DNA from: Vulcanimicrobiota bacterium
GTDB lineage: Bacteria > Vulcanimicrobiota > Xenobia > Xenobiales > JADMJV01
Direction of reading: 5' to 3'
DNA length: 64,000 nucleotides
Assembly: GCA_041676625.1 (NCBI GenBank)
Contig: JBAYRN010000015.1
Span: 1,555-65,554, forward strand
Of the stretch, positions 1 to 64,000 are shown piece by piece. Within the stretch, counting starts at the first letter, position 1. Each line of letters opens with the position of its first letter. The notes under the pieces are model-generated. The model worked only from the letters and a program-made list of their open reading frames with translations, did not search any database and had not been told where the DNA came from. A program made the position numbers and the translations under genes.

Positions 1-675
1 CTCGTCTTTCAGGAGCCCCTTGAGGATCTCATACAGGTACCCATATTTCTTGAGTAACGCCGCTGCCACTTCCGGACTCGGGTCGAGAAGATAAGCTTTG
101 TGCGGGGCGTCGAAGCCGACCAGGTCGAAAAAGATGCGATTGGCAGAATAGGCGTTGAGATGGGTGGAGCGGATACCCAGATGGAGGGCCTGAAAGCAGT
201 CTCTGCGAGCCTCATCCAGCTTGACCTTGTCCTCTTTCTTGAAGAACCGGATCGCGGTGGAGACCAGGCCTGCCGGGATCCGCTTGAGGATGGCTAGATA
301 GTGATTGGAGAGACTATTGAGTTCCACCACTCGCCGGACCGACCGGGTCAAGGCGCTCAAGGGAAACGGTTTGCAGATGAAGTCATCGACCTTGAGCTGG
401 ATCGCCTCCTCGGTCACCTCTCTGGTGGAATAGCCGGTGACCACTATACAACGAAGATCGGGCAGTCGCTCCTTGAGCAAACGAAACCCTTCGACCCCGT
501 TGATCTCGGCCATCCGAACGTCGGTGACCAGAATCTCGAAGACGGTGTTTTCTACCGCCTTCAAGGCCTGAGCCACCGAGTCCACGCCGTGCACAACGTA
601 ACCCTCGTCCTCCAGGGTCTCCACCAGGATGTTCTGCATTTCGTGGTCGTCTTCCACGACCAGAATGCTTGTCAT
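1..675 (-). CDS. Response regulator: CheY-like receiver domain plus an uncharacterised C-terminal domain. The 3' end runs off the window.
   Basis: It is absent from the ORF track because it has no stop codon inside the window. My reverse-complement translation from the ATG at 675-673 gives MTSILVVEDDHEMQNILVETLEDEGYVVHGVDSVAQALKAVENTVFEILVTDVRMAEINGVEG...VVTGYSTREVTEEAIQLKVDDFICKPF. That shows the DD acidic pocket, the phospho-acceptor Asp, and the conserved T and K. The frame stays open to base 1. Confidence 0.85.
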   Translation of the reverse strand, partial: MTSILVVEDDHEMQNILVETLEDEGYVVHGVDSVAQALKAVENTVFEILVTDVRMAEINGVEGFRLLKERLPDLRCIVVTGYSTREVTEEAIQLKVDDFICKPFPLSALTRSVRRVVELNSLSNHYLAILKRIPAGLVSTAIRFFKKEDKVKLDEARRDCFQALHLGIRSTHLNAYSANRIFFDLVGFDAPHKAYLLDPSPEVAAALLKKYGYLYEILKGLLKDE

Positions 676-824
676 GGATCAGCCTTCGCGAAGGCCGGGC
701 AGCTTCCTCAAGGAAAGCGGAACTCTACTCTTTCGCATCCCGTCCAAGACCCACCCCTGCCATTTCATTATGGGATTGGCGATGTGGACTGGCTACCAAG
801 CCGGAAAGCGTCTAGAATGAACTC

Positions 825-1133
825 ATGACACCTGAGTACATAGTGAAAACACCTGATGTCTGCGGTGGTAAGGCCCGATTAGACGGCCATCGAATCCGTG
901 TTCAAGATATCGCCTGTCACAGCGAATGGTGGGGATGGTCTCCCGACCGCATCGCTTCAGAGTTCAACATCAGCTTGTCGCAAGTCCACGCAGCCTTGGC
1001 TTATTACTTCGACAACATCGAAGAGATCAGAGACGAGATGCAAAGAGAACTCGAACGCTATCAAGAAGCCAAAGCCTCTTCGCCATCGCTGTTAACCGAA
1101 AAGCTCAGCAGGCAAAAAAACCAAAGTGCCTGA
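825..1133 (+). CDS. DUF433 domain protein (putative antitoxin partner of the next gene)
   Basis: 102-aa ORF. The segments VKTPDVCGGKARLDGHRIRVQDI and SLSQVHAALAYY fit the DUF433/COG2442 pattern as I recall it. It overlaps the next ORF by 8 nt. GC3 is visibly lower than in the flanking genes. Confidence 0.75.
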   Translation: MTPEYIVKTPDVCGGKARLDGHRIRVQDIACHSEWWGWSPDRIASEFNISLSQVHAALAYYFDNIEEIRDEMQRELERYQEAKASSPSLLTEKLSRQKNQSA

Positions 1134-1464
1134 GTGGATCAAGTTCTATCTTGACGAAATGGTGTCCGAAGCTGTCGCCAAGGGACTCCGTGCGAGAGGA
1201 ATTGACTGTATTCGTACTAATGAGGCTGGCAATCTCTCCCAGTCCGACGCTAGTCAGCTCGATTTCGCTCGACGTGAAGGCTACGCTGTCTTTACTCGAG
1301 ACTCGGACTTTCTAGAACTTCACGCGGAAGGAATTGAGCACTGCGGGATTGTCTACCTCCCTCAGCAAAGACGCGTCTCGATTGGCGAGATCATCAACTC
1401 TTTGTGTCTTCTCCACGATGTGATTACACCCCAAGACATCCAAAACCGCGTCGAATATCTTTAA
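1126..1464 (+). CDS. DUF5615 / Mut7-C-like PIN-fold protein (putative toxin)
   Basis: 112-aa ORF with a GTG start overlapping the DUF433 stop. IKFYLDEMVS...AVFTRDSDF...GIVYL resembles the small COG4634-type PIN-like proteins that pair with DUF433. Confidence 0.7.
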   Translation: MPEWIKFYLDEMVSEAVAKGLRARGIDCIRTNEAGNLSQSDASQLDFARREGYAVFTRDSDFLELHAEGIEHCGIVYLPQQRRVSIGEIINSLCLLHDVITPQDIQNRVEYL

Positions 1465-1727
1465 GCGCACTCTTTCCGATATCTAATCGAAGGGCGCCTC
1501 ACCCACTACTGCAAGAAAGGCGCCCTCACGAGCGCCTTTTCACTTCACAGCCTGTGGCCGAGCCTAGGAGCGTGCCGGAGTAGTCTCCCGTCGCAGAGGC
1601 TCGTTCATTATTGTCCATGCGAATAGCTCATTTCAACCGAATATAGCCCGATATTAGGGTGAAATTTCACTATCCGCCTGAACAAAATGTCCTTCGCTCT
1701 GCTCGGTCCGACTACTCCGACACACTC

Positions 1728-3035
1728 CTAATACCGATAATGTTCCGGCTTATAAGGCCCTTCCACCGGCACTCCGAGATACTCCGACTGCTCTTCGGTC
1801 AGCGTGGTGAGTTTGACACCGAGCTTTTCCAGGTGCAGACGGGCGACTTCTTCGTCCAGGTGTTTGGGCAAGAAGTGCACGCCCAGAGGGTAGCGCTCGG
1901 GGTGGTTCCAGAGTTCGATTTGGGCGAGTACCTGGTTGGTGAAGGAGGTACTCATCACAAAGCTGGAGTGGCCGGTTGCGCAGCCGAGGTTCATCAGGCG
2001 ACCCCGAGCCAGCAGGATGATCTCGTTGCCGTTGGCGAGTTCGAAGAGATCCACCTGGGGCTTGATGTTGGTTTCCTTGACGGCGTTTTTCTCCAGCCAC
2101 GCTACGTCGATCTCGATATCGAAGTGACCGATGTTGCAGACGATGGCTTTGTCTTTCATCTGCATGAGGTGCTCACTCCGGATGATGCCTCGGCAACCGG
2201 TGGTGGTCACGAAGATGTCGCCCCGGGCCACGATGTCCTCCATGGTGGTGACCTGGAAGCCTTCCATGGCGGCCTGCAAGGCGTTGATCGGGTCGATCTC
2301 GGTGATCACCACTCGAGCGCCCATGCGCTGCAGGGAGTGGGCGCAGCCTTTGCCTACGTCTCCGTAGCCGGCTACCACTGCGGTTTTGCCGGCGATCATC
2401 ACGTCGGTGGCCCGTTTCAGACCGTCGATCAAAGATTCGCGGCAGCCGTACAGGTTGTCGAACTTGGACTTGGTCACCGAGTCATTGACGTTGATGGCGG
2501 GAGCCATCAGCTTGCCCTTCTTGAACCGCTTGACCAGATTATGAACACCGGTGGTGGTCTCCTCGGAGATACCTTTGATGTCGTTGAACATCTCCGGGTA
2601 ACGATCGTGAATGATGTTGGTGAGGTCACCGCCGTCGTCCAGGATCATATTGGGGGCTTTGCCATCTTTGAAGGCCTTGAGCTGCTGCTCGATGCACCAG
2701 TCGTACTCTTCCTCGGTCTCGCCCTTCCAGGCAAAGACGGGAATGCCGGCAGCGGCGATGGCGGCGGCGGCGTGATCCTGGGTGCTGAAAATATTGCAGG
2801 AGGTCCAGGTGACTTCGGCTCCCAGCTCAACCAGGGTCTCGATCAACACGGCGGTCTGGATGGTCATGTGCAGGCACCCGGCGATGCGGGCTCCGGTCAG
2901 CGGTTTCTTTTTCCCATAACGCTCGCGAAGCGCCATCAATCCGGGCATTTCTTTTTCAGCCAGGCGGATTTCTTTGCGGCCGAAATCGGCCTGGGAGATG
3001 TCTGCTACTTTAAAGTTTTCGGTTACTACGGTCAA
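1728..3035 (-). CDS. ahcY: S-adenosyl-L-homocysteine hydrolase (adenosylhomocysteinase)
   Basis: 435 aa. [31 protein letters not shown], the NAD-binding [14 protein letters not shown] motif and the C-terminal PYKPEHYRY are typical of AhcY. TTG start with AAGGAAAGGA about 10 nt upstream. Confidence 0.95.
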
Positions 3036-3144
3036 AACGTGGTCCTTTCCTTAGGGCGCGATGCTTCAGGGCTCCGCGTCCCCTTAATGTACCCACAGAT
3101 CGAGCGGAGCGAATCCAGAGAATCAGGTAACTTTCAAATAGGAC

Positions 3145-5430
3145 CTACCTATTTTTAGGTAGCAGCCCATGATCGACTGCCCACCGAGAGGCAGCGGTGC
3201 GGGAGCTGACGTTCAACTTTCGATAGATGGAGCGCAGATGCACCATGACGGTTTGAGGGCTGATGATCAGCGTCTCTCCCACCTCTTTGTTGGAGGCGCC
3301 GGTAGCGACGGCCTTAAGGACCTCCAGTTCGCGGGGGGTGAGGCCTTGAAAGCCGTCAGAATCGTCCACCCCTTCCAGCTCTCGCAGCAGGTCGTCCAGT
3401 GGGCTCTGGCGCCCAGCCCAGTGTTGTTGCCTGAACTCCTCGCCCAGGCGGGATCGCAGAGTGCCCTGGATGGCGGCGTAGTCCTCCTGATCGGAGGCCT
3501 CCAGGCGCACCTGGATGGAGTCCAGCAGCGCATCGGCCGCCCCCAGAAAGCGCGCTCCGAGCGGGTTCTGATCGCGAGCCTTCAAGACCCCGGCCAAGCC
3601 GATCAAGCAGAGCGCCAGGCCGTGTCTGGCTCCGGCCCTGCGCCATAGGCTCAGGGCTTCCTGAAAGCCTCGCTCCGCTTCGTCCCAGCGCTTCAAGCCC
3701 AGCTCCACGTAGGCCAGATTTTGGAGCGCCAGCGCGGCCAGAGAAAACTCGTGCAGGCCGCTGAAGCACTCGGAAGCGCGGCGAAAATGCAGGGCCGCCG
3801 GGCCAGCCTGCTGGAGGCTGCGATGGATCTCGCCCAGGGCGTTGTGGGCCCAGGCCTCTCCCAGTGGGTAGTCCCCCTCCTGGGCAAGCTGCAAGCTCTG
3901 ACGCTCGAACTCGATCCCTTCCTCGATCTGACCCGTGACCCAGGCCAGACGACCCAACCCAATGAGCGCGTCGACCTCTCCGAAGAGCTGCTCTTCCAGC
4001 CTGGCCAGATGCAAAGCTTGTTGAAAGTGCTCCCCCGACATTCCGTACTCCCCGAGGCGAAAGAAAAGCTGTCCCAGCCCACTCTGAAACTCCCCGGCCA
4101 GGGACCCCTCCGGCTGCAGTTCGAGAGCCCTCGTCGCGTGCTTACGGGCCTCCACGTAGGAGCCCTGGTGGCGCAGCAGGACGCCCAGCCAGTGGTGAGC
4201 CGAGGCGGCCTCCGGTCGCTGGGAACAAGGCAGTTGGAGGGTGGCCTCCAGGGCCTTTCGCCCTTCGCTCAATAGGCTGCACGCTTCCCAGTACCAGCCC
4301 AGACAGCCCACCAGTCTCAGTGCCTCGACCACCCGGCCCCCACTCTGAAAAGTGGCCAGGGCAGCAGCAAGATTGCCCTTCTCATCGGCCAGACGCTTGA
4401 GCCCCAGAGGGTGGTCCGTCCCACCCCGGCATAGGGCCAGTTCCTCGGCCGCCTGCAAGTAGTAGAGCCCGTGGCGCAGACTGAGGGCGGACCATTCCTC
4501 CTCGGGGTCGAGACTATTCCGGGCCCAGGTCCGGACCGTGTCCAGCAGGCCGTATCTGGTCTCCCCACTGGAGGCGTGGCTGGTGACCACCAGACTCTGG
4601 TCGCTCAAGTTGAGGAGTTCAGGCAGGGAGGCTCTGCCGATGGACAGGGCGGCTTGTTGATCGAAACCCCCTCGAAAGATGCTGAGCCGAGCCAGCAATC
4701 TCCGCTCCGAACTCTCCAGCAGGCGCGCGCTCCACTCCAGGGTAGCAGCCAGGGTTTTCTGCCGGTCCGGACGGTCCGGCCCTCCACCGCTCAGGAGTTC
4801 AATGCTCGCTTCCAGCCCCCGCTCCAGCTCGGCTGGACCGAGGTGCCGCAGGCGGGCGGCAGCTAGTTCCAGGGCCAGGGGGATCCCGTCCAGCCGCCGG
4901 CACAACCTCTCTAGCATTGCTCGATTCTCGGTCGTCAAGTCGAAATCGGGGCGGACCGCACGAGCCCGCGTGGAGAGCAACTCGACCGAGTGTTGGAGAT
5001 CGAGAGGGCTGAGACTCAAAAGACGCTCCTCGGCCAGCAGCAAGGGTGCCCTACTGGTCACCAGAAAGCTGAGCTGGGGATGACGCTGCAGCAGATAGCT
5101 CACCTGCACCGCTTGCTCCCGAAGGTGCTCAAAGCTATCCAGCACGATCAGGGTGCGGGTTCGAAGAGAGGTGTCCAGACGCTTGTGCCACTCTGGCTCG
5201 TCGCAGTCGGGCAACTCCAGGGCATACCCCAGTTCGGTGAGCAGCGAATCTTCCGTGTCTTCCAGGGCCACCCAGACCAGCCCGTAGTCCCAGGTCTCCA
5301 CCAGCTCCAGAGCCAGCCTGGTTTTCCCGATCCCACCCGGGCCCAGCAGAGTGACCAGTCGGCAGTCTTCATCGGCCAACCATCGCTTCAGCAGGGTGAG
5401 TTCAGCCTCTCGGCCGATCAGCGTCGTCAT
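3145..5430 (-). CDS. MalT/LAL-like transcriptional regulator: STAND P-loop NTPase + TPR-like repeats + C-terminal LuxR-type HTH
   Basis: P-loop LLGPGGIGKTRLALE near the N-terminus, a long helical-repeat middle, and C-terminal LTPRELEVLKAVATGASNKEVGETLIISPQTVMVHLRSIYRKL. I start it at the internal ATG at 5430 (MTTLIGREAEL). The ORF-track extension to 5625 would overlap the divergent thioesterase gene. Confidence 0.85.
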   Translation of the reverse strand: MTTLIGREAELTLLKRWLADEDCRLVTLLGPGGIGKTRLALELVETWDYGLVWVALEDTEDSLLTELGYALELPDCDEPEWHKRLDTSLRTRTLIVLDSFEHLREQAVQVSYLLQRHPQLSFLVTSRAPLLLAEERLLSLSPLDLQHSVELLSTRARAVRPDFDLTTENRAMLERLCRRLDGIPLALELAAARLRHLGPAELERGLEASIELLSGGGPDRPDRQKTLAATLEWSARLLESSERRLLARLSIFRGGFDQQAALSIGRASLPELLNLSDQSLVVTSHASSGETRYGLLDTVRTWARNSLDPEEEWSALSLRHGLYYLQAAEELALCRGGTDHPLGLKRLADEKGNLAAALATFQSGGRVVEALRLVGCLGWYWEACSLLSEGRKALEATLQLPCSQRPEAASAHHWLGVLLRHQGSYVEARKHATRALELQPEGSLAGEFQSGLGQLFFRLGEYGMSGEHFQQALHLARLEEQLFGEVDALIGLGRLAWVTGQIEEGIEFERQSLQLAQEGDYPLGEAWAHNALGEIHRSLQQAGPAALHFRRASECFSGLHEFSLAALALQNLAYVELGLKRWDEAERGFQEALSLWRRAGARHGLALCLIGLAGVLKARDQNPLGARFLGAADALLDSIQVRLEASDQEDYAAIQGTLRSRLGEEFRQQHWAGRQSPLDDLLRELEGVDDSDGFQGLTPRELEVLKAVATGASNKEVGETLIISPQTVMVHLRSIYRKLNVSSRTAASRWAVDHGLLPKNR

Positions 5431-5505
5431 CTTCGAACAGCTTCCCGTTCCACTCAACTGGTCCTTGGAGGCAGGTCTCTCCGTTCCCGGCAAAAAGCCG
5501 CCGGG

Positions 5506-5919
5506 GTGATCACCACCAGCTTGATAGAAGTGCGCTACGCCGAGACCGACCAGATGGGAGTGGTGCATCACTCCCACTACCCCGTCTATTTCGAACAGGC
5601 CCGTACCAGCTTTTTTCAGGAACACCTCAAACCGTACCAGGAGTTTGAAAAGGAAGGCCTGCTGGCCCCCGTGACCAGTTATCGGGTGGAGTTAAAAGGT
5701 CGCCTCTGCTACGGCGACGTGCTGCGATTGGAGACCTTCGCGGTGAAGTTCAAAGGGCTTAGAATCGTCATGGGCTATCGGGGATACAACCAGGATGAGT
5801 TGGTGGTGGAGGGTGAATCCACGCACGCTCTCACCGATTCCACACTAAAAGCGCTCCACCCCAGACACCTCCCTGACTCCTACCGATACCTGAAAGAGCG
5901 CTTCAGCGAACTGTGCTAG
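5506..5919 (+). CDS. Acyl-CoA thioesterase, 4HBT/YbgC-like hotdog fold
   Basis: The C-terminal part of ORF 4990..5919 reads IEVRYAETDQMGVVHHSHYPVYFEQARTSFF, the YbgC-type signature. GTG at 5506 is the chosen start. A TTG at 5521 with GGGGTGA 11 nt upstream is an alternative. Confidence 0.75.
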   Translation: MITTSLIEVRYAETDQMGVVHHSHYPVYFEQARTSFFQEHLKPYQEFEKEGLLAPVTSYRVELKGRLCYGDVLRLETFAVKFKGLRIVMGYRGYNQDELVVEGESTHALTDSTLKALHPRHLPDSYRYLKERFSELC

Positions 5920-6113
5920 AAGAGGACGAGTTCTACATGGAAAACGGCAAGTTCGTCTTGACCGAGCGGTATCACCTGAGAAGGGGCCACTGCTGCGGAA
6001 ACGGATGCCGCCATTGTCCATTCAACCACCAAGCGGTGCCGCCTAAACTAAGAGAGCAAACCGAGCCACCCCGCCCCTACTACCAAGAAGGATTTAGCTC
6101 ACCCGACTCGTGA
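5913..6113 (+). CDS. Small Cys-rich protein, DUF5522-like
   Basis: 66 aa with GKFVLTERYHLRRGHCCGNGCRHCPFNH, which matches the CC..GCRHCP(F/Y) motif I recall for DUF5522. It overlaps the thioesterase gene by 7 nt. Confidence 0.6.
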   Translation: MLEEDEFYMENGKFVLTERYHLRRGHCCGNGCRHCPFNHQAVPPKLREQTEPPRPYYQEGFSSPDS

Positions 6114-7518
6114 CCCCGGACAGGGCCTGCCAGAACGATTCCAAATCTTCAGCGGTGGTGCGGATGTTGCCGATAGAACACCTCAAGAGGACTCGCTCCT
6201 TGATCTTGGTGTGGGAGATGAAGAACTCACCGTCAGAGTTGAGACGATTCATCAATTCCAACTGTTCTTCATTGGATCGACCCTTCCAGCGGAAACAGAC
6301 CAGTGCCAGGCTGACCGGCATAGCCAGCTCAAACTCCTCGGATTCATCCAGCCTGCGGCCCAGATCGCGCGCCAACTTCAAGTGGTAGCGCAACCTTTCC
6401 CGGAGTCCCTCGAGCCCGAAGCAGCGAAAGATCATCCACAACTTGAGGGAACGAAAGCGCCGCCCCAGTTGCACCCCCGTGTCCATCAGGTTCAAGACCT
6501 GACCTTCCTCAGCGTTCTTCAAGTACTCGGGCGTCATGGAGAACGCTTGCTTCAAGCTCTCGATATCTTTCAGGTACAGCACGGAAAGGTCGAAGGGAGT
6601 GAAGAGCCACTTGTGGGGATTGATGACAATGGAATCGGCCCGTTCCCAACCTTTGAAGGGTGCTCGCTCTTCTTCTAACAGACAGGCCACGCCCCCGTAC
6701 GCTGCGTCTACGTGAAGCCAAACGCCTTCCTGAGCGCACACCTCGGCCACCGCATTGACCGGATCCACGGAGGCGGTCGAGGTGGTGCCGGTGGTGGCCA
6801 CCACCGCGCACGGATACAGCCCGGCGGCTTTATCGGCGCGGATCTGTTCCTGGAGCTTCTCGGGAAGCATAGCCAGGTTGTCGTCGCAAGGGATCTTGCG
6901 CAGGTTGTCCCAGCCGATCCCCAGCATAAGGACCGCCTTGTCGATGGAGTTGTGGGTGTGCTCGGAGCAGTAAACCACCAGTTGCCGACCGGCCTGCCCT
7001 CTACTGCGCACATCGGGCAGGGCCATCTCCCGGGCGGTGGCCAGGGCGTGCAGCGTGGAGACGGAAGCGGTGTCGTATATGACGCCGGTGTAGTGCTCCG
7101 GCAAGCCCAGACCCTGGCGTAACCAATCCAAGGCGAGACCCTCCAACTCGGTGGCCACAGGCGAAGTGCGCCACAGCATGGCCTGCTGATTCAGGCCGGA
7201 ACTCAAGAAGTCGGCCAGTACCCCGGGCATGCTCGCAGAGATGGAGAAGTAGCCGAAAAAACGGGGGGAGTTCCAGTGGGTGAGGCCGGCGCTCAGTTGT
7301 TCTCGAAACTCCTCCAGGACCTCCCGGGGGTCCTGCCCCTGAGACGGCGGCGTTGCATCCTGAGCGGCTCGGAGTTCGCCGGGCAGGACCTGGCTCAGAA
7401 CCGGTTCAGGGCGAGAGTCAGGACCGAGGTACTCGGCCAGCCAATCCACCAGATACCCGGCCGCGCGCTTGAACTGCTCAGGGCTGAGATCTCCCAGATA
7501 TTGGGGTTGTTCGATCAT
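6094..7518 (-). CDS. Group II pyridoxal-dependent decarboxylase (aromatic-L-amino-acid decarboxylase family)
   Basis: 474 aa. HWNSPRFFGYF, the PLP-lysine motif SIVINPHKWLFTPFDLSVLY, and a length typical of DDC/TDC-type enzymes. Confidence 0.85.
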   Translation of the reverse strand: MIEQPQYLGDLSPEQFKRAAGYLVDWLAEYLGPDSRPEPVLSQVLPGELRAAQDATPPSQGQDPREVLEEFREQLSAGLTHWNSPRFFGYFSISASMPGVLADFLSSGLNQQAMLWRTSPVATELEGLALDWLRQGLGLPEHYTGVIYDTASVSTLHALATAREMALPDVRSRGQAGRQLVVYCSEHTHNSIDKAVLMLGIGWDNLRKIPCDDNLAMLPEKLQEQIRADKAAGLYPCAVVATTGTTSTASVDPVNAVAEVCAQEGVWLHVDAAYGGVACLLEEERAPFKGWERADSIVINPHKWLFTPFDLSVLYLKDIESLKQAFSMTPEYLKNAEEGQVLNLMDTGVQLGRRFRSLKLWMIFRCFGLEGLRERLRYHLKLARDLGRRLDESEEFELAMPVSLALVCFRWKGRSNEEQLELMNRLNSDGEFFISHTKIKERVLLRCSIGNIRTTAEDLESFWQALSGVTSRVS

Positions 7519-8801
7519 GGTTTTCCTCCATAGACCCGGTTGTAGGCGTACAAAATTAGGGCGGCATTCCAGGAAAGCGGCTCCTCCGAGTGATACAATC
7601 GGGTGGAAAGGGGCTGACCGGTCATGTCATGTACCTCGAACACGGTGCGGTCCCGCTCCACCACTTTCAGCATCCGATCCACGTACTCTTTGGCTTCCTC
7701 GATGCGGCCGGTTTCCAGACACGCCACGGCGTGCCAGCCCCCGATCCACATCCAGCTACAGTTGGTGTGGTAGTTAGGGATGCCGGCGACCCACATCTCC
7801 GGCCCGACCTGATAAAATTTGTACTCCCGGTCGGTCACCCGGGAAGGCACGATCGCGCTCATGCCGATCTTGCGCGCGTAATCCAGGATCGCGTGGGATT
7901 GATTCTCACTGGTGAGTCCCCAGGCGCAAGCCATGTAGTTGGGCGGTGCCGCAAACATAGGGTCTCGGGGGGTCTGATACAGATAGCCTGCCTCCGGCTG
8001 GTAGTAGGCCTCCAGAATTCGCCGTCCCACCACGCTCGAGGTCTCAGCCGAATGGCGCATGCCTTCGGGCAGCAAGCTCTCCACTTCCTCGACCCCCTTG
8101 AGGGCTTTCCACCACAGCACGTTGGTATAGAGGACCGGCCCTCGCCTCCCGATGCTGTCGGCCCAGTCGGCGAACGGCCCCTGATGGATCAGGCCGTCCT
8201 TGCCTTCATAGCGCTCCACCCACTTCAAGGCCCGAACGGCTTGGCCGTGGAGATCCACCGCCAGCGAAAGGTCCTCGGTGCGCAGTACGCATTCGGCCCA
8301 GGCGATGACCAGCAAGAGCACCGAGTCGATGGAGCGGGTGCCGTGGGCGGTGATGAATCGAGGGAGCAGGTTGGCCTCCACCGGCTGGACCCGGTGAAAC
8401 ACCGAGTGCAAATAGCGTTCGGCAAGATTGGTGGAATGGAGTTTGAGGGGAAGCTGGCCGTTGGACTTCTGGTGACTGAAGAAAAGACGGACCCCGTCGT
8501 TGACCACGTCGGCACGATTCTCACTCAAAAGGCCGAAAGCAGCAAAACCGAAGTCCCGGGCCCACGGCTCGCGGAAGTGTCGAAACCCCGCGCAGACCAC
8601 GGTGGCCCTCTCTCCTGGAGCCACTCGGCGCCGCTCCATGCAAGACTCAAGACAGGCGCGGACCACCTCGACCGGCCCCATCCCGTTGGTGTCAGGCTTG
8701 ACCAGCCTGTCTCGAGTGAGCACCTTCTTTCCGGTTCGATAGATGTCCAGGAGCCAGTAGCCCGTTGCCCAGACGATAAACTGTATTAGCCGCTGAAACA
8801 T
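7515..8801 (-). CDS. Six-hairpin glycosidase-like protein (amylo-alpha-1,6-glucosidase / glycogen-debranching GDE_C-like)
   Basis: FREPWARDFGFAAFGLL...SHQKSNGQLP and FADWADSIGRRGPVLYTNVLWWKAL resemble (alpha/alpha)6 debranching-type enzymes. I chose the ATG at 8801, which has GAAGGAAAG 9 nt upstream (the ORF track starts at GTG 8822). Its stop overlaps the decarboxylase start as ATGA. Confidence 0.6.
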   Translation of the reverse strand: MFQRLIQFIVWATGYWLLDIYRTGKKVLTRDRLVKPDTNGMGPVEVVRACLESCMERRRVAPGERATVVCAGFRHFREPWARDFGFAAFGLLSENRADVVNDGVRLFFSHQKSNGQLPLKLHSTNLAERYLHSVFHRVQPVEANLLPRFITAHGTRSIDSVLLLVIAWAECVLRTEDLSLAVDLHGQAVRALKWVERYEGKDGLIHQGPFADWADSIGRRGPVLYTNVLWWKALKGVEEVESLLPEGMRHSAETSSVVGRRILEAYYQPEAGYLYQTPRDPMFAAPPNYMACAWGLTSENQSHAILDYARKIGMSAIVPSRVTDREYKFYQVGPEMWVAGIPNYHTNCSWMWIGGWHAVACLETGRIEEAKEYVDRMLKVVERDRTVFEVHDMTGQPLSTRLYHSEEPLSWNAALILYAYNRVYGGKP

Positions 8802-8842
8802 ATATTTATCTTTCCTTCGCACTCTTGAGTTACTCCTCTAAT

Positions 8843-8870
8843 GCAAAAGACCGGCTTAATCGCCGGCCTC
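8843..8870 (-). terminator. Candidate intrinsic terminator after the 8902..9258 gene
   Basis: The minus strand reads GGCCGGC-gattaa-GCCGGTC followed by TTTTGCATT. The stem is 5-7 bp, followed by a short T-run. Confidence 0.45.
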
Positions 8871-8901
8871 TGCTGATCTGCGTAAAGAAACAACCTGGCA
8901 G

Positions 8902-9258
8902 TCAGTCCCTCTCAGGCAGAGAAACCTTGACTTGCTTGAGTTTATCCACGATCAGATTCAGATCGCTGGGACCCAGTTCCGGAGAAAGCGGAACTTCATC
9001 TTCGGCCCCTTCTTCTCTCTTGATGATGGGGACCTTGTCACCGATCTCAGAAAAATCTACCGCACAACTCAATGTATTGGTGGTCAATTTATACATCAAG
9101 GGTACTTGTTCGTAGGGAGTGTTGGGAAAATCCCGACCCCACGTATTCATCACACTCACCGAGAGCTCTTCCAAGCTCATCGGCTTCCCTTGAGCTTCTA
9201 ATACTCTGCGAATCACTTCCACCGCGGGAGTGTTCTTACCGATGTCTTTCAGCGCCAT
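8902..9258 (-). CDS. Hypothetical small protein with a possible HARE-HTH-like N-terminus
   Basis: I start it at the internal ATG at 9258 (AAGAGG 6 nt upstream), giving MALKDIGKNTPAVEVIRRVLEAQGKPMSLEELSVSVMN.... The pattern of an alpha-helical N-terminus followed by 'G.P.s..el' resembles HARE-HTH by eye only. GC is lower than in its neighbours. Confidence 0.5.
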   Translation of the reverse strand: MALKDIGKNTPAVEVIRRVLEAQGKPMSLEELSVSVMNTWGRDFPNTPYEQVPLMYKLTTNTLSCAVDFSEIGDKVPIIKREEGAEDEVPLSPELGPSDLNLIVDKLKQVKVSLPERD

Positions 9259-9273
9259 CTCAAACCTCTTTTC

Positions 9274-9945
9274 ATGCTTGCCACCCACCAGGGGGTGGTG
9301 GGGCCACTGATTAGCGGGGCACCCCAGAAATTCCTTCGTGATACTCCCCACAGGGGAGTGCGGGGCTTCGCCGAAGCCGTAGGCGTGAACGAACTACCGC
9401 AAAATCTGGTGCGGGAATGCTCCAGAGATCTCCTGGGAGGATGGAAAAACGATCCGGACCTGGCCGGAGCCTACGTGGTCACGCTACTGGAACCCAAAAC
9501 CCTGGAGGTTGAAGTACGCCAAATGGGAAGAGTGGCAAAGTTTTCTCCCGGCCAGTTTCGAAACGCTCTCAAATCCGCCCGGGACTGTCACAGTACCGGG
9601 TGGCCGTGCGCGCCCAAGGGGCTGGGATACCCGGTAAAGCACGACGGCTCGCTTTACGGAGTCTGCATCCTTTTTCTCGCCCAGGGAGCACCGATCTCGA
9701 GTCGCTGGGCCCTACAGGTCGAGGAGTACTCCCGAAAAGTGGCGCCTCTCATCCGTTCAGGGAAGGGCTCTAGAAGTTCCGGAATCCCTGATCTCAAGGC
9801 TCTGGCCAACGTGATCCCCAGGGAGCTGGCTCCCCCCAAGACCCTTGCCAAACCCCATTGGGAGCAGAGCAAGACCCGAGTCCACGCTCCCGTTCCCGAA
9901 GAGTTGCACGTTCATCTGCTCCTCGATCATCGACCACTTTTTTAG
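9274..9945 (+). CDS. Hypothetical protein (GAF-like fold suspected only)
   Basis: 223-aa ORF in a region with no competing long ORF, and its codon usage is plausible. The start is uncertain because ATG 9274 lies only 15 nt from the divergent gene start. I recognised no signature motif. Confidence 0.4.
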   Translation: MLATHQGVVGPLISGAPQKFLRDTPHRGVRGFAEAVGVNELPQNLVRECSRDLLGGWKNDPDLAGAYVVTLLEPKTLEVEVRQMGRVAKFSPGQFRNALKSARDCHSTGWPCAPKGLGYPVKHDGSLYGVCILFLAQGAPISSRWALQVEEYSRKVAPLIRSGKGSRSSGIPDLKALANVIPRELAPPKTLAKPHWEQSKTRVHAPVPEELHVHLLLDHRPLF

Positions 9946-9954
9946 GATAACCAG

Positions 9955-11376
9955 TTGAGCTCCAAAGTTTGCATTCTCTACACTGGCGGTACTTTCGGGA
10001 TGACCCCGAGTATGCCGGAGATGACCTCTTCCCCCCTGGCCCCAGCCGACAAAGCCGCTCTGGAGGCAGCCCTCGACGGGGCCGGTCGCGGCCGGGGCAT
10101 AGACTGGGAGTTGCACTCTCTCACCGTAGACGACGGCTCGGAACTCGGTCCCTTGGACAGTTCCGCGGTGGGCCCTGAACACTGGCTCGCCATCGCCGCC
10201 AGTATCGAGCGGCTTTACTCCCGCTACGACGGCTTCGTGGTGATCCATGGCACCGATACCCTGGCCTACACGGCCTCGGCCCTTTCCTTTTTGCTGGTAA
10301 ACCTGGCCAAGCCGGTGGTGGTGACGGGGAGCCAGCGCCCCATCTTTTTCGAGCGAACCGATGCCCACCAGAACTTCCTCAACGCCCTTTACGTGGCCGG
10401 CTACAAAGCGGTGGGGCTACCCTGTGTGCCGGAGGTGACGGTTTGCTTCGGAGACCACCTCTTACGGGGAAACCGGACTCGAAAAATCAGCGTGGAGGCA
10501 AGAGCAGCTTTCAGTTCACCAAACTACCCTGCCCTGGGCACCTTCGGTGCCTCCATTCACATCGACCGCAGCCATATCCGAGAAGTGCCTAGCTCCGATC
10601 GGCCTTTCTACGTCCATCGCAAGCTTGAAGATCGGGTGATGGATCTTACCCTTTATCCGGGGGTGAGGGGTGACCAATTACGGCCGATCTTCGAGCGCGA
10701 CGACATCAAGGGCTTCGTCCTTCGCACCTTCGGCAGCGGCACCACCCCCAGAGACCCCGAGTTGCTGGAAGCCGTGGCCCGGGCTGCCCGCCAGGGAACC
10801 CTGATGCTGGTGGTAACCCAGTGTGTGGAAGGCAGCGTCGATCTCGGCCGCTACGACGCCTCGACCAATCTTCTCCAGGCCGGGGTGGTCAGTGGGTTCG
10901 ATCTCACTCCTGAGACGGCGCTCACCAAATTGATGTGGATCCTGTCTCTGGAGCAAGGCCCGGAACTCAACGCCCAGGTCCAGGTGAGCCACCGGGGTGA
11001 GCAAACTTATGATCATCACCACCTGATCTTCGAAGGGGGCGAAGGCGAGAAATCTCTTTCCTTTTCAGGACGCCCCTCGGCACCCTTTGCGCGCCATAAC
11101 TTGCAGCGGGCTCTGCTCAGGGTCTCGGAATGCGAGAACAGCCGCCTCACCTTCTTTCTCAACGCCAGTGGAGTCGATCCCACCACCTCCGCCGAGGATG
11201 TTCGTAGCCTGGGCGCCATGAACGTGATCAACGGCCAGGGAGTTCTGGATGTGACCCGCAGCCTGCAACGCTTGATGGTGGAGAACCGGCCGTTGCGCCT
11301 CACCGTGACCGCAGGCGGAGAAGCCCTGAAAATTCATCGGGTTGATCTCAGTCTACTGGTCAACGCGGAAAACTAA
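9955..11376 (+). CDS. ansA: L-asparaginase, type I (cytoplasmic AnsA-like) with an extra C-terminal domain of about 120 aa
   Basis: CILYTGGTFGM (catalytic TGGT), VVIHGTDTLAYTA (HGTDT) and the VVTGSQRP motif. TTG start with AGGA 8 nt upstream. Residues from about 352 to 473 lie beyond the normal asparaginase fold. Confidence 0.9.
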   Translation: MSSKVCILYTGGTFGMTPSMPEMTSSPLAPADKAALEAALDGAGRGRGIDWELHSLTVDDGSELGPLDSSAVGPEHWLAIAASIERLYSRYDGFVVIHGTDTLAYTASALSFLLVNLAKPVVVTGSQRPIFFERTDAHQNFLNALYVAGYKAVGLPCVPEVTVCFGDHLLRGNRTRKISVEARAAFSSPNYPALGTFGASIHIDRSHIREVPSSDRPFYVHRKLEDRVMDLTLYPGVRGDQLRPIFERDDIKGFVLRTFGSGTTPRDPELLEAVARAARQGTLMLVVTQCVEGSVDLGRYDASTNLLQAGVVSGFDLTPETALTKLMWILSLEQGPELNAQVQVSHRGEQTYDHHHLIFEGGEGEKSLSFSGRPSAPFARHNLQRALLRVSECENSRLTFFLNASGVDPTTSAEDVRSLGAMNVINGQGVLDVTRSLQRLMVENRPLRLTVTAGGEALKIHRVDLSLLVNAEN

Positions 11377-11400
11377 GAAACACTCCGGCCAAGGTCAATG

Positions 11401-11432
11401 AAAAAGAGACCCCCGAGGAGGTCTCTTTTTTC
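11401..11432. terminator. Bidirectional rho-independent terminator between convergent genes
   Basis: AAAAAGAGACC-cccgagga-GGTCTCTTTTT forms a perfect 11-bp stem. Its A-run and T-run flanks give a U-tract on either strand. Confidence 0.8.
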
Positions 11433-11452
11433 ATTGTCAACGTGTTTCGGAC

Positions 11453-13423
11453 TTATTTCTTACCGAACATCAGGAATCCACCGACTCCGACGAGCAGCAG
11501 AGCACCCAGGGCGATGAGGCCCCACTTGTTGCCGCCGCTGCTACCACCGGTGCCAGTGCTGGTGGCGCCGGAGGCCAGCAGTTGCTGTCCGGAGGTTTGA
11601 ACCTCGGCCAGTTTGCCTTCGACTTTGATTTCAGGAGCATCGACTGCTACCAACTTCACATCGTCGGCGGAGGCGTCCACCGAGACCGAAGCCGAGGCGG
11701 GCAAGCCCATCATTTCCTTGATCTGAACATCGCTCATTCCAGGGAAAAAGTTGCTGAAGTAGAGCCGTCCGTCAATCTTGGACTCCTGACCCTCGGGCAA
11801 CTGAGCGTCGAAATACAACCCGGTCAGAGTCGCATCCAGTTGAGCCTGGGACATGGCCAGTTTGGAGATACCGCTCAGGTCGGTGGTCTCACTGCTACCC
11901 TTCAGGGTGACTTTATTGCCGGACATTTCGGCCAGAAAGGTCATCCCTTTGAGGTCGAAAGATTCCAGTTCCTTGACCACTTCCGCAGGAGCGTTGGTGC
12001 TCTTGGCAGCCTCGGCCATCATGCCTTTGTAGAAATGAAACAGGTCTCCATCGGTGTAGAGGTAGAGGTCTCCCACCAGTTGGGTGCTATCCTTGAGGTC
12101 CACACTGATCTTACCGACGGCTTTCTCAGCTACCGGTACGCCCAGTTCTTTGGCCTTGGCGACGTAGTCTTTGTAATTCTTGCTCAGCAGGTTTCCGCTG
12201 GCCTTAAAGGAGATGTCTTGCTCCTGTTTGCCGAGCGAGAACTCGGCATTACCGGAAACCGTCAGGCTCGACGCGATGGCTGCTTTTAAAGCAGCTACGC
12301 CCTGGCTGGTGTTAGCATTGAGCAGGGTCTCGATGAAGGGCTGGAAAGCGGCTCCCATCGGCCCCATCTCCCGAGTAAACTCGGCCGCAATTTCACGGTT
12401 TTGCTGCTTCTGAATACCGGGCAGAATGACCATGTAGCCTTCCAGGAAGCTATTCAGGTTGGAAGCATTGACTTCGAAGGTACCGTCCATTTTGTTTTCG
12501 GTTACAGCCATGGTGAAGGCGAACTTGTCGAACTTCACTTCCAGCATCTTCTCGAAAGCACCCTGAACGTTGACGTCGGGACCCATTTCACCTTGAAGCT
12601 GGCCGGAGACCATACCCAGGTAAGGGCGGATCGTGCCTCGGAGGTCGATGATGGTCATTTTGGCTTTGCCCACCTTCAACTCACCTTCTTCGGTGGGAGC
12701 GGGAAACTCCAGGCCTTCATACTGGATATTGGCTTGTTTCAATTGGGCTTCAAGCATCCCGGCCATAGCGGGGAGTTGGTCCAGTTGAGCAGCCAGGGGA
12801 TCGGCCTTGGGAACCTTGATTTCAAAACTGATGGTGGTTTTGTTGTCGGCTTCAGTGATCTCCAGGCTCAGAGCGTCGAAGGGCACCTCATCGGCGTTGA
12901 TGTCGGCACCGGAAAGACTGAACTTTCCGGAACTCGTCATGGCTTTGAAGTCTCCATCGAACTTCATATCGCCGCTTCCGTTGGGAATCTCTTCCCCGTC
13001 CTGGGCCGGGAAAAGCATATCCAGTTTGAAGTCGGCCGCGGACTGATCGCCCTCGGTCACACTCTCCAAACCGATGTTAAACTTTTTCGGAGCATCGGGG
13101 CTATTGGGCGGCAGCTTGGCATCTACGTAACCGATGGCCTCGATCTGAGTGCCGCTGGCGCTGGTATAAAGATAGACATTCGCGTCCTGAGTCTCCGGTG
13201 AGTTCTTGATGGTGAGCTCACCGTCGATGGCGCTTTTGCCCGACTTAAAGTCGGCCGAAGCCTTGACCGTGCCGGAGGCATCGGCATCGGCCGGCTGGGT
13301 TTCAGAGAACTGAACGACCGCGTTTCGGTCTCCAGTCACCTTTACTGTTACTTCTTCGGCCCCAACGCTGCTAAAGCTCAAGAGAGCCAACAGTGTAAGG
13401 ATCGCGTTAATTCTTTTCATCAT
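11453..13423 (-). CDS. Secreted acidic surface protein with a signal peptide and a C-terminal Gly/Ser linker + TM + KK anchor. Function unknown.
   Basis: 656 aa. N-terminal MMKRINAILTLLALLSFSSVGAEE (signal peptide). No Cys residues. C-terminal GGSSGGNKWGLIALGALLLVGVGGFLMFGKK. GGGGAG lies 10 nt upstream of the start, and a strong terminator follows the gene. Confidence 0.8.
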   Translation of the reverse strand: MMKRINAILTLLALLSFSSVGAEEVTVKVTGDRNAVVQFSETQPADADASGTVKASADFKSGKSAIDGELTIKNSPETQDANVYLYTSASGTQIEAIGYVDAKLPPNSPDAPKKFNIGLESVTEGDQSAADFKLDMLFPAQDGEEIPNGSGDMKFDGDFKAMTSSGKFSLSGADINADEVPFDALSLEITEADNKTTISFEIKVPKADPLAAQLDQLPAMAGMLEAQLKQANIQYEGLEFPAPTEEGELKVGKAKMTIIDLRGTIRPYLGMVSGQLQGEMGPDVNVQGAFEKMLEVKFDKFAFTMAVTENKMDGTFEVNASNLNSFLEGYMVILPGIQKQQNREIAAEFTREMGPMGAAFQPFIETLLNANTSQGVAALKAAIASSLTVSGNAEFSLGKQEQDISFKASGNLLSKNYKDYVAKAKELGVPVAEKAVGKISVDLKDSTQLVGDLYLYTDGDLFHFYKGMMAEAAKSTNAPAEVVKELESFDLKGMTFLAEMSGNKVTLKGSSETTDLSGISKLAMSQAQLDATLTGLYFDAQLPEGQESKIDGRLYFSNFFPGMSDVQIKEMMGLPASASVSVDASADDVKLVAVDAPEIKVEGKLAEVQTSGQQLLASGATSTGTGGSSGGNKWGLIALGALLLVGVGGFLMFGKK

Positions 13424-13586
13424 AAATTTTTTCTCCCCAAATGGGTTTCAGCATGGGATTTGGAGGAGCGGCCTTCTCTCCTGTTACGGGGGTTCCTTCC
13501 GGTATCTGACCCCAATAAGTTAAGGTTTAGCCCGATCATGGCGGGGAATCATGAACGGACAAAGATTCGAATAGGAGAGATAAATT

Positions 13587-14105
13587 ATGGGAAAATCTAC
13601 ACTTTTAGTCAATGAAGCCCTGATCGATCTGCTCAACCAGCAGATCCAGAACGAACTGAAGGCGGCCGCTCAATATATGGCGATAGCCGTTTATTTTGAG
13701 TCGGAGAGTCTGCCCGCCCTGGGTGGATTCTTCTTTCAGCAAGCCGACGAAGAGCGTCAGCACGCCCTGAAATTCGTGCACTACCTGCTGGATGCCGGGG
13801 CCAAACCCGAAATCCCCAGCCTGCCCAACCTGCGCAACGATTTCACCAGTGCCGCCGACGCGGTCGAGTGCGCCCTGGACGGCGAACTCGAAGTGACCCG
13901 CCAGATCAACAACCTGGTGGGTGCCGCCACCAAGCACAACGACTACATGACGCACACCTTCCTCCAGTGGTTCGTGACCGAACAACTGGAAGAGGTTTCC
14001 ACCATGTCGACGCTGCTCGATACCATCAAGCACGCCAAGGATCAACTCTTGTTGGTGGAAGATCTGGTGCGACGGGGCGAGATCGGTCAACACGAAGGCG
14101 AGTAG
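13587..14105 (+). CDS. ftn: Ferritin (non-haem bacterial Ftn type)
   Basis: 172 aa. The ferroxidase-centre pattern is present: LNQQIQNELKAAAQYMAIA, QQADEERQHALKF, LQWFVTEQLEE. An AGGAGAG RBS precedes the start. Confidence 0.9.
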   Translation: MGKSTLLVNEALIDLLNQQIQNELKAAAQYMAIAVYFESESLPALGGFFFQQADEERQHALKFVHYLLDAGAKPEIPSLPNLRNDFTSAADAVECALDGELEVTRQINNLVGAATKHNDYMTHTFLQWFVTEQLEEVSTMSTLLDTIKHAKDQLLLVEDLVRRGEIGQHEGE

Positions 14106-14110
14106 TCGTC

Positions 14111-17100
14111 TTATTCGGCGAACACTTGCACGCGTTCCACCCCGTAAGGTAAGGGAGTATCGTTGGGAGCAAGAACCACCTGAGCCCGTATGCGTTCGCG
14201 CAGGGCGGGCACGTGGGAAATGATTCCAACGGTCCTCCCTTCTTGCTTTAAGCTCTCCAAACAGTCCAGGGCTGCTTCCAGGGCGCGCTTGTCCAGATAG
14301 CCAAACCCCTCGTCTATAAAGAGAGTCTGCAGTTTTTCCCGGCTGTCACGCTCACTCTGCAGGATGTCTCCCAGCGCCAGCGCCAGGGCCAGCGAGGCTA
14401 GAAACGATTCTCCGCCCGAAAGGGTGGTGGCGGATCGCTCCCGGCCTGCCAAAAAGTCCATCACCGTCACTTCCAAGCCGGCTTTCAGGCCCAGACAAAA
14501 GCGGTTCGGAGCCAACACTTCCATCCTCAGATTGGCCGCCTCGATCACCCGACGGAACAACTTCTGCAAATACCAGTCGTGAAAGGCCATCCCCGCCTCT
14601 TCCCCGGACAGTCCGGCCAGTCGCTGCAGGTTGGCGGCTCGAGTCTCCAGGTGGCGAATCTCTTCGACCACCGCGTCGTACCTGGCAACATCTTCCCGCG
14701 ACTGCTCCATGGACTTCTCCAGCGTGGCCCGGCGCCCCGCCTTCAGTTGAAGCTGCTCTCTCTCCCGGGCCAGAACCTGGCGGATCTGTTCGGAGCGCAT
14801 CTCCGGCGCGGGCATGGTGGCCAGCAGTTCCTGGGATTGGTGTAGCTGCCGTTCCACGGTGCGGATCAAGGTTTCCCGATCCAGCACGGAGCTGTCACCC
14901 CTAACACTGGCTTCCCGGGCCATTCGACCCAGGGCAAAACTCAGGTCGTCCCAGCCCGCGAAGTCCAGCTTGAAGCTATCCTCCAGTTCGGCCTTGAGGT
15001 GGTTGGCCCTACCCTGCAGTTCGTCTCGGCGCATCTCCGAAGCCCTGCTCTCGGCTAGCTGAAGAGCGAAGGTCTCAGCCATCAATTCGGCCCGCTCGGT
15101 AGAGAATCGATGACTCTCTAACTCTTCCAGGCGCTCCTCCAGGCTCTGCTTCTCCTCTTCCACCGAACGCACCAATTCGTCGAACCCGGTTTCTTTCAGG
15201 CGGCCAAAAAATTCTCGCATGGTGACTTGCACCGCTTCCTTACGTGAATCGTATTGGGCTGAGACACCCTCCACCGTGGCCTGCAGACGCTCCTTCAGCA
15301 AGCGCATCTTCTTCAGGCGAACTCGAGCCGGTTTCAACTCCGAGCGCATAGCTTTGAGCTCTTTAAGCAGGTCCTCTTTCTTAGAAACCCTCGATTCCAC
15401 GACCTGAATGGTGTTTCTCAACCCCGAGAGCGTTTGTTCATCCAGGTCGGGTAGCACGTGCTCTTCCTCCTCCCGTTCCTGGAGGCGCCCGCCCAACCGG
15501 GCTACCCGCTCTCGAGCCTGGCCCAATTCCGCTCGAGCGTGCTCCAAACGCCGCTCCAGCGCGTCCAACCCCTCCTCGGACTCCATGACTTCAGCCTTCT
15601 TTTTTCGCCTCCCCTGAAACGGATCCGGGTGGGTCTCTGAACCGCAAAGAGGGCACGGCTGCCCCGACTTCAGTTGAGATTTCAGTCTGCGCAGCGACTC
15701 TTCCAGGTCAAGCTCCCTCTGCCGGGCCAGGGTTTCCCGGAGTTCTCGCTTCTCCGCTTCGAATTGATCGATGAGATCCAGAAAGCGGATTTCCCGAGCC
15801 CTGGCTTGCTCGAAGGCCTCCTGCAGGGCTTCGCTCTGGCGTCTCTTGCCTCTTTGCCTCTCCACGGTGTCAAGCTCCGCCTTCAGCCCGGCCAGCCGGG
15901 CCTCACCGGCTTTGATCTTTTCCAACTCCTGCTCGGTCAGCTCGATCTCCGCCTTCTGGTCCTTGATACTCAAGGCCAACTCGGCACGCAACTGCCCAAG
16001 TTCAGCGAGTTTCTCTTCGATCCGTTCCAACTCATCGGCCAGAGCCTGCACCCCTTGATAATCCTCCACCAGAGTGTCCAGCCGCTCCAGAGAGCGCCGA
16101 AGATTGAAACGCTCTTCCTCTAGAAGGCGGGCTTTTTCTACCTCCTCTTCTAGAAAGTTGGTGTCGGACTTCAAGCGCTCGTACTCGGCTCGCTGGTACT
16201 GAAGCTCCTCCTCAATCTTTTCTGCTTCCATCTGGACCCGGCGCCACTGCTCAAAGATCGGTAGGCTCTCCTGAAGACGCGCGACCAGCGCCGACTCCTC
16301 GTCATCGTCCTCATCTTCGCGCAACAGAGTGAGCTCCCGCTCGGACATCCCCCGCTGCCGGTCGAGCACTTCATAACGAACCGCTTCTTCCAGCGATTGC
16401 TCCCACTCCAGGCTGCGCTCCTGAAGAGCCCGACAATCGGAAGCGACCGCTTCTAACTCTCCTTGAGCGCGTTGATACATTTCCCTGGGGTCTCCCTGAG
16501 AGGAGTGATAGCGGGCGGTGATCTCTTCTCTGCGAATCCAGGCCTCCTCCAGTTTTCTTTTGGCTTGCTGGTGAGCTGCCTTGACCGCATCTTCCAGGCG
16601 CTGGTGGCGAGAGCTATTGAAGATATTGGCCAGGATCTGGTGCCTCTCGGCCCCCTCAGCCAGGAGAAACTTGCGAAAACTGCCCTGGGGCAAGATCGCG
16701 ACCTGGCAAAACTGTTCGGCGTTGAGCCCGAAAAGTTTTGAAATCATGGCCTCCACGCCCCCGGCAGAAGAGCTGATGATGTCGCGCCGAGTGGGTTCCC
16801 CGATAGCAGGAAGCCTATACAGCATCACCTCGTCGGGTTGAACCCGGGTGCCTTCCATGACAAACCGACGATCGATCCGATAGGCCTGCCCAAGGCTCTC
16901 GAAGTCCAGAGTGACAGCGGTCTCCTGACCGGCCGGGGTGCCCAGGTGTCGCAACCCCGAGCGGTCCCGCTCCCCTCCCGAACTTCTTCCGTAGAGGGCA
17001 AAGCAGATCCCGTCCAGGAGAAACGTCTTACCGCTACCAACCGGACCGTGGATCAAGAAAAGCTTGCTGTAGCGAAGAGCTCGCAGATCGATGACCTGCT

Positions 17101-17149
17101 CTTGCTGGAAAGGTCCGAAGGCCTGCAGAGCGAGTCGAAGTAGCTTCAT
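14111..17149 (-). CDS. sbcC: SbcC / Rad50-family DNA repair exonuclease ATPase subunit
   Basis: 1012 aa. Walker A HGPVGSGKTF, a long coiled coil with the Zn-hook GQPCPLCGSETHP, signature LSGGESF and Walker B LFIDEGFG. It overlaps sbcD by 4 nt. Confidence 0.95.
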   Translation of the reverse strand: MKLLRLALQAFGPFQQEQVIDLRALRYSKLFLIHGPVGSGKTFLLDGICFALYGRSSGGERDRSGLRHLGTPAGQETAVTLDFESLGQAYRIDRRFVMEGTRVQPDEVMLYRLPAIGEPTRRDIISSSAGGVEAMISKLFGLNAEQFCQVAILPQGSFRKFLLAEGAERHQILANIFNSSRHQRLEDAVKAAHQQAKRKLEEAWIRREEITARYHSSQGDPREMYQRAQGELEAVASDCRALQERSLEWEQSLEEAVRYEVLDRQRGMSERELTLLREDEDDDEESALVARLQESLPIFEQWRRVQMEAEKIEEELQYQRAEYERLKSDTNFLEEEVEKARLLEEERFNLRRSLERLDTLVEDYQGVQALADELERIEEKLAELGQLRAELALSIKDQKAEIELTEQELEKIKAGEARLAGLKAELDTVERQRGKRRQSEALQEAFEQARAREIRFLDLIDQFEAEKRELRETLARQRELDLEESLRRLKSQLKSGQPCPLCGSETHPDPFQGRRKKKAEVMESEEGLDALERRLEHARAELGQARERVARLGGRLQEREEEEHVLPDLDEQTLSGLRNTIQVVESRVSKKEDLLKELKAMRSELKPARVRLKKMRLLKERLQATVEGVSAQYDSRKEAVQVTMREFFGRLKETGFDELVRSVEEEKQSLEERLEELESHRFSTERAELMAETFALQLAESRASEMRRDELQGRANHLKAELEDSFKLDFAGWDDLSFALGRMAREASVRGDSSVLDRETLIRTVERQLHQSQELLATMPAPEMRSEQIRQVLAREREQLQLKAGRRATLEKSMEQSREDVARYDAVVEEIRHLETRAANLQRLAGLSGEEAGMAFHDWYLQKLFRRVIEAANLRMEVLAPNRFCLGLKAGLEVTVMDFLAGRERSATTLSGGESFLASLALALALGDILQSERDSREKLQTLFIDEGFGYLDKRALEAALDCLESLKQEGRTVGIISHVPALRERIRAQVVLAPNDTPLPYGVERVQVFAE

Positions 17150-18252
17150 AAGCTCTCGTCAAGCTCCCTCAAAAGGTCCATGCACTCCTGGTCCAATTCA
17201 AACTTGCCGACTTCCCGACAGTACTCCTGATAGTCCCGAATCAGCGCCGATATCGCCTCCGGTTCTTCCTCTTCTGCGGCGGCAAAGGGTGAAGGAAGTT
17301 CCACCGACACCACGTTGGGGCTCAGGATCCGAAGGTCGGCGCGTTGTTCGGGTGACAAGTTCTTCTCTTCCGAACGCAAAACCACCAGGTCATCGGTGCG
17401 AAGCTGGCTTCCCTGGTCCATCAACTCTTCCCAGCTGCCTTCCAAGACCTTTAAATTTCGCCGGGGTCGGAGAGGGTAGTGGTCGATGTAGACCTGATTC
17501 TTACCGGTGATTTCGTAAACGGTGACCGAGCGGCCCCTCTCCTGAGCTTCGGCTTCGTAACAGAGAAGACTGCCGCTGTAGTAAGCGTTGAGAGTCCCCA
17601 AGCGCAGAGGCTGGTGGCGCCCGCCCAGCGCGGCGACGTCGAAAAACTCCAGCAGGCGCTTCTCCAACGGTTGACCACCGGGTTGGATCAAAGGTCCGAA
17701 CTCTGGCACTCTCCCCCCGTCCTGAGCCCAGGCATAGCCCACAAAGACGTTGATCTCGCCGGGGTCCAGTCGCTGCACGACCTTCTCCACCAGGCGGTGC
17801 CCGACCAGGGCCGGGTGCTCCGGAGCGCCGCTGATCGAGGTTCCGCCTCTAGGATACGGCAGGCACCAGGTCTTGACCTCAAAGTTATCTCGAGCACCCG
17901 AAAACGACATGGGTGATAGAACCTGGGTCACGTCATCGATCAGGTGAATCCCGGCCTCCTTTACCCAACGCCCATCCAGATGCAGAGGCCGAAAGTCATC
18001 CGAAGGCCCGGCCAGAAAAATCAGGGTGGTACCCAGATTCAAGAACCGGTTGAGGCTGTGATGAAACAGTTCGAGAGCTTCCTCGCCGGGTTGTCGATGG
18101 TGAAAAACATCACCGGCGATGACCATAACGTCCGGGTTCAAATCCCGCACCAGGTGAAACATCTGATCCAAGACGTACTCCTGGTCGCTGCGTAGCGAGC
18201 GACCGAAAAAGCGCTGTCCCAGATGCCAATCCGAAGTGTGGAGTAGTCGCAC
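17146..18252 (-). CDS. sbcD: SbcD / Mre11-family nuclease subunit
   Basis: MRLLHTSDWHLG and VMVIAGDVFHH are calcineurin-like phosphoesterase motifs. The gene is coupled to sbcC. Confidence 0.95.
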   Translation of the reverse strand: MRLLHTSDWHLGQRFFGRSLRSDQEYVLDQMFHLVRDLNPDVMVIAGDVFHHRQPGEEALELFHHSLNRFLNLGTTLIFLAGPSDDFRPLHLDGRWVKEAGIHLIDDVTQVLSPMSFSGARDNFEVKTWCLPYPRGGTSISGAPEHPALVGHRLVEKVVQRLDPGEINVFVGYAWAQDGGRVPEFGPLIQPGGQPLEKRLLEFFDVAALGGRHQPLRLGTLNAYYSGSLLCYEAEAQERGRSVTVYEITGKNQVYIDHYPLRPRRNLKVLEGSWEELMDQGSQLRTDDLVVLRSEEKNLSPEQRADLRILSPNVVSVELPSPFAAAEEEEPEAISALIRDYQEYCREVGKFELDQECMDLLRELDESL

Positions 18253-18415
18253 AAGGGATCGTGTTCGGGTGGTTGGTTCTCTGCCCTGTATCCCTAAAAA
18301 AAACCGATTTCTAGAAATTGTAAAGAAAATTTCAGATTCGATTAAGGCCCACCATGTACATTGGTTCTAACAAGAAAAAGATACCGAGAATTTTCAAGGA
18401 GATCCATACTAACTC

Positions 18416-18724
18416 ATGACCGCCGCACCAAGTTTTTATCTGCCCGAAGAACTCGTCTACTTGCTGGAAAGTGTCGAAAATTTGCCTGCCGAAGAGATCG
18501 CTTACTGCGCTCTGCCTCACCTCGAAAGATTCTCGGATGCTGCACAGAAAGCCGAAATCGGATTTCAGTTGCTCAACAACATCAGCCGAAGCGCCTGTCC
18601 GGCCGCCGCTGAAGCCACCAAAGCTCTGGCCGTGATGGCCAAATTTCCCCACTACCCTCGCCCCCGGGCCGCCGTAGCCATGGCCGCCCTGAAAGGACTG
18701 GCCGGCGGAAAGACAGCTGCCTAG
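18416..18724 (+). CDS. Hypothetical small protein
   Basis: 102-aa ORF in the gap between sbcD and the HTTM gene. AAGGAGA lies 13 nt upstream and the codon usage is plausible. The competing minus-strand ORF 18332..18652 looks less protein-like. No motif recognised. Confidence 0.4.
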   Translation: MTAAPSFYLPEELVYLLESVENLPAEEIAYCALPHLERFSDAAQKAEIGFQLLNNISRSACPAAAEATKALAVMAKFPHYPRPRAAVAMAALKGLAGGKTAA

Positions 18725-18728
18725 GAGC

Positions 18729-20117
18729 CTAAGGCTGTTCAGCTAGGACCACCGGCTCCGGAACCACGGGCAAACCGGGCGGTTGAGATAACTCCTTTAC
18801 AAAAATTAGTCGTGCGCTTTTCGTTTCGATGTGAGGGTGCGACTTTTTCCATTTCTCCAGAAGATAGACCAGGGTGTCGCTGCGCCAGTTCGGAGTGTCC
18901 TGGATCTCTATCTGGATCAGGTTTTGCATCCAGCGGCGCCAACGCTGGTTGGGAAAGCGCGAGGAGCCCAAATGGGGCCGCCCCGACTCATCCACCGGAC
19001 CGCGCTGCAGGATATCTCTGACCCCCTGGTCGGTCTCCACCAACAACTGAAAATAGCCGTCCTCTCTAAACGGAAAGGGAGCAAAAAAGTGCCAGTGCTG
19101 GTGCTGGTAGGTGTAGCGAGCCACCACGTGGGCCCAGGTTGGAAGTTTCTGAACGTGGCCGATGCTGTAGATATTGACGTAGACCATGTAAGCCAGTATC
19201 AACCCGGCAAAAACCCGAGTCGGGGTGTTCAGGCGATAGCCCGGCGGCAACTCCTCAACCTCTGCGGTCGGCTCTTCAGGCCACCGACGGTCCCACCAGG
19301 CCCCCGGTACGAAAACCACCAGACTCACGATCATGATGAGCATGAAGATTCCCAGGTGCAACATCAGAGCGATCCCCAGGTGAAAGGAGACCGCCAGCAG
19401 CAAGAAGGACCCTCGGACCCAGGTAAAGCGAACCGGCACCAACAGCAAGATAGGCAGCAAAAACTCCAGTCCCAGGGCCGCCCAGGTGAGATAGCGGAGG
19501 ACTTCCGGGTAAGAGAGCAGACTCAGCCCCAGGTTCGTGGTGAACTGGTCGATGGAGAGCGTATAGTAGAGAGCCTCTCCGGTTTTGCGCCAGTCTTCAC
19601 CGGTCTTTAAGAGGGCGGCGAAAAAGTAAAGCAGGAAAAACTGCAGGTAGACCCCGACCGTGGCCAGACTGCGAAACTTCGGGGAGAGCTTCGACCAGTC
19701 TTTTCCTCGGGCATCCATCGACCAGCGTGCACCCAGGGGCAAGAAGAACGTCCAGAACAGAAGGACCCGCAAAAAATCGTCTCCTCCGTCCATGACCATG
19801 GGGTTGCGCAGTTGGATGGAGACCACGAAGTACCAGGTCACGAAGCAGGCCAGCCTGGTCTGGTAGCCCACCAGCATACAGACGGCGGCGGTGGCCCAAG
19901 CTGCAAAGAGAAAAAGCAGTCCGGCGGTATCTCCGGAGGATAAAAAGAGGCAGTAGACCGGGCTGAGCCAGGTCTGGGCAAAGACCGAGGGGCGAGAGAG
20001 CAGGCCCGCATCGCCGTAAAACGCTTGCAGATCCCGGAGCCTGAGGGCGATGTCCAGCAGCACCAGACCGGCCAGGCCGATCCGCCAGGCAGCCAGACTG
20101 CGCAAGTCCAGGGTCAA
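18729..20117 (-). CDS. HTTM domain-containing polytopic membrane protein (vitamin K-dependent gamma-carboxylase-like fold)
   Basis: 462 aa. N-terminal LRSLAAWRIGLAGLVLLDIALRLRDLQAFYGDAGLL followed by many TM helices, typical of HTTM. The C-terminal HWHFFAPFP region is also typical. It is a paralogue of 23015..24388. Confidence 0.8.
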   Translation of the reverse strand: MTLDLRSLAAWRIGLAGLVLLDIALRLRDLQAFYGDAGLLSRPSVFAQTWLSPVYCLFLSSGDTAGLLFLFAAWATAAVCMLVGYQTRLACFVTWYFVVSIQLRNPMVMDGGDDFLRVLLFWTFFLPLGARWSMDARGKDWSKLSPKFRSLATVGVYLQFFLLYFFAALLKTGEDWRKTGEALYYTLSIDQFTTNLGLSLLSYPEVLRYLTWAALGLEFLLPILLLVPVRFTWVRGSFLLLAVSFHLGIALMLHLGIFMLIMIVSLVVFVPGAWWDRRWPEEPTAEVEELPPGYRLNTPTRVFAGLILAYMVYVNIYSIGHVQKLPTWAHVVARYTYQHQHWHFFAPFPFREDGYFQLLVETDQGVRDILQRGPVDESGRPHLGSSRFPNQRWRRWMQNLIQIEIQDTPNWRSDTLVYLLEKWKKSHPHIETKSARLIFVKELSQPPGLPVVPEPVVLAEQP

Positions 20118-20124
20118 GACGGCT

Positions 20125-20835
20125 TCAGCCCCTTGGGGTGACCCGCGAGTCTACCCGAATGTAGTAGCTGGCCGGACCCTTGTCAGTGGGGTGGCCCGCT
20201 TCCAATCGGATGTCGTAAGAGCGCTTTCGTTCCACCGAAGCACCGCCCAGAAAGTCCCGGGTCCCGGCGCCGTCGTCCACCTCACCGGTGAACTCCGTGA
20301 CTTCGAAGCCGCACACGTCGTGCCCCAGGGTACGGGTCTCGGTATCGGAGGCGGCGGCGAAATCGGCGGTGTCCTGGTCGTCCATCTCGTCTGCCACCTC
20401 TTCCACGTCGGTGTTACCGGTGCGCCCAGCCCCATTGGTGTCTCCGTCGTCTAAGGGTCTCTCTTTGCGTATGAGCCGACCCAGGCTGGGGTCGGTGGGG
20501 TGAGCTTCAAAGTAGTAACAGATGAGCCTCTGCCAATAGATCTGGCCGGTCTGCTGGTCGAACTGAGCCTGGCCCTGGGGAGTGATGGAGGAGGCAAAGA
20601 CCACGCCCGGAGGCGAATCGTAGAGCCGGATCAACTCATGGCGGCTGTTGCTGAGTTCGGCGTTCAACATCCCCAGGGCCTTGATGGCGGAGCTTTGAGC
20701 CTCGGCGGCGGCCTGATTGGTCCGAAAGAGCAGAATGCCTTCGCGAAATACCTGAAAAGCTCCCGCGATGACGATCGACATGATGCCGATCGAAACCATG
20801 AGTTCCATGAGGGATATGCCCCGCCGGTCCCTCAT
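20125..20835 (-). CDS. Prepilin-type N-terminal cleavage/methylation domain protein (GspJ/PilW-like minor pseudopilin)
   Basis: The leader MRDRRG|ISLMELMVSIGIMSIVIAGAF has Gly-1 and Glu+5. An acidic DDGDTNGAGRTGNTDVEEVADEMDDQD loop is present. It overlaps the upstream pseudopilin gene as ATGA. Confidence 0.8.
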   Translation of the reverse strand: MRDRRGISLMELMVSIGIMSIVIAGAFQVFREGILLFRTNQAAAEAQSSAIKALGMLNAELSNSRHELIRLYDSPPGVVFASSITPQGQAQFDQQTGQIYWQRLICYYFEAHPTDPSLGRLIRKERPLDDGDTNGAGRTGNTDVEEVADEMDDQDTADFAAASDTETRTLGHDVCGFEVTEFTGEVDDGAGTRDFLGGASVERKRSYDIRLEAGHPTDKGPASYYIRVDSRVTPRG

Positions 20836-21332
20836 CGCATGGCGTCCCTGTAAACAAAAGTGGAGTAGCGCACGCTGTTGTTGTACTTGCCGTCTTCGAT
20901 GATTTCGCTACCGGTGGTGGAGTGCCAACGCACGGTCACCGAAATCCAACAGATATCCTCGGAGGCCTGGGGGATCAAAGGACGGTCGTTGGTATCCCCG
21001 TCGCCCGGGGTGGCATCGGTGTTGAGAACCAGATCGTAGAGGATGTTGAAACGGATATCGGCGCTGTTACCCCGGACCCGGCGCAACACCACGTAGTCCT
21101 CCTCTACGGGGACAGCCCCCGATTCGACCTGGCTCTTTAGCCAATCGAACCCGTTGGCGATCAAACCTTCGTTGACCCCTCGGGCCAGATGGTTGGCGGC
21201 GGTAAACTCTCCCGACATGGCCATGGCACGTCCGTACATCACCCAAACCCCGGAGAGGGCGACGGCGATCATGACAAAGACCCCCGTGGCAACCAGGGTC
21301 TCCAGCAAGCTATGCCCGTTTTGATGGCGCAA
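20832..21332 (-). CDS. Prepilin-type N-terminal cleavage/methylation domain protein (GspH/I-like minor pseudopilin)
   Basis: The leader MRHQNG|HSLLETLVATGVFVMIAVAL has Gly-1 and Glu+5. 166 aa. Confidence 0.8.
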   Translation of the reverse strand: MRHQNGHSLLETLVATGVFVMIAVALSGVWVMYGRAMAMSGEFTAANHLARGVNEGLIANGFDWLKSQVESGAVPVEEDYVVLRRVRGNSADIRFNILYDLVLNTDATPGDGDTNDRPLIPQASEDICWISVTVRWHSTTGSEIIEDGKYNNSVRYSTFVYRDAMR

Positions 21333-21345
21333 AGATACTCCGGAG

Positions 21346-22971
21346 TTACTTCATCTGCATAAGCATGCTACCACCACCACAACCCACACCTCCGGTAGGC
21401 GGCGGGGCTGGAGGCGGAGGGCCCGGCGGAGGGGGTCCGGGCGGAGGCGGGGGAGCGCCGAACCCTGAACCGGCGGGGGGCGGGGCCAGGGTCTGGGCTG
21501 ATTTCACAGCTCCCATGGTGGTGGCCGTGCCGCTAAGATTGAAGTCGAAGGTTCCAGCCACCGTAGACGCATCCAAGAGGGCCGTGTCGAAGTGAATCAT
21601 TCCGGTATCGGCCAGGCTTACCGAGCGGCCGAGCACCGAGCCCCAGAGCTGGGAGTCGGCCAGGATCCTGACATCCATCTCATATCCCGCCAGCAGGGCA
21701 AAGATCTCGCTGTCTTCCAGGATCAGCTCACACTCCCCGGCAGCATAAAACTTCAGGGCCCCGGGCGGGCAGTCTCGATTGACGTTGTTGCTACCGCTGA
21801 AGCGGATCTGAGGACCCTTTACATAGATCCGTACCGGGTCCAGTTTTCCGTCGTCGTCGGTGTCGTCGATCACGATGGAAGAAGACCCGCAGATGAAGCT
21901 TCCCTCCACCAGGTAGTCGGTGCCCTCGGCCAGGACCAGCCCGCTCCCGGGCACGCTATAGGAAGCCCCGGCTCCGCCGCCCAGCAGAGTCGCCTCCCCG
22001 GGTACCCGGGGAGCCTCGATCACCGGCAACCTCTTGTTCTGGTTCTGCTTACTGACCCAGCCGTTGAGGAGTTCATGGCCGGTCCCGGTGGCCCCATAGG
22101 ATCCGATGTTGTAGGTAGCAGGAGACCCGGAGGTCGTCCCCTCCCCCTGAGGAGCCGTCAGAAAACTGGTGATCTCGTTACTGGTGGCTCCTTCGTCGAA
22201 GAGTAGCCAGCCGTTGATTCGGGCGTTAGAGCCCAGGGTCACGGCGCCTGGCTGAGTGGGTTCCTCGTTATTGGTGGCCACGTTGGCCAGGGGTTGATCG
22301 AGGGAAGTAAAGGGAGTGTCAAGCGGAGGCACGAGGATATCCGTCCAGGGTCCTTTTCCGTCGCTGGCGCTCGAATCGAAGTGATCGATCCGGCCGTCGA
22401 TGTCCAGGGAATCCACCCCGAAAGCTGCGTGATTGAGGATGGGGAATTTGGGTGCGAGGGTGGCCCCCATGGTCACCTCTTCAGCCCGAATTCCGGACTC
22501 GGTTTCCCCCACAGCCATAATGTAAAAGTGCTCCGGCGGTACGATCGTGCCGTCGGGAGGGACGTTGAGGGGGTCATCATCATCATCGAGAGCAGCGGTG
22601 TCCGTGACTCCGCCCGCAAAGCCCTCCAGGTTGTGATAAAGCCGGGAAGCCGCGGTTACTCCGTTGGGCATGCCGATGAGCACCCGGCGGTCGATCTCAA
22701 GCCAGCTATCCCCGCTGATCCCGTCATCATCGAAGTCCATATCGACCGGCGGCTCTTTGAGCATCGCCACCGACATCTGAATAGCGGTGTAGGCACCGTA
22801 GTAGGCCTGATCGGACTGCCCCTTTCGAGACACCGAGTTGAGATTAAAGGCAGCCTGCGCTCCGATGGCGGCGGTGAAGACAGCCAGTACTGTGGCAAAT
22901 CCCAGAACTAGAACCAGGCCGAAACCTCGCTTCTGGTCTCTAGTCAGAGGTTTAGAATCCCTGGTGAGCAA
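21346..22971 (-). CDS. Large GspK/PilX-like pseudopilin-type protein with a polyproline C-terminal tail
   Basis: 541 aa. N-terminal DQKRG|FGLVLVLGFATVLAVFTAAIGAQAAFNL lacks Glu+5, as GspK does. DFDDDGISGD and DDTDDDGKLD are Ca-loop-like motifs. The C-terminus is APPPPPGPPPPGPPPPAPPPTGGVGCGGGSMLMQMK. Confidence 0.7.
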   Translation of the reverse strand: MLTRDSKPLTRDQKRGFGLVLVLGFATVLAVFTAAIGAQAAFNLNSVSRKGQSDQAYYGAYTAIQMSVAMLKEPPVDMDFDDDGISGDSWLEIDRRVLIGMPNGVTAASRLYHNLEGFAGGVTDTAALDDDDDPLNVPPDGTIVPPEHFYIMAVGETESGIRAEEVTMGATLAPKFPILNHAAFGVDSLDIDGRIDHFDSSASDGKGPWTDILVPPLDTPFTSLDQPLANVATNNEEPTQPGAVTLGSNARINGWLLFDEGATSNEITSFLTAPQGEGTTSGSPATYNIGSYGATGTGHELLNGWVSKQNQNKRLPVIEAPRVPGEATLLGGGAGASYSVPGSGLVLAEGTDYLVEGSFICGSSSIVIDDTDDDGKLDPVRIYVKGPQIRFSGSNNVNRDCPPGALKFYAAGECELILEDSEIFALLAGYEMDVRILADSQLWGSVLGRSVSLADTGMIHFDTALLDASTVAGTFDFNLSGTATTMGAVKSAQTLAPPPAGSGFGAPPPPPGPPPPGPPPPAPPPTGGVGCGGGSMLMQMK

Positions 22972-23014
22972 GTGTTATCCTTTCGATCCCTGACCAAGTT
23001 TAGCAAATTTTTTG

Positions 23015-24388
23015 CTACAAGTCATGAGCCTTTATGACACCGTGCCACAGGACCCAGTTTTCGGGGTCTCGGTACTGCCCGTCGCGGTCGACTGTTCGTA
23101 CCTGGAACCGATACAAGACATGACCACTCTCCGGAGGCGCCAGGATTCGAGCCAGGCCGGGCCTGAGCAAGGCGAACCTCGGGTAGAGGGAGGCTATCAT
23201 CATCATCTTCATGCGGTGGCTTGAAAACGAGTGCTCAGGGCTGGGGATCTCCAGTAGGATCTCACCCTCGGGCATGGAGAGGATTTGAAAGTGGCCGTTG
23301 TAGGGGGGGATCGGGCTGAAGAGGTCCCAGTGCTGCTCCAGTCGCAGGGCCTGGCTCAAGCCCACCAAAAACCCAGGGCGCTGGAAGGCCGGTCCCTCGG
23401 GGCGGGCCGCCAGATTCGAAAGTAGCGCCAGGCCCACACAGCCCACCAGGATCGGCTTGAGCGCTCGAGGGAGTGGGCCGGTGACACCCGTTTTGCTTCC
23501 CATCGCGTTGTCGAGATAGCGTTCCAGGCCGCTCAAGGGGCGTCTGTTCCACCAGTCATGGGACAGCAGTGGCAAGAGCGCGATCAGGCCGATCAGGGGA
23601 AAGAGCCCCAGCTTGAAGAGGAGAAAAACTCCCAGGTGAAAGCTCAGCAGTAGCCAGAACGCCACCGCGCGCAGCAGACGTGGCTGAAACGGGGTCAGCA
23701 GGAGAAGCCCGGCAAAAAGCTCTCCAGCCACCACCGCGTAGTTCATCGCCTTCAGCACCACCTCCGGGGCTCGCGCCAAATAGCCCGCCAACGTTCCGGC
23801 GAAAAGTGGACTCTGCAGAGAGTGGTAGAAGCCGTCTCCCCGGACCAACCAGAAATCACCGTACTTCAGAAAAGCCGCAAAGATATAGATCTGAGCCAGT
23901 TGCAGCAGATAGGCAGCCACCGGCAACCCCTCCTCGCTCCCGGAGGCCCCCCGGCCGGCCCGGGCGTCCAAAGACCAGCGGGCCCCCAGGGGAAGAAAAA
24001 AGCTCCAGAAGAGAAGCAGAGAAAGTTCCAGATCACCCCGATCGTTGACCATGGGGTTGCGGACCAACAGGGAGTTGAAGAGAAACCAACTGCCCACCGT
24101 CATCAGCCGGGTGCGCCAACCCAGAAAAAGCCCCAGCCCCAACCCCACCTGCAGCATGAGCAGTAGAAAAAGACCCATCCAGTGGCCCACCCCCAGGTGA
24201 AAACAGAGCCACTGCTGGGCAAACTCGGAGCGGCTGAAGAGAAGCCGGGGCAGCACCCCCTGGTCGGTGTAAAACTCGCTCAGGTGGCCCACGCGAGTGC
24301 CCACGTCGATGATCAGAAGCAGGCCCAGCGCTATACGAAAAAGGGCCAGCGATCGGAGATCGAATCTGGCCCATTTTTCCTGAGACAT
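23015..24388 (-). CDS. HTTM domain-containing polytopic membrane protein (second paralogue)
   Basis: 457 aa. LRSLALFRIALGLLLIIDVGTRVGHLSEFYTDQGVLP is followed by many TM helices and a QHWDLFSPIP region. Confidence 0.8.
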   Translation of the reverse strand: MSQEKWARFDLRSLALFRIALGLLLIIDVGTRVGHLSEFYTDQGVLPRLLFSRSEFAQQWLCFHLGVGHWMGLFLLLMLQVGLGLGLFLGWRTRLMTVGSWFLFNSLLVRNPMVNDRGDLELSLLLFWSFFLPLGARWSLDARAGRGASGSEEGLPVAAYLLQLAQIYIFAAFLKYGDFWLVRGDGFYHSLQSPLFAGTLAGYLARAPEVVLKAMNYAVVAGELFAGLLLLTPFQPRLLRAVAFWLLLSFHLGVFLLFKLGLFPLIGLIALLPLLSHDWWNRRPLSGLERYLDNAMGSKTGVTGPLPRALKPILVGCVGLALLSNLAARPEGPAFQRPGFLVGLSQALRLEQHWDLFSPIPPYNGHFQILSMPEGEILLEIPSPEHSFSSHRMKMMMIASLYPRFALLRPGLARILAPPESGHVLYRFQVRTVDRDGQYRDPENWVLWHGVIKAHDL

Positions 24389-24395
24389 CGGGTCC

Positions 24396-25379
24396 TCAGA
24401 CGGTGACGCTTTCCCTTAAGAAAGCGGGCAAATCCCCGAAGTTTTCCTGATAGCGCCGGGCGAACTCTTGCGGGCTGTAGGCGTGCTTCTGGGTGCCGTA
24501 CTCCTCCACCACGAACACCGCCGCCACACTGCCCATCCGGCCGCATTCCAGATACGAGCAACCGTTAACCAGACCGGCCACGAAGCCTCCCCGGTAGGCG
24601 TCTCCGCAGCCGGTGGGGTCCAGCGCCTGGTCGGTCTTGACCGGGCTGACCTTGATCTCGTCCTGACCCCTGACCAGGATCCGGCTGCCCTCCTCACCGA
24701 GCGTGATCACCAGGACCTCGATCTCCTCGTGGAGTTCCTCTACCGATTTACCGGTCTTTTCGCAGAAGATGCTGAACTCGTAGTCATTGAGGATCAGGGC
24801 TTTGGCCCCCTTGGCCCCCTCCCACAGAAACTCACCGTCCATGGCGATCACCTGGAAGGAAGGGTCATAAAGAAGGATGGCTCCAGATTCTTTGGCTTCG
24901 ATGCAGTGCCGCTTCATAGCCTCGGGGTCGTCCGGGCTGACGATCACGTAGTGAGCACCTTTCAGGGCGTCCTTCACCGAAAGCTGTGAAGCCTGGTTCA
25001 TGGCACCGGTGTAGAAGCCGGTGATCTGGTTGTGTTTGGAGTCGGTGGTAATAAAGCAGGTCGCGGTCATCTCGTCGGGCACCCGCAAGATGTCTTCGGT
25101 CATCACCCCGGCCTCGGATAAAAACTGTTCGTACTCATCGAAGTCGTGCCCGGCACAGGCCAGAATCCGCGATTTTTCGCCCAGCAAAGACATGGTATAG
25201 GCGATGTTTCCAGCCACTCCACCCCGCTGCTTGATGACCTTGTCCACCAAAAACGATAGGTTGATCATGTGCAGTTTATCGGCCAGGATGTGGTCCTGAA
25301 ACTTGCCTGGAAAACTCAAGATAAAATCGAAGGCCAGCGACCCCGTCACCAGAACTCGGCAGTTGCTTGTTTTACTCAC
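24396..25379 (-). CDS. PfkB-family carbohydrate/nucleoside kinase (adenosine-kinase-like)
   Basis: 327 aa. GGVAGNIAY (signature 1 region) and DPTGCGDAYRGGF (PfkB signature 2). Confidence 0.9.
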   Translation of the reverse strand: MSKTSNCRVLVTGSLAFDFILSFPGKFQDHILADKLHMINLSFLVDKVIKQRGGVAGNIAYTMSLLGEKSRILACAGHDFDEYEQFLSEAGVMTEDILRVPDEMTATCFITTDSKHNQITGFYTGAMNQASQLSVKDALKGAHYVIVSPDDPEAMKRHCIEAKESGAILLYDPSFQVIAMDGEFLWEGAKGAKALILNDYEFSIFCEKTGKSVEELHEEIEVLVITLGEEGSRILVRGQDEIKVSPVKTDQALDPTGCGDAYRGGFVAGLVNGCSYLECGRMGSVAAVFVVEEYGTQKHAYSPQEFARRYQENFGDLPAFLRESVTV

Positions 25380-25448
25380 GATAGACTCCTTCAGACAGGT
25401 ATGGTTTCCCCCAATGTTCGTAGCTTAAACTCCAGGCCATGCGAGCGT

Positions 25449-26777
25449 TCAAATCCTGGCCACGGCGTCCAGTAGACTTTCCCAGGTATTGGAGGAGAGC
25501 TGATACCCTTTTCCCCCCTGCCAGACCGCCGGACCACCCTCCACGGTAAAGACCAGGGGTAAGGACTTACCACCCTCCAGGGTAAGGGTGATGCTCATCC
25601 TTTGAGAAGGCATGGTTTGGCCTTCCAGGACCGCTTCATAACGCAAGTCTTTCAAGACCCAGAGCACACCGCTGAGGGCCTCTTCTCCCGCATCCTTACC
25701 CTTCTGGGTCTCCCATTTCCCCATAAGGTTTTTTACCCCGGAGTACGACTTACCGATGTCCTGAAGCTCCAGACCCTTGACCTTGTCCATGTCGAAGATC
25801 GCCACTCGCCGGTCTTCGAAGGTCGAGGCGTCGGGGTTCATCAGCTCGCTGGAACGGCCGATCTCCACCACGAACTTCTCTAAAGTGTTGGGAACCGGTT
25901 CGCCCGTCTCGGGGTCCTGCAGATACCTCTGCCCATAGACAAACTGGGGCTGAACCCCCACTCGCTGCTTGAGTTCCGTAACCCGCAGATACTTGGAATA
26001 ACCGAGTCGGGCCTGGTAGGTAACCACCGTGTCTCCCATCAGGGTCTCCTCATCGGGGGCCAAAAAGCGTCCCACTTTGAGGTCTTTGAGTTTGAACAAA
26101 AACGCCTCCACCCGGGACTCGTCGGCCTTCCCGCTCTTCGGCACCACAAAGGAAAAGGTCTGGTCCTCATTCTGCTTGAGTTCCAGCACCTTGTCCCCGG
26201 CCAACAATACCGAAAGATTCTTGACCGCCGGGACATCCACCGGCAAAAGTGCGGTCTCTCGAAGGTCTTTGGGCTCTTCCTCCAGCACCCCGAGGGCGTA
26301 GGCAGGAACCGTCCAGATCGAGCCTCCACTTTCCAACTGTCCGTAGAAGTGGTTGTAGTCCGGGACCCGGTCTCCCAGTTTCACGGTGGCGACCTCCTTG
26401 CCGTCTTTCCACACCGTGATCCGATAGCTCGGTTCGTCCAAACCGAACTCCTTCTCCCGTTCGGCGTCCGGGTCGGGCTCCATTTCCCGCTCCCGACTCA
26501 ACTCCAGCACGCTGGTCACCAGTTGGTGCGACTTCTCGATCTTCAGCAAATGAGAATCGATAAACCACTCGTCCCCGTGGCTCACCAATTCGTACTCGAA
26601 AACCGGATCGGTGCAGACAACCCGAATCCTGGAGACCTCTTCCTCAGTGAGGCTGGGGAAATAGCGAGCCTCCTCGTACTCTCGATGGGTCGTCTGCAGT
26701 TTATTGGCCTTGGACCAGACGTAGAAGCAACCCAGGCTCAGAGCTGCGAGCAGCAGAAAAAGCTGGGTTCGGTTCAA
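25449..26777 (-). CDS. DUF4340-like protein (accessory protein that usually follows GldG-type genes)
   Basis: 442 aa with one N-terminal TM helix (LFLLLAALSLGCFYVW). Its position directly after the GldG-like gene, with a 4-nt overlap, is typical of DUF4340. Confidence 0.65.
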   Translation of the reverse strand: MNRTQLFLLLAALSLGCFYVWSKANKLQTTHREYEEARYFPSLTEEEVSRIRVVCTDPVFEYELVSHGDEWFIDSHLLKIEKSHQLVTSVLELSREREMEPDPDAEREKEFGLDEPSYRITVWKDGKEVATVKLGDRVPDYNHFYGQLESGGSIWTVPAYALGVLEEEPKDLRETALLPVDVPAVKNLSVLLAGDKVLELKQNEDQTFSFVVPKSGKADESRVEAFLFKLKDLKVGRFLAPDEETLMGDTVVTYQARLGYSKYLRVTELKQRVGVQPQFVYGQRYLQDPETGEPVPNTLEKFVVEIGRSSELMNPDASTFEDRRVAIFDMDKVKGLELQDIGKSYSGVKNLMGKWETQKGKDAGEEALSGVLWVLKDLRYEAVLEGQTMPSQRMSITLTLEGGKSLPLVFTVEGGPAVWQGGKGYQLSSNTWESLLDAVARI

Positions 26778-28189
26778 AGCTTCTTACCCGTGCGCCGATA
26801 GTAAGCGACCAGAATACCGGTGAGAGCAGATAGAAACGGCACCAAAATGCAGAAGACGAAATAGAGCCAGAGTTCGGCCCGCTTGCTGACCGAGATCGGC
26901 TGAACTTTAGGATCCTTGACCCGCACCGTGATCTGGTTTTCCGACTCGGCCAGCCAGTTGACCGAATTGAGGATGAAGTCTCGATTGCTCAACTGCGACA
27001 AGTTGTCGTTGCTGAAACCGTCGGTGCTGGACAAAACCACGATCCGGGCAGAGGGTGGAGGGGGGGCGTCTTCCCCGGCGGGGGGGGCATCGGTGGAGGT
27101 GTAGAGCCCGGCGGCAGCCAGTGGAAGAGCGCCCGGAGTTTTCCCTTCCGAAGAAAACTCCACCGAACCGCCACGCAGCAGCTCCTTCAGCGGGAGTACG
27201 TAGGCTGACTCCAGGGTCCTGACCAGCACCGTCAGTTCTCCGTTGTGCCCGGGGAAGTTTAACTCTCCGGTGGTTACCGGTCGGGCCATCTTGAAGGCGG
27301 TGAGGCTGCGAAAATTTCGAGTGATGGGGTGCTCGGGATCCATTTGCTTTCCGATAGGAGTTACCGGCTCCTGGCCTACCTGGCTGGAGGCTTCGTCCAC
27401 GATCACGCTATCTTCAATCACCAGACCATAACGCCTCAACCACTCGCTGTACTGAGCCGGAGTCTGTACGTCGGCCAGAAAGAGCAGTTTGCCCTGGGCG
27501 GCCAGGTAGTCGTCCAGCAGGCGCTGCTCCTTTGCCAGCATGGCTCCACTGGGCCCGGCCATGATCAAGACGGTGGCATCGGCCGGGATCTCGGCTGACT
27601 CGATCAAAGACAGGGTCTTGGGGTCGTAACCTTCTCCCCGGAGAGAGTTGGCAAACTCCTGCATCTCCCGGGGCTCTTTGTTCACGGGGTGTCGCTCTCC
27701 GTGCCCCTGGATGAAGTAAACGGTCCGGGTCTCGGTGCGCAAGAGCTTGGTCAGGGCGTTGGTGATGGAAGCTTCGTCGAAATTCAAAACCCGCTCCCGA
27801 CGCGCCGTCTCAGTGTCGGAACTGGTCCCCACCTTCTCCAGGATCCCCTGTCCGTAACTACGGACCTGGTACCGTTCGGCCAGAGTCGGATTCTTCTGGA
27901 GATCCACGATCTCGTAGGAAAAATGGCGGGACAGGCTCTTGTATTTATCCAGCAGTGCCTCGATCACCGAACTGTCCCCCGCAGGGTTGACGAAGGCGTA
28001 GAGCTTCACCGGTTCGCTCAGCTTGGAGACGAACTCCTCGGTTTGCGGGCTGAAGCTGTGACGCTTGTCCACGGTGAGGTCCCAGCTCGTGTGAAAATCG
28101 TTGGAAATGGCCAGGACCAGAAAAAAACAGATCAGGGCGAGGGTGACCGAGACCATGGTGGAGGAAAGAAATTTTTGTCGGCGGTTCAC
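26774..28189 (-). CDS. GldG-like ABC-transport auxiliary component (ABC_transp_aux family)
   Basis: 471 aa with N- and C-terminal TM helices and a large periplasmic domain. It sits directly downstream of the ABC-2 permease and ATPase genes. Confidence 0.8.
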   Translation of the reverse strand: MNRRQKFLSSTMVSVTLALICFFLVLAISNDFHTSWDLTVDKRHSFSPQTEEFVSKLSEPVKLYAFVNPAGDSSVIEALLDKYKSLSRHFSYEIVDLQKNPTLAERYQVRSYGQGILEKVGTSSDTETARRERVLNFDEASITNALTKLLRTETRTVYFIQGHGERHPVNKEPREMQEFANSLRGEGYDPKTLSLIESAEIPADATVLIMAGPSGAMLAKEQRLLDDYLAAQGKLLFLADVQTPAQYSEWLRRYGLVIEDSVIVDEASSQVGQEPVTPIGKQMDPEHPITRNFRSLTAFKMARPVTTGELNFPGHNGELTVLVRTLESAYVLPLKELLRGGSVEFSSEGKTPGALPLAAAGLYTSTDAPPAGEDAPPPPSARIVVLSSTDGFSNDNLSQLSNRDFILNSVNWLAESENQITVRVKDPKVQPISVSKRAELWLYFVFCILVPFLSALTGILVAYYRRTGKKL

Positions 28190-28192
28190 GAA

Positions 28193-28951
28193 CTAATCAC
28201 TCCACTTCCGGCTCTCCAGGGTGCGCACCGTGAGAAACAGAAAAAGTGCCGTCCAGGCCAGGAAATAGACCAGATGATGGCTGGTCACGGTGCCTCGAGC
28301 CATCTCCACCAGATGGTCCATCGGGGAGAGTCCGCCGAAGACGTCTTTGAGGCTCTGGATGTTGTCTCCGGCGATCACCACCAACCAGGAGGCCAGCAGG
28401 CCGCCGTAGGTGATCACCGCCGAAATCATCTGACTCGAGGTGAGGCTGGAAGCCCATATCCCGAAGGCCACGAAGGCACAGGAGAGTAGAAATACACCCA
28501 GATATCCCGAGAACACCAGCTTCCATTCGATATCCACCATTCGACCCAACACGATGAAGTAGGTGGAACTCAAACCCATCATCACGCTCACCACCCCCAG
28601 CGCTCCCAGAAACTTGCCCAGCACGATCTCCCAGTCCGCCAGGGGGTAGGTGAAGAGCATCTCCAGCATACCGACCCGGCTCTCCTCGGCGATCAAGCGC
28701 ATGGTGAGAACGGGCAAGAAGAAGAGCAGCAGATAGCCGATCCACTGAAAGGTAGGCACCATAACCCGGTCGCTCGGATTCAGGCTCTGGGCCCCGAAGG
28801 GCGAGGAGGAAGCAGCCAGGCTCTGGTCCGAGTAGATGCCCAGCAGCGAAACGAAGATAAAGCCTGAGATCAGGATAAACACGGCGATGACGATCCAGGC
28901 CAGGGCTGAGTTGAAGTAGGCGGCAAGCTCACGCCTGAGGATCGACAGCAT
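28193..28951 (-). CDS. ABC-2 type transporter permease (GldF-like)
   Basis: 252 aa with about six hydrophobic segments. It is adjacent to the ABC ATPase and GldG-like genes. Confidence 0.8.
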   Translation of the reverse strand: MLSILRRELAAYFNSALAWIVIAVFILISGFIFVSLLGIYSDQSLAASSSPFGAQSLNPSDRVMVPTFQWIGYLLLFFLPVLTMRLIAEESRVGMLEMLFTYPLADWEIVLGKFLGALGVVSVMMGLSSTYFIVLGRMVDIEWKLVFSGYLGVFLLSCAFVAFGIWASSLTSSQMISAVITYGGLLASWLVVIAGDNIQSLKDVFGGLSPMDHLVEMARGTVTSHHLVYFLAWTALFLFLTVRTLESRKWSD

Positions 28952-29948
28952 CGGCTTTCTCCGTTCCTTTATCCGAACCCACTAACTCGATGAAGATGTC
29001 TTCCAGGTTGGCGGTGTGGGCTTTGAGTTCGTGGAGGTCCCAGCCAGCACCCACCACCAGACCAGCGATCCGGGGGGCCAGAACCTCTGCCTTAGCAGAC
29101 TTGGAAATCACAGAAAAGTTTCCCGCTCCCACCACTTCGATCTGATCGACCCCTTCCAACGACTTCAGTCGAGTTTGCGCTTCTTCTTCCTCGGCTCCTG
29201 CGAACCTTACCGTCACGCGGGCTTGCCCTTGCATACTGCCGGTCAGATTCTCCGGGGTATCCATGGCCTGCATGCGTCCGTGGGCGATGATGACCACCCG
29301 GTTGCACATCTGCTGAACCTCGGAGAGGATGTGACTGGAGAGGATCACGGTGGCGTTTTCGCCGAGCTTTCGCAATAAGGCTCGGATGTCACGCACCTGG
29401 GTGGGGTCCAGGCCAACCGTGGGTTCGTCCAGGATAAGAACCTTGGGGTCATTGATGATGGCCTGCCCCAGACCCACCCGCTGGCGATACCCCCGACTGA
29501 TGGTGGCGATCAACTGGTCGGCCACGCTCTCCAGGTTGCAGCGCTCGATGGTGCGGTCCACCGCCTCGGTGCGCTGGACGCCGCGAAGCTTCTTGGCCGA
29601 GGCGGCAAAGTAGAGAAACTCCCGAGTGGTCATGTCTTTGTACAGAGGAACGTGCTCGGGTAGGTATCCCACCATCTCCCGCACCTTCATGGGATCCACG
29701 CAAACATCCACGCCGTTGACCGAAGCGCTCCCCGAGGTGGGTGGGAAAAACCCCGTCAAGATGCGCATGGTGGTGGTCTTACCGGCCCCGTTCGGGCCTA
29801 AGAAACCCAGGATTTCACCCTTCTCCACATCAAAGGAGAGATCGTCGACGGCGGTCTTGTAGCCGAAAGTTTTGCTCAGGTTCTTTACGCTGATCATGAT
29901 GGAATAGCCGGGCCGCGCGTTCTGCACCAACCGAACGTTTCCCTCCAA
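28929..29948 (-). CDS. ABC transporter ATP-binding protein (GldA-like)
   Basis: Walker A GPNGAGKTTT, signature ISRGYRQR and Walker B LILDEPTVGLD. The TTG at 29948 has GAGGTGA 6 nt upstream. An internal ATG at 29897 (MISVKNLSK) is an alternative start. Confidence 0.9.
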   Translation of the reverse strand: MEGNVRLVQNARPGYSIMISVKNLSKTFGYKTAVDDLSFDVEKGEILGFLGPNGAGKTTTMRILTGFFPPTSGSASVNGVDVCVDPMKVREMVGYLPEHVPLYKDMTTREFLYFAASAKKLRGVQRTEAVDRTIERCNLESVADQLIATISRGYRQRVGLGQAIINDPKVLILDEPTVGLDPTQVRDIRALLRKLGENATVILSSHILSEVQQMCNRVVIIAHGRMQAMDTPENLTGSMQGQARVTVRFAGAEEEEAQTRLKSLEGVDQIEVVGAGNFSVISKSAKAEVLAPRIAGLVVGAGWDLHELKAHTANLEDIFIELVGSDKGTEKADAVDPQA

Positions 29949-30009
29949 ATCGTGTCACCTCGGAAAGCTTGGGCAGGGAGAAACTGAATCGCTGGGAACA
30001 CCCTCCTTC

Positions 30010-30387
30010 GTGCGAATTCTCATCGTAGAAGACAATCCCGTCAATCTCGATCTGGTGATGCAGCTCCTCGAAGACGACTATGAACTGCTCACCGCCGAAG
30101 ACGGACAATCAGGAATCGATCTTGCCCTGGCCGAGCGCCCGGATCTGATCCTGCTGGACCTTTCTCTTCCCAAGAAGAGCGGTTGGGAGGTCTGTAAAGA
30201 GCTGAGAGAGGTCCTGGGTGCTTCCGTCATGCCGATCGTGGCACTGACCGCCCACGCCATCAAGGGCGATCGCGAAAAGGCTTTGAGGATCGGCTTTGAT
30301 GACTACATCACCAAACCGATCGACGAAGACCTGCTCTACGATACGGTCGAGCGCTACCTATCCTTGACCCGCGGGCAAACTGACTGA
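30010..30387 (+). CDS. Single-domain response regulator (CheY-like receiver)
   Basis: MRILIVEDNPVNLDL...DLILLDLSLPKKSG...ALTAHA...DDYITKPI. GTG start. Confidence 0.9.
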   Translation: MRILIVEDNPVNLDLVMQLLEDDYELLTAEDGQSGIDLALAERPDLILLDLSLPKKSGWEVCKELREVLGASVMPIVALTAHAIKGDREKALRIGFDDYITKPIDEDLLYDTVERYLSLTRGQTD

Positions 30388-32250
30388 AAAGGTGGAGCCC
30401 TGCCCTTTCTCGCTGTGGACTTCGATCCGACCCCTGAGCAGTTCTACCAATCGCCCCACGATGGCCAGACCCAGGCCCACCCCACCGCGCTCCCTGGTCT
30501 CGCTTCCATCGACCTGATGAAAGGGCTCAAAGATCCTTTCGATCTGCTCGGAGGTCATCCCGATCCCCTGGTCGCTCACCCTCAACACCACCAGATCTTC
30601 TTGCTGCTCAGCCTCCACCTTGATGACTCCCCGGTCCGAGTACTTGATGGCGTTGGTTATCAGGTTGGTCAAGATCTGTCGCAATCGCTCCTTGTCCGAA
30701 GGGATGGCATTCGGTAGACCCTGGGAGGCAAACTCCAGCGACAACCCCTTCTCGGCAGCCAGAGGCTTCAGAGTCTCGTGGAGAGCAGCCAAAAGCTCCG
30801 GCAGATCGACCATCTCCCGGCGAACATTCAGTTTGCCGGCCTCGATCTTTTCAAAATCGAGAAGGTCGTTGACCAGCACCAACAACTGTTCCCCCGACTC
30901 CTGAATGAGTTCAAGGTTCTTTTTCTGTCGAGGCTCCAGGTCTTTGAGCTTGCGATTCATCAAACGGCTAAAACCGATGATGGCGTTTAAGGGGGTCCGC
31001 AGTTCGTGGGACATATTAGCCAGAAACTCCCCCTTGGTCCGATAGGCTTGCTGGAGTTCTTTGTTCTTATCGGCCAGGTCCCGAGCATTCTTCTCCAGTT
31101 GGCGACGGGTCTCAGTGATGATGTTGATGGTCCGATTGGCGTTGAAGGCCAGACGCCCAACCTCGTCTTTGTATATGATCGGCACGGTATCCGAGCCTTC
31201 CGTGCGGCCCCGCCCGATGATCCGGTGAAAGGTGGCCCCGATCACCTCGATCGGCCTGATGATGGTGAGCACCGTGAGCAGCGAGGTCACCAGGGGCCAC
31301 AGACAGGTCAGGAAAAGGACCAGGGCGAGCACGAAGAAGTTGTCCCGGGGTTCTGGAATCTTCACCACCACTCCGCGCTTGTACTGGGGACTGTAGCGCA
31401 GCACGTAGCCCGAACGACGCTCCAGAATCTCCCGGCTATCGGTGGAGTGATCGAACAGTCTCATGGCTTGTTCATCGGGCAGTTTGTGGAGGAAAACCGG
31501 GACGGCCCCATCCATCTGAAAGGGGTAGCAACCCGGCTGCACCCAACGCCCCAAAGTCGTGCGACTCTCGCTCTGCAGATGGATAGCCACGAGCTTCCCC
31601 ATTCGATCGGCCTCCAAATAAAGGCTATCGTGCTGAAGAAAAGTCAGGATGCTAAACAGCAGCAAACTGGGTGCGCAGCCCAGGGCCACCGCCACCGTAG
31701 CCATCTTGGTTTGCAGAGAGATTCGCTTGCCTGGGATCTCTGCGAAGCTACCCGCTTTGCGCTCGGACAGGCGCTTGGAAAAACGGGCCGTGAGCAAGAG
31801 ATTGATGGGGACCCCGATGGCGATAGCCCCCGCCCCGATGGCCAGGGCGAACATTGCCCCCGCAAACAGTTGGTGCTCCCCCACCTGGATGCTGCTACCA
31901 CGGTAGATCAAGACCAGCATCAAACCCAGGTAAAAGAGAAAGACCAGGAGTCCGTAAAAGACGGAAAAGTCGTAAGGAAAGTAGTAAATGGAGCGGATCA
32001 GGGCTGGGTCGTTGTCCTCCGACGGCATACCCCGCTTGCACCAGCGATCGATGGGGAGAAGCAGGTGGATCCTGAGAAACAACCAGATCACCGACTTGAC
32101 GGCGTAACAAAATCCCGCGACCTTCCAATACTCGAACGCGGCCAGGGGCAGTAAACCCAGAAGCAGACCGAGAACATAGCAAAGAGTGGTGATGAATACT
32201 AGATCGATGGTGGCCATCAGCAAAGTCGATCGCAGGGTGTAAGAGCGCAC
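30358..32250 (-). CDS. Membrane sensor histidine kinase (multi-TM + HAMP-like + HisKA + HATPase_c)
   Basis: H-box FLANMSHELRTPLNAIIGF, N-box LTNLITNAIKY, and G-boxes DQGIGM and GGVGLGLAIV. Several N-terminal TM helices. Confidence 0.9.
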   Translation of the reverse strand: MRSYTLRSTLLMATIDLVFITTLCYVLGLLLGLLPLAAFEYWKVAGFCYAVKSVIWLFLRIHLLLPIDRWCKRGMPSEDNDPALIRSIYYFPYDFSVFYGLLVFLFYLGLMLVLIYRGSSIQVGEHQLFAGAMFALAIGAGAIAIGVPINLLLTARFSKRLSERKAGSFAEIPGKRISLQTKMATVAVALGCAPSLLLFSILTFLQHDSLYLEADRMGKLVAIHLQSESRTTLGRWVQPGCYPFQMDGAVPVFLHKLPDEQAMRLFDHSTDSREILERRSGYVLRYSPQYKRGVVVKIPEPRDNFFVLALVLFLTCLWPLVTSLLTVLTIIRPIEVIGATFHRIIGRGRTEGSDTVPIIYKDEVGRLAFNANRTINIITETRRQLEKNARDLADKNKELQQAYRTKGEFLANMSHELRTPLNAIIGFSRLMNRKLKDLEPRQKKNLELIQESGEQLLVLVNDLLDFEKIEAGKLNVRREMVDLPELLAALHETLKPLAAEKGLSLEFASQGLPNAIPSDKERLRQILTNLITNAIKYSDRGVIKVEAEQQEDLVVLRVSDQGIGMTSEQIERIFEPFHQVDGSETRERGGVGLGLAIVGRLVELLRGRIEVHSEKGQGSTFSVSLPAGQG

Positions 32251-32336
32251 CTCAAAAGGTTCTTGGCTACCGAAGGCCTACCCTGTGGACCGAGAAAAGG
32301 GAATGAAATCCGAGTTTTTGGGGAATACCCCCTGTC

Positions 32337-33227
32337 ATGAGAGTTGTTCGTATTGCTTTAGCCCTGTTTTTTCTGAGCGGCCTACCGGTGTTCGCCCAGA
32401 CTCCCGTTCTTCAGAATGAGCACTTCGAATTACTGTTTCCCCCCGGGGCGCAAATCACCGACCGCTATGAAAATAGCTGGGAAACCCGGATGACGGTCGA
32501 GCACGAAGGCATTCGGGTGCGGGTCAATTGGAAAGACGACGAGTTGTTGTTTCATTTTCCCACCTCGCAACTGCGGGCCAGGGTCGTCTCCGAGGGGAAT
32601 TCTAACACCATCAACGTGAACTACAACGCCGGCAAAATCGTGATCAAAAAATCGCCCCGGGAGATCGGCTGGCTGCTCTCGGACCAGCAGCAACTCTTCT
32701 TCCAAACTCGAGGGGGGCAGGTGGCCAAGGTGATCGGTCCTTCCGACTACCTCAAGCTCGGGCGCCAGACCCCCTGGGGGCGCATCTCGGTGGTTTCCAG
32801 CGCCGGCACCACCGATGCCCTGCTGAACTCCCAGGGAACTCTCGAGGTGTTCGACGGACCGGAGCTCTCCGAGCACCTCTACCTGGTCAAGGGCCTGGAA
32901 ATCAAAGCCGGCCCCATCACCCTGCGCCTGCCTCTTCCCAGCGATCCCTTCCTGGAAGGTCTCCCTGCTGATCGCTATTTTTCTATCCAACAAGAGGTGG
33001 AAGCGCTGCCCGAACCAGCCGCTCGGCAAACCGAAGAGAAAGCGCCCGATCCTTTGCGGGCCGACCCCGCCACCTGGGGTTCGCCCGAGCTGAGAGCAAA
33101 GTTCAACGCGCCCGACGAGGACCCGCTGAGCGTCAAGAAAGAGAAACGGGTGCGGCACGAGGTCGACCCACTGCGCGCTCGAACCGCCCCCGACTCCGAA
33201 GAGATCCTGCGCGTCAAAGACTACTAG
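32337..33227 (+). CDS. Secreted hypothetical protein
   Basis: 296 aa with signal peptide MRVVRIALALFFLSGLPVFAQT. The only long ORF in this gap. No motif recognised. Confidence 0.6.
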   Translation: MRVVRIALALFFLSGLPVFAQTPVLQNEHFELLFPPGAQITDRYENSWETRMTVEHEGIRVRVNWKDDELLFHFPTSQLRARVVSEGNSNTINVNYNAGKIVIKKSPREIGWLLSDQQQLFFQTRGGQVAKVIGPSDYLKLGRQTPWGRISVVSSAGTTDALLNSQGTLEVFDGPELSEHLYLVKGLEIKAGPITLRLPLPSDPFLEGLPADRYFSIQQEVEALPEPAARQTEEKAPDPLRADPATWGSPELRAKFNAPDEDPLSVKKEKRVRHEVDPLRARTAPDSEEILRVKDY

Positions 33228-34807
33228 GGCAGAAGCTCTTGCAGTCGTAGATAGACTGCGTTGGTCCAGCCGAATCCGATCTCGTTACTGGAGTAGCCGT
33301 ACTCGATCCCCTCGGAAACGTTGGAGGTGCGATTGACCACGTCATACTTCTCCACGATCGTACCTGACTTCTGGTACTCTTGCTCCACCAGGCTCAGGAA
33401 GGCTTGCGCGATCTCGGCGGCTTGTCGGGCGTAGCCGTAACCAGCCAGACCTTCAGCGGCCACCATCTGTAGGGGAGCCCAACCGAAGGGGGAATCCCAT
33501 TGATTGCCGCTGCGGTGGGTGGAAGTGACGATCCCGCCGGGCTTGAGAAAGAGCTCTCGATTGGCCGCCACCGCGGCGGCCTGCCCCGGAGTGCTCCAGC
33601 CCGTCCAGAGGGGAAAGTAGGTGGTGGCAAACGGATAGTCGCGGCGGCTCTCGGTGCGGAAGTTGTAGTCCAGAAAGAGTCCGGACTCCTCATCCCAGAG
33701 ATAGCGTTGCATCCGCTGTTTTCGCTCCGCGGCCAGAGCGAACCAGTCCGCCGCGGGCCCCGGACGCCTCATCTGAGAAAACAGACGACCCATGTCCAGT
33801 TCGTAGAGGTACAGCAAGCTGTTCAGGTCCACCGGATTGTAGTGAATCACATCTATATTGAAGCGGCCGAACCGGTCCGAGGGGTCGTACCCGGACTCTC
33901 GCATGGAGCGATCGCCTTTATAAAAAAGTGGGGTCAACTCATCGGCGGCGCTATCGTAGTAGAGGGAAAGCGGGTACCCGAGTTTCTCCATTTGCTCGGT
34001 TTCGCTCCACCGGGCGTATTGCTTGAAATCAGAGCGAATCCGGTCGTAGTGGGTGTGCCCCGATTCGTCTTTCTCGCTCTCCAGGACCTCGGGGGCGGCT
34101 CCTTCTCCCAGGTCGTAATACCGGCTCAAGCCGGTCTGAGGGGTGAGATGCGGCTCCGAGGTCCAAAAGCGATAAGTGGCGATCAGCGCCGGCAGGGCGC
34201 GTTCGACCCACTCCACGTCGCCCGTGCGGTCGTAGACGTCGGCCACCATGGTGGCTAGAAACGGAGGCTGGGAGCGGGTGAGATAATAGGTACGGTTGGC
34301 GTTGAGCACCCGGCCGTAGTGACGAACCTGATAGAGGTGGTTCTCCACCATCAGGCGGGCCTGCTCCACCCTTCCCGATTCCAGCAGCCCCAGATTGATG
34401 AAGTAGCTATCCCAGCCGTACATCTCATTGAAGCGACCGCCCGGCACCACGTAGGGGTGAGGGAGGTAGAGCAACCCGTGGCTCTCCATATCACCTTCAA
34501 GCTGTGGGCGGGAGAGCACATCGGGGGGCAGGGTACGAAGCTCCACCCGCTCCAGTTGTTCGGCGGTCAGTTCCTGGTCCAGCCTCTGCTGCACGGATTC
34601 CAGGCTCTCCCCGGGCGCCAGGTAGACGGGGTAACGCTCCCTATCTCCCAGCTTCGGATCGACGGCCGCAGCGGGTAAGTCTTGCAGATTGCGTTCTAGA
34701 AACTCCCAACTGCGGTTTATGTAATCTTCGATGGGAGGTAACGGTTCGGCCGGCAGCGGCGCGGCCAGGCACCCGACCATGACCGCGAGGAGAACTAGTC
34801 TTTTCAT
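33224..34807 (-). CDS. treA: Periplasmic alpha,alpha-trehalase (GH37)
   Basis: Trehalase signature 1 PGGRFNEMYGWDSYF and signature 2 QWDSPFGWAPLQ. I start it at ATG 34807 (MKRLVLLAVMVGCLAAPLPA signal peptide, GGAAGG 8 nt upstream). The ORF-track extension to 35020 would overlap the divergent ADH gene. Confidence 0.95.
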   Translation of the reverse strand: MKRLVLLAVMVGCLAAPLPAEPLPPIEDYINRSWEFLERNLQDLPAAAVDPKLGDRERYPVYLAPGESLESVQQRLDQELTAEQLERVELRTLPPDVLSRPQLEGDMESHGLLYLPHPYVVPGGRFNEMYGWDSYFINLGLLESGRVEQARLMVENHLYQVRHYGRVLNANRTYYLTRSQPPFLATMVADVYDRTGDVEWVERALPALIATYRFWTSEPHLTPQTGLSRYYDLGEGAAPEVLESEKDESGHTHYDRIRSDFKQYARWSETEQMEKLGYPLSLYYDSAADELTPLFYKGDRSMRESGYDPSDRFGRFNIDVIHYNPVDLNSLLYLYELDMGRLFSQMRRPGPAADWFALAAERKQRMQRYLWDEESGLFLDYNFRTESRRDYPFATTYFPLWTGWSTPGQAAAVAANRELFLKPGGIVTSTHRSGNQWDSPFGWAPLQMVAAEGLAGYGYARQAAEIAQAFLSLVEQEYQKSGTIVEKYDVVNRTSNVSEGIEYGYSSNEIGFGWTNAVYLRLQELLP

Positions 34808-34880
34808 ATTAGAGACCTTCCGAACCGGGTCGCCGGGCTCCTTTGGAGGACAGCCGGACTTCCAAACAAACCTATGACCC

Positions 34881-35819
34881 ATGAAAGCCGTCGTTCTAGA
34901 AAAAGAACTCCAAATGCAAACCACTCGCCCCGAGCCCACCCTCGAACCACGCTCCGCCCTGGTCCGCCCCACCCTGGTCGGGATCTGCAAGACGGACCTG
35001 GAGTTGGTCAAGGGGTACATGGGTTTTCAAGGGGTGCTGGGCCACGAGTTCGTGGGAGTGGTGGAAGAGTGCGACTCCCCTGAATGGGTGGGACGGCGGG
35101 TGGTGGGCGAGATCAACTGTTCGCCCCGGGATCGGGTCGTGGAAGACCCGCGTCATCAACCCGAGCGGACCGTACTGGGGATCGTGGGGCGAGACGGGGT
35201 TATGGCCGAACGGTTCCTCTTGCCGGTGGAAAATCTGCTGGAAGTGCCTCCTCACCTGGACGATGAAAAAGCCGTCTTTACCGAGCCCCTGGCCGCCGCC
35301 TTCCAGATCGCCGAGCCTCTGCCCGAGTTGCCCCCCACCGCTCTGGTCATGGGGGATGGCAAACTGGGCGCCCTGTGCGCGCTGGCCCTTCAAGACCTGG
35401 GCTGCCAGGTCACCCTGCTGGGGAAGCACCCCGCCAAACTCGAGCTACTGAAGGGGAAGGTCAAGACGCACCTTCTCTCCACTCCTCTGCAGACCAGTTT
35501 TCCCCTGGTGGTGGAGGCCACCGGATCGAATAGCGGGTTGGAACAAGCCCTGAGTCTGGTCCAGCCCCGGGGAACCGTGGTCCTGAAGACCACCGTGGCC
35601 TCGCCCTATCAGATCAACCTGGCCCCCGCTGTGATCAACGAAATCCGCATCCTGGGCAGCCGCTGCGGTCGTTTCGCTCCGGCCCTGGAGGCCATGGCCT
35701 GCGGACGCGTGGACCCCAGCTTTCTCATCGAAAAGGTGTATCCTCTGGAGGAGGCTCTGGCCGCTTTCGAGCACGCCGCTCGACCGGGTGCCCGCAAGGT
35801 ACTGCTGCGCATCAGCTAA
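34881..35819 (+). CDS. Zinc-binding medium-chain alcohol dehydrogenase family protein
   Basis: VGICKTDLE and GHEFVGVV carry the catalytic Zn ligands. A GDGKLG Rossmann-type glycine motif is present. Confidence 0.85.
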   Translation: MKAVVLEKELQMQTTRPEPTLEPRSALVRPTLVGICKTDLELVKGYMGFQGVLGHEFVGVVEECDSPEWVGRRVVGEINCSPRDRVVEDPRHQPERTVLGIVGRDGVMAERFLLPVENLLEVPPHLDDEKAVFTEPLAAAFQIAEPLPELPPTALVMGDGKLGALCALALQDLGCQVTLLGKHPAKLELLKGKVKTHLLSTPLQTSFPLVVEATGSNSGLEQALSLVQPRGTVVLKTTVASPYQINLAPAVINEIRILGSRCGRFAPALEAMACGRVDPSFLIEKVYPLEEALAAFEHAARPGARKVLLRIS

Positions 35820-35820
35820 T

Positions 35821-35844
35821 CCTATGTTTGCCGTGAAACATAGG
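35821..35844 (+). terminator. Perfect 9-bp stem hairpin immediately after the ADH stop codon (terminator-like, but without a U-tract)
   Basis: CCTATGTTT-gccgtg-AAACATAGG begins 2 nt after the TAA stop. It is followed by GTGCGGG rather than a T-run, so a terminator function is uncertain. Confidence 0.3.
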
Positions 35845-35908
35845 GTGCGGGAATCGTCGACAGGCGGTGCGAAGGGGCAGAGGCAAGAATTTACTTAGGA
35901 GAGTCGCC

Positions 35909-37132
35909 GTGACCACAAAAACCAGAACTTCCAGCGAAGCCATGGAACTCGAGCACAAATACGGAGCGCACAACTACCATCCGCTACCGGTGGTGCTGAG
36001 CCGGGGGGAAGGGGTGTTCTTATGGAATCCGGAGGGAGAGCGCTTTTTCGACTGCCTGTCAGCCTACTCGGCGGTCAATCAAGGCCACTGCCATCCCCGC
36101 TTGGTCAAGGTCATGAGCGAACAGGCCGCCCGCCTCACCCTCACCTCTCGCGCCTTCTATTCCGACGCCCTGGGCGAATTCTGTCAATACGCCACCGAAT
36201 ACTTCGGCTACGATCGGGTACTGCCCATGAATACCGGCGTGGAAGGTGGCGAAACCGCGGTCAAACTCGCCCGCCGCTGGGGCTATCTGGAGAAGGGCAT
36301 CCCCGATGAGCAAGCGCGGGTAGTGTTCGTGGAAGGCAACTTCTGGGGGCGGACCCTCTCGGCCATCAGCACCTCCACCGATCCCACCTGCAAGGCCGGT
36401 TTCGGGCCTTACATGCCGGGCTTCGACGTGATTCCCTACGACGACGTACCGGCACTGGAAAAGGCCCTGGCCAACCCCAACGTCTGCGCCTTTATGTTCG
36501 AACCCATCCAGGGGGAAGCCGGGGTCAACATGCCCCGAGAGGGATACCTGAAAGAAGTTCGCCGGGTCTGCGACCAATATCGGGTGTTGATGATCGCCGA
36601 CGAAGTCCAAACAGGCCTCTGCCGAACCGGCAAGATGCTGGCTTGCGATCACGAGGGGGTCAGACCCGACATCGTAGTTCTTGGCAAAGCGCTTTCCGGC
36701 GGTATGATGCCGGTCTCGGCGGTGCTGGCCGATGACGAGGTCATGCTGGGCATCAAGCCCGGGGAGCACGGCTCCACTTACGGTGGAAACCCGCTGGCCT
36801 GCCGGGTGGCCATGGAAGCCCTCCAGATCTTGAAAGACGAGAAACTCGATCAGCAATCCGAGAAGCTCGGTCAACTCTTCCGGGAAACCCTTCGCGGGGT
36901 GAAGAAGCCGTGGATCAAAGAAGTCCGAGGCAAAGGCCTCCTGAACGCCCTGGAGGTGACCGGAAGCCACGGAGTGGAGGCCTGGGATGTGTGCTTGAAA
37001 CTCAAAGACGCGGGAGTCCTGGCCAAACCTACCCACGACACCATCATCCGTTTCGCGCCCCCCCTTGTGATCACCGAAGAACAACTCAAAGAGTGCCTGG
37101 AAATCATCGTCTCGGTTTTGGAGTCCATGTAG
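35909..37132 (+). CDS. rocD: Ornithine aminotransferase (ornithine--oxo-acid transaminase)
   Basis: [29 protein letters not shown] and [12 protein letters not shown] motifs. The GTG at 35909 has AGGAGA 6 nt upstream (the ORF track starts at 35867). Confidence 0.95.
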
Positions 37133-37247
37133 CCGTGGGCTATTGAAAGGTCTAATGGAGGGATCAAGCCACAAATCAAGGAAGATCTTTAAGTTAAGCC
37201 GTTGTCTTTTTTTGGGTTACGGACTATGTCAGAAAGGGTGATTGCTA

Positions 37248-38216
37248 GTGCCCCTGCTGCTTCCCGAAGGGAGCCAGCTTCGCAATCGGTATCAGATCTT
37301 TAAGGTACTGGATGCGTCGCCGCTACGGAACATCTATCTGGTCCAGGATCTGCATTTGCGCGGAAACACCTGGGTCGCTAAGCAGATGCTTCCGGTAGGG
37401 GCCGAAGGGGTCAACACTCGGGCCGTCCGGCGGCGCTACGAACAGGAAGCGAGAGATATCAGCAGCCTGGAGCACCCGGCCATCCCTCGACTGCTGGATT
37501 ACTTCTTCATCGATCAGTGCTTCTACCTGATCCGGGAGTACGTGCCAGGCACGGATCTCCAGACCTTGCTGGCCTTTGAAGGGGGCAACTTTTCCGAGGC
37601 CGATGCCCTGCGCCTCACCGAACCGATCGCCGAACTTCTCGGATTTTTGCTTCGCAAAAAGATTGGGCCGGCCATTTTCAGAGAACTCTCATTGAGCGGC
37701 CTGATCATCACCCCGGAGGGCCAGATCAAGCTCGTCGATCTTGGGTTTGGCAGGCTCTTTGGCAAGGCCAATACGCTGGGACCGGTGGACTACGCGGCTC
37801 CCGAGCAGTTTTCCGGAGAAACGGCCGATGGTCGCACCCTGGTCTACAACCTGGGGGCCATCCTGTATCATCTGATCTCCGGATTCAACCCCGGTGATTC
37901 GCCTTTCAATCTCGACCCGCTGGATTTCTGGGCCCCCGACACCACGCCCACCACCATCAAGATCGTGGAAAAGGCGCTGCAGAGAGAACCGGCTAACCGT
38001 TTCTCCAGCCCGGAAGAGATGGTAAAACATATAAAGAAGGCCCGTGTTTCTCTGCAAAAACATAAGTCCAAGGGACGAAAAAAAGAGTCCGATACCCAAC
38101 CTCTGGCCGAGGCCTTCCCCGTGTCAGCCTGGGTGGCGGCGGCACTCACTTTGGTATTTTTGGGTATTGGTTGTTACACCTTATATGAGATACTGTTTCA
38201 TGGGATGGGAGGCTAG
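37248..38216 (+). CDS. Hanks-type kinase-like protein with degenerate catalytic motifs (predicted pseudokinase) and a C-terminal TM anchor
   Basis: The kinase fold is recognisable: WVAKQM, YEQEARDISSL, DLGFG, YAAPEQF. The Gly-loop reads KVLDASPLRN and the catalytic loop reads FRELSLSG instead of (H/F)RDxKxxN. The GTG at 37248 has AGGGTGA upstream (the ORF track has TTG at 37242). Confidence 0.8.
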   Translation: MPLLLPEGSQLRNRYQIFKVLDASPLRNIYLVQDLHLRGNTWVAKQMLPVGAEGVNTRAVRRRYEQEARDISSLEHPAIPRLLDYFFIDQCFYLIREYVPGTDLQTLLAFEGGNFSEADALRLTEPIAELLGFLLRKKIGPAIFRELSLSGLIITPEGQIKLVDLGFGRLFGKANTLGPVDYAAPEQFSGETADGRTLVYNLGAILYHLISGFNPGDSPFNLDPLDFWAPDTTPTTIKIVEKALQREPANRFSSPEEMVKHIKKARVSLQKHKSKGRKKESDTQPLAEAFPVSAWVAAALTLVFLGIGCYTLYEILFHGMGG

Positions 38217-38228
38217 GCTAGCAAAAAA

Positions 38229-40529
38229 ATGTTTCAACCCAATAGCATCATAGCAGGGCGTTATCAAGTGATTCGTCTGGTCGGTCAGGGAGGCATGTCT
38301 AACCTGTACCTGGCCCACGACCGCAAGTACAACAACGCCGAGGTGGTGGTCAAGGAGATGACCGCTTCTTACTCCGATCCCAAAGAACAACAGATGGCCG
38401 TCGACCTCTTTCACCGGGAAGCCAAACTGCTGGCCTCCCTGAACCACCGGCACATCCCCAAGGTTTTTGATTACTTTCAGTTCGCCGGAAAGTACTACCT
38501 CTCCATGGAGTACATCGACGGTGTGGACCTGGCCGTGAAACTCGAGGAAACGAAGGGTCCGCTACCGGAAAAGCAGGTCCTGGAGTGGGGCGAGCAGGTC
38601 GCTCAGGTGCTTTTTTATCTCCACAAGCACGATCCGCCCATCGTTTTTCGTGACGTCAAGCCGTCCAATATCATGATCAGCTCACAGGGAGTCAAACTGA
38701 TCGACTTCGGCATCGCCCGTCACTTCGACCAGGCCAAGAAGGGTGACACCATGCGGATCGGCTCGCCCGGCTACGCTCCGCCTGAGCAGTACGCCGCCCA
38801 GACTGATCCTCGGTCAGACATCTACGCCCTGGGGGTGACCCTGCACCACGCCCTGACCGGTCGCGACCCCACGACCACCAGTACCCCGTTTCTGGTTCCC
38901 CCGGCCAGAAATCTTAATCCCGCCCTGTCGGAAGCGACCGCGGCAATGTTGGCCCGAGCCACTCAACTCGATCCTTCCGATCGCTACCAATCGGTCCTGG
39001 AGATGCGAAAGGATATCAAACATATTCTCCAGCGCGGCAATCAGAGCACCCGGGTCGTGGGGGCTCCTCCGGCGGTTCCCCAAGCGGCCGCTGCCCCAGC
39101 CCCCCCCGCTGCTGCAGCAGTGCCGGCTGCGGCTGCAGCCCCGGCCCCGGCCGGTGCCCAACCGCCCTCTGCCGCCCAGCAAGCCGCCCCGGCCCCCTCC
39201 TCCGGGAGCCAACCGACCGCCCCATCTTCCGGGCAATCTCAGCAACTTCAACCCGGAGCAGTTGCACCACCGAATTCGGGAGCGCCGGCCAACGCCAACC
39301 AGCCGCCCGCTCAGAACGCCGCCCCTAAGCCGAAGAAAAAAGTTTCCCTGGGCCGGGCCCTGCTGGCTGCTTGCGTGTTCGTAATCGTAGCCGGGGGAAC
39401 CGCCCTGGCGACCATGGACGCAGGCGTCCGAGAGCGCTGGCTCTCTGCAGCTCAGCAAAAAGTCGAATCGCTGCTCACCGAACTTCGTCGGGGAGAAAAT
39501 CCCGAGGACAGGCTGCGCCAGTCGCTCTTGTCCGGAGACCCCCGGGCCCTTCTTCCCCTCTTCCAGAGTTCCGACTTCCAGGAGATGAGTGAGGAGAAAA
39601 AAGAGCTGTTTCGCCTCAATCTTCTGGCTGCGGGCACCACCGGGGAGCAGCCGATGGTCATCCATCTCCTGATCCCCGAGGGCCAGGACGAGGCCTGGGT
39701 TTGGGAGGTCTCTTCGGCCGTCCTGGGAGCCATCAACGGGGTCGGTGGCGTCCAGGGCAGGCTCTGCTTGATAGTCCCCAAGTCCTACTCCAAAAACGAA
39801 CTACCGAGAACCCTGCAAAACCTCATCAAAGAGGATCAAGAGCGGCAGACTCCAGACAGCTTTCTGGTCCTGGGCGGCCAGGACGAACCCTGGCCCGAGG
39901 GAGCCCCCAGCAATGTGCTCTTCCTCTCCTCGACCGATCTCCCCGGACGGCGCACAGTCAAGACCTTTACCAACGATCACCTCATAGAACTCTTTTCCGG
40001 GGGGCTGGATAGCGGTTCCGCACCCACCGTGTGGGGCATCCCCGGGCCCGTTCCGGCTTCCGCCATGGAGAGCCAAACGCCGGTGTCCTCCCCACCCGAC
40101 AAACAAGCCCTGACCAACATGCTGGCGCAAGCCTCGTCTGCGAACGGTCAACTGGCCTTGTTGGCCGAAGATGGTCGAGCACTCTCCGAACTGGGAGCGC
40201 CGGGGGAAGTCCTACTCTTTGCCACCGATGCTCAGGAGTTGGCTCCTCTGGGAGAAGCCATGGAAGGTACCGCCACGGTCTTGAGCAGCCCCTTCGAAGA
40301 GGTGGCCCCCGGCAGTTTGCGCCTGGCTCCCCAGGCCCCGCTCTCCCCTGCTGAGGCTCGACTGTTCGACGCCCTGCTGCTGAGTGCAACTCCCGGGCAG
40401 CAAGCTTTTCATGGGCTGACGATCCGCCGCAATTCGAATGGAGAGGTCTCTGAAAAGTTACCCATCAAGTATCGATGGGAAAAGGGTACCTGGCTACCCT
40501 TACTCGGAAAAGAGGGAAGCAACCGATGA
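38229..40529 (+). CDS. Serine/threonine protein kinase with a Pro/Ala-rich linker, a TM helix and a large extracytoplasmic domain
   Basis: GQGGMSNLYLA, VVVKEM, the catalytic loop FRDVKPSNIMI, IDFGIAR and GYAPPEQ. After these come about 90 aa of A/P/Q low-complexity sequence, the TM helix LLAACVFVIVAGGTALA, and a domain of about 370 aa. Confidence 0.9.
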   Translation: MFQPNSIIAGRYQVIRLVGQGGMSNLYLAHDRKYNNAEVVVKEMTASYSDPKEQQMAVDLFHREAKLLASLNHRHIPKVFDYFQFAGKYYLSMEYIDGVDLAVKLEETKGPLPEKQVLEWGEQVAQVLFYLHKHDPPIVFRDVKPSNIMISSQGVKLIDFGIARHFDQAKKGDTMRIGSPGYAPPEQYAAQTDPRSDIYALGVTLHHALTGRDPTTTSTPFLVPPARNLNPALSEATAAMLARATQLDPSDRYQSVLEMRKDIKHILQRGNQSTRVVGAPPAVPQAAAAPAPPAAAAVPAAAAAPAPAGAQPPSAAQQAAPAPSSGSQPTAPSSGQSQQLQPGAVAPPNSGAPANANQPPAQNAAPKPKKKVSLGRALLAACVFVIVAGGTALATMDAGVRERWLSAAQQKVESLLTELRRGENPEDRLRQSLLSGDPRALLPLFQSSDFQEMSEEKKELFRLNLLAAGTTGEQPMVIHLLIPEGQDEAWVWEVSSAVLGAINGVGGVQGRLCLIVPKSYSKNELPRTLQNLIKEDQERQTPDSFLVLGGQDEPWPEGAPSNVLFLSSTDLPGRRTVKTFTNDHLIELFSGGLDSGSAPTVWGIPGPVPASAMESQTPVSSPPDKQALTNMLAQASSANGQLALLAEDGRALSELGAPGEVLLFATDAQELAPLGEAMEGTATVLSSPFEEVAPGSLRLAPQAPLSPAEARLFDALLLSATPGQQAFHGLTIRRNSNGEVSEKLPIKYRWEKGTWLPLLGKEGSNR

Positions 40530-41212
40530 CCTACTTGAAGCGATTCGCTTTTCACGTACTGATGCTGGTGGTGGGAGGCGGAGTGGCCATCATGATGCTC
40601 AACCTCGCCGGGCACCACATGGTCATCCCCCCGGCCCTGTCCTATCTGTTGATCGCACTCTTCATGGCCTTGTGCCTGGTGGTGAGCCAACTCTGGACGG
40701 TCAAACTCTTCCCTTTCCCCCAGGAAGAATCCATGACCCCCATGGTGCGAAAGCAAAGCTGGGCCTGGTTGAGACCTGGAGGAGATAGCACCCGAAGCGG
40801 CTTCCCTCTGAACAAGGACCACATCGTGGTCGGTCGTGAGGTGAAGTGCCACATCATGCTCAACGACAACAGCGTGTCCCGCCAACACTCCTCGGTCACC
40901 CGACTGGCGGAGGGGTATCTCTTGAAAGACATGGGTTCTTCCAACGGTACCTACGTCAACGGACATCGCATCCAGGAAGCCCTCCTGAAGGACGGAGACC
41001 GGATCTCCATCGGAGACTGTGAGTTCTGGTTCGAGGCTCCCACGGAAGAAGGGGCTCAGAGTCTAAACGTCTCGGCGCTCCCCCGAGAAGGCGGTGTGGA
41101 GCCTCTCGGAACCGGAGCCGGGTTCTGCCTGGACCCCAGCGCGCCAAGCGATTTCGAGGACGAAGACGACGAGGGTACCGAAGCGTGGCACCCTCGTCCT
41201 GGCGATCTATAG
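40526..41212 (+). CDS. FHA domain protein with two N-terminal TM helices
   Basis: Its ATG overlaps the kinase stop as ATGA. FHA core: IVVGREVKCHIMLNDNSVSRQHSSV...LKDMGSSNGTYVNG. Confidence 0.85.
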   Translation: MTYLKRFAFHVLMLVVGGGVAIMMLNLAGHHMVIPPALSYLLIALFMALCLVVSQLWTVKLFPFPQEESMTPMVRKQSWAWLRPGGDSTRSGFPLNKDHIVVGREVKCHIMLNDNSVSRQHSSVTRLAEGYLLKDMGSSNGTYVNGHRIQEALLKDGDRISIGDCEFWFEAPTEEGAQSLNVSALPREGGVEPLGTGAGFCLDPSAPSDFEDEDDEGTEAWHPRPGDL

Positions 41213-41236
41213 AGACCCCCGTCGGGGTCTATCTTG
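41210..41236. terminator. Hairpin between the convergent FHA and sepF genes (candidate bidirectional terminator)
   Basis: AGACCCC-cgtc-GGGGTCT followed by ATCTT. It overlaps the FHA gene's TAG stop. Confidence 0.55.
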
Positions 41237-41264
41237 CGGGCTCAGTACCCGTGATTATGAGCCC

Positions 41265-41738
41265 TCAGAACCCCTCGCCAGACTTCATGACCTCATCCTT
41301 GTTTCCGCTGAACCCCTCGGTGGGAATGATGATGTCGAAGTGTCCTGGAGTGAACAAAAAGATTTGATCCGCCACTTTTTGAGACTGCCCCTCAATGGCG
41401 TAGCTGATTCCGGACAGAAAATCTACGATGCGGCGCGCCAGTTCCTTGTCGGTCTTGCGCATGTTGAGCAGGATGCATTTCTTGAGCTTGAGAGTCTCGG
41501 CGATCTCTCGGGCGTCGGCGAAGGATGCCGGTTCTAGCACAACGATCTCTTGTTTACGCTGGTTGTTCGGCACACTCACCAGGTTGCGATTGCTGCGAAC
41601 CTCAGGCACCGGGTGCTCGGCTGCGCTCATGGAATACTCCGAGAGGCTCAGGGAGTCGGAGTCTTGAGATTCAGAGCTGTAGCTCTCTTCCTCAAGGGTA
41701 AAAAATCGTCTCAAACTGTCCATTACACGTCCTGCCAT
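41265..41738 (-). CDS. sepF: Cell division protein SepF
   Basis: N-terminal amphipathic MDSLRRFF, then VVLEPASFADAREIAETLKLKKCILLNM...RRIVDFLSGISYAIEG (DUF552 core). GGAGG lies 9 nt upstream. Confidence 0.85.
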   Translation of the reverse strand: MAGRVMDSLRRFFTLEEESYSSESQDSDSLSLSEYSMSAAEHPVPEVRSNRNLVSVPNNQRKQEIVVLEPASFADAREIAETLKLKKCILLNMRKTDKELARRIVDFLSGISYAIEGQSQKVADQIFLFTPGHFDIIIPTEGFSGNKDEVMKSGEGF

Positions 41739-41881
41739 AATAACGAGCCTCCGCCCGAAGTTTCACCGCCCACTCAGCAGTGGAGTTGCTCAGAGGAACT
41801 TCTCTAGCATGACATTTGCGTGAAATAATTTCAAACCTTCCGGTAAGGGAAAAGTTTCTAGCGCCTCGTCAAACTTAGGAG

Positions 41882-42634
41882 TTAGCGCGCTCCGAAGATC
41901 TTGCGACCGACCCTGATCATGGTAGCGCCTTCTTCGATCGCCACCAGGTAGTCGTCGCTCATCCCCATGGAGAGTTCTCGCCCGGACCAGAAGGGGTAAT
42001 CCCTCTCCTCGATCTCTTTCAGCAGCTCGGCCAGTCGGCGAAAGTGAGGCCGATTGTCCTCCGGATCGTCTACCGGCGGCGGGATGGTCATAAGGCCGGA
42101 GATTCGTAGATACTCGGGGGGGTTGTCGGACAACTCTTCGAGCAGGTCGAAGACACCGGCTGGGTCGAGCCCGTACTTGGTCTTTTCACCCGCCAGGTTG
42201 ACCTGAATGAGCCCGGTGAGGCGTCGATGGCGGGCTTCACAGCGCTTCTCCAAACGACGGATCAGGCCGGCGTTGTCAAGCGAATGAATAACTTCGAACA
42301 GATCCACCGCCAGATTGACTTTGTTCTTCTGAAGATGACCCACCATGTGCCAGCGTGCCCCCGGCAGCTTGCGGGCTTTCTCTCGGGCTTCTTGGATGTA
42401 GTTCTCTCCCAGATCTTCAACGCCGGCATCCAGAGCAAGCTTGATCGCTTCTACGGTGTGCGTCTTGGTGATCGCCACCAATCTGACCGAGTCGGGGTCC
42501 CGGCCCTTCTCGATGCAAGTTCGCTGAATCTGTTCTGTGATCTCCGCGATGGCGTTGACAATCGGTGGCCGGGATGGGGGTGGGGCCGCCGAGGAGTCGC
42601 CAAACGGATCTCCGAAGCCTTTTGGTCCGAACAA
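41882..42634 (-). CDS. yggS: YggS-family pyridoxal phosphate homeostasis protein
   Basis: VRLVAITKTH (PLP lysine), GENYIQEA and WHMVGHLQKNKV. The TTG start lies 3 nt after the upstream stop. Confidence 0.9.
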   Translation of the reverse strand: MFGPKGFGDPFGDSSAAPPPSRPPIVNAIAEITEQIQRTCIEKGRDPDSVRLVAITKTHTVEAIKLALDAGVEDLGENYIQEAREKARKLPGARWHMVGHLQKNKVNLAVDLFEVIHSLDNAGLIRRLEKRCEARHRRLTGLIQVNLAGEKTKYGLDPAGVFDLLEELSDNPPEYLRISGLMTIPPPVDDPEDNRPHFRRLAELLKEIEERDYPFWSGRELSMGMSDDYLVAIEEGATMIRVGRKIFGAR

Positions 42635-42637
42635 TTC

Positions 42638-45004
42638 CTACAACCAGTTCATTAAAGTATCTTCTTCGCCAAACGCCTCAGCTTCGCGCTGCCCCTGAGA
42701 CGGCGCTGGTCTCCCTTCGCCGGAGGCGTGGGAGGGCGGCGGCGAAGTGGGCGTAGCCTCCGGGGGGGAGGCTTGAGCCGGAGCCGGGGGAGCGGTCTCC
42801 GCGGGCCGTGCCGGTGGAGGCGTGGGATGCGCCGCCTGAGGCGGAGCAGCCGGGCGGGCGGGGGCTGCGGGGGTTGCCTGCCGAGGAGCCGCCGAGGCAG
42901 CCTGCTCGATCCGCTCCAATTCGGCTTTGCCGACCTCGGGCTGAATGAGTCCGGTCTCCACCAATCGTTCGATGGAATCGCGGAAAGTCTGCATTCCTTC
43001 GGCCCCACCACCCATCAACTGGCGATGCAAGGCGGAAAGATTGGCGTCTTCGATCAGTCGGCGAACCGTACTGGTGGCCAGCAGCAACTCGGAAGCCGGA
43101 ACCTGTCCGTCGCCGTCGGCCCGTTCGAAAAGCTTGAGCGAGAGGATACCCTGGAGAGTCCGGGCAAAGAGACTAGCCCGCATGCGCCGCTCGCTTTCCG
43201 GGAAAAGGTTGATCAGACGGGGGATGGCGTCTTCCGCGTTTTGGGCCGTCACGGCACCTACCACCAGAAGACCTGAGTCTACCGCATTGAAAACAGCCTC
43301 CATGGTATTGAGGTCAGCCAGATCCGCGAGAAAGACCACATCGCAGTCCTGGCCCTGGGCTCGCCGCATACCTTGAGCAAAGGACACGATGTCGGCGTCC
43401 AACTCCCGCTGGGTCACCAGACTTCGTCGGTCTTCGTGAGTGAACTCCAGTCGGTCTTCCAAGGAAACCAGGTGCAGCTGCCGAGTCCGGTTCAAGTAGT
43501 CCAGCGAGGCTGTGAGCGTGGTGGAGCGACCAGAGCCGGGCAAACCACATACCAGCACCAGGCCTGAAGGCCGACCCAGTAAGGTCAGGTAGGCCTTGGG
43601 GAGACCCAGGTTCTCCAACTCCGGGGGGCGGTTCGAGAGCATCTTGAAGGTGGCCGACAGGTTGCCCCGATCAAAGAAGACATTGGCCCTCAGGCGAATA
43701 CTCTCGTATTGATAAACGAATTCGATATCACGCTCTTCCACCAGTCTCCGGCGATGGTCCGGTCTGAGGGCCGAGGTAATGAGATAGTAAGAATCCGCCG
43801 GGGTTAAAGGTGGGGTCGAAAATTGGATCAGCTCTTTACCAATACGAGCGGTGATCGCCCGACCTGTTTTGATGTGCAGGTCGGAAACGCGGTTCTTGAC
43901 CATTTCCCGCACCAGGTCTCGAAGGGTGAGTTTCAGTTGGGTTTCACCGAGGGGAGGAGCCAGACCATCATCGGCGGCAGCCGGAGCAGCCACCACTGCC
44001 GCTGCCCCTTCGCCCAGATTCTTGGTTTTTTCTTCCAGTTCATTGACCAGGCGCAACGCCTCGTCAAGCTGTTCCTGATGTCGATCCGCCTGCTCGGAGT
44101 ACTTCAGGAACTCGTCGAGCTTCTGCTGCAGATCGCTGCCCCCCACGGAAGAGACCCGATCCTCCACCTCTCGGACCCTGTCCTTCAGCCCGGCCATCTC
44201 ACCGGCCAGAGCCGTAACGTCGTCGGAAGAGACCGAAGATGTGATAGAAGGTTGCGAACTGACCCGTTCGAGGTCTTCTCTGGTGGGTACCGCTTCGTAG
44301 GCTTCTTGAAGCTCGACGATGGCCGTTCGAAGTACATCGAGATCGCCTGCCACGACCTCTCTGATGACGTCCCTGTCCACCGGACCACCGACTGCAGGAT
44401 TGTTGGCAAGACTGGCCTGGATCATGTCCAGCAGTTCCTCTTGCCGATCCTCTAAGATTCGGTCCAATCCATCCTTGAGGTCCTGGATCTTCTCATCCAG
44501 CTCGGTTCGCAAAGCGGCCACCTGCTCGGCTGATGCGCCGCCACCGGATCCAGCCCTGGCTTCCCGGCCCAACGCTTCGATCTTCAGTTCGAGGCGGGCT
44601 TCCAGATCGTCCAGAGAAGTTACCAGTGATTGTTCGAGGAGAATGGGCAGATTCTCCAGGGGGCCGATATCGCCCAGATTGTCCAATCGATGGGCGAATT
44701 CCTGAATCCGCCCCTCCATGAACTGAAACCTGTCGAACACCTGCTCCAGGCGGTCGTCCTGGGCTTCGATGTGATCAAAAACTCGACTCATCGAGTCGCT
44801 CACGTCGCCCCCCGAGCGGGTCTCTAGTGTTTCCACCTTAGCGCGCAAAGCTTGAAAGTCGCGCGCCTGCATAGCGCTGGAAAGCGATACGGTCTTGAGT
44901 TCGTCTTCGATTGAAACTATCCGAAAATCAAGTTCCGATACTCCTTCGGAGGAGCCTTCGCTACCAGGATCGTCGCGCCGAAAACGATGTCGTGGTGAAT
45001 CCAT
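42638..45004 (-). CDS. PilT-family (secretion ATPase fold) protein with degenerate catalytic motifs, an N-terminal coiled-coil region and a Pro-rich C-terminal tail
   Basis: 788 aa. PilT-like core: VSDLHIKTG, GLVLVCGLPGSGRSTT, LEDRLEF, DVVFLADLAD, TVRRLIED. The N-terminal ~350 aa are acidic and heptad-like. The C-terminal ~85 aa are Pro/Ala-rich. Confidence 0.85.
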   Translation of the reverse strand: MDSPRHRFRRDDPGSEGSSEGVSELDFRIVSIEDELKTVSLSSAMQARDFQALRAKVETLETRSGGDVSDSMSRVFDHIEAQDDRLEQVFDRFQFMEGRIQEFAHRLDNLGDIGPLENLPILLEQSLVTSLDDLEARLELKIEALGREARAGSGGGASAEQVAALRTELDEKIQDLKDGLDRILEDRQEELLDMIQASLANNPAVGGPVDRDVIREVVAGDLDVLRTAIVELQEAYEAVPTREDLERVSSQPSITSSVSSDDVTALAGEMAGLKDRVREVEDRVSSVGGSDLQQKLDEFLKYSEQADRHQEQLDEALRLVNELEEKTKNLGEGAAAVVAAPAAADDGLAPPLGETQLKLTLRDLVREMVKNRVSDLHIKTGRAITARIGKELIQFSTPPLTPADSYYLITSALRPDHRRRLVEERDIEFVYQYESIRLRANVFFDRGNLSATFKMLSNRPPELENLGLPKAYLTLLGRPSGLVLVCGLPGSGRSTTLTASLDYLNRTRQLHLVSLEDRLEFTHEDRRSLVTQRELDADIVSFAQGMRRAQGQDCDVVFLADLADLNTMEAVFNAVDSGLLVVGAVTAQNAEDAIPRLINLFPESERRMRASLFARTLQGILSLKLFERADGDGQVPASELLLATSTVRRLIEDANLSALHRQLMGGGAEGMQTFRDSIERLVETGLIQPEVGKAELERIEQAASAAPRQATPAAPARPAAPPQAAHPTPPPARPAETAPPAPAQASPPEATPTSPPPSHASGEGRPAPSQGQREAEAFGEEDTLMNWL

Positions 45005-45066
45005 AGGTTATGGCTTTCTTTAAGACAAGAGGCTCTTCCTTCGCGAGAGCGATGTTCGCAAAATGT

Positions 45067-46587
45067 TCAAACGTTGATTTTCAGAAGTTCACCACTGGTC
45101 AGCAAGGTTTTAGCGGTCTTGAGATCAAGAGCCAGGGCTCGATCGCCCCGAAGTGGCTCCACATATTCTCTCAGTAGAGCAAAGCCCCGCTCCGTACCCG
45201 GCCCGAAACGTAAAGGGCGCCGGTACTCCAACGCCTGGGCAGCACAGATCCACTCACTGGCCAAGATCTGTTCCAGATTGTCCATGAGTCTGGCCAGCTT
45301 AAAGGCGGCCGCCGGCCCCATGCTCACGTGATCTTCATGACCGGCCGAGGTGGGGATGGAATCGCTGGTCACCGAATGGGTCAAGAGTTTGTTCTCGTTG
45401 ACCAGGGCGGCCGCCCCATACTGAACGATCATCAATCCGCTGTGCAGTCCTCCCTGATCGGTGAGAAAACTGGGGAGCCCGCTCTCCCGAGTGTCGAGCA
45501 GTTTATCGCACCGCCTTTCCGACATGCTTCCCAGGTAGGACAGGCTGATCGCGGCGGTGTCGCAAGCCAGTGCCACCGGGGCGCCATGAAAATTCCCCCC
45601 ACTGATGACTCGCTTCTCCTCGATCACCACGACCGGGTTGTCACTGGCCGCGTTGAACTCTCGCTCGAAGACTGTCTTCGACCAGTTCCAGCCGTCTCGG
45701 GCTGCCCCGTGAACCTGAGGAATACAACGCAAAGAATAAGGATCCTGAACCCGACCGCAGTGCTTGTGACTCTCGATCAGTTCGCTCCCCGACAAAAGGG
45801 CTCGCAAGTGGGCGGCCACTTCCAGTTGTCCAGGGTGAGGGCGAGCCCGGTGCACCGGCTCGAGAAAAACCGAGTCCGTTCCCATCAGGGCTTCCAGACT
45901 CATGCCGGCGATGATGTCGGCCTGCTCCAGGAGCCGTCCGGCACGACACAGGGCAAGACCCCCCACGGACCCTATCAGTTGGGTACCGTTGATCATGGCC
46001 AGGGCCTCCTTGGCCCGATACTTGATGGGCTTCAGGCCGGCCTGCTGCAAGGCCTGGGCGGCCGGAAGCAAAGACCCGTCTTTAGCCAGGCAGTCTCCTT
46101 CCCCCATCAAGCCTGCTGCCACGTGGGCCAGAGGAGCCAGATCGCCGCTGGCTCCCACCGAACCCCGGCTGGGCACCAGTGGCACCACATCACGATTCAG
46201 GCACTCCACCAGCAACTCCAGCACCTTGAGGCGCACCCCGGAAAAACCACGAACCAGGGAATTCAGGCGCAGCACCATGATCCCCCGCACAGCCTCTCGC
46301 TTCAGGGGCCGACCCACCCCAGCCGAATGGGAGAGGATCAGATTGCGTTGGAGTTCGTCGACTTGCTCTTTAGGAATGCGTTCGCTGCTCAGTTTGCCAA
46401 ACCCGGTGTTGATGCCGTAGAGAGTCTGCCCCTGCTGCAGCAATTCGTCGACCACCTCACGGCTCTTATTGATGCGGGGGATGACCGAGTTCGCCAGGCT
46501 GACCGTGGCCCCGAAGCAAACGCTCTCAAACTGGGATAGCGTCAGGGTCTCCCCATCGATCTCTACGGCTCTATGCTCCAGATACAT
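45067..46587 (-). CDS. hutH: Histidine ammonia-lyase
   Basis: 506 aa. GSVGASGDLAPLAH contains the MIO-forming ASG triad. Confidence 0.95.
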   Translation of the reverse strand: MYLEHRAVEIDGETLTLSQFESVCFGATVSLANSVIPRINKSREVVDELLQQGQTLYGINTGFGKLSSERIPKEQVDELQRNLILSHSAGVGRPLKREAVRGIMVLRLNSLVRGFSGVRLKVLELLVECLNRDVVPLVPSRGSVGASGDLAPLAHVAAGLMGEGDCLAKDGSLLPAAQALQQAGLKPIKYRAKEALAMINGTQLIGSVGGLALCRAGRLLEQADIIAGMSLEALMGTDSVFLEPVHRARPHPGQLEVAAHLRALLSGSELIESHKHCGRVQDPYSLRCIPQVHGAARDGWNWSKTVFEREFNAASDNPVVVIEEKRVISGGNFHGAPVALACDTAAISLSYLGSMSERRCDKLLDTRESGLPSFLTDQGGLHSGLMIVQYGAAALVNENKLLTHSVTSDSIPTSAGHEDHVSMGPAAAFKLARLMDNLEQILASEWICAAQALEYRRPLRFGPGTERGFALLREYVEPLRGDRALALDLKTAKTLLTSGELLKINV

Positions 46588-47105
46588 CAGTCCGGCTCTC
46601 CTTCTGGCTGCAACTTCTTGACCATCTGCACTCGCTCAACCTGGTATCCGAGTTCCTCGTAGAACCCGACGGCTCGCCGGTTGGCCGCGGTCACTCCCAG
46701 GCCGACGTACTGAATGCCGAGTTCCTGAGCGAAACGCTCTCCTGTCTCCATCAGCTTTCGCCCGACGCCGCGCCCCCACCAATCTCGCCTGACCGACACG
46801 TCGTAGACCCAGGCCTGCTGGATCTCCGTCACCGAATCGGTCTGCCCACCCAGGAGCAGAATGTGCCCGATCACGGCTCCCTGGTCATCCACGGCCACAA
46901 AAAGGCCTCCCTCAGACATCGTGAAGACCCCGTGAATCTGTTCGAAATTGCGCCTGCGAAACTCCCGAATCCGGTCGTTAGGGACCTCCGGGCGGTAGGG
47001 TGATCGCGACTCCACCACCAACTCCACCGCCAATTCCATGATGGCGGATAGATCCTCTTCTCGCGCCGGACGAATGCGATAGCCGGTCAGTTCATCAGTT
47101 GCCAC
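46587..47105 (-). CDS. GNAT-family N-acetyltransferase
   Basis: RRDWWGRGVGRKLM is the acetyl-CoA-binding motif A. I chose GTG 47105, which overlaps gcvH by 11 nt. The ORF-track ATG at 47162 would overlap gcvH by 68 nt. The stop and the hutH start share one base (TGATG). Confidence 0.8.
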   Translation of the reverse strand: MATDELTGYRIRPAREEDLSAIMELAVELVVESRSPYRPEVPNDRIREFRRRNFEQIHGVFTMSEGGLFVAVDDQGAVIGHILLLGGQTDSVTEIQQAWVYDVSVRRDWWGRGVGRKLMETGERFAQELGIQYVGLGVTAANRRAVGFYEELGYQVERVQMVKKLQPEGEPD

Positions 47106-47493
47106 TTTCGACGAACGCCTGGTAGGCGTGGTGATCCAGTAAACCTTCCAGGGCCGATTCATCTGCCACTTCTAAAACCATCATCCAACCGTCCTGGTAG
47201 GGGGAAGCGTTGATCACCTCGGGCTCGAAGCTGTCGGAAGACTCCACCAACTTTTCGTTGTGCTCCACGACCTTGCCGCTGACCGGTGAATAGAGATCGG
47301 AAACGGTCTTGACCGACTCCACCACTCCGAAAGTATCACCCTTTTCCAGTTCAGCTCCCACCTCCGGGACCTCCACAAAGACGATGTCTCCCAGTTGATC
47401 CTGGGCGTGATGGGTTATCCCCACCGTCACCCGCAGGCCATCGATGCGGACCCATTCGTGATCTTCTGTATACTTCAAATCTTCCGGAATCAT
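47095..47493 (-). CDS. gcvH: Glycine cleavage system H protein
   Basis: YTEDHEWV and the lipoyl-lysine motif VESVKTVSDLYSP. Confidence 0.95.
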   Translation of the reverse strand: MIPEDLKYTEDHEWVRIDGLRVTVGITHHAQDQLGDIVFVEVPEVGAELEKGDTFGVVESVKTVSDLYSPVSGKVVEHNEKLVESSDSFEPEVINASPYQDGWMMVLEVADESALEGLLDHHAYQAFVESGN

Positions 47494-47505
47494 GAAACTA
47501 CCTCT

Positions 47506-48609
47506 CTAGGAGTGCCGCTTGACGCTTCCTCGTACAAATGGAAGCTGCGAGACGGTGGCTTGCTGAGGCTTCCCTCGAACAATGATCTCAAGCTCCGTCC
47601 CCGGGGCACGGACCGACCTTTCCACTATGGCCAGGGCCACCCCTTTTTTGAGGGTAGGACTGAAGGTCCCGCTGGTGACGGTCCCCACCGGTTGGCCGTT
47701 CAGATGCACTTCATAGCCCGCTCGGGGGACCGTTCGACCCTCCATGGAAAGCCCGATCAAGCAGGTCGTGGCCCGCTCTTTGGCTCGCTCCAGGGCATCG
47801 GCGACCAGGGGTGCCGGCTCTTTGGTCGGCTTGCACACCCAGCCCAGCGACACCTCATAGGGGGTCCTTTCCAGGCTCAGTTCGTTGCCGTAAAGCGCGA
47901 AGCCCGACTCCAGCCTAAGGGTATCACGGGCCGCCAGTCCTACCGGAACCAACTTGTCATCGGCTTTAAACAGCCCTTCCCAGATGGAAAGCGCGTGCTC
48001 GTTTTCAACGTACAGTTCAAATCCGTCTTCACCGGTATAGCCGGTGCGTGAAATCAGCATCTCTCGAGCGGCGATCTTACCCCGGCGAGCCGTGTAAAAA
48101 TCCAGCGTGGAAAGGTCCTCATCGGCCAACTTCTGCAAAATCGGCTCCGCGTTCGGCCCCTGCAGAGCGATCAGAGCGATTGCCTCGGTGCGATCATCCA
48201 GGTGAACCTCAAACGCTTCGGCGTGCTTGCTAAGCAAAGCCCAAACCGCAGCGCGATTTCCGGCGTTGGCCACGATCCATATTTCTGTTTCAAAGCGGTA
48301 GACCAACAGGTCATCGACGATCTGAGCCTGCTCGTTGCAGAGACAGCTATACATCGCTCCGCCCATCTTGAGCTTACTCAGGTCGTTGGTCACCATCTTC
48401 TGCACAAACTCTTCGCGCTGAACGCCTGTCACGATGATCTCAGCCATGTGACTGAGGTCGAACAGGCCGGCGTGAGTGCGGCAGGCTTCGTGCTCTTCCC
48501 GCACTCCGGCGTACTGCAGCGGCATCCGCCAACCGGCGAATTCGACCATTCGGGCGCCGGCGGCTTCGTGAACATGAGAAAGGGGGGTTAAAAGTTCTGA
48601 ACTTGTCAT
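47506..48609 (-). CDS. gcvT: Glycine cleavage system aminomethyltransferase T
   Basis: 367 aa. TPL...HEAAGARMVEFAGWRMPLQY and ISRTGYTGEDGFELY motifs. AAGAGGAG RBS. Confidence 0.95.
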   Translation of the reverse strand: MTSSELLTPLSHVHEAAGARMVEFAGWRMPLQYAGVREEHEACRTHAGLFDLSHMAEIIVTGVQREEFVQKMVTNDLSKLKMGGAMYSCLCNEQAQIVDDLLVYRFETEIWIVANAGNRAAVWALLSKHAEAFEVHLDDRTEAIALIALQGPNAEPILQKLADEDLSTLDFYTARRGKIAAREMLISRTGYTGEDGFELYVENEHALSIWEGLFKADDKLVPVGLAARDTLRLESGFALYGNELSLERTPYEVSLGWVCKPTKEPAPLVADALERAKERATTCLIGLSMEGRTVPRAGYEVHLNGQPVGTVTSGTFSPTLKKGVALAIVERSVRAPGTELEIIVRGKPQQATVSQLPFVRGSVKRHS

Positions 48610-48662
48610 AGTAAAACTCCTCTTACCACCGATTCGGAGATATTACACAACACATGCAGAGT

Positions 48663-49556
48663 TTATTCGGTGGACTGACGCTCGAAAAAGGAGCGGACCC
48701 GATCCGCGTCGTTGGCGATCTGGGCCTGCAACTCTTCCAATGAATCAAAGCGTCGCTCTTCTCTCACAAAGGCATGAAAGTCCACACGAATCTTCTGATC
48801 ATAGAGATCCTCTTCAAAATCGAACAGATGGACCTCCAACAGCGGACTCTTATTGTGGAGAGTGCCCACGGAGGGCCGCAATCCGAAATTGGCCACTCCC
48901 GGTAGCAGGCGACCGTCGGGCAGAGCGACTTTTACCGCCACCACTCCATAGGGCGGCGTCACCTTCGCTTCGGGGAAGCTGAGGTTGGCGGTGGGAAATC
49001 CGATGGTGCGACCGCGCCGGTCCCCGGACACGATCACCCCCTCCACGGAAAAGGGGCGGTTCATCAGTTGGTGAGCCAGCATCAGGTCGCCTTCGGCGAC
49101 GGCCTGCCTGATGCGGGTCGAACTTATGACGAAGGGCTCTGTCCCCTGGTGAAAGACCGCCCCGATCACGGTGCAGCTAAAACCGTAGTAGGCCCCGAGT
49201 TCAGCCAGCAAGGCCACGTCTCCGGCAGCTCGATGCCCGAACCGGTAGTCGTGACCGACCACCACGTGGTCCACGCCCAGCTTGTCCTTGAGCACCACCG
49301 AGCAGAAGTGCTCGGCACTCCAGGACGAAAAAGCTCGATCGAAGTTCTTGAGAAAAACCTTTAGCCCCAGGTCTTGAAGAAGCGCGATTCTCTCCTCGGC
49401 TGTAGTCACCAGCTTAGGAGCCTCGCGCCCTGGGATAACCGTGGTGGGATGATTGGGAAACGTGAAGACCGCCGCCCGGTCTTCTCCTACGTCTTTGCAA
49501 GTCTTCAGGATCTTCTGGTGACCCAGGTGGCATCCGTCGAAAAAACCCAGAGCCAC
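48663..49556 (-). CDS. ribF: Bifunctional riboflavin kinase / FMN adenylyltransferase
   Basis: ALGFFDGCHLGHQ (the FAD synthetase HxGH motif) and GRTIGFPTANL (riboflavin kinase). The GTG at 49556 has AAGGGAGG 4 nt upstream. The frame is open for 21 more codons upstream (see finding). Confidence 0.9.
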   Translation of the reverse strand: MALGFFDGCHLGHQKILKTCKDVGEDRAAVFTFPNHPTTVIPGREAPKLVTTAEERIALLQDLGLKVFLKNFDRAFSSWSAEHFCSVVLKDKLGVDHVVVGHDYRFGHRAAGDVALLAELGAYYGFSCTVIGAVFHQGTEPFVISSTRIRQAVAEGDLMLAHQLMNRPFSVEGVIVSGDRRGRTIGFPTANLSFPEAKVTPPYGVVAVKVALPDGRLLPGVANFGLRPSVGTLHNKSPLLEVHLFDFEEDLYDQKIRVDFHAFVREERRFDSLEELQAQIANDADRVRSFFERQSTE

Positions 49557-49606
49557 GCAGCCTCCCTTAAGGAGAGGGCCTTCGCCGCTATCGATGTCTA
49601 GGAGCT

Positions 49607-50587
49607 TCAGGAGGTCCGCCTATCGATGATGTAGTTACTTCCACCAGGAGAGCGAGCCTTGGCGGCTTTCTTGAGTTCGGTGGCGATCTCAGAGACCTCC
49701 AGGGCGCTGGACAACTGACGCTTCTCGTTGGTGGAGACCCCCATGGATAGGCTGGTGATGGGGTACCGGGTGGGCTCCTTCTGCCGGTTCAAGATCTCGA
49801 TCCAACCTCTCTCCCGGTCTTCCTTGTGATAGAGATTGGACACCCGGGCATCGAAGAATTCAGCAACCTTGTCCAGAACATCTTCGATCTTGTCCATCGA
49901 GGTCACCAGGATAAAGTCGTCGCCACCGATATGACCCAGAAAGTCCGACTCCGAACCGGCCGCCTCCACCGCCTCGATCAGGACGTCGGCCACCAGGCGA
50001 ATGCATTCATCACCCTTTTCGAAGCCGTAGTAGTCGTTAAAGGCTTTAAAATTATCGATGTCGATGTAGGCGCAGGCCAGGATCTCTCCCCGGGCCAGTC
50101 GTTGGTTGAGTTCGTGTTCGATAGCCAGATTGCCGGGCAGACCGGTCAGCGGATTGGATGCCCGACTCAACCGGACCCTCCGAATCAGACTCTGAATCCG
50201 AACCTCCAACTCCTCCGGATCAAAGGGCTTGGAGAGGTAGTCGTCGACCCCGGTTCGCAGGGCCTCCAGTCGGTGATCGTGGAGCGCCGAAGCGGTCAGC
50301 ATGATGACCGGAATCAGATAAGTGGAGCGGTTAGCTCGAAGTTGAACGCAGACTTCAATCCCGTCCATCTCCGGCATCATCAGGTCCAACAATACCAAGT
50401 CAGGGATCTCGGCCCTGGCGACTCGCAGTGCTTCCTTTCCACTATTGGCCAGAAACACATCGTAAGGGTCCTCGGAAGACTGGAGAAAGGTTTGCACCAT
50501 CCGCAGCAAAACCGGGTCGTCATCCACCACCAGAACTTTGATCGGACGGGTAGCCGTCACTCCCGGAGAGTGAGAAAGCTCGGACAA
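49607..50587 (-). CDS. Response regulator with a GGDEF-type nucleotide cyclase domain (variant GGDDF motif)
   Basis: Receiver motifs: KVLVVDDDP, LVLLDLMMPEMDG, YLSKPF. Cyclase domain: DIDNFKAFNDYYGFEKGD...LGHIGGDDFILV. Confidence 0.85.
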   Translation of the reverse strand: MSELSHSPGVTATRPIKVLVVDDDPVLLRMVQTFLQSSEDPYDVFLANSGKEALRVARAEIPDLVLLDLMMPEMDGIEVCVQLRANRSTYLIPVIMLTASALHDHRLEALRTGVDDYLSKPFDPEELEVRIQSLIRRVRLSRASNPLTGLPGNLAIEHELNQRLARGEILACAYIDIDNFKAFNDYYGFEKGDECIRLVADVLIEAVEAAGSESDFLGHIGGDDFILVTSMDKIEDVLDKVAEFFDARVSNLYHKEDRERGWIEILNRQKEPTRYPITSLSMGVSTNEKRQLSSALEVSEIATELKKAAKARSPGGSNYIIDRRTS

Positions 50588-50596
50588 GAGAATGCC

Positions 50597-51175
50597 CTAC
50601 TCTCCTACCACGAAGACTTGAAAACTCTGAGTTCGAAGGTTGCGGGCCAACCGTTCAGCTTCCTCGGCGGTGTGGAAACTGGGCCCTTTCACTCGATACA
50701 AGACGCCGTTCTGGGACTCCACCTTTTCAACTTTGGCTTCCTGGCCCTGGGCGTTCAATTGCTCCTTGAGTCGAGTGGCGTTCTCCGGATTGGAGAAAGC
50801 ACCAAACTGAAGGAGATAGCGCCCCTCTCCGACCACGGCCGCACCCACGCTGGGTGTCGCCAGAACGGTCGGTTCCGCTTCTTTGTCGGACTTCTTCTCC
50901 CCGACCAGTTTCTCGGTCAGAGTGGGACCGGCCGCAGTGCGTAGGGCCTCCAGTTCCTTTTCTAGTTCGGGATCGACCTTTACCCAGGGGCGGGCCCGGG
51001 GCTCCGGCATGCTGCGGAACTCCACCTGATCGTCCTCTTTGCCCAGAAGCTCGGAGGCTACGATAGCCCGACCGAGCCAGCTACCGCCGGCCAGAGCAAA
51101 CCAGATCACAAACACGGTTGCGATGGTATACCGCGCATAAGGTGGGAGCTTTGGCCCGTCGATCATCTTGAACAT
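50597..51175 (-). CDS. SPOR domain protein (membrane-anchored peptidoglycan binding)
   Basis: One TM helix (YTIATVFVIWFALAGGSWL) and a C-terminal YLLQFGAFSNPENATRLKEQLNAQG...LYRVKGPSFHTAEEAERL SPOR repeat. I chose ATG 51175. The ORF-track TTG at 51223 has no RBS. Confidence 0.75.
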   Translation of the reverse strand: MFKMIDGPKLPPYARYTIATVFVIWFALAGGSWLGRAIVASELLGKEDDQVEFRSMPEPRARPWVKVDPELEKELEALRTAAGPTLTEKLVGEKKSDKEAEPTVLATPSVGAAVVGEGRYLLQFGAFSNPENATRLKEQLNAQGQEAKVEKVESQNGVLYRVKGPSFHTAEEAERLARNLRTQSFQVFVVGE

Positions 51176-51506
51176 ACTTACATTTACCTGCACTTCCAGG
51201 TACCCCCGGAGTACTCTCTCCAAACATTTGGAGAATTTTTTTCAATGTTTCTGATTTTTCCTTCTACTCCTGCGTCGAAGAGACACTCTTTCAACCGAAA
51301 TAGTAAGCCCCGACTCGAAGGGCAAACCCCAGAATCAAGAGCGCGATCAGGGCCCGGGTGAGTCGATTTGAAAGCTCTCGGGGGAGATACCCAAGACCGA
51401 TAAGCCCCACCACTCCAAGGGTCAATAATAGCGCAATCTTCTTCACCAGAACCACAGACGGTGGGTTCTAAGCCGTCGAGGAATTCCCTACAGCGATCCG
51501 AAGCAG

Positions 51507-54371
51507 ATGAGCATGGTTAAGAACTCCTTGCTCGAAATAGAGACTGCCGCCGATCGGGTGGTTTGCCGCTGGCCCAAAGAAAGGCTCGTCAATTTCAATC
51601 CCGTCGACGAAGAAGTTTTGCTTAAGGTTTTTCAGGATGATGCCCTGATCTGTGAGCACAGGGTAGAGCATCTCAGCCAAAAGGAGATCCATCTTCAGCA
51701 AGGGGACTACCGGGCGGAACTGGCCCGCTACTTCAAACCCGAAATAGAGATCCGCACTCCCCTTGCCAGAACCCCTTCGGTGGGATGGCTCAGCGACTCC
51801 CCGGTCTCCCATATCATCACCTGGCTGGGAATAGACTGGGACGACGTCAGGCGCGAGGTGGAAAGCATCCACCGCCTGGACTGGGACAGCCAGGCGGCGG
51901 TGGCGCTCCGGGTTCTGAGGAGCCACGAGGGCAAGCTAAAAAACGAATGGCTCCCCGTCCCGTTCAAGAATCACGCCACCTGCCACGGCCTATTGGAAGA
52001 AGTCGAATTGGCGGTGGTCACCCCCGAAGACCACAAGATCCTCAAGAGCCTCTTTGTAGCCAGACAAAGCTCTCGCAAACCGCTCCAGATCTACGCCAAA
52101 GCCGACTTCAGTGTGCTGGAGCCAGAACCCCGGGTACACCTGGCACGAGAAATCATGGAGACCGATAGCCTGCAAGCACGGGCCGAATGGTCGAACCTGG
52201 GTAAGGGGAAATTCTTGCTTCAGCTCTTGAAAGACGGGCAGGCCGAAGGAAAGGCTCAGGAAGTCAACGGCTTCGGCGACTGGTTTTTCACCGGTTTGAA
52301 ACCCGGTCACTACAGCGTACGCCTGACCGCCGGGGGTCGAAAGAGTGCCCCCACCTACGAATCGGCATCGATCGAACTGCCGGTCCTGGAGACTCGCTGC
52401 AGACTGCTTCCCATCAGTGAAAATCGAGCGTTTTGCTACTGGCACGTGGATGACTCGAATTGGACCTCCCTGTCCGAGGAGTTCGGCGACCTCACGGATC
52501 GAGTCGCCTGCTTTCTCCAAGTCGCCTTCCGCCGAGGCGGCGACCTGGTGCCCGTGCCCGAATTGACCCGCCCGGTGGACCTGGGAAGCACCTCTGATTA
52601 CTACCTCGATCTAGCTCCCGATCTGGTGTACCAGGCTCGCCTGGTGGCCCGGGTCGAAGGGGAACGACGGGAACTCACCGCCTGGTCCAACCCGTGCCAA
52701 CTGGCCAGACTTCACGCGGGCCGGGCTCCGATCGTGCACAAGCGAGAGAATCAACCGGCTGACCATCCCACGGTGCGGCCGCTACAGAGCCCCACCGGAA
52801 CCTCCAAGTACTCCAGAGGGTACTTGCTGCTGCACCTGCACGCCCACCTGCCCTTCATCGCCGATCCGATCAACTTTGGAGAGGGTAGTCCCACCGCCTG
52901 GAGCCCCATCGGCTATCCCCAGGAATGGTATCCGGAAGCGGTTTGCGACACCTACCTTCCGCTACTAGACGTCTTTGAACGGCTGCTCTCCGAGGGCGTG
53001 GATTTCAAAATCTCGATGGACATTTCGCCCCCCCTGGTGGCCATGATGCAGAGCCAGCGGCACGCCTCGGACGTACTGAGCTTTCTGGAGAGGTTGATCC
53101 AAAAAGCCACCCTGGAGGTGGAGCGGACCGGACGAGAGGAAGCCCACTACACCGCCGCTGCGCTTATGCACCTGCGCCGATTTCGGCGTTGTCGAGAGCT
53201 CTTCCTAGGCTGCAACGGAGACCTGGTGGCAGGGTTTCGCCGCTTTCAAGACGCCGGCCATCTGGAGATTTCTACCTGCGTTGGCACCCACCCCATGCTC
53301 CCTTTGTGGACCTCTGAGCCCTCCTGCATCAGAGGTCACGTACAGGCGGCGGCCCGTTCTCACGAGCGCGCTTTCGGCAGACCGGCCCAAGGAGTGTGGC
53401 TCCCCGAGTGCTCTTACACCCCGGGCATCGAGGGCTATCTTGAGGAGGCCGGCTTTCGCTATATCTTCGGAGAGGAACACTGCGTCACCCAGGGTGACGC
53501 CCGGGCCGAATTCGATGTCAACGCGCCGGTCTACGCCCGAGGCTCGAAGATCTGTGTGTTTCCGAGAGACCCGGAAACCGGAAAGCAGGTCTGGTCCGGC
53601 GATGAGGGCTACCCCGGTGATCCCGACTATTTGGAGTTTCACATCCGGGGTGGACCGTTTAAGTACAATAGAATTACCGATCGACGAGGCGGCCACAAAC
53701 AGCCCTACAATCCGGACTGGGCCGACAACAAGGCCTCCATGCAAGCGGGACACTTTCTGGACTGTCGAAACGCGCGCTTTGAATATTTGCGCAGTACCAT
53801 GTGGAAAAAACCGCTGATCGTAGCACCCTACGACGCCGAACTGTTCGGACACCATTGGTACGAAGGGCCCCGCTTTCTTTATTACCTGTTTAAGAAAATG
53901 CATTTCGACCAGAATTGCACCGAGATGATCACCCCCTCCGGGTATCTGGCCTCCAACCCCACCTGTCAGGATCTCTACTGCAACGTGAGCAGTTGGGGCC
54001 ACGAGGGGACTTTCGTGAAGTGGATGTACGGAAACACATCCTGGATGTACCGCCATGGCCACGAGGCCGCCCGCACCCTCAAGGAACTGGTCAATTCCGG
54101 TATCGACTCGGAGGTGCAAAAGCGAGTCCTGGCCCAGGCCGCTCGGCAATTGATGGTGGCGACCTCGAGCGATCTACCGTTTGTCATCTCCAACGGCCAC
54201 TTCGTGGATCGAATGAAGGGCCAATTCTGTGGAAACTTGCGGGACTTCTATTCGCTCTGCGAAGAGTTCAAACGTCTGAAAGCCGGGGCCGACATCGACT
54301 GGAAAAGACTCCGGAGCTTGGAACTGGAGAACAACCTTATCCCCGAACTCGACCCGAGGTGGTTTGGCTAA
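51507..54371 (+). CDS. GH57-family 1,4-alpha-glucan branching-type enzyme with a roughly 435-aa DUF4912-like N-terminal extension
   Basis: GH57 regions: YLLLHLHAHLPFI, VWLPECSYTPG (nucleophile region) and APYDAELFGHHWYEGP (acid/base region). The N-terminus includes RLLPISENRAFCYWHVDD...YQARLVARVEG, typical of DUF4912. Confidence 0.9.
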   Translation: MSMVKNSLLEIETAADRVVCRWPKERLVNFNPVDEEVLLKVFQDDALICEHRVEHLSQKEIHLQQGDYRAELARYFKPEIEIRTPLARTPSVGWLSDSPVSHIITWLGIDWDDVRREVESIHRLDWDSQAAVALRVLRSHEGKLKNEWLPVPFKNHATCHGLLEEVELAVVTPEDHKILKSLFVARQSSRKPLQIYAKADFSVLEPEPRVHLAREIMETDSLQARAEWSNLGKGKFLLQLLKDGQAEGKAQEVNGFGDWFFTGLKPGHYSVRLTAGGRKSAPTYESASIELPVLETRCRLLPISENRAFCYWHVDDSNWTSLSEEFGDLTDRVACFLQVAFRRGGDLVPVPELTRPVDLGSTSDYYLDLAPDLVYQARLVARVEGERRELTAWSNPCQLARLHAGRAPIVHKRENQPADHPTVRPLQSPTGTSKYSRGYLLLHLHAHLPFIADPINFGEGSPTAWSPIGYPQEWYPEAVCDTYLPLLDVFERLLSEGVDFKISMDISPPLVAMMQSQRHASDVLSFLERLIQKATLEVERTGREEAHYTAAALMHLRRFRRCRELFLGCNGDLVAGFRRFQDAGHLEISTCVGTHPMLPLWTSEPSCIRGHVQAAARSHERAFGRPAQGVWLPECSYTPGIEGYLEEAGFRYIFGEEHCVTQGDARAEFDVNAPVYARGSKICVFPRDPETGKQVWSGDEGYPGDPDYLEFHIRGGPFKYNRITDRRGGHKQPYNPDWADNKASMQAGHFLDCRNARFEYLRSTMWKKPLIVAPYDAELFGHHWYEGPRFLYYLFKKMHFDQNCTEMITPSGYLASNPTCQDLYCNVSSWGHEGTFVKWMYGNTSWMYRHGHEAARTLKELVNSGIDSEVQKRVLAQAARQLMVATSSDLPFVISNGHFVDRMKGQFCGNLRDFYSLCEEFKRLKAGADIDWKRLRSLELENNLIPELDPRWFG

Positions 54372-54386
54372 GGCCTGCGCAGATCC

Positions 54387-55253
54387 CTAATGAGGAATGC
54401 CCTCTTCGTCGTAGAGTTGATCGAGATCCAGGATTTCGAACGAGCGCATGGTCACTGACTTGAGGGTAGCGATTCGTTCGGCCAATTCGGACTTTATCTT
54501 AGACTTATCGCAAAGAAAATGAAAAATGGGCTGAGGAACGGTGCGCACCAGCGGTTTGCAAACCTGGGTCAGCTCTTCCGTGTTGTAGATGGCGCCGTCT
54601 TTGAGGGGTTTCGGCGGGTCCACCAGGCGTATCCAGTCGCTCTCGCCCAGAGCCACCTTGTCCAGGTTCTCCCAGTCCACCATGCGCCCCACGGTCTTGC
54701 TGCGCTTGTGCAGCACCGGATACAATTCGGGCACCTCGACCCGCCCCCGCCCATAGCGGCGAGCCAGATCCTGGCGCACGATGGCGAACTCCCACATGGA
54801 CTCCAAAGTCTCTGCGTTGCCGAGTTGCAGCGAGCGACCGTTCTTACTGACCGCCACCTCATTGGCTTTACGCCACTCGTTCAATAAATCTTCAAAGCTT
54901 GGAGCGGGATAAAACTGGGAGCCGTCCTTATACAGGATCTCGACACCCAGCTTTTTCTCCCGAGCCACACAGAGAGCCGCCGGCAAGGCTTCCAGGGCAA
55001 AGAACGTCGGTCGAGGCAGCTTCATCTCGAAAGCCACGCCGATTTCATCCCCGAACTCCGGACGGTAGCCAACAAAGGTCGCTTCTACGCCGGTTGCCTC
55101 ATTGTAGTAAGGATAGCGAACGCCCGTCTTCCCTTCCTCGCAGGGTTGCAGATTCTCAACTGAGGAAAGAAATTGCTTTAAATTTTTCGGTGGACCCTCG
55201 GGAGCGTCGTCGCCCGACCGAGAGCCGTCCACGTACAAAAGTTCAAAAAGCAA
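54387..55253 (-). CDS. Hypothetical protein
   Basis: 288-aa ORF filling the gap between the GH57 gene and fadI. TTG start. No signal peptide, TM helix or motif recognised. Confidence 0.55.
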   Translation of the reverse strand: MLFELLYVDGSRSGDDAPEGPPKNLKQFLSSVENLQPCEEGKTGVRYPYYNEATGVEATFVGYRPEFGDEIGVAFEMKLPRPTFFALEALPAALCVAREKKLGVEILYKDGSQFYPAPSFEDLLNEWRKANEVAVSKNGRSLQLGNAETLESMWEFAIVRQDLARRYGRGRVEVPELYPVLHKRSKTVGRMVDWENLDKVALGESDWIRLVDPPKPLKDGAIYNTEELTQVCKPLVRTVPQPIFHFLCDKSKIKSELAERIATLKSVTMRSFEILDLDQLYDEEGIPH

Positions 55254-55370
55254 ATGTCAAAAGAAACCTTTCTCGAGAGGTTGCCCGGCTACAAATTCGT
55301 CACCCCGAACGTTTGTTACCTCCCCGGCATGGGAAATAAACCTTCATAATCGCGAAAGGGGACATCCAAC

Positions 55371-56702
55371 TTGAGTAAAGCTACCAAGAAAAAATCCATC
55401 AAACCCGAATCTCAGAACCATAAAGAGGACCGAGTCGTGGTGGTCGACGGGGTGCGCACCCCCTTCGTTAGAGCCTACACCGACTTCCAGGACCTGACCG
55501 CCCTCGACCTCTCCCGCATCGCCACCTCTGAACTGATCGCGCGCACCGGAATTGACCCGGAAGAGATCGATGAAGTTGTGATGGGCACCGTTCTGCCTTC
55601 GCCCCACGCTCCCAATCTGGCCCGGGAAGTCGTACTCTCGGCCGATCTTCCCCGAAAAATTCCTGGATTTACCCTCGGTCGCGCCTGCGCCTCCAGCGCC
55701 CAGTCCGTGATCTCCGCCGCCGAAGCCATCTTGAAAGGCGAGTACGAAACCGCCATCGCCGGGGGAGCGGAGTCCATGTCCAATGTCCCCGTCCCTTACA
55801 GCAAAAATGTGGTGGACTCCCTGATGGCGCTGTCCAAGGCAAAAAGCTTCCCGGCCCGCATGAAAGCACTCTCCGGACTCAATCTGGAGTCACTCCTGCC
55901 CCAGCCTCCCGCCATCGCCGAATCCTCCACTGGAAAATCGATGGGTCAGCACTGCGAGATGATGGCCCGCCAGAACAACATCAGCAGGCAGGACCAGGAC
56001 AAGTTCTCGGTAGCCTCGCACCAAAACGCCGCCAAAGCCAGAGCGGACGGCAAGACCAAAGAGGAGGTCGTCACCGTCTACCCTCCCGGCAGCTTTAAGC
56101 CGGTCAACGAAGACTCGTTCGTGCGCGCCGACACCTCGGTCGAGAAACTGGGTGAACTCAAGCCGGTCTTCGACAAGACTTACGGCAGCCTCACCGCCGG
56201 CAACTCCTCCGGGCTCACCGATGGAGCCGCGGTGGTTCTCTTGATGAAAGAGAGCAAGGCCCGGGAGCTAGGGCTCAAGCCGCTGGCGGCCGTGACCGCC
56301 TGGTCCACCACGGCGCTCGACCCCGAGGACCAGTTACTGCTGGGGCCCGCCCTCTGCATCCCCCAGGTGCTGGAACAGGCCGGGCTGACCCTCAACGATA
56401 TCGATCTCCTGGACATCCACGAAGCTTTCGCCGCCCAGGTCCTATCGGTGGTCCAGGCGCTGGAGTCGAAAGAGTTCGCCCGGGACTATCTCGGACAAGA
56501 CAAAGCCGTGGGCAAGGTTGACCGCGACAAACTCAACGTCAACGGTGGCTCGATCGCCCTGGGCCACCCTTTCGGCGCCACCGGCGCGCGAATGATCATC
56601 AGCATGGCCCGAGAACTGCAACGCCGCCAGGTAAACCGAGCCATGCTGGCTCTGTGCGCCGCCGGGGGCATGGGAACCGCACTACTTCTGGAGAGGATCT
56701 AA
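55371..56702 (+). CDS. fadI: Acetyl-CoA C-acyltransferase (3-ketoacyl-CoA thiolase, FadI-like)
   Basis: GRACASSAQSV (active-site Cys), NVNGGSIALGHPFGATGARM and CAAGGMG. The gene lies upstream of the alpha subunit, as in the fadIJ arrangement. Confidence 0.93.
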   Translation: MSKATKKKSIKPESQNHKEDRVVVVDGVRTPFVRAYTDFQDLTALDLSRIATSELIARTGIDPEEIDEVVMGTVLPSPHAPNLAREVVLSADLPRKIPGFTLGRACASSAQSVISAAEAILKGEYETAIAGGAESMSNVPVPYSKNVVDSLMALSKAKSFPARMKALSGLNLESLLPQPPAIAESSTGKSMGQHCEMMARQNNISRQDQDKFSVASHQNAAKARADGKTKEEVVTVYPPGSFKPVNEDSFVRADTSVEKLGELKPVFDKTYGSLTAGNSSGLTDGAAVVLLMKESKARELGLKPLAAVTAWSTTALDPEDQLLLGPALCIPQVLEQAGLTLNDIDLLDIHEAFAAQVLSVVQALESKEFARDYLGQDKAVGKVDRDKLNVNGGSIALGHPFGATGARMIISMARELQRRQVNRAMLALCAAGGMGTALLLERI

Positions 56703-56705
56703 ACA

Positions 56706-58850
56706 ATGAGCACCAGCAAAACCCACACAAGAGCCACCAAACTGGAAATCACCGAACAGGGGATCGCCCTGTTGACCATCGACGTGGCCGACAGCAAGTT
56801 CAACGTCCTCTCTCCCCCGGTCTTCGAAGAACTCGACGAGCGGTTCGACGAGATCCTCCGAAACGATCGGGTCAAGGGAGTCGCCGTCGTTTCCGGCAAG
56901 CCAGGGAGTTTCGTGGCCGGAGCCGACATCAAGTTTCTGGCCACCATCACCACCACCGAAGAGGGGGCCGAGATGAGCCGGCAAGCTCAGGGCGTCTTCA
57001 ACAAACTGGAAAACCTGTCCGTACCGGTGGTTTGTGCAATCGATGGGGTATGCCTGGGGGGCGGCCTTGAGTTGGCGCTGGCCTGTCATTACCGATTGGT
57101 GAGCGACAACCCCGAAACCGTGCTGGGACTGCCGGAAGTTCAACTGGGTCTGATTCCCGGGGCCGGGGGAACCCAGCGACTACCCCGATTGATCGGCTTC
57201 ACGGAAGCCCTGGACAAGATCCTCAGCGGGAAGAAAACTCGAGCCCGAAAGGCCTACAAGCTCGGGCTGGCCGACGAAATGGTGCCTGTGGAACTGCTCC
57301 AGAGCCGTGCCCTGGCAGCCGCTCAAGAGCTCTCGGACAAGAAGGGGCTGGCCTGGGACCGCCAGGAAGGCCGCCAAAAAGACCTCACCACCAAACTGGC
57401 CGAGGCCTACGGGGTCCGGAGCGCCATCTACACCAAGGCCAAGTCCGACCTGAGAGACAAAACTAGAGGCAAGTATCCCGCTCCCATGTTCGCCCTGGAA
57501 GCGGTGCGCACTGCTCTGCGAACCGAACTCTCGGAAGGGTTGGAGGAAGAGGCTCGATACTTCGGAGAAGCAGCCGTGACTCCGGTCTCCAAATCGCTCA
57601 TCCACCTCTTCAACATCACCACCGAACTCAAGTCTGACTCCGGCATCGACAGCCAAGCCGAGCCTGTCAAGGTGAAGAACGCCGCCGTCATCGGGGGTGG
57701 CCTGATGGGCTCGGGTATCACCACCGTGTTGTCCGACGTGGGAGTGCGGGTGCGAGTCAAAGACGTCTCGGAAGAATCCCTCGGGAAAACCTACAAGTAC
57801 GTGGACAAGTACCTGCAGCGCAAGGTGAATCGCCGTCACTACTCCGCTTTCGAGCGCGATTTGAGGTTGGGTCGCGTCACCGCCACCACCGAGTATCAGG
57901 GCTTCCAAAATGCCGAGATCGCCATCGAGGCGGTCTTTGAAGACCTCAACTTGAAGCATCGGATCGTGCAAGACGTGGAAGCCAACTTCGGTGAGAAAAC
58001 GATCTTCGCGAGCAACACCAGTTCGCTGCCCATCGCCGATATCGCCAGGGGTGCCAAGCGTCCGGAGCAGGTCATCGGGATGCACTTCTTTTCTCCCGTG
58101 GAAAAGATGCAACTGGTGGAGGTCATCACCCACAAAGGGACCGCCGACTGGGTGACCGCGAGCACCGTGGCTCTGGCCAAGAAGATGAAGAAGCACACCA
58201 TCGTGGTCCGGGATGGGGCCGGATTCTACACTTCTCGCATTCTGGCCGCTCTGTGCAACGAAGCGGTTCGCTGCCTGTACGACGGCGCCGCTATCGAGAA
58301 GATCGACCGAGCCCTCGAAGACTTCGGTTTTCCGGTGGGGCCCATGCGCCTGATGGACGAAGTCGGAATCGGCGTGGTCACCAAGGTCATGGCCATCATG
58401 ATGAAGGCCTTTCCGGGTCGCTTCGAGGCCCCCGATGGTTGGGAACAGATCCTGGAAGGCCGTCAGGGCAAGTCCAGCGGGCGAGGTTTCTACAAATACA
58501 ACGGCAAGAGTCGAACCCCGGATCGTGCCATCTACAAGATCCTTCCCGAGAAGCAACGCCTCTCTGTCAAGGAAGAAGCGATCGCCGAGCGATGCGCCTT
58601 TGCCTTCCTCAACGAGTGTGCCCACTGCTTGCAGGAAGAGATCCTGAGAAGCCCTCGCGACGGAGACGTGGGAGCAGTCTTCGGACTGGGTTATCCGCCC
58701 TTTCACGGCGGTCCGTTCTTTCACATGGACGCCATGGGGCTGGGCAGGGTGGTCGACACCTTGAAAAACCTGGCGGCTCAACACGGAAACCGCTTCGAAC
58801 CGGCCGGGATCCTTACGAAAATGGCCGAGAAAAACGAGAAGTTTTTTTAG
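56706..58850 (+). CDS. fadJ: Fatty-acid oxidation complex alpha subunit (enoyl-CoA hydratase / 3-hydroxyacyl-CoA dehydrogenase)
   Basis: 714 aa. A crotonase-fold N-terminus (GSFVAGADI, CLGGGLELALAC) is followed by the NAD-binding AVIGGGLMGSGI motif and 3HCDH C-terminal repeats. Confidence 0.93.
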   Translation: MSTSKTHTRATKLEITEQGIALLTIDVADSKFNVLSPPVFEELDERFDEILRNDRVKGVAVVSGKPGSFVAGADIKFLATITTTEEGAEMSRQAQGVFNKLENLSVPVVCAIDGVCLGGGLELALACHYRLVSDNPETVLGLPEVQLGLIPGAGGTQRLPRLIGFTEALDKILSGKKTRARKAYKLGLADEMVPVELLQSRALAAAQELSDKKGLAWDRQEGRQKDLTTKLAEAYGVRSAIYTKAKSDLRDKTRGKYPAPMFALEAVRTALRTELSEGLEEEARYFGEAAVTPVSKSLIHLFNITTELKSDSGIDSQAEPVKVKNAAVIGGGLMGSGITTVLSDVGVRVRVKDVSEESLGKTYKYVDKYLQRKVNRRHYSAFERDLRLGRVTATTEYQGFQNAEIAIEAVFEDLNLKHRIVQDVEANFGEKTIFASNTSSLPIADIARGAKRPEQVIGMHFFSPVEKMQLVEVITHKGTADWVTASTVALAKKMKKHTIVVRDGAGFYTSRILAALCNEAVRCLYDGAAIEKIDRALEDFGFPVGPMRLMDEVGIGVVTKVMAIMMKAFPGRFEAPDGWEQILEGRQGKSSGRGFYKYNGKSRTPDRAIYKILPEKQRLSVKEEAIAERCAFAFLNECAHCLQEEILRSPRDGDVGAVFGLGYPPFHGGPFFHMDAMGLGRVVDTLKNLAAQHGNRFEPAGILTKMAEKNEKFF

Positions 58851-58856
58851 ACCAGG

Positions 58857-60080
58857 ATGACCACCGCAACCGAAACCGTTTTCGATGAGGCCAGGCGGCT
58901 CGAAGCCGTCCGCTCTCTGGAACTCCTGGACACCGGAGCCGAAGAGCGATTCGATCGAATCTGTCGACTGGTCCAGGAAGTTCTGGGGGTGCCCGTTGCC
59001 TACATCGCCTTGATCGACGAGGAGCGCCAGTTTTTCAAGGCCGAGTGTGGGCTTGGGGCCAATGAGGCTCCTCGAGAGAATAGCTTCTGCGACATGACGA
59101 TCCGGCAGAGTGGTCCCATGGTGGTGCCGGATGCCGACGCCCACCGGCACTGGAAAAACAGTCCTTTTGTGAAGGGACCCCCCCACGTCAAGTTTTATCT
59201 GGGGTTTCCCCTCTTCATCAAGGACAACCAGGCGGTGGGCACGCTCTGCGCCCTGGACTTTTCCGCCCGCGAGGGAGTTGACGAGGGGCGCATGGCCCTG
59301 CTCAACGACCTGGCTCGGATCGCCGAAACCGAACTGACCCTGAAGGATGCCCTGGAAACCCAGGCGCTGCTGCTGGCCCGGGAAGCCGAACTGGTAGAGC
59401 GAAAAGACTTCATCCGCCGGGTTCTGGGCCGATACGTGACCGACGAAGTCGCCGAACACGTTCTCTCCTCACCAGAAGAGTTTCATATCGGAGGCCAGAG
59501 GCGCGAAGTCACCATTCTCATGTCGGACCTGCGGGGCTTCACCCCCATGTCCGACGTGTTGGGCCCGGAGAAGGTCGTACAGATCCTCAACCACTACCTT
59601 CACCACATGGTGGAGATCGTGCTGAAGTGGGGTGGCACCATCGACGAAATCATCGGCGACGCCCTGCTCATCATTTTCGGCGCCCCCCTGGAGATGCCTG
59701 ACCACGCCAAACGCGCGGCCAGTTGTGCCATTGAAATGCAGCAGGCCATGCAAGAACTCAACGAACTCCTGAAAAACGAAGGACTGGTGGAGATCCACAG
59801 TGGCATCGGCCTGAATACCGGGGAGGTCGTGGTGGGAAATATCGGTTCGGAGAAGCGCATGAAGTACAGCGTGGTGGGTAGCCCCGTGAACCTGACGGCG
59901 CGCATCGAGGCCTTCACCATCGGCGGTCAGATCCTGGCTTCCAAGGAGACCTGCGACCAATTGGGTCCCGAGGCCCGCATCGACGGCAAGCTGCGAGTCA
60001 ACATGAAGGGCTACTCAAAACCTGTCTCTATCTACGAAATCGGTGGGTTGGGAGAATTGCAGCTACCTCAACTCGGCTAA
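58857..60080 (+). CDS. GAF domain-containing class III adenylate/guanylate cyclase
   Basis: GAF-like N-terminus (ERFDRICRLVQEVLGVPVAYIALID), then EVTILMSDLRGFT, IGDALLIIFGAP and GLNTGEVVVGNIGSEKRMKYSVVGSPVNLTARIE. Confidence 0.9.
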   Translation: MTTATETVFDEARRLEAVRSLELLDTGAEERFDRICRLVQEVLGVPVAYIALIDEERQFFKAECGLGANEAPRENSFCDMTIRQSGPMVVPDADAHRHWKNSPFVKGPPHVKFYLGFPLFIKDNQAVGTLCALDFSAREGVDEGRMALLNDLARIAETELTLKDALETQALLLAREAELVERKDFIRRVLGRYVTDEVAEHVLSSPEEFHIGGQRREVTILMSDLRGFTPMSDVLGPEKVVQILNHYLHHMVEIVLKWGGTIDEIIGDALLIIFGAPLEMPDHAKRAASCAIEMQQAMQELNELLKNEGLVEIHSGIGLNTGEVVVGNIGSEKRMKYSVVGSPVNLTARIEAFTIGGQILASKETCDQLGPEARIDGKLRVNMKGYSKPVSIYEIGGLGELQLPQLG

Positions 60081-60113
60081 GGATCGGCAGGTTCCCCACC
60101 CTGCCGCAAGGAA

Positions 60114-61817
60114 ATGCCCTTCCTTCTGGAGGTGTGCGTGAAACGTCATAACGACATTCGGGTGACCGGCCTGGACAGCAGCGTCGGTACCAAGACCAGC
60201 AAAGCTACGGACAATGGAACCAGGTTCGGCTCCACTTCGCCGCAGGATATACCTGGATGGGCTGAACTTTTCACCCCACCCCCCGGCTCCCAGGAGGAGG
60301 AAGAGCGCTTCGCCCGGCTGTACGCTCAACTTCCTGCTCTCTGGACCAGCCTCATGGCCGACGGCCACGTGGAGCAAACCGTGCTGGTCGTGCCTTCCCT
60401 CAGCCTGGACAAGGAAGAACTCCAGAAACTCAAAGGTGTCCGGCACTACGAAGAGCGCCTTCTGTTTCTTCTGATCCTCCTCTCGCTGCCCAAGACCCGA
60501 GTGATCTTCGTAACCTCCGAGCCGATCCACCCCCACATCATCGACTACTATCTGCAACTGCTTCCGGGCATCCCGTTTTCCCACGCTCGTCGTCGCCTGG
60601 AGATGTTCGCCACCCACGACTCCAATCATCACAAGTGTCTGACCCAGAAGATCCTGGAACGCCCCGCCCTGATGCGGCGCATTCGCAAGGCCATCGGAGA
60701 TGCCAAAAACACCCATCTGACCGTGTTCAATGTGACCCCGGCCGAAAAACAGCTCTCGGTGGCCCTGGACATACCCTTGCTGGGCCCTGATCCCAAGCAC
60801 CTGCACCACGGATCGAAGAGCGGATCCCGCAAACTGTTTCGAGAGGCCGGGGTGCCCATGCCGGAAGGTTTCGAAGACCTAAAATCGGCCGACGACATCT
60901 TCGATTGCTGTCTAAAACTTTGGAAACGAAAACCAGGACTCAAGAAAGTCGTGATCAAAATCAATGAAGGCTTCTCGGGCGAGGGCAACGCGATTATGCC
61001 TTTGGACTGCCTGGAAGGTGTGACCGACCCCCAAAAAGCGCGCGAAATCCTGGTCCAGGAGGTGCCCGCCCGGGCCCGCTACCAGGCCCCCGGCATGAAC
61101 TGGGACGGCTTCCTCAAGAAATTCATTGAAATGGAAGGCATCGTGGAAGAATTCCTGGAGGGGGATCCCAAGGAGTCTCCTTCGGTGCAACTCCGGATCA
61201 CTCCCATGGGCGAATCCCAACTCATCTCCACCCACGACCAGAAACTGGGCGGTCCGGATGGGCAGGTCTTCATAGGCTGCTCCTTCCCGGCCAGCCCCAC
61301 CTACCGGGCCGAACTCCACAAGGCTGGCGGCGCCATCGGGGAGGTCCTGGCCAACGCCGGCGTGATCGGCCGGCTATCCATCGACTTTCTGGCCATCCCC
61401 AAGGACGGCGGCGGTTGGGATATGTTTGCCGTCGAGATCAACCTGCGCAAGGGCGGGACCACCCACCCCTTCCGCACCCTGCAGTTTCTCACCGGTGGTC
61501 GCTACAATCCGGAGACCGGTACTTTTCAGAGCGGCACCTCGATCCCTAAATACTACTTCGCTTCGGACAACCTGGAAAACGAGAAGTACAAAGGACTGTT
61601 ACCCCAGGACCTGATCGATATCGTGACCTACACCGGCTTGCACTACAACAGCTCTTCCAACACCGGAGTGGTCTTCCACATGATCGGAGCCCTCTCCGAA
61701 TTTGGAAAAATAGGCGTGACCTGCGTGGGAGACTCCCCCGAAGAAGCCGAGCAACTTTACCAGAGAACTCTAGAGACCCTGGATTGGGCAACCGAGAGTT
61801 CGGACTGGATCGTTTAA
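60114..61817 (+). CDS. ATP-grasp superfamily ligase-like protein (pre-ATP-grasp + ATP-grasp, resembling PGM1-type peptide ligases)
   Basis: TVLVVPSLSLD...YEERLLFLLILL, VVIKINEGFSGEGNAI and GRLSIDFLAI...FAVEINLRKGGTTHP are ATP-grasp-like. The start is uncertain: the GTG at 60138 has GGAGG 5 nt upstream. Confidence 0.7.
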   Translation: MPFLLEVCVKRHNDIRVTGLDSSVGTKTSKATDNGTRFGSTSPQDIPGWAELFTPPPGSQEEEERFARLYAQLPALWTSLMADGHVEQTVLVVPSLSLDKEELQKLKGVRHYEERLLFLLILLSLPKTRVIFVTSEPIHPHIIDYYLQLLPGIPFSHARRRLEMFATHDSNHHKCLTQKILERPALMRRIRKAIGDAKNTHLTVFNVTPAEKQLSVALDIPLLGPDPKHLHHGSKSGSRKLFREAGVPMPEGFEDLKSADDIFDCCLKLWKRKPGLKKVVIKINEGFSGEGNAIMPLDCLEGVTDPQKAREILVQEVPARARYQAPGMNWDGFLKKFIEMEGIVEEFLEGDPKESPSVQLRITPMGESQLISTHDQKLGGPDGQVFIGCSFPASPTYRAELHKAGGAIGEVLANAGVIGRLSIDFLAIPKDGGGWDMFAVEINLRKGGTTHPFRTLQFLTGGRYNPETGTFQSGTSIPKYYFASDNLENEKYKGLLPQDLIDIVTYTGLHYNSSSNTGVVFHMIGALSEFGKIGVTCVGDSPEEAEQLYQRTLETLDWATESSDWIV

Positions 61818-62506
61818 CGGGCGTTGGTCAGATGCTCGATCAGGTCCTGGAATCGCTGGTTGGGGTTGTCGAATTTATCTTCGTAATCCTCCAGCGAATA
61901 CTGCAGGACCTTCAGGGCTTCGGCTCGCCCATAGACCGACTCGATCTCCACGTTGCGCGCCTTGGTGGAACTGGGTAGATCCTTGTAAGAAAGAAAGTAG
62001 TGGCACAGCCGTTCCACCAACTGCTCGGGAAGCCCCGTGACATCGGTGATCTGTCCGTAGACCGCATCGTCTTTCATCACCGCGATGATCTTGTCATCGG
62101 CCTCGTGGGCATCGAGCATCCGAATCCCCCCGATCGGGATACCCGTGACCAGCAGATCTCCATGGGAGATCGAACGCTCCGAGAAAACGCAAATGTCGAT
62201 GGGATCGCCATCCCCCTTGATTTCGGAGTTACCGGTTTTCATGGCCGAGTAGTTGCCCACTCGCGTACCGCAGTAAGTTCGAGGAACGAATCCGTAGAGA
62301 CAGGGCGGCTGAGAAGAAAACTTTTGGGGGCGGTCTAGCTTGAGATAGCCGGAGGCTTTATCCACCTCGTATTTTACCGTGTCGGTGGGCACCTGCTCGA
62401 TAAACACCGAGAGTTCCGCCGGAAATCCCGCTCCCGGCGAGACGCCGTGCCAGGGGTGCGGCTTGAAGAAAAGTTTCATCAATTCTTTGAGTTCATTCTG
62501 TTCCAT
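61814..62506 (-). CDS. ppa: Inorganic pyrophosphatase (family I) with a C-terminal extension
   Basis: YEVDKASGYLKLDR and the GDGDPIDICV signature. I start it at ATG 62506 (MEQNELKEL). The ORF-track extension to 62641 overlaps the IMPDH gene. Confidence 0.9.
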   Translation of the reverse strand: MEQNELKELMKLFFKPHPWHGVSPGAGFPAELSVFIEQVPTDTVKYEVDKASGYLKLDRPQKFSSQPPCLYGFVPRTYCGTRVGNYSAMKTGNSEIKGDGDPIDICVFSERSISHGDLLVTGIPIGGIRMLDAHEADDKIIAVMKDDAVYGQITDVTGLPEQLVERLCHYFLSYKDLPSSTKARNVEIESVYGRAEALKVLQYSLEDYEDKFDNPNQRFQDLIEHLTNAR

Positions 62507-62540
62507 GCGTATCTTTCTACCACTTTCTCTTGTCATACCA

Positions 62541-64000
62541 TTACACCAGCAGTATCGAAGTGCCGCCTTCTTCTTGGGAGCCCACGGATTGTCTTTCCAG
62601 CAAGACCTCTCGGCGAAACTCCTCCAGGTCGGCGCAACCACAGGAACTCAGGGTACCCCGGATGGCCTTGAGATCCTTAGGCAAAAACTCGTGTAGAGAG
62701 CCCTTCAATAAGACATAGCCCTCCTCTCCTTCGACCACGAAAGTCCGCGGGTCGTTTTGCTGATAGCGACGCACGTTTTTAGCCCGAGCCGAAGCTTCTC
62801 CCCAGTAGGGTTTCACCGTGGCCGCCACTTGAAACGTGCCCCCGGAAGAGGAAACCCAGAACTTTTTCTCATAAGCCTGGGTCGGGCTCTCGGAGTAGGC
62901 GGCGAAGTAGCGACCCATCATCAGTACATCGGCACCCATGGCCAGGGCCACCGACATGTCTCCGGTCCCGGCCAGACCGCCGTCGGAAATGAGAGGGATG
63001 TAACGGCCCGTCCTCTGGGCGAATTCGTCTCGAGCCATGGCCACCTCCCGCACCGCGGTGGCCTGCCCCCGGCCGATCGCCTTCACTCGACGGGTAGTAC
63101 AGATAGAGCCGCTCCCGATTCCGATCTTCACGGCGTCGGCCCCGCACTCGGCCAGATACTGGAAACTCTCCCGGCCCACCACATTGCCCGCCACCACCGG
63201 CACTCCCAACTCCTTGGCGTAAAGCACGGTGTCTCGCATGTACTCGGAGTAACCGTCGGAGGCATCGACCGAAATGAGATCGGCCCCCGCCTTGACGCAC
63301 TCCCGGGCCCGCTCCTGATCCTCGGGGTGGGTGGAGATCGCCACCCCCACGCGCAGCCGACCCTGAGAGTCTCTGGTTGCGCCCCGAAACCGCAGTTCGT
63401 CTTTGACTCCTTTGCGGGTTACCAGACCCTGCAAGATACCTTGAGAATCGATGAGGTAGCCCCGGTCATTCCCCTCCCGAAACAGGGCGTCGATGACTTT
63501 GCTCCGAGGTTCGTGCACGGAGTAGACGACCAGTTCGTCGAGAGGCCTCATCCGGTCTCTAGCCTTCAACCCCAGGTCAGACCGAGGATCGTAATCGCGA
63601 CTGCTGATCACCCCGAACATCTTTCCCTCCTCATCGAGTACAGGGAAGCTGGAATAGCCCAGCCGCTCCTCCAGTTGGTCCACCTCGCGCAGGGTGGTTT
63701 CGGGAGAGACCGACTGGTTGTGAGGATGAAAGCCTCCGGTATGAGCCTTCACCTTCCTCACGTAGTCCACTTGCTGCTCCAGTTCCACCCGCCCGGCGGG
63801 CAAGATCCCCAGTCCGCCGTGTAAGGCCAGGGCGATGGACAGTTCATCGCCGGTGACGGACTCCATGGCCGCGCTCATAAAAGGGATGGTTAGGGGGAAA
63901 TCCGGAGCCAACCGGGTCTCCAGACTCACGCTATCAATGGCGTGCTCCGGCCTGGTCGTTCGGGGCAGCAGGATAAACTCCCGAAACGTGGCACTTCTTA
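62541..64000 (-). CDS. guaB: IMP dehydrogenase family protein with a CBS pair. The 5' end runs off the window.
   Basis: IPFMSAAMESVTG, a CBS insert and the catalytic loop GIGSGSICTTRRV. The frame upstream of the ORF-track GTG (63929) stays open to base 64000 and reads ATFREFILLPRTTRPEHAIDS, a typical IMPDH N-terminus. Confidence 0.85.
   Translation of the reverse strand, partial: RSATFREFILLPRTTRPEHAIDSVSLETRLAPDFPLTIPFMSAAMESVTGDELSIALALHGGLGILPAGRVELEQQVDYVRKVKAHTGGFHPHNQSVSPETTLREVDQLEERLGYSSFPVLDEEGKMFGVISSRDYDPRSDLGLKARDRMRPLDELVVYSVHEPRSKVIDALFREGNDRGYLIDSQGILQGLVTRKGVKDELRFRGATRDSQGRLRVGVAISTHPEDQERARECVKAGADLISVDASDGYSEYMRDTVLYAKELGVPVVAGNVVGRESFQYLAECGADAVKIGIGSGSICTTRRVKAIGRGQATAVREVAMARDEFAQRTGRYIPLISDGGLAGTGDMSVALAMGADVLMMGRYFAAYSESPTQAYEKKFWVSSSGGTFQVAATVKPYWGEASARAKNVRRYQQNDPRTFVVEGEEGYVLLKGSLHEFLPKDLKAIRGTLSSCGCADLEEFRREVLLERQSVGSQEEGGTSILLV

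Follow-up and report, generated by a model that had tools for sequence, protein, structure and literature searches.

A bacterial gene cassette linking GGCX-like HTTM membrane proteins to a putative minor-pilin set

In human GGCX, the vitamin K-dependent carboxylase, lysine K218 is the catalytic base that deprotonates reduced vitamin K, and residues N158, N159, and H160 coordinate the substrate Glu (PMC12589487). Bacteria encode several related systems. Processing of the secreted protein SdpC at its C-terminal region depends on SdpB (PMC6818787), and the linaridin proteins LinG/CrdG are HTTM-type transmembrane proteins genetically required for maturation of a ribosomal peptide (PMC9927463; bioRxiv 10.1101/2020.07.09.196543). 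For a bacterial HTTM-DCC protein, the missing part of a GGCX-like architecture is predicted to come from a single-pass DUF5819 protein (bioRxiv 10.64898/2026.08.19.745780). No paper was found on the pairing of HTTM genes with a trio of pseudopilin genes, which is the arrangement described here from 64,000 nucleotides of contig sequence of a Vulcanimicrobiota bacterium (the window). The cassette hints at an undescribed, still putative step in which a component of a bacterial pilus is chemically matured.

The cassette comprises five ORFs on the minus strand at 24388-18729 (Table 1). Checking the ORF coordinates confirmed the predicted layout of five minus-strand genes with intergenic gaps of 43, 13, -4, and 7 nt. 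These genes form the end part of a longer co-directional run that includes an ABC ATPase, an ABC-2 permease, a GldG-like protein, a DUF4340 protein, and PfkB, the last separated from the first HTTM gene by only 7 nt. The original prediction also held that the window is devoid of a major pilin, assembly ATPase, platform protein, prepilin peptidase, and secretin. That claim fails for the assembly ATPase, as a PilT/PilU-family-like T2SSE ATPase of 788 aa is encoded at 45004..42638, 18 kb from the cassette; it stands for the major pilin, platform protein, peptidase, and secretin, none of which occurs among the window genes scanned (a few ORFs, e.g., 301-828, 54387-55253, and 61814-62641, were left out).

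Table 1. Features of the HTTM-pilin cassette, in window coordinates (the arrow precedes position +1)
Feature	Position	Strand	Description
HTTM-A	24388..23015	-	457 aa; GGCX-like polytopic membrane protein, upstream paralogue lineage
Codon of Lys175, HTTM-A	23864..23866	-	invariant column of HTTM alignment A5; aligns with human GGCX K218
Large minor-pilin-like subunit	22971..21346	-	541 aa; leader of the GspK/PilX type, lacking Glu+5
Leader and hydrophobic N-terminal helix, large subunit (..DQKRG↓FGLVLVLGFATVLAVFTAAIGAQA)	22852..22971	-	class III-like
DUF7305 region, large subunit	21574..21909	-	residues 355-466; predicted beta-solenoid-like, with DDTDDDG motif (Pfam and model)
Low-complexity Pro-rich linker APPPAGSGFGAPPPPPGPPPPGPPPPAPPPT	21394..21486	-	linker at the same position in all orthologues
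Conserved C-terminal peptide GGVGCGGGSMLMQMK	21349..21393	-	candidate recognition/modification site (orthologue conservation)
Small pseudopilin-like subunit	21332..20832	-	166 aa
Medium pseudopilin-like subunit	20835..20125	-	236 aa
HTTM-B	20117..18729	-	462 aa; GGCX-like polytopic membrane protein with C-terminal non-membrane domain, downstream paralogue lineage
Codon of Lys171, HTTM-B	19605..19607	-	invariant column of A5; aligns with GGCX K218 within 'VKKLD'

The outer ORFs proved to be HTTM paralogues, as had been proposed. Both exceed the gathering score of Pfam HTTM (PF05090, 27.7 bits), with 44.1 bits for HTTM-A and 49.6 bits for HTTM-B, and they share 35% identity over 373 aa (E 4e-49). 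Matches to TIGR04033 export_SdpB are weak (27.7 and 53.7 bits, far under the cutoff of 178.4). HTTM-B is confidently modelled as a full-length GGCX-like fold (AF2 pLDDT 94.8, pTM 0.93). The best 15 Foldseek matches of this model in the PDB are all human GGCX, with E-values down to 8e-8 over about 488 columns and TMq of 0.45-0.54 (0.50-0.54 in the first 14), and the alignment takes in the non-membrane domain as well. The HTTM family profile also matches GGCX (E 1e-8); sequence identity between the window proteins and GGCX is about 15%.

Invariant columns were taken from an alignment of 44 HTTM sequences (A5). In addition to the lysine that aligns with GGCX K218, the polar residues R104, N105, S133, Q159, Y164, and E218 are invariant in all 44 members, a pattern typical of an active site. 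The positions of GGCX N158/N159/H160 read D-G-G and D-R-G in the window proteins; because these Glu-holding residues are replaced, the alignment gives no indication of classical Glu gamma-carboxylation. Homology to GGCX places the active site and C-terminal domain on the non-cytoplasmic side. Such a topology would suit action on pilins within the membrane, because the globular parts of unassembled pilins lie exposed on that side.

All of the leaders and the three Asp-rich motifs quoted in the original prediction are present in the inner ORFs. Its assignment of prepilin-type leaders is supported: the leaders are conserved across orthologues. The small and large subunits miss curated pilin thresholds. 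The medium subunit, with leader MRDRRG↓ISLMELMVSIG, passes the N_methyl model (PF07963, 29.0 bits against a cutoff of 21.2), and the homology of its family to a canonical Phe+1 pseudopilin, encoded in locus L007, extends well past the N-terminal helix, as judged by profile alignment (hhalign probability 97.6%, E 3.4e-12, 122 columns). The small subunit falls just under the same cutoff, at 19.4 bits; its leader, MRHQNG↓HSLLETLVATG, has His at +1 and Glu at +5. L017 aside, the motif H(S/N)LLE recurs in each of the 11 small subunits read from trio loci (nine aligned, plus L018 and L020); the contig read carries an HTTM gene for nine of these 11 loci, the exceptions being L008 and L020. In L017, a locus lacking HTTM, the small subunit has G↓LGLLE instead. 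Most medium and small orthologues retain Gly-1 and Glu+5; in two, Ala replaces Gly at -1. The two smaller subunits would play GspI-like and GspJ-like roles.

The large subunit has a pilin-like N-terminal part, a DUF7305 beta-rich domain, a Pro-rich linker, and a conserved C-terminal peptide. Every orthologue keeps the leader pattern G↓(F/Y/V)(G/A)(L/I)(V/I/L)x(V/L)(L/M)G, and none has Glu+5. The N-terminal match to GspK is weak (18.3 bits, cutoff 130), and the DUF7305 score is 26.7 bits for a cutoff of 27, which relatives exceed. The structural model is poor overall (pLDDT 45.9), with only residues 330-460 confident (pLDDT 70-88). Foldseek gives weak matches of the DUF7305 region to DUF3494 ice-binding beta-solenoids (E 8e-3), and a fold match of the large subunit to the Thermus tip pilin ComZ that is not significant (E 0.016). 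A profile search with the large subunit returned 748 relatives, 20 of them with E below 1e-30. Most of the 74 DUF7305 relatives read are 370-670 aa long with an N-terminus that is basic, then hydrophobic; one also has a sub-threshold PilX_N match (16.7 bits, cutoff 25.5).

In the aligned orthologues, the C-terminus of each large subunit consists of a low-complexity linker and, after it, a short peptide that is conserved. The linker may be Pro-rich, Thr-rich, or (GTS)n. Whatever its composition, the tail core G-(C-G)n-G-G-S-(M/T/Q/A), with 3-14 further residues, is kept in orthologues down to 31% identity; the window tail is a 15-residue peptide of the Gly/Cys/Met type, G-C-G-G-G-S-M-x-x-x-K. 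More distant relatives have other Cys-rich tails. Four relatives (P0124, P0133, P0136, and P0141) have Gly tails without Cys, and one of these (L018) still has an HTTM neighbour; Cys is therefore not a universal target. Conservation and analogy together make the tail a possible site of HTTM action, a proposal that we advance tentatively and with somewhat less than even confidence.

Recurrence of the HTTM-pseudopilin adjacency in relatives had been set beforehand as a test, and the adjacency does recur, with different flanks, permuted order, and one to three HTTM copies: at least one HTTM gene adjoins the trio in 11 of 13 related loci. The five-gene order of the window is found with unrelated flanks in L003, L007, and L010, the last with a GspF/PilC platform gene directly beside the cassette. 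In L004 the HTTM-B gene has shifted to a divergent upstream position, and L011 has the permuted order trio-HTTM-HTTM-HTTM. A single HTTM gene follows the trio in L015 and L016 and precedes it in L018, and an HTTM C-terminus lies upstream of the trio in L014. HTTM was not seen in the trio loci L017 and L020, on short contigs of 7.4 kb and 6.7 kb. Both HTTM lineages persist as orthologous groups, with HTTM-A upstream of the trio in L003, L004, L005, L007, L009, L010, and L018 and downstream in L011. Chance proximity or lineage-specific synteny of functionally unconnected genes might be suggested by the longer co-directional run in the window, whose upstream ABC/GldG/DUF4340/PfkB genes keep their synteny in L004 and L009. 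The HTTM-trio link, however, withstands complete flank replacement (L003, L007, L010, L011, L015, and L018), permutation of gene order, and divergence to about 30% identity, whereas the ABC/PfkB neighbours are lost under these changes. A chance neighbourhood is effectively refuted by these loci and is extremely improbable. It is reasonably probable, though well short of certain, that the HTTM proteins and the trio form a functional unit, the former acting on or with the latter.

The cassette, which recurs in a group of uncultured bacteria, may be a self-contained module that encodes a specialised minor-pilin set and one to three dedicated GGCX/HTTM membrane enzymes. The set would consist of a large subunit of the ComZ/GspK/PilX class, with its DUF7305 beta-rich domain, and two smaller GspI-like and GspJ-like partners. 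The three pilin-like proteins would be inserted in the cytoplasmic membrane by their N-terminal helices, with globular parts outside, and would there encounter HTTM-A and HTTM-B, the active site and C-terminal domain of these enzymes facing the same side. Because the lysine that deprotonates reduced vitamin K in GGCX is kept, menaquinol and O2 probably power the reaction of these enzymes with a protein substrate; this reaction is probably other than Glu gamma-carboxylation, given the absence of the GGCX Glu pocket. The most likely substrate would be the large subunit's short C-terminal peptide, carried on its flexible low-complexity linker like a core peptide fused to a carrier. A machine of the type IV pilus or type II secretion type, encoded elsewhere, would then incorporate the matured trio, probably at the tip of the filament. 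On balance we lean slightly toward this reading, in which dedicated menaquinone-dependent GGCX-like enzymes mature a specialised minor-pilin set within the membrane; any particular chemistry of the HTTM proteins on the trio is very unlikely to be the right one.

The original prediction had the acidic loops or tails of the pseudopilins as possible HTTM targets; gamma-carboxylation of Glu, or another modification of the Ca-loop-like stretches, would give Gla-like calcium sites. Kinship with GGCX and the conserved catalytic lysine agree with this, as does the DxDxDG-type motif of the large subunit, which is fairly widely kept (e.g., DTDADG and DTNGDG). Yet L005 and L010 lack that motif, L010 and L011 lack the large subunit's first acidic motif, and orthologues of the medium subunit do not keep its acidic stretch. 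The motifs are rich in Asp rather than Glu, and the GGCX N158/N159/H160 triad is replaced. We regard Gla-like sites as quite improbable; poor conservation counts against the acidic loops as targets, and the C-terminal tail appears to be the better candidate. Alternatively, the HTTM proteins could be non-catalytic membrane partners (chaperones, docks, or assembly platforms) that hold or fold the trio without modifying it chemically. A part in assisting folding is ascribed to the HTTM-related lipase maturation factor, conserved linkage speaks for a functional tie rather than for chemistry, the GGCX Glu pocket is not conserved, and two retained paralogue lineages could reflect a hetero-oligomeric scaffold. 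The invariant K218-equivalent lysine and accompanying polar residues argue against such a role, as do the bacterial relative MloH, a catalytic carboxylase, and SdpB and LinG, for whose part in maturation the evidence is genetic rather than chemical; a purely structural function is unlikely.

The trio might instead belong to an HTTM enzyme complex with a different substrate, as membrane-anchored single-pass subunits that have an accessory role or recruit the substrate, their prepilin-like N-termini serving only as anchors. The DUF5819 protein and its HTTM-DCC partner offer a precedent (bioRxiv 10.64898/2026.08.19.745780), His+1 and the occasional Ala-1 are atypical of processed prepilins, and no major pilin, peptidase, or secretin was found near the cassette among the window genes scanned. 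Against this, HTTM-A and HTTM-B have a C-terminal domain of their own, and HTTM-B can be aligned with GGCX from end to end. The medium subunit's homology to a canonical pseudopilin extends well beyond the helix, the broad DUF7305 family that includes the large subunit consists mainly of 370-670 aa proteins with basic, then hydrophobic N-termini, most orthologues have Gly-1 and Glu+5, and a GspF/PilC gene abuts the L010 cassette. We doubt that the trio has this accessory function.

Like GspI/J/K of type II secretion, PilV/W/X of type IVa pili, and Thermus ComZ, the cassette has several co-encoded subunits with class III-type leaders, one of them large and without Glu+5, and its large subunit, as modelled, resembles ComZ in joining a pilin-like N-terminal part to a beta-solenoid-like domain. 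It differs in that curated GspI/J/K and PilX models are not matched over threshold, the small subunit has His+1, the large subunit ends in a linker and tail, and the trio is linked to HTTM genes rather than to major pilin or assembly genes. The Bacillus subtilis SdpB/SdpA/SdpC system (paralogue YitO/YitP/YitM) likewise has an HTTM-family gene beside an exported protein with HTTM-dependent C-terminal processing (PMC6818787). The cassette, however, has no SdpA-like gene, its HTTM proteins score far under the SdpB cutoff, and its candidate substrate is pilin-like, 541 aa long, and ends in a 15-residue Gly/Cys/Met tail, unlike a toxin precursor with a hydrophobic C-terminal domain. The tail on its flexible linker resembles the core peptide of the linaridin LinG/LinH systems (CypH, CrdG), but the cassette lacks a LinL or LinE alpha/beta-hydrolase partner, a methyltransferase, and a short precursor peptide, and its putative core lies at the end of a large membrane-anchored protein. 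GGCX shares with the window HTTM proteins an HTTM membrane domain followed by a non-membrane domain, and the K218 lysine; in the cassette enzymes the Glu-pocket residues are replaced, two or three paralogues occur per locus, their neighbours are pilin-like proteins, and a propeptide-bearing Gla-type substrate is absent. A cluster of the MloH kind is absent from the cassette, but MloH, a bacterial GGCX relative, directs GGCX-kind chemistry at a non-Glu residue, the alpha-carboxylation of an aspartyl residue, and the GGCX family is therefore not restricted to Glu.

The five minus-strand genes of the cassette lie where the original prediction placed them, and the spacing of 43, 13, −4, and 7 nt between them is confirmed. 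The outer genes encode two HTTM proteins (HTTM-A and HTTM-B), and the inner genes encode a trio of pilin-like proteins, the large, small, and medium subunits. The cassette forms the downstream part of a longer series of genes in the same direction (ABC ATPase, ABC-2 permease, GldG-like, DUF4340, and PfkB), with 7 nt between the end of the PfkB gene and HTTM-A. These neighbors are common only to two of the related loci (L004 and L009), which indicates lineage synteny, and the block is probably a module separate from the cassette. A scan for promoters and terminators gave nothing interpretable.

The window had been described as devoid of a major pilin and of assembly machinery. This holds for the major pilin, platform protein, prepilin peptidase, and secretin, none of which is found among the window genes scanned, and fails for the ATPase, as a PilT/PilU-like protein is encoded in the window. 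This protein is extended at the N-terminus by a coiled coil of about 350 residues, an architecture unusual for a retraction ATPase, and its gene is solitary amid metabolic genes. Other window features, including a nuclease gene pair directly downstream of the cassette, are listed in the table.

Coordinates of the cassette, of other window features, and of features in related loci
Feature	Location	Strand	Description
HTTM-A	window 24388..23015	minus	ORF, 457 aa
Large subunit	window 22971..21346	minus	ORF, 541 aa
Small subunit	window 21332..20832	minus	ORF, 166 aa
Medium subunit	window 20835..20125	minus	ORF, 236 aa
HTTM-B	window 20117..18729	minus	ORF, 462 aa
ABC ATPase, ABC-2 permease, GldG-like ABC_transp_aux, DUF4340, PfkB kinase	window 24396-29948	minus	tightly spaced, co-directional into HTTM-A
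PilT/PilU-family-like T2SSE ATPase	window 45004..42638	minus	788 aa; TIGR01420 281.6 bits (cutoff 319), Pfam T2SSE
SbcC-like and SbcD-like nuclease pair	window 14111-18252	minus	1012 and 368 aa
ORF in the 476-nt gap between cassette and SbcC/SbcD-like pair	window 18416-18724	plus	102 aa, no Pfam match
GAF-adenylate/guanylate cyclase gene	window 58857-60080		precedes the ATP-grasp/PGM1 gene
ATP-grasp/PGM1 protein	window 60114-61817	plus	567 aa; IQCH-like ATP-grasp domain and PGM1 C-terminal domain
ORF	window 11453-13423	minus	656 aa, no Pfam family recorded
ORF	window 9274-9945	plus	223 aa, no Pfam family recorded
Second pseudopilin trio	L007 16163-18975	minus	canonical-looking; 4 kb downstream of the HTTM-linked cassette
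Large-subunit paralogues	L020 1135-6746	plus	three in tandem, flanking one small and one medium subunit
Tubulin_2 (PF13809) and SHOCT protein	L018 4366-7557	minus	1063 aa; convergent to cassette, beside a small rubredoxin gene
CPBP/Rce1-like intramembrane protease	L011 3786-4913	minus	divergent to cassette
DUF7305 protein with long CxxC/CPxC-rich C-terminal region	L017 549-2534	plus

The window sequence matches ENA metagenome contigs. Thirteen independent trio loci were traced from large-subunit and HTTM-B relatives, a count that leaves out the 2.3-kb locus L008 as too short. The order seen in the window (HTTM, large, small, medium, HTTM) recurs in L003, L007, and L010, where the flanking genes are entirely different. 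In L004, labelled Vulcanimicrobiota bacterium, the B-type HTTM gene is upstream and divergent; in L011, from a marine metagenome, the trio is followed by three HTTM genes. A single B-like HTTM follows the trio in the distant relative L015/L016 (E 2e-29), and a single A-type HTTM precedes it in L018. An HTTM C-terminus lies upstream in L014, the HTTM gene adjoins the large subunit in the truncated contigs of L005 and L009, and no HTTM gene is present inside the contigs of L017 (7.4 kb) and L020 (6.7 kb). L017 and the HTTM-linked L005 come from the same MAG. In L010, a GspF/PilC gene abuts the cassette. In L012, from a Bythopirellula MAG, a lone HTTM gene stands beside a gene for a DUF1559 N_methyl protein; because the trio is absent, this locus is judged unrelated. 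BLAST typing separates the HTTM proteins into two orthologous lineages, A mostly upstream and B downstream of the trio, both of which are retained in the window, L003, L004, L007, L010, and L011.

As predicted, the outer ORFs are HTTM proteins (Pfam PF05090, 44.1 bits for HTTM-A and 49.6 for HTTM-B, cutoff 27.7) and paralogues of each other (35% identity over 373 residues, E 4e-49). A PDB search with HTTM-B as a single sequence found nothing; a profile of 44 HTTM family sequences was needed, and it matches human GGCX, the gamma-glutamyl carboxylase that depends on vitamin K, at E 1e-8. In the profile-to-GGCX alignment, an invariant lysine (K171 of HTTM-B, K175 of HTTM-A) pairs with GGCX K218, which acts as the base in deprotonation of vitamin K hydroquinone and whose replacement in K218A abolishes catalysis (PMC12589487). 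In GGCX, the substrate Glu is bound by N158, N159, and H160 (PMC12589487); these align in the HMM alignment to D-G-G in HTTM-B and D-R-G in HTTM-A, so the Glu-pocket residues are not kept. The AlphaFold2 model of HTTM-B (pLDDT 94.8, pTM 0.93) has GGCX as each of its best 15 PDB matches (E down to 8e-8, TMq 0.45-0.54); the alignment extends over about 488 columns, and the non-membrane C-terminal domain is therefore GGCX-like as well. From homology, the HTTM proteins are complete, probably catalytic relatives of GGCX with a different substrate pocket. Their scores against the SdpB subfamily model TIGR04033 (27.7 and 53.7 bits) are far under its cutoff of 178.4.

The class-III prepilin leaders and Asp-rich motifs reported for the trio are all present; at the profile level, N_methyl PF07963 exceeds its cutoff of 21.2 bits for the medium subunit only (29.0 bits, with 19.4 for the small subunit and no match for the large), and TIGR02532 gives the medium subunit 15.8 bits against a cutoff of 16.3. 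Across orthologues, with an arrow between positions −1 and +1, the leader reads (K/R/S/M)G↓(F/Y/V)(G/A)(L/I)(V/I/L)x(V/L)(L/M)G without Glu at +5 in the large subunit, G↓H(S/N)LLE in the small subunit, and G↓(I/M/L/T)(S/G/T)L(I/M/V/L/A)E in the medium subunit. The large subunit has G-1 without E+5, like GspK and PilX; the small and medium subunits have both residues in the window and in most orthologues, with Ala at −1 in the medium subunit of L003 and the small subunits of L011, L018, and L020. With L017 set aside, each of the 11 small subunits read from the trio loci has His at +1; in nine of these cases the contig read contains an HTTM gene, and in the other two (L008 and L020) it does not. 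The small subunit of the HTTM-less L017 has Leu, not His, at this position.

The second trio of L007 consists of proteins of 590 aa (no tail, no DUF7305 match), 170 aa (G↓FTLAE), and 227 aa (G↓FTIVE). The medium family matches the canonical Phe+1 pseudopilin of L007 (hhalign 97.6%, E 3.4e-12, 122 columns) well past the N-terminal helix; for the large and small families, hhalign matches to this canonical trio are weak or confined to that helix. PDB profile searches gave only weak matches to pilin N-terminal helices for the medium family and none for the small family. The presence of a canonical second trio in L007 suggests that the HTTM-linked trio is a specialized paralogue of a minor-pilin tip set; the evidence for this assignment is good in the case of the medium subunit, reasonable in that of the large, and at the level of motifs in that of the small.

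The large subunit has no match to Pfam T2SSK, and its score against the GspK model NF037980 (18.3 bits, equivalog cutoff 130) comes from N-terminal residues 15-73 only. Word-indexed searches, with the protein at full length or minus its Pro-rich tail, recovered just two relatives; an exhaustive profile search was needed and found 748, 20 of them at E <1e-30. Most of the 74 relatives read are 370-670 aa long, with a basic and then hydrophobic N-terminus and a region matching DUF7305 (PF23981) near the C-terminus, and one has a sub-threshold PilX_N match. The DUF7305 cutoff is reached by nine of 10 Pfam-scanned relatives (the tenth being sub-threshold); P0140, P0143, P0148, P0159, P0161, and P0213 score 34-64 bits, and P0002 has a precomputed match. 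The window protein scores 26.7 bits against a gathering score of 27. As judged by profile, membership in DUF7305 is clear for the large-subunit family as a whole and marginal for the window protein. An AlphaFold2 model of the latter, built from a three-sequence alignment, is mostly low-confidence (mean pLDDT 45.9), with a long N-terminal helix followed by beta-sheet and a confident beta-rich region at 330-460; because of this low confidence, its weak fold matches to DUF3494 beta-solenoids (E 8e-3) and to the Thermus tip pilin ComZ (6qvi_B, Foldseek E 0.016, probability 0.77) are suggestive only. An endoglucanase match of the large-family profile in the PDB is judged spurious.

Every large subunit carries a low-complexity linker near its C-terminus, whose make-up depends on lineage (Pro-rich, Thr-rich, or (GTS)n). 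This linker leads into a short terminal peptide that is strongly conserved and that the original prediction missed: GGVGCGGGSMLMQMK in the window, GCGCGCGGGSMMLKMK in L003, GCGCGGGSMKVNASV in L010, and GCGCCGGGSMMMSLKSRQAAL in L011. Four relatives (P0124, P0133, P0136, and P0141) have Cys-less Gly tails, and more distant relatives have other Cys-rich ends (e.g., GCGCGCGCLLAEQQCL, CCLDYSCGPPKCMIY) or long CxxC-rich regions. The majority of DUF7305 pilins are tail-less. A subgroup comprising the L017 protein, P0148, P0155, P0158, and P0184 has long C-terminal regions rich in CxxC/CPxC that, from their sequences, look like metal-binding or disulfide-rich modules. In L020, a GGGGGSMEMK tail is found on the first of the three large-subunit paralogues only. 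Conservation of a peptide at the end of a variable, flexible tether is the pattern expected where a protein is recognized or modified. A C-terminal sorting signal (MYXO-CTERM, GlyGly-CTERM, PEP-CTERM, etc.) was considered and set aside: no NCBIfam sorting domain matches at E up to 1, and the tail motif is followed by 3-14 non-hydrophobic residues with no transmembrane segment, which also counts against such a signal. The Gly-Cys repeats recall substrates of TOMM/YcaO-type heterocyclization, a reading that was dropped because none of the loci has a linked cyclodehydratase gene. The CPBP/Rce1-like protease of L011, weakly similar to MrtJ, MrtS, and myxosortase, could process the C-terminal tail in that one locus, and was rejected as a general partner since it adjoins the cassette there only.

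By homology to GGCX, the active site of the HTTM proteins and their C-terminal domain would face the non-cytoplasmic side of the membrane, and unassembled pilins, anchored in that membrane too, are expected from their topology to have their globular parts on this side. In bacteria, SdpB is needed together with SdpA for the processing that yields the SDP toxin from the C-terminal region of SdpC, a secreted protein (PMC6818787), and the linaridin transmembrane protein LinG/CrdG is needed for peptide maturation (PMC9927463; bioRxiv 10.1101/2020.07.09.196543). The bacterial HTTM contexts in the literature searched (SdpB, LinG, and MloH) all concern maturation of peptides or exported proteins. The GGCX-based topology and these precedents favor HTTM maturation of a pilin-like protein. 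In the favored mechanism, the HTTM enzymes would carry out a dedicated, menaquinone-dependent maturation of one pilin-like protein, which a T4P/T2SS-type machine encoded elsewhere would afterwards incorporate. The site of maturation would most probably be the peptide at the C-terminus of the large subunit.

Other readings of the cassette have to be weighed against maturation of this peptide. The HTTM genes and the trio could be adjacent by chance, but their linkage outlasts replacement of the flanks, reordering of the genes, and divergence to about 30% identity; the adjacency thus withstands the refuting condition set in the original prediction, lack of conservation in any relative. The HTTM proteins could serve the trio as non-catalytic scaffolds, a role at odds with their probable catalytic character, or the trio could itself supply accessory subunits to an HTTM complex. 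Classical carboxylation of Glu or of acidic loops is close to what was originally proposed; the acidic stretches named as HTTM targets are poorly conserved among orthologues, which speaks against them, and the substrate pocket differs from that of GGCX.

If the C-terminal peptide is the maturation site, the two HTTM lineages may be associated with different parts of it. Tentatively, the A lineage goes with the GGGS-M..K part and the B lineage with the Cys part, each association coming from a single locus: in L018, the A lineage alone accompanies a tail lacking Cys, and in L015, a lone B-like HTTM accompanies a Cys-rich tail that lacks GGGSM. In its boldest form, which we consider rather unlikely, a menaquinone-dependent HTTM pair, possibly with one enzyme per tail motif, chemically converts the C-terminal peptide of a pilus-tip protein, a new modification that would arm or anchor the tip of a type IV filament. 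Candidate reactions would include carboxylation of the aminomalonate type, by way of carbanion chemistry at Gly or Cys; cross-linking of thiols driven by quinone; and SdpC-like excision of the tail.

To our knowledge, GGCX-family enzymes are well understood in animals only. The conserved cassette provides a defined, genetically linked candidate substrate and hence a direct route to HTTM action on a protein. In pilus biology, the cassette points to a maturation step of a tip-type minor pilin that has gone unrecognized, and in many DUF7305-type large pilins, a flexible linker ends in a short Cys/Gly-rich peptide at the C-terminus. The literature searched contains no paper joining HTTM and pilins and none mentioning DUF7305, and no curated NCBIfam model describes the HTTM-trio pairing. 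The carriers are uncultured (two loci are labelled Vulcanimicrobiota and one is from a marine metagenome), which makes any function established for the cassette a biological novelty for these organisms, and demonstration of a GGCX-type modification of a pilus protein would carry substantial upside. GGCX-type enzymes and minor pilins are already known, and HTTM maturation of an exported protein has precedents; if an HTTM pair does convert the tail of a tip pilin, this would be the first case of GGCX-type enzymes in bacteria that act on a protein of their own cell surface.
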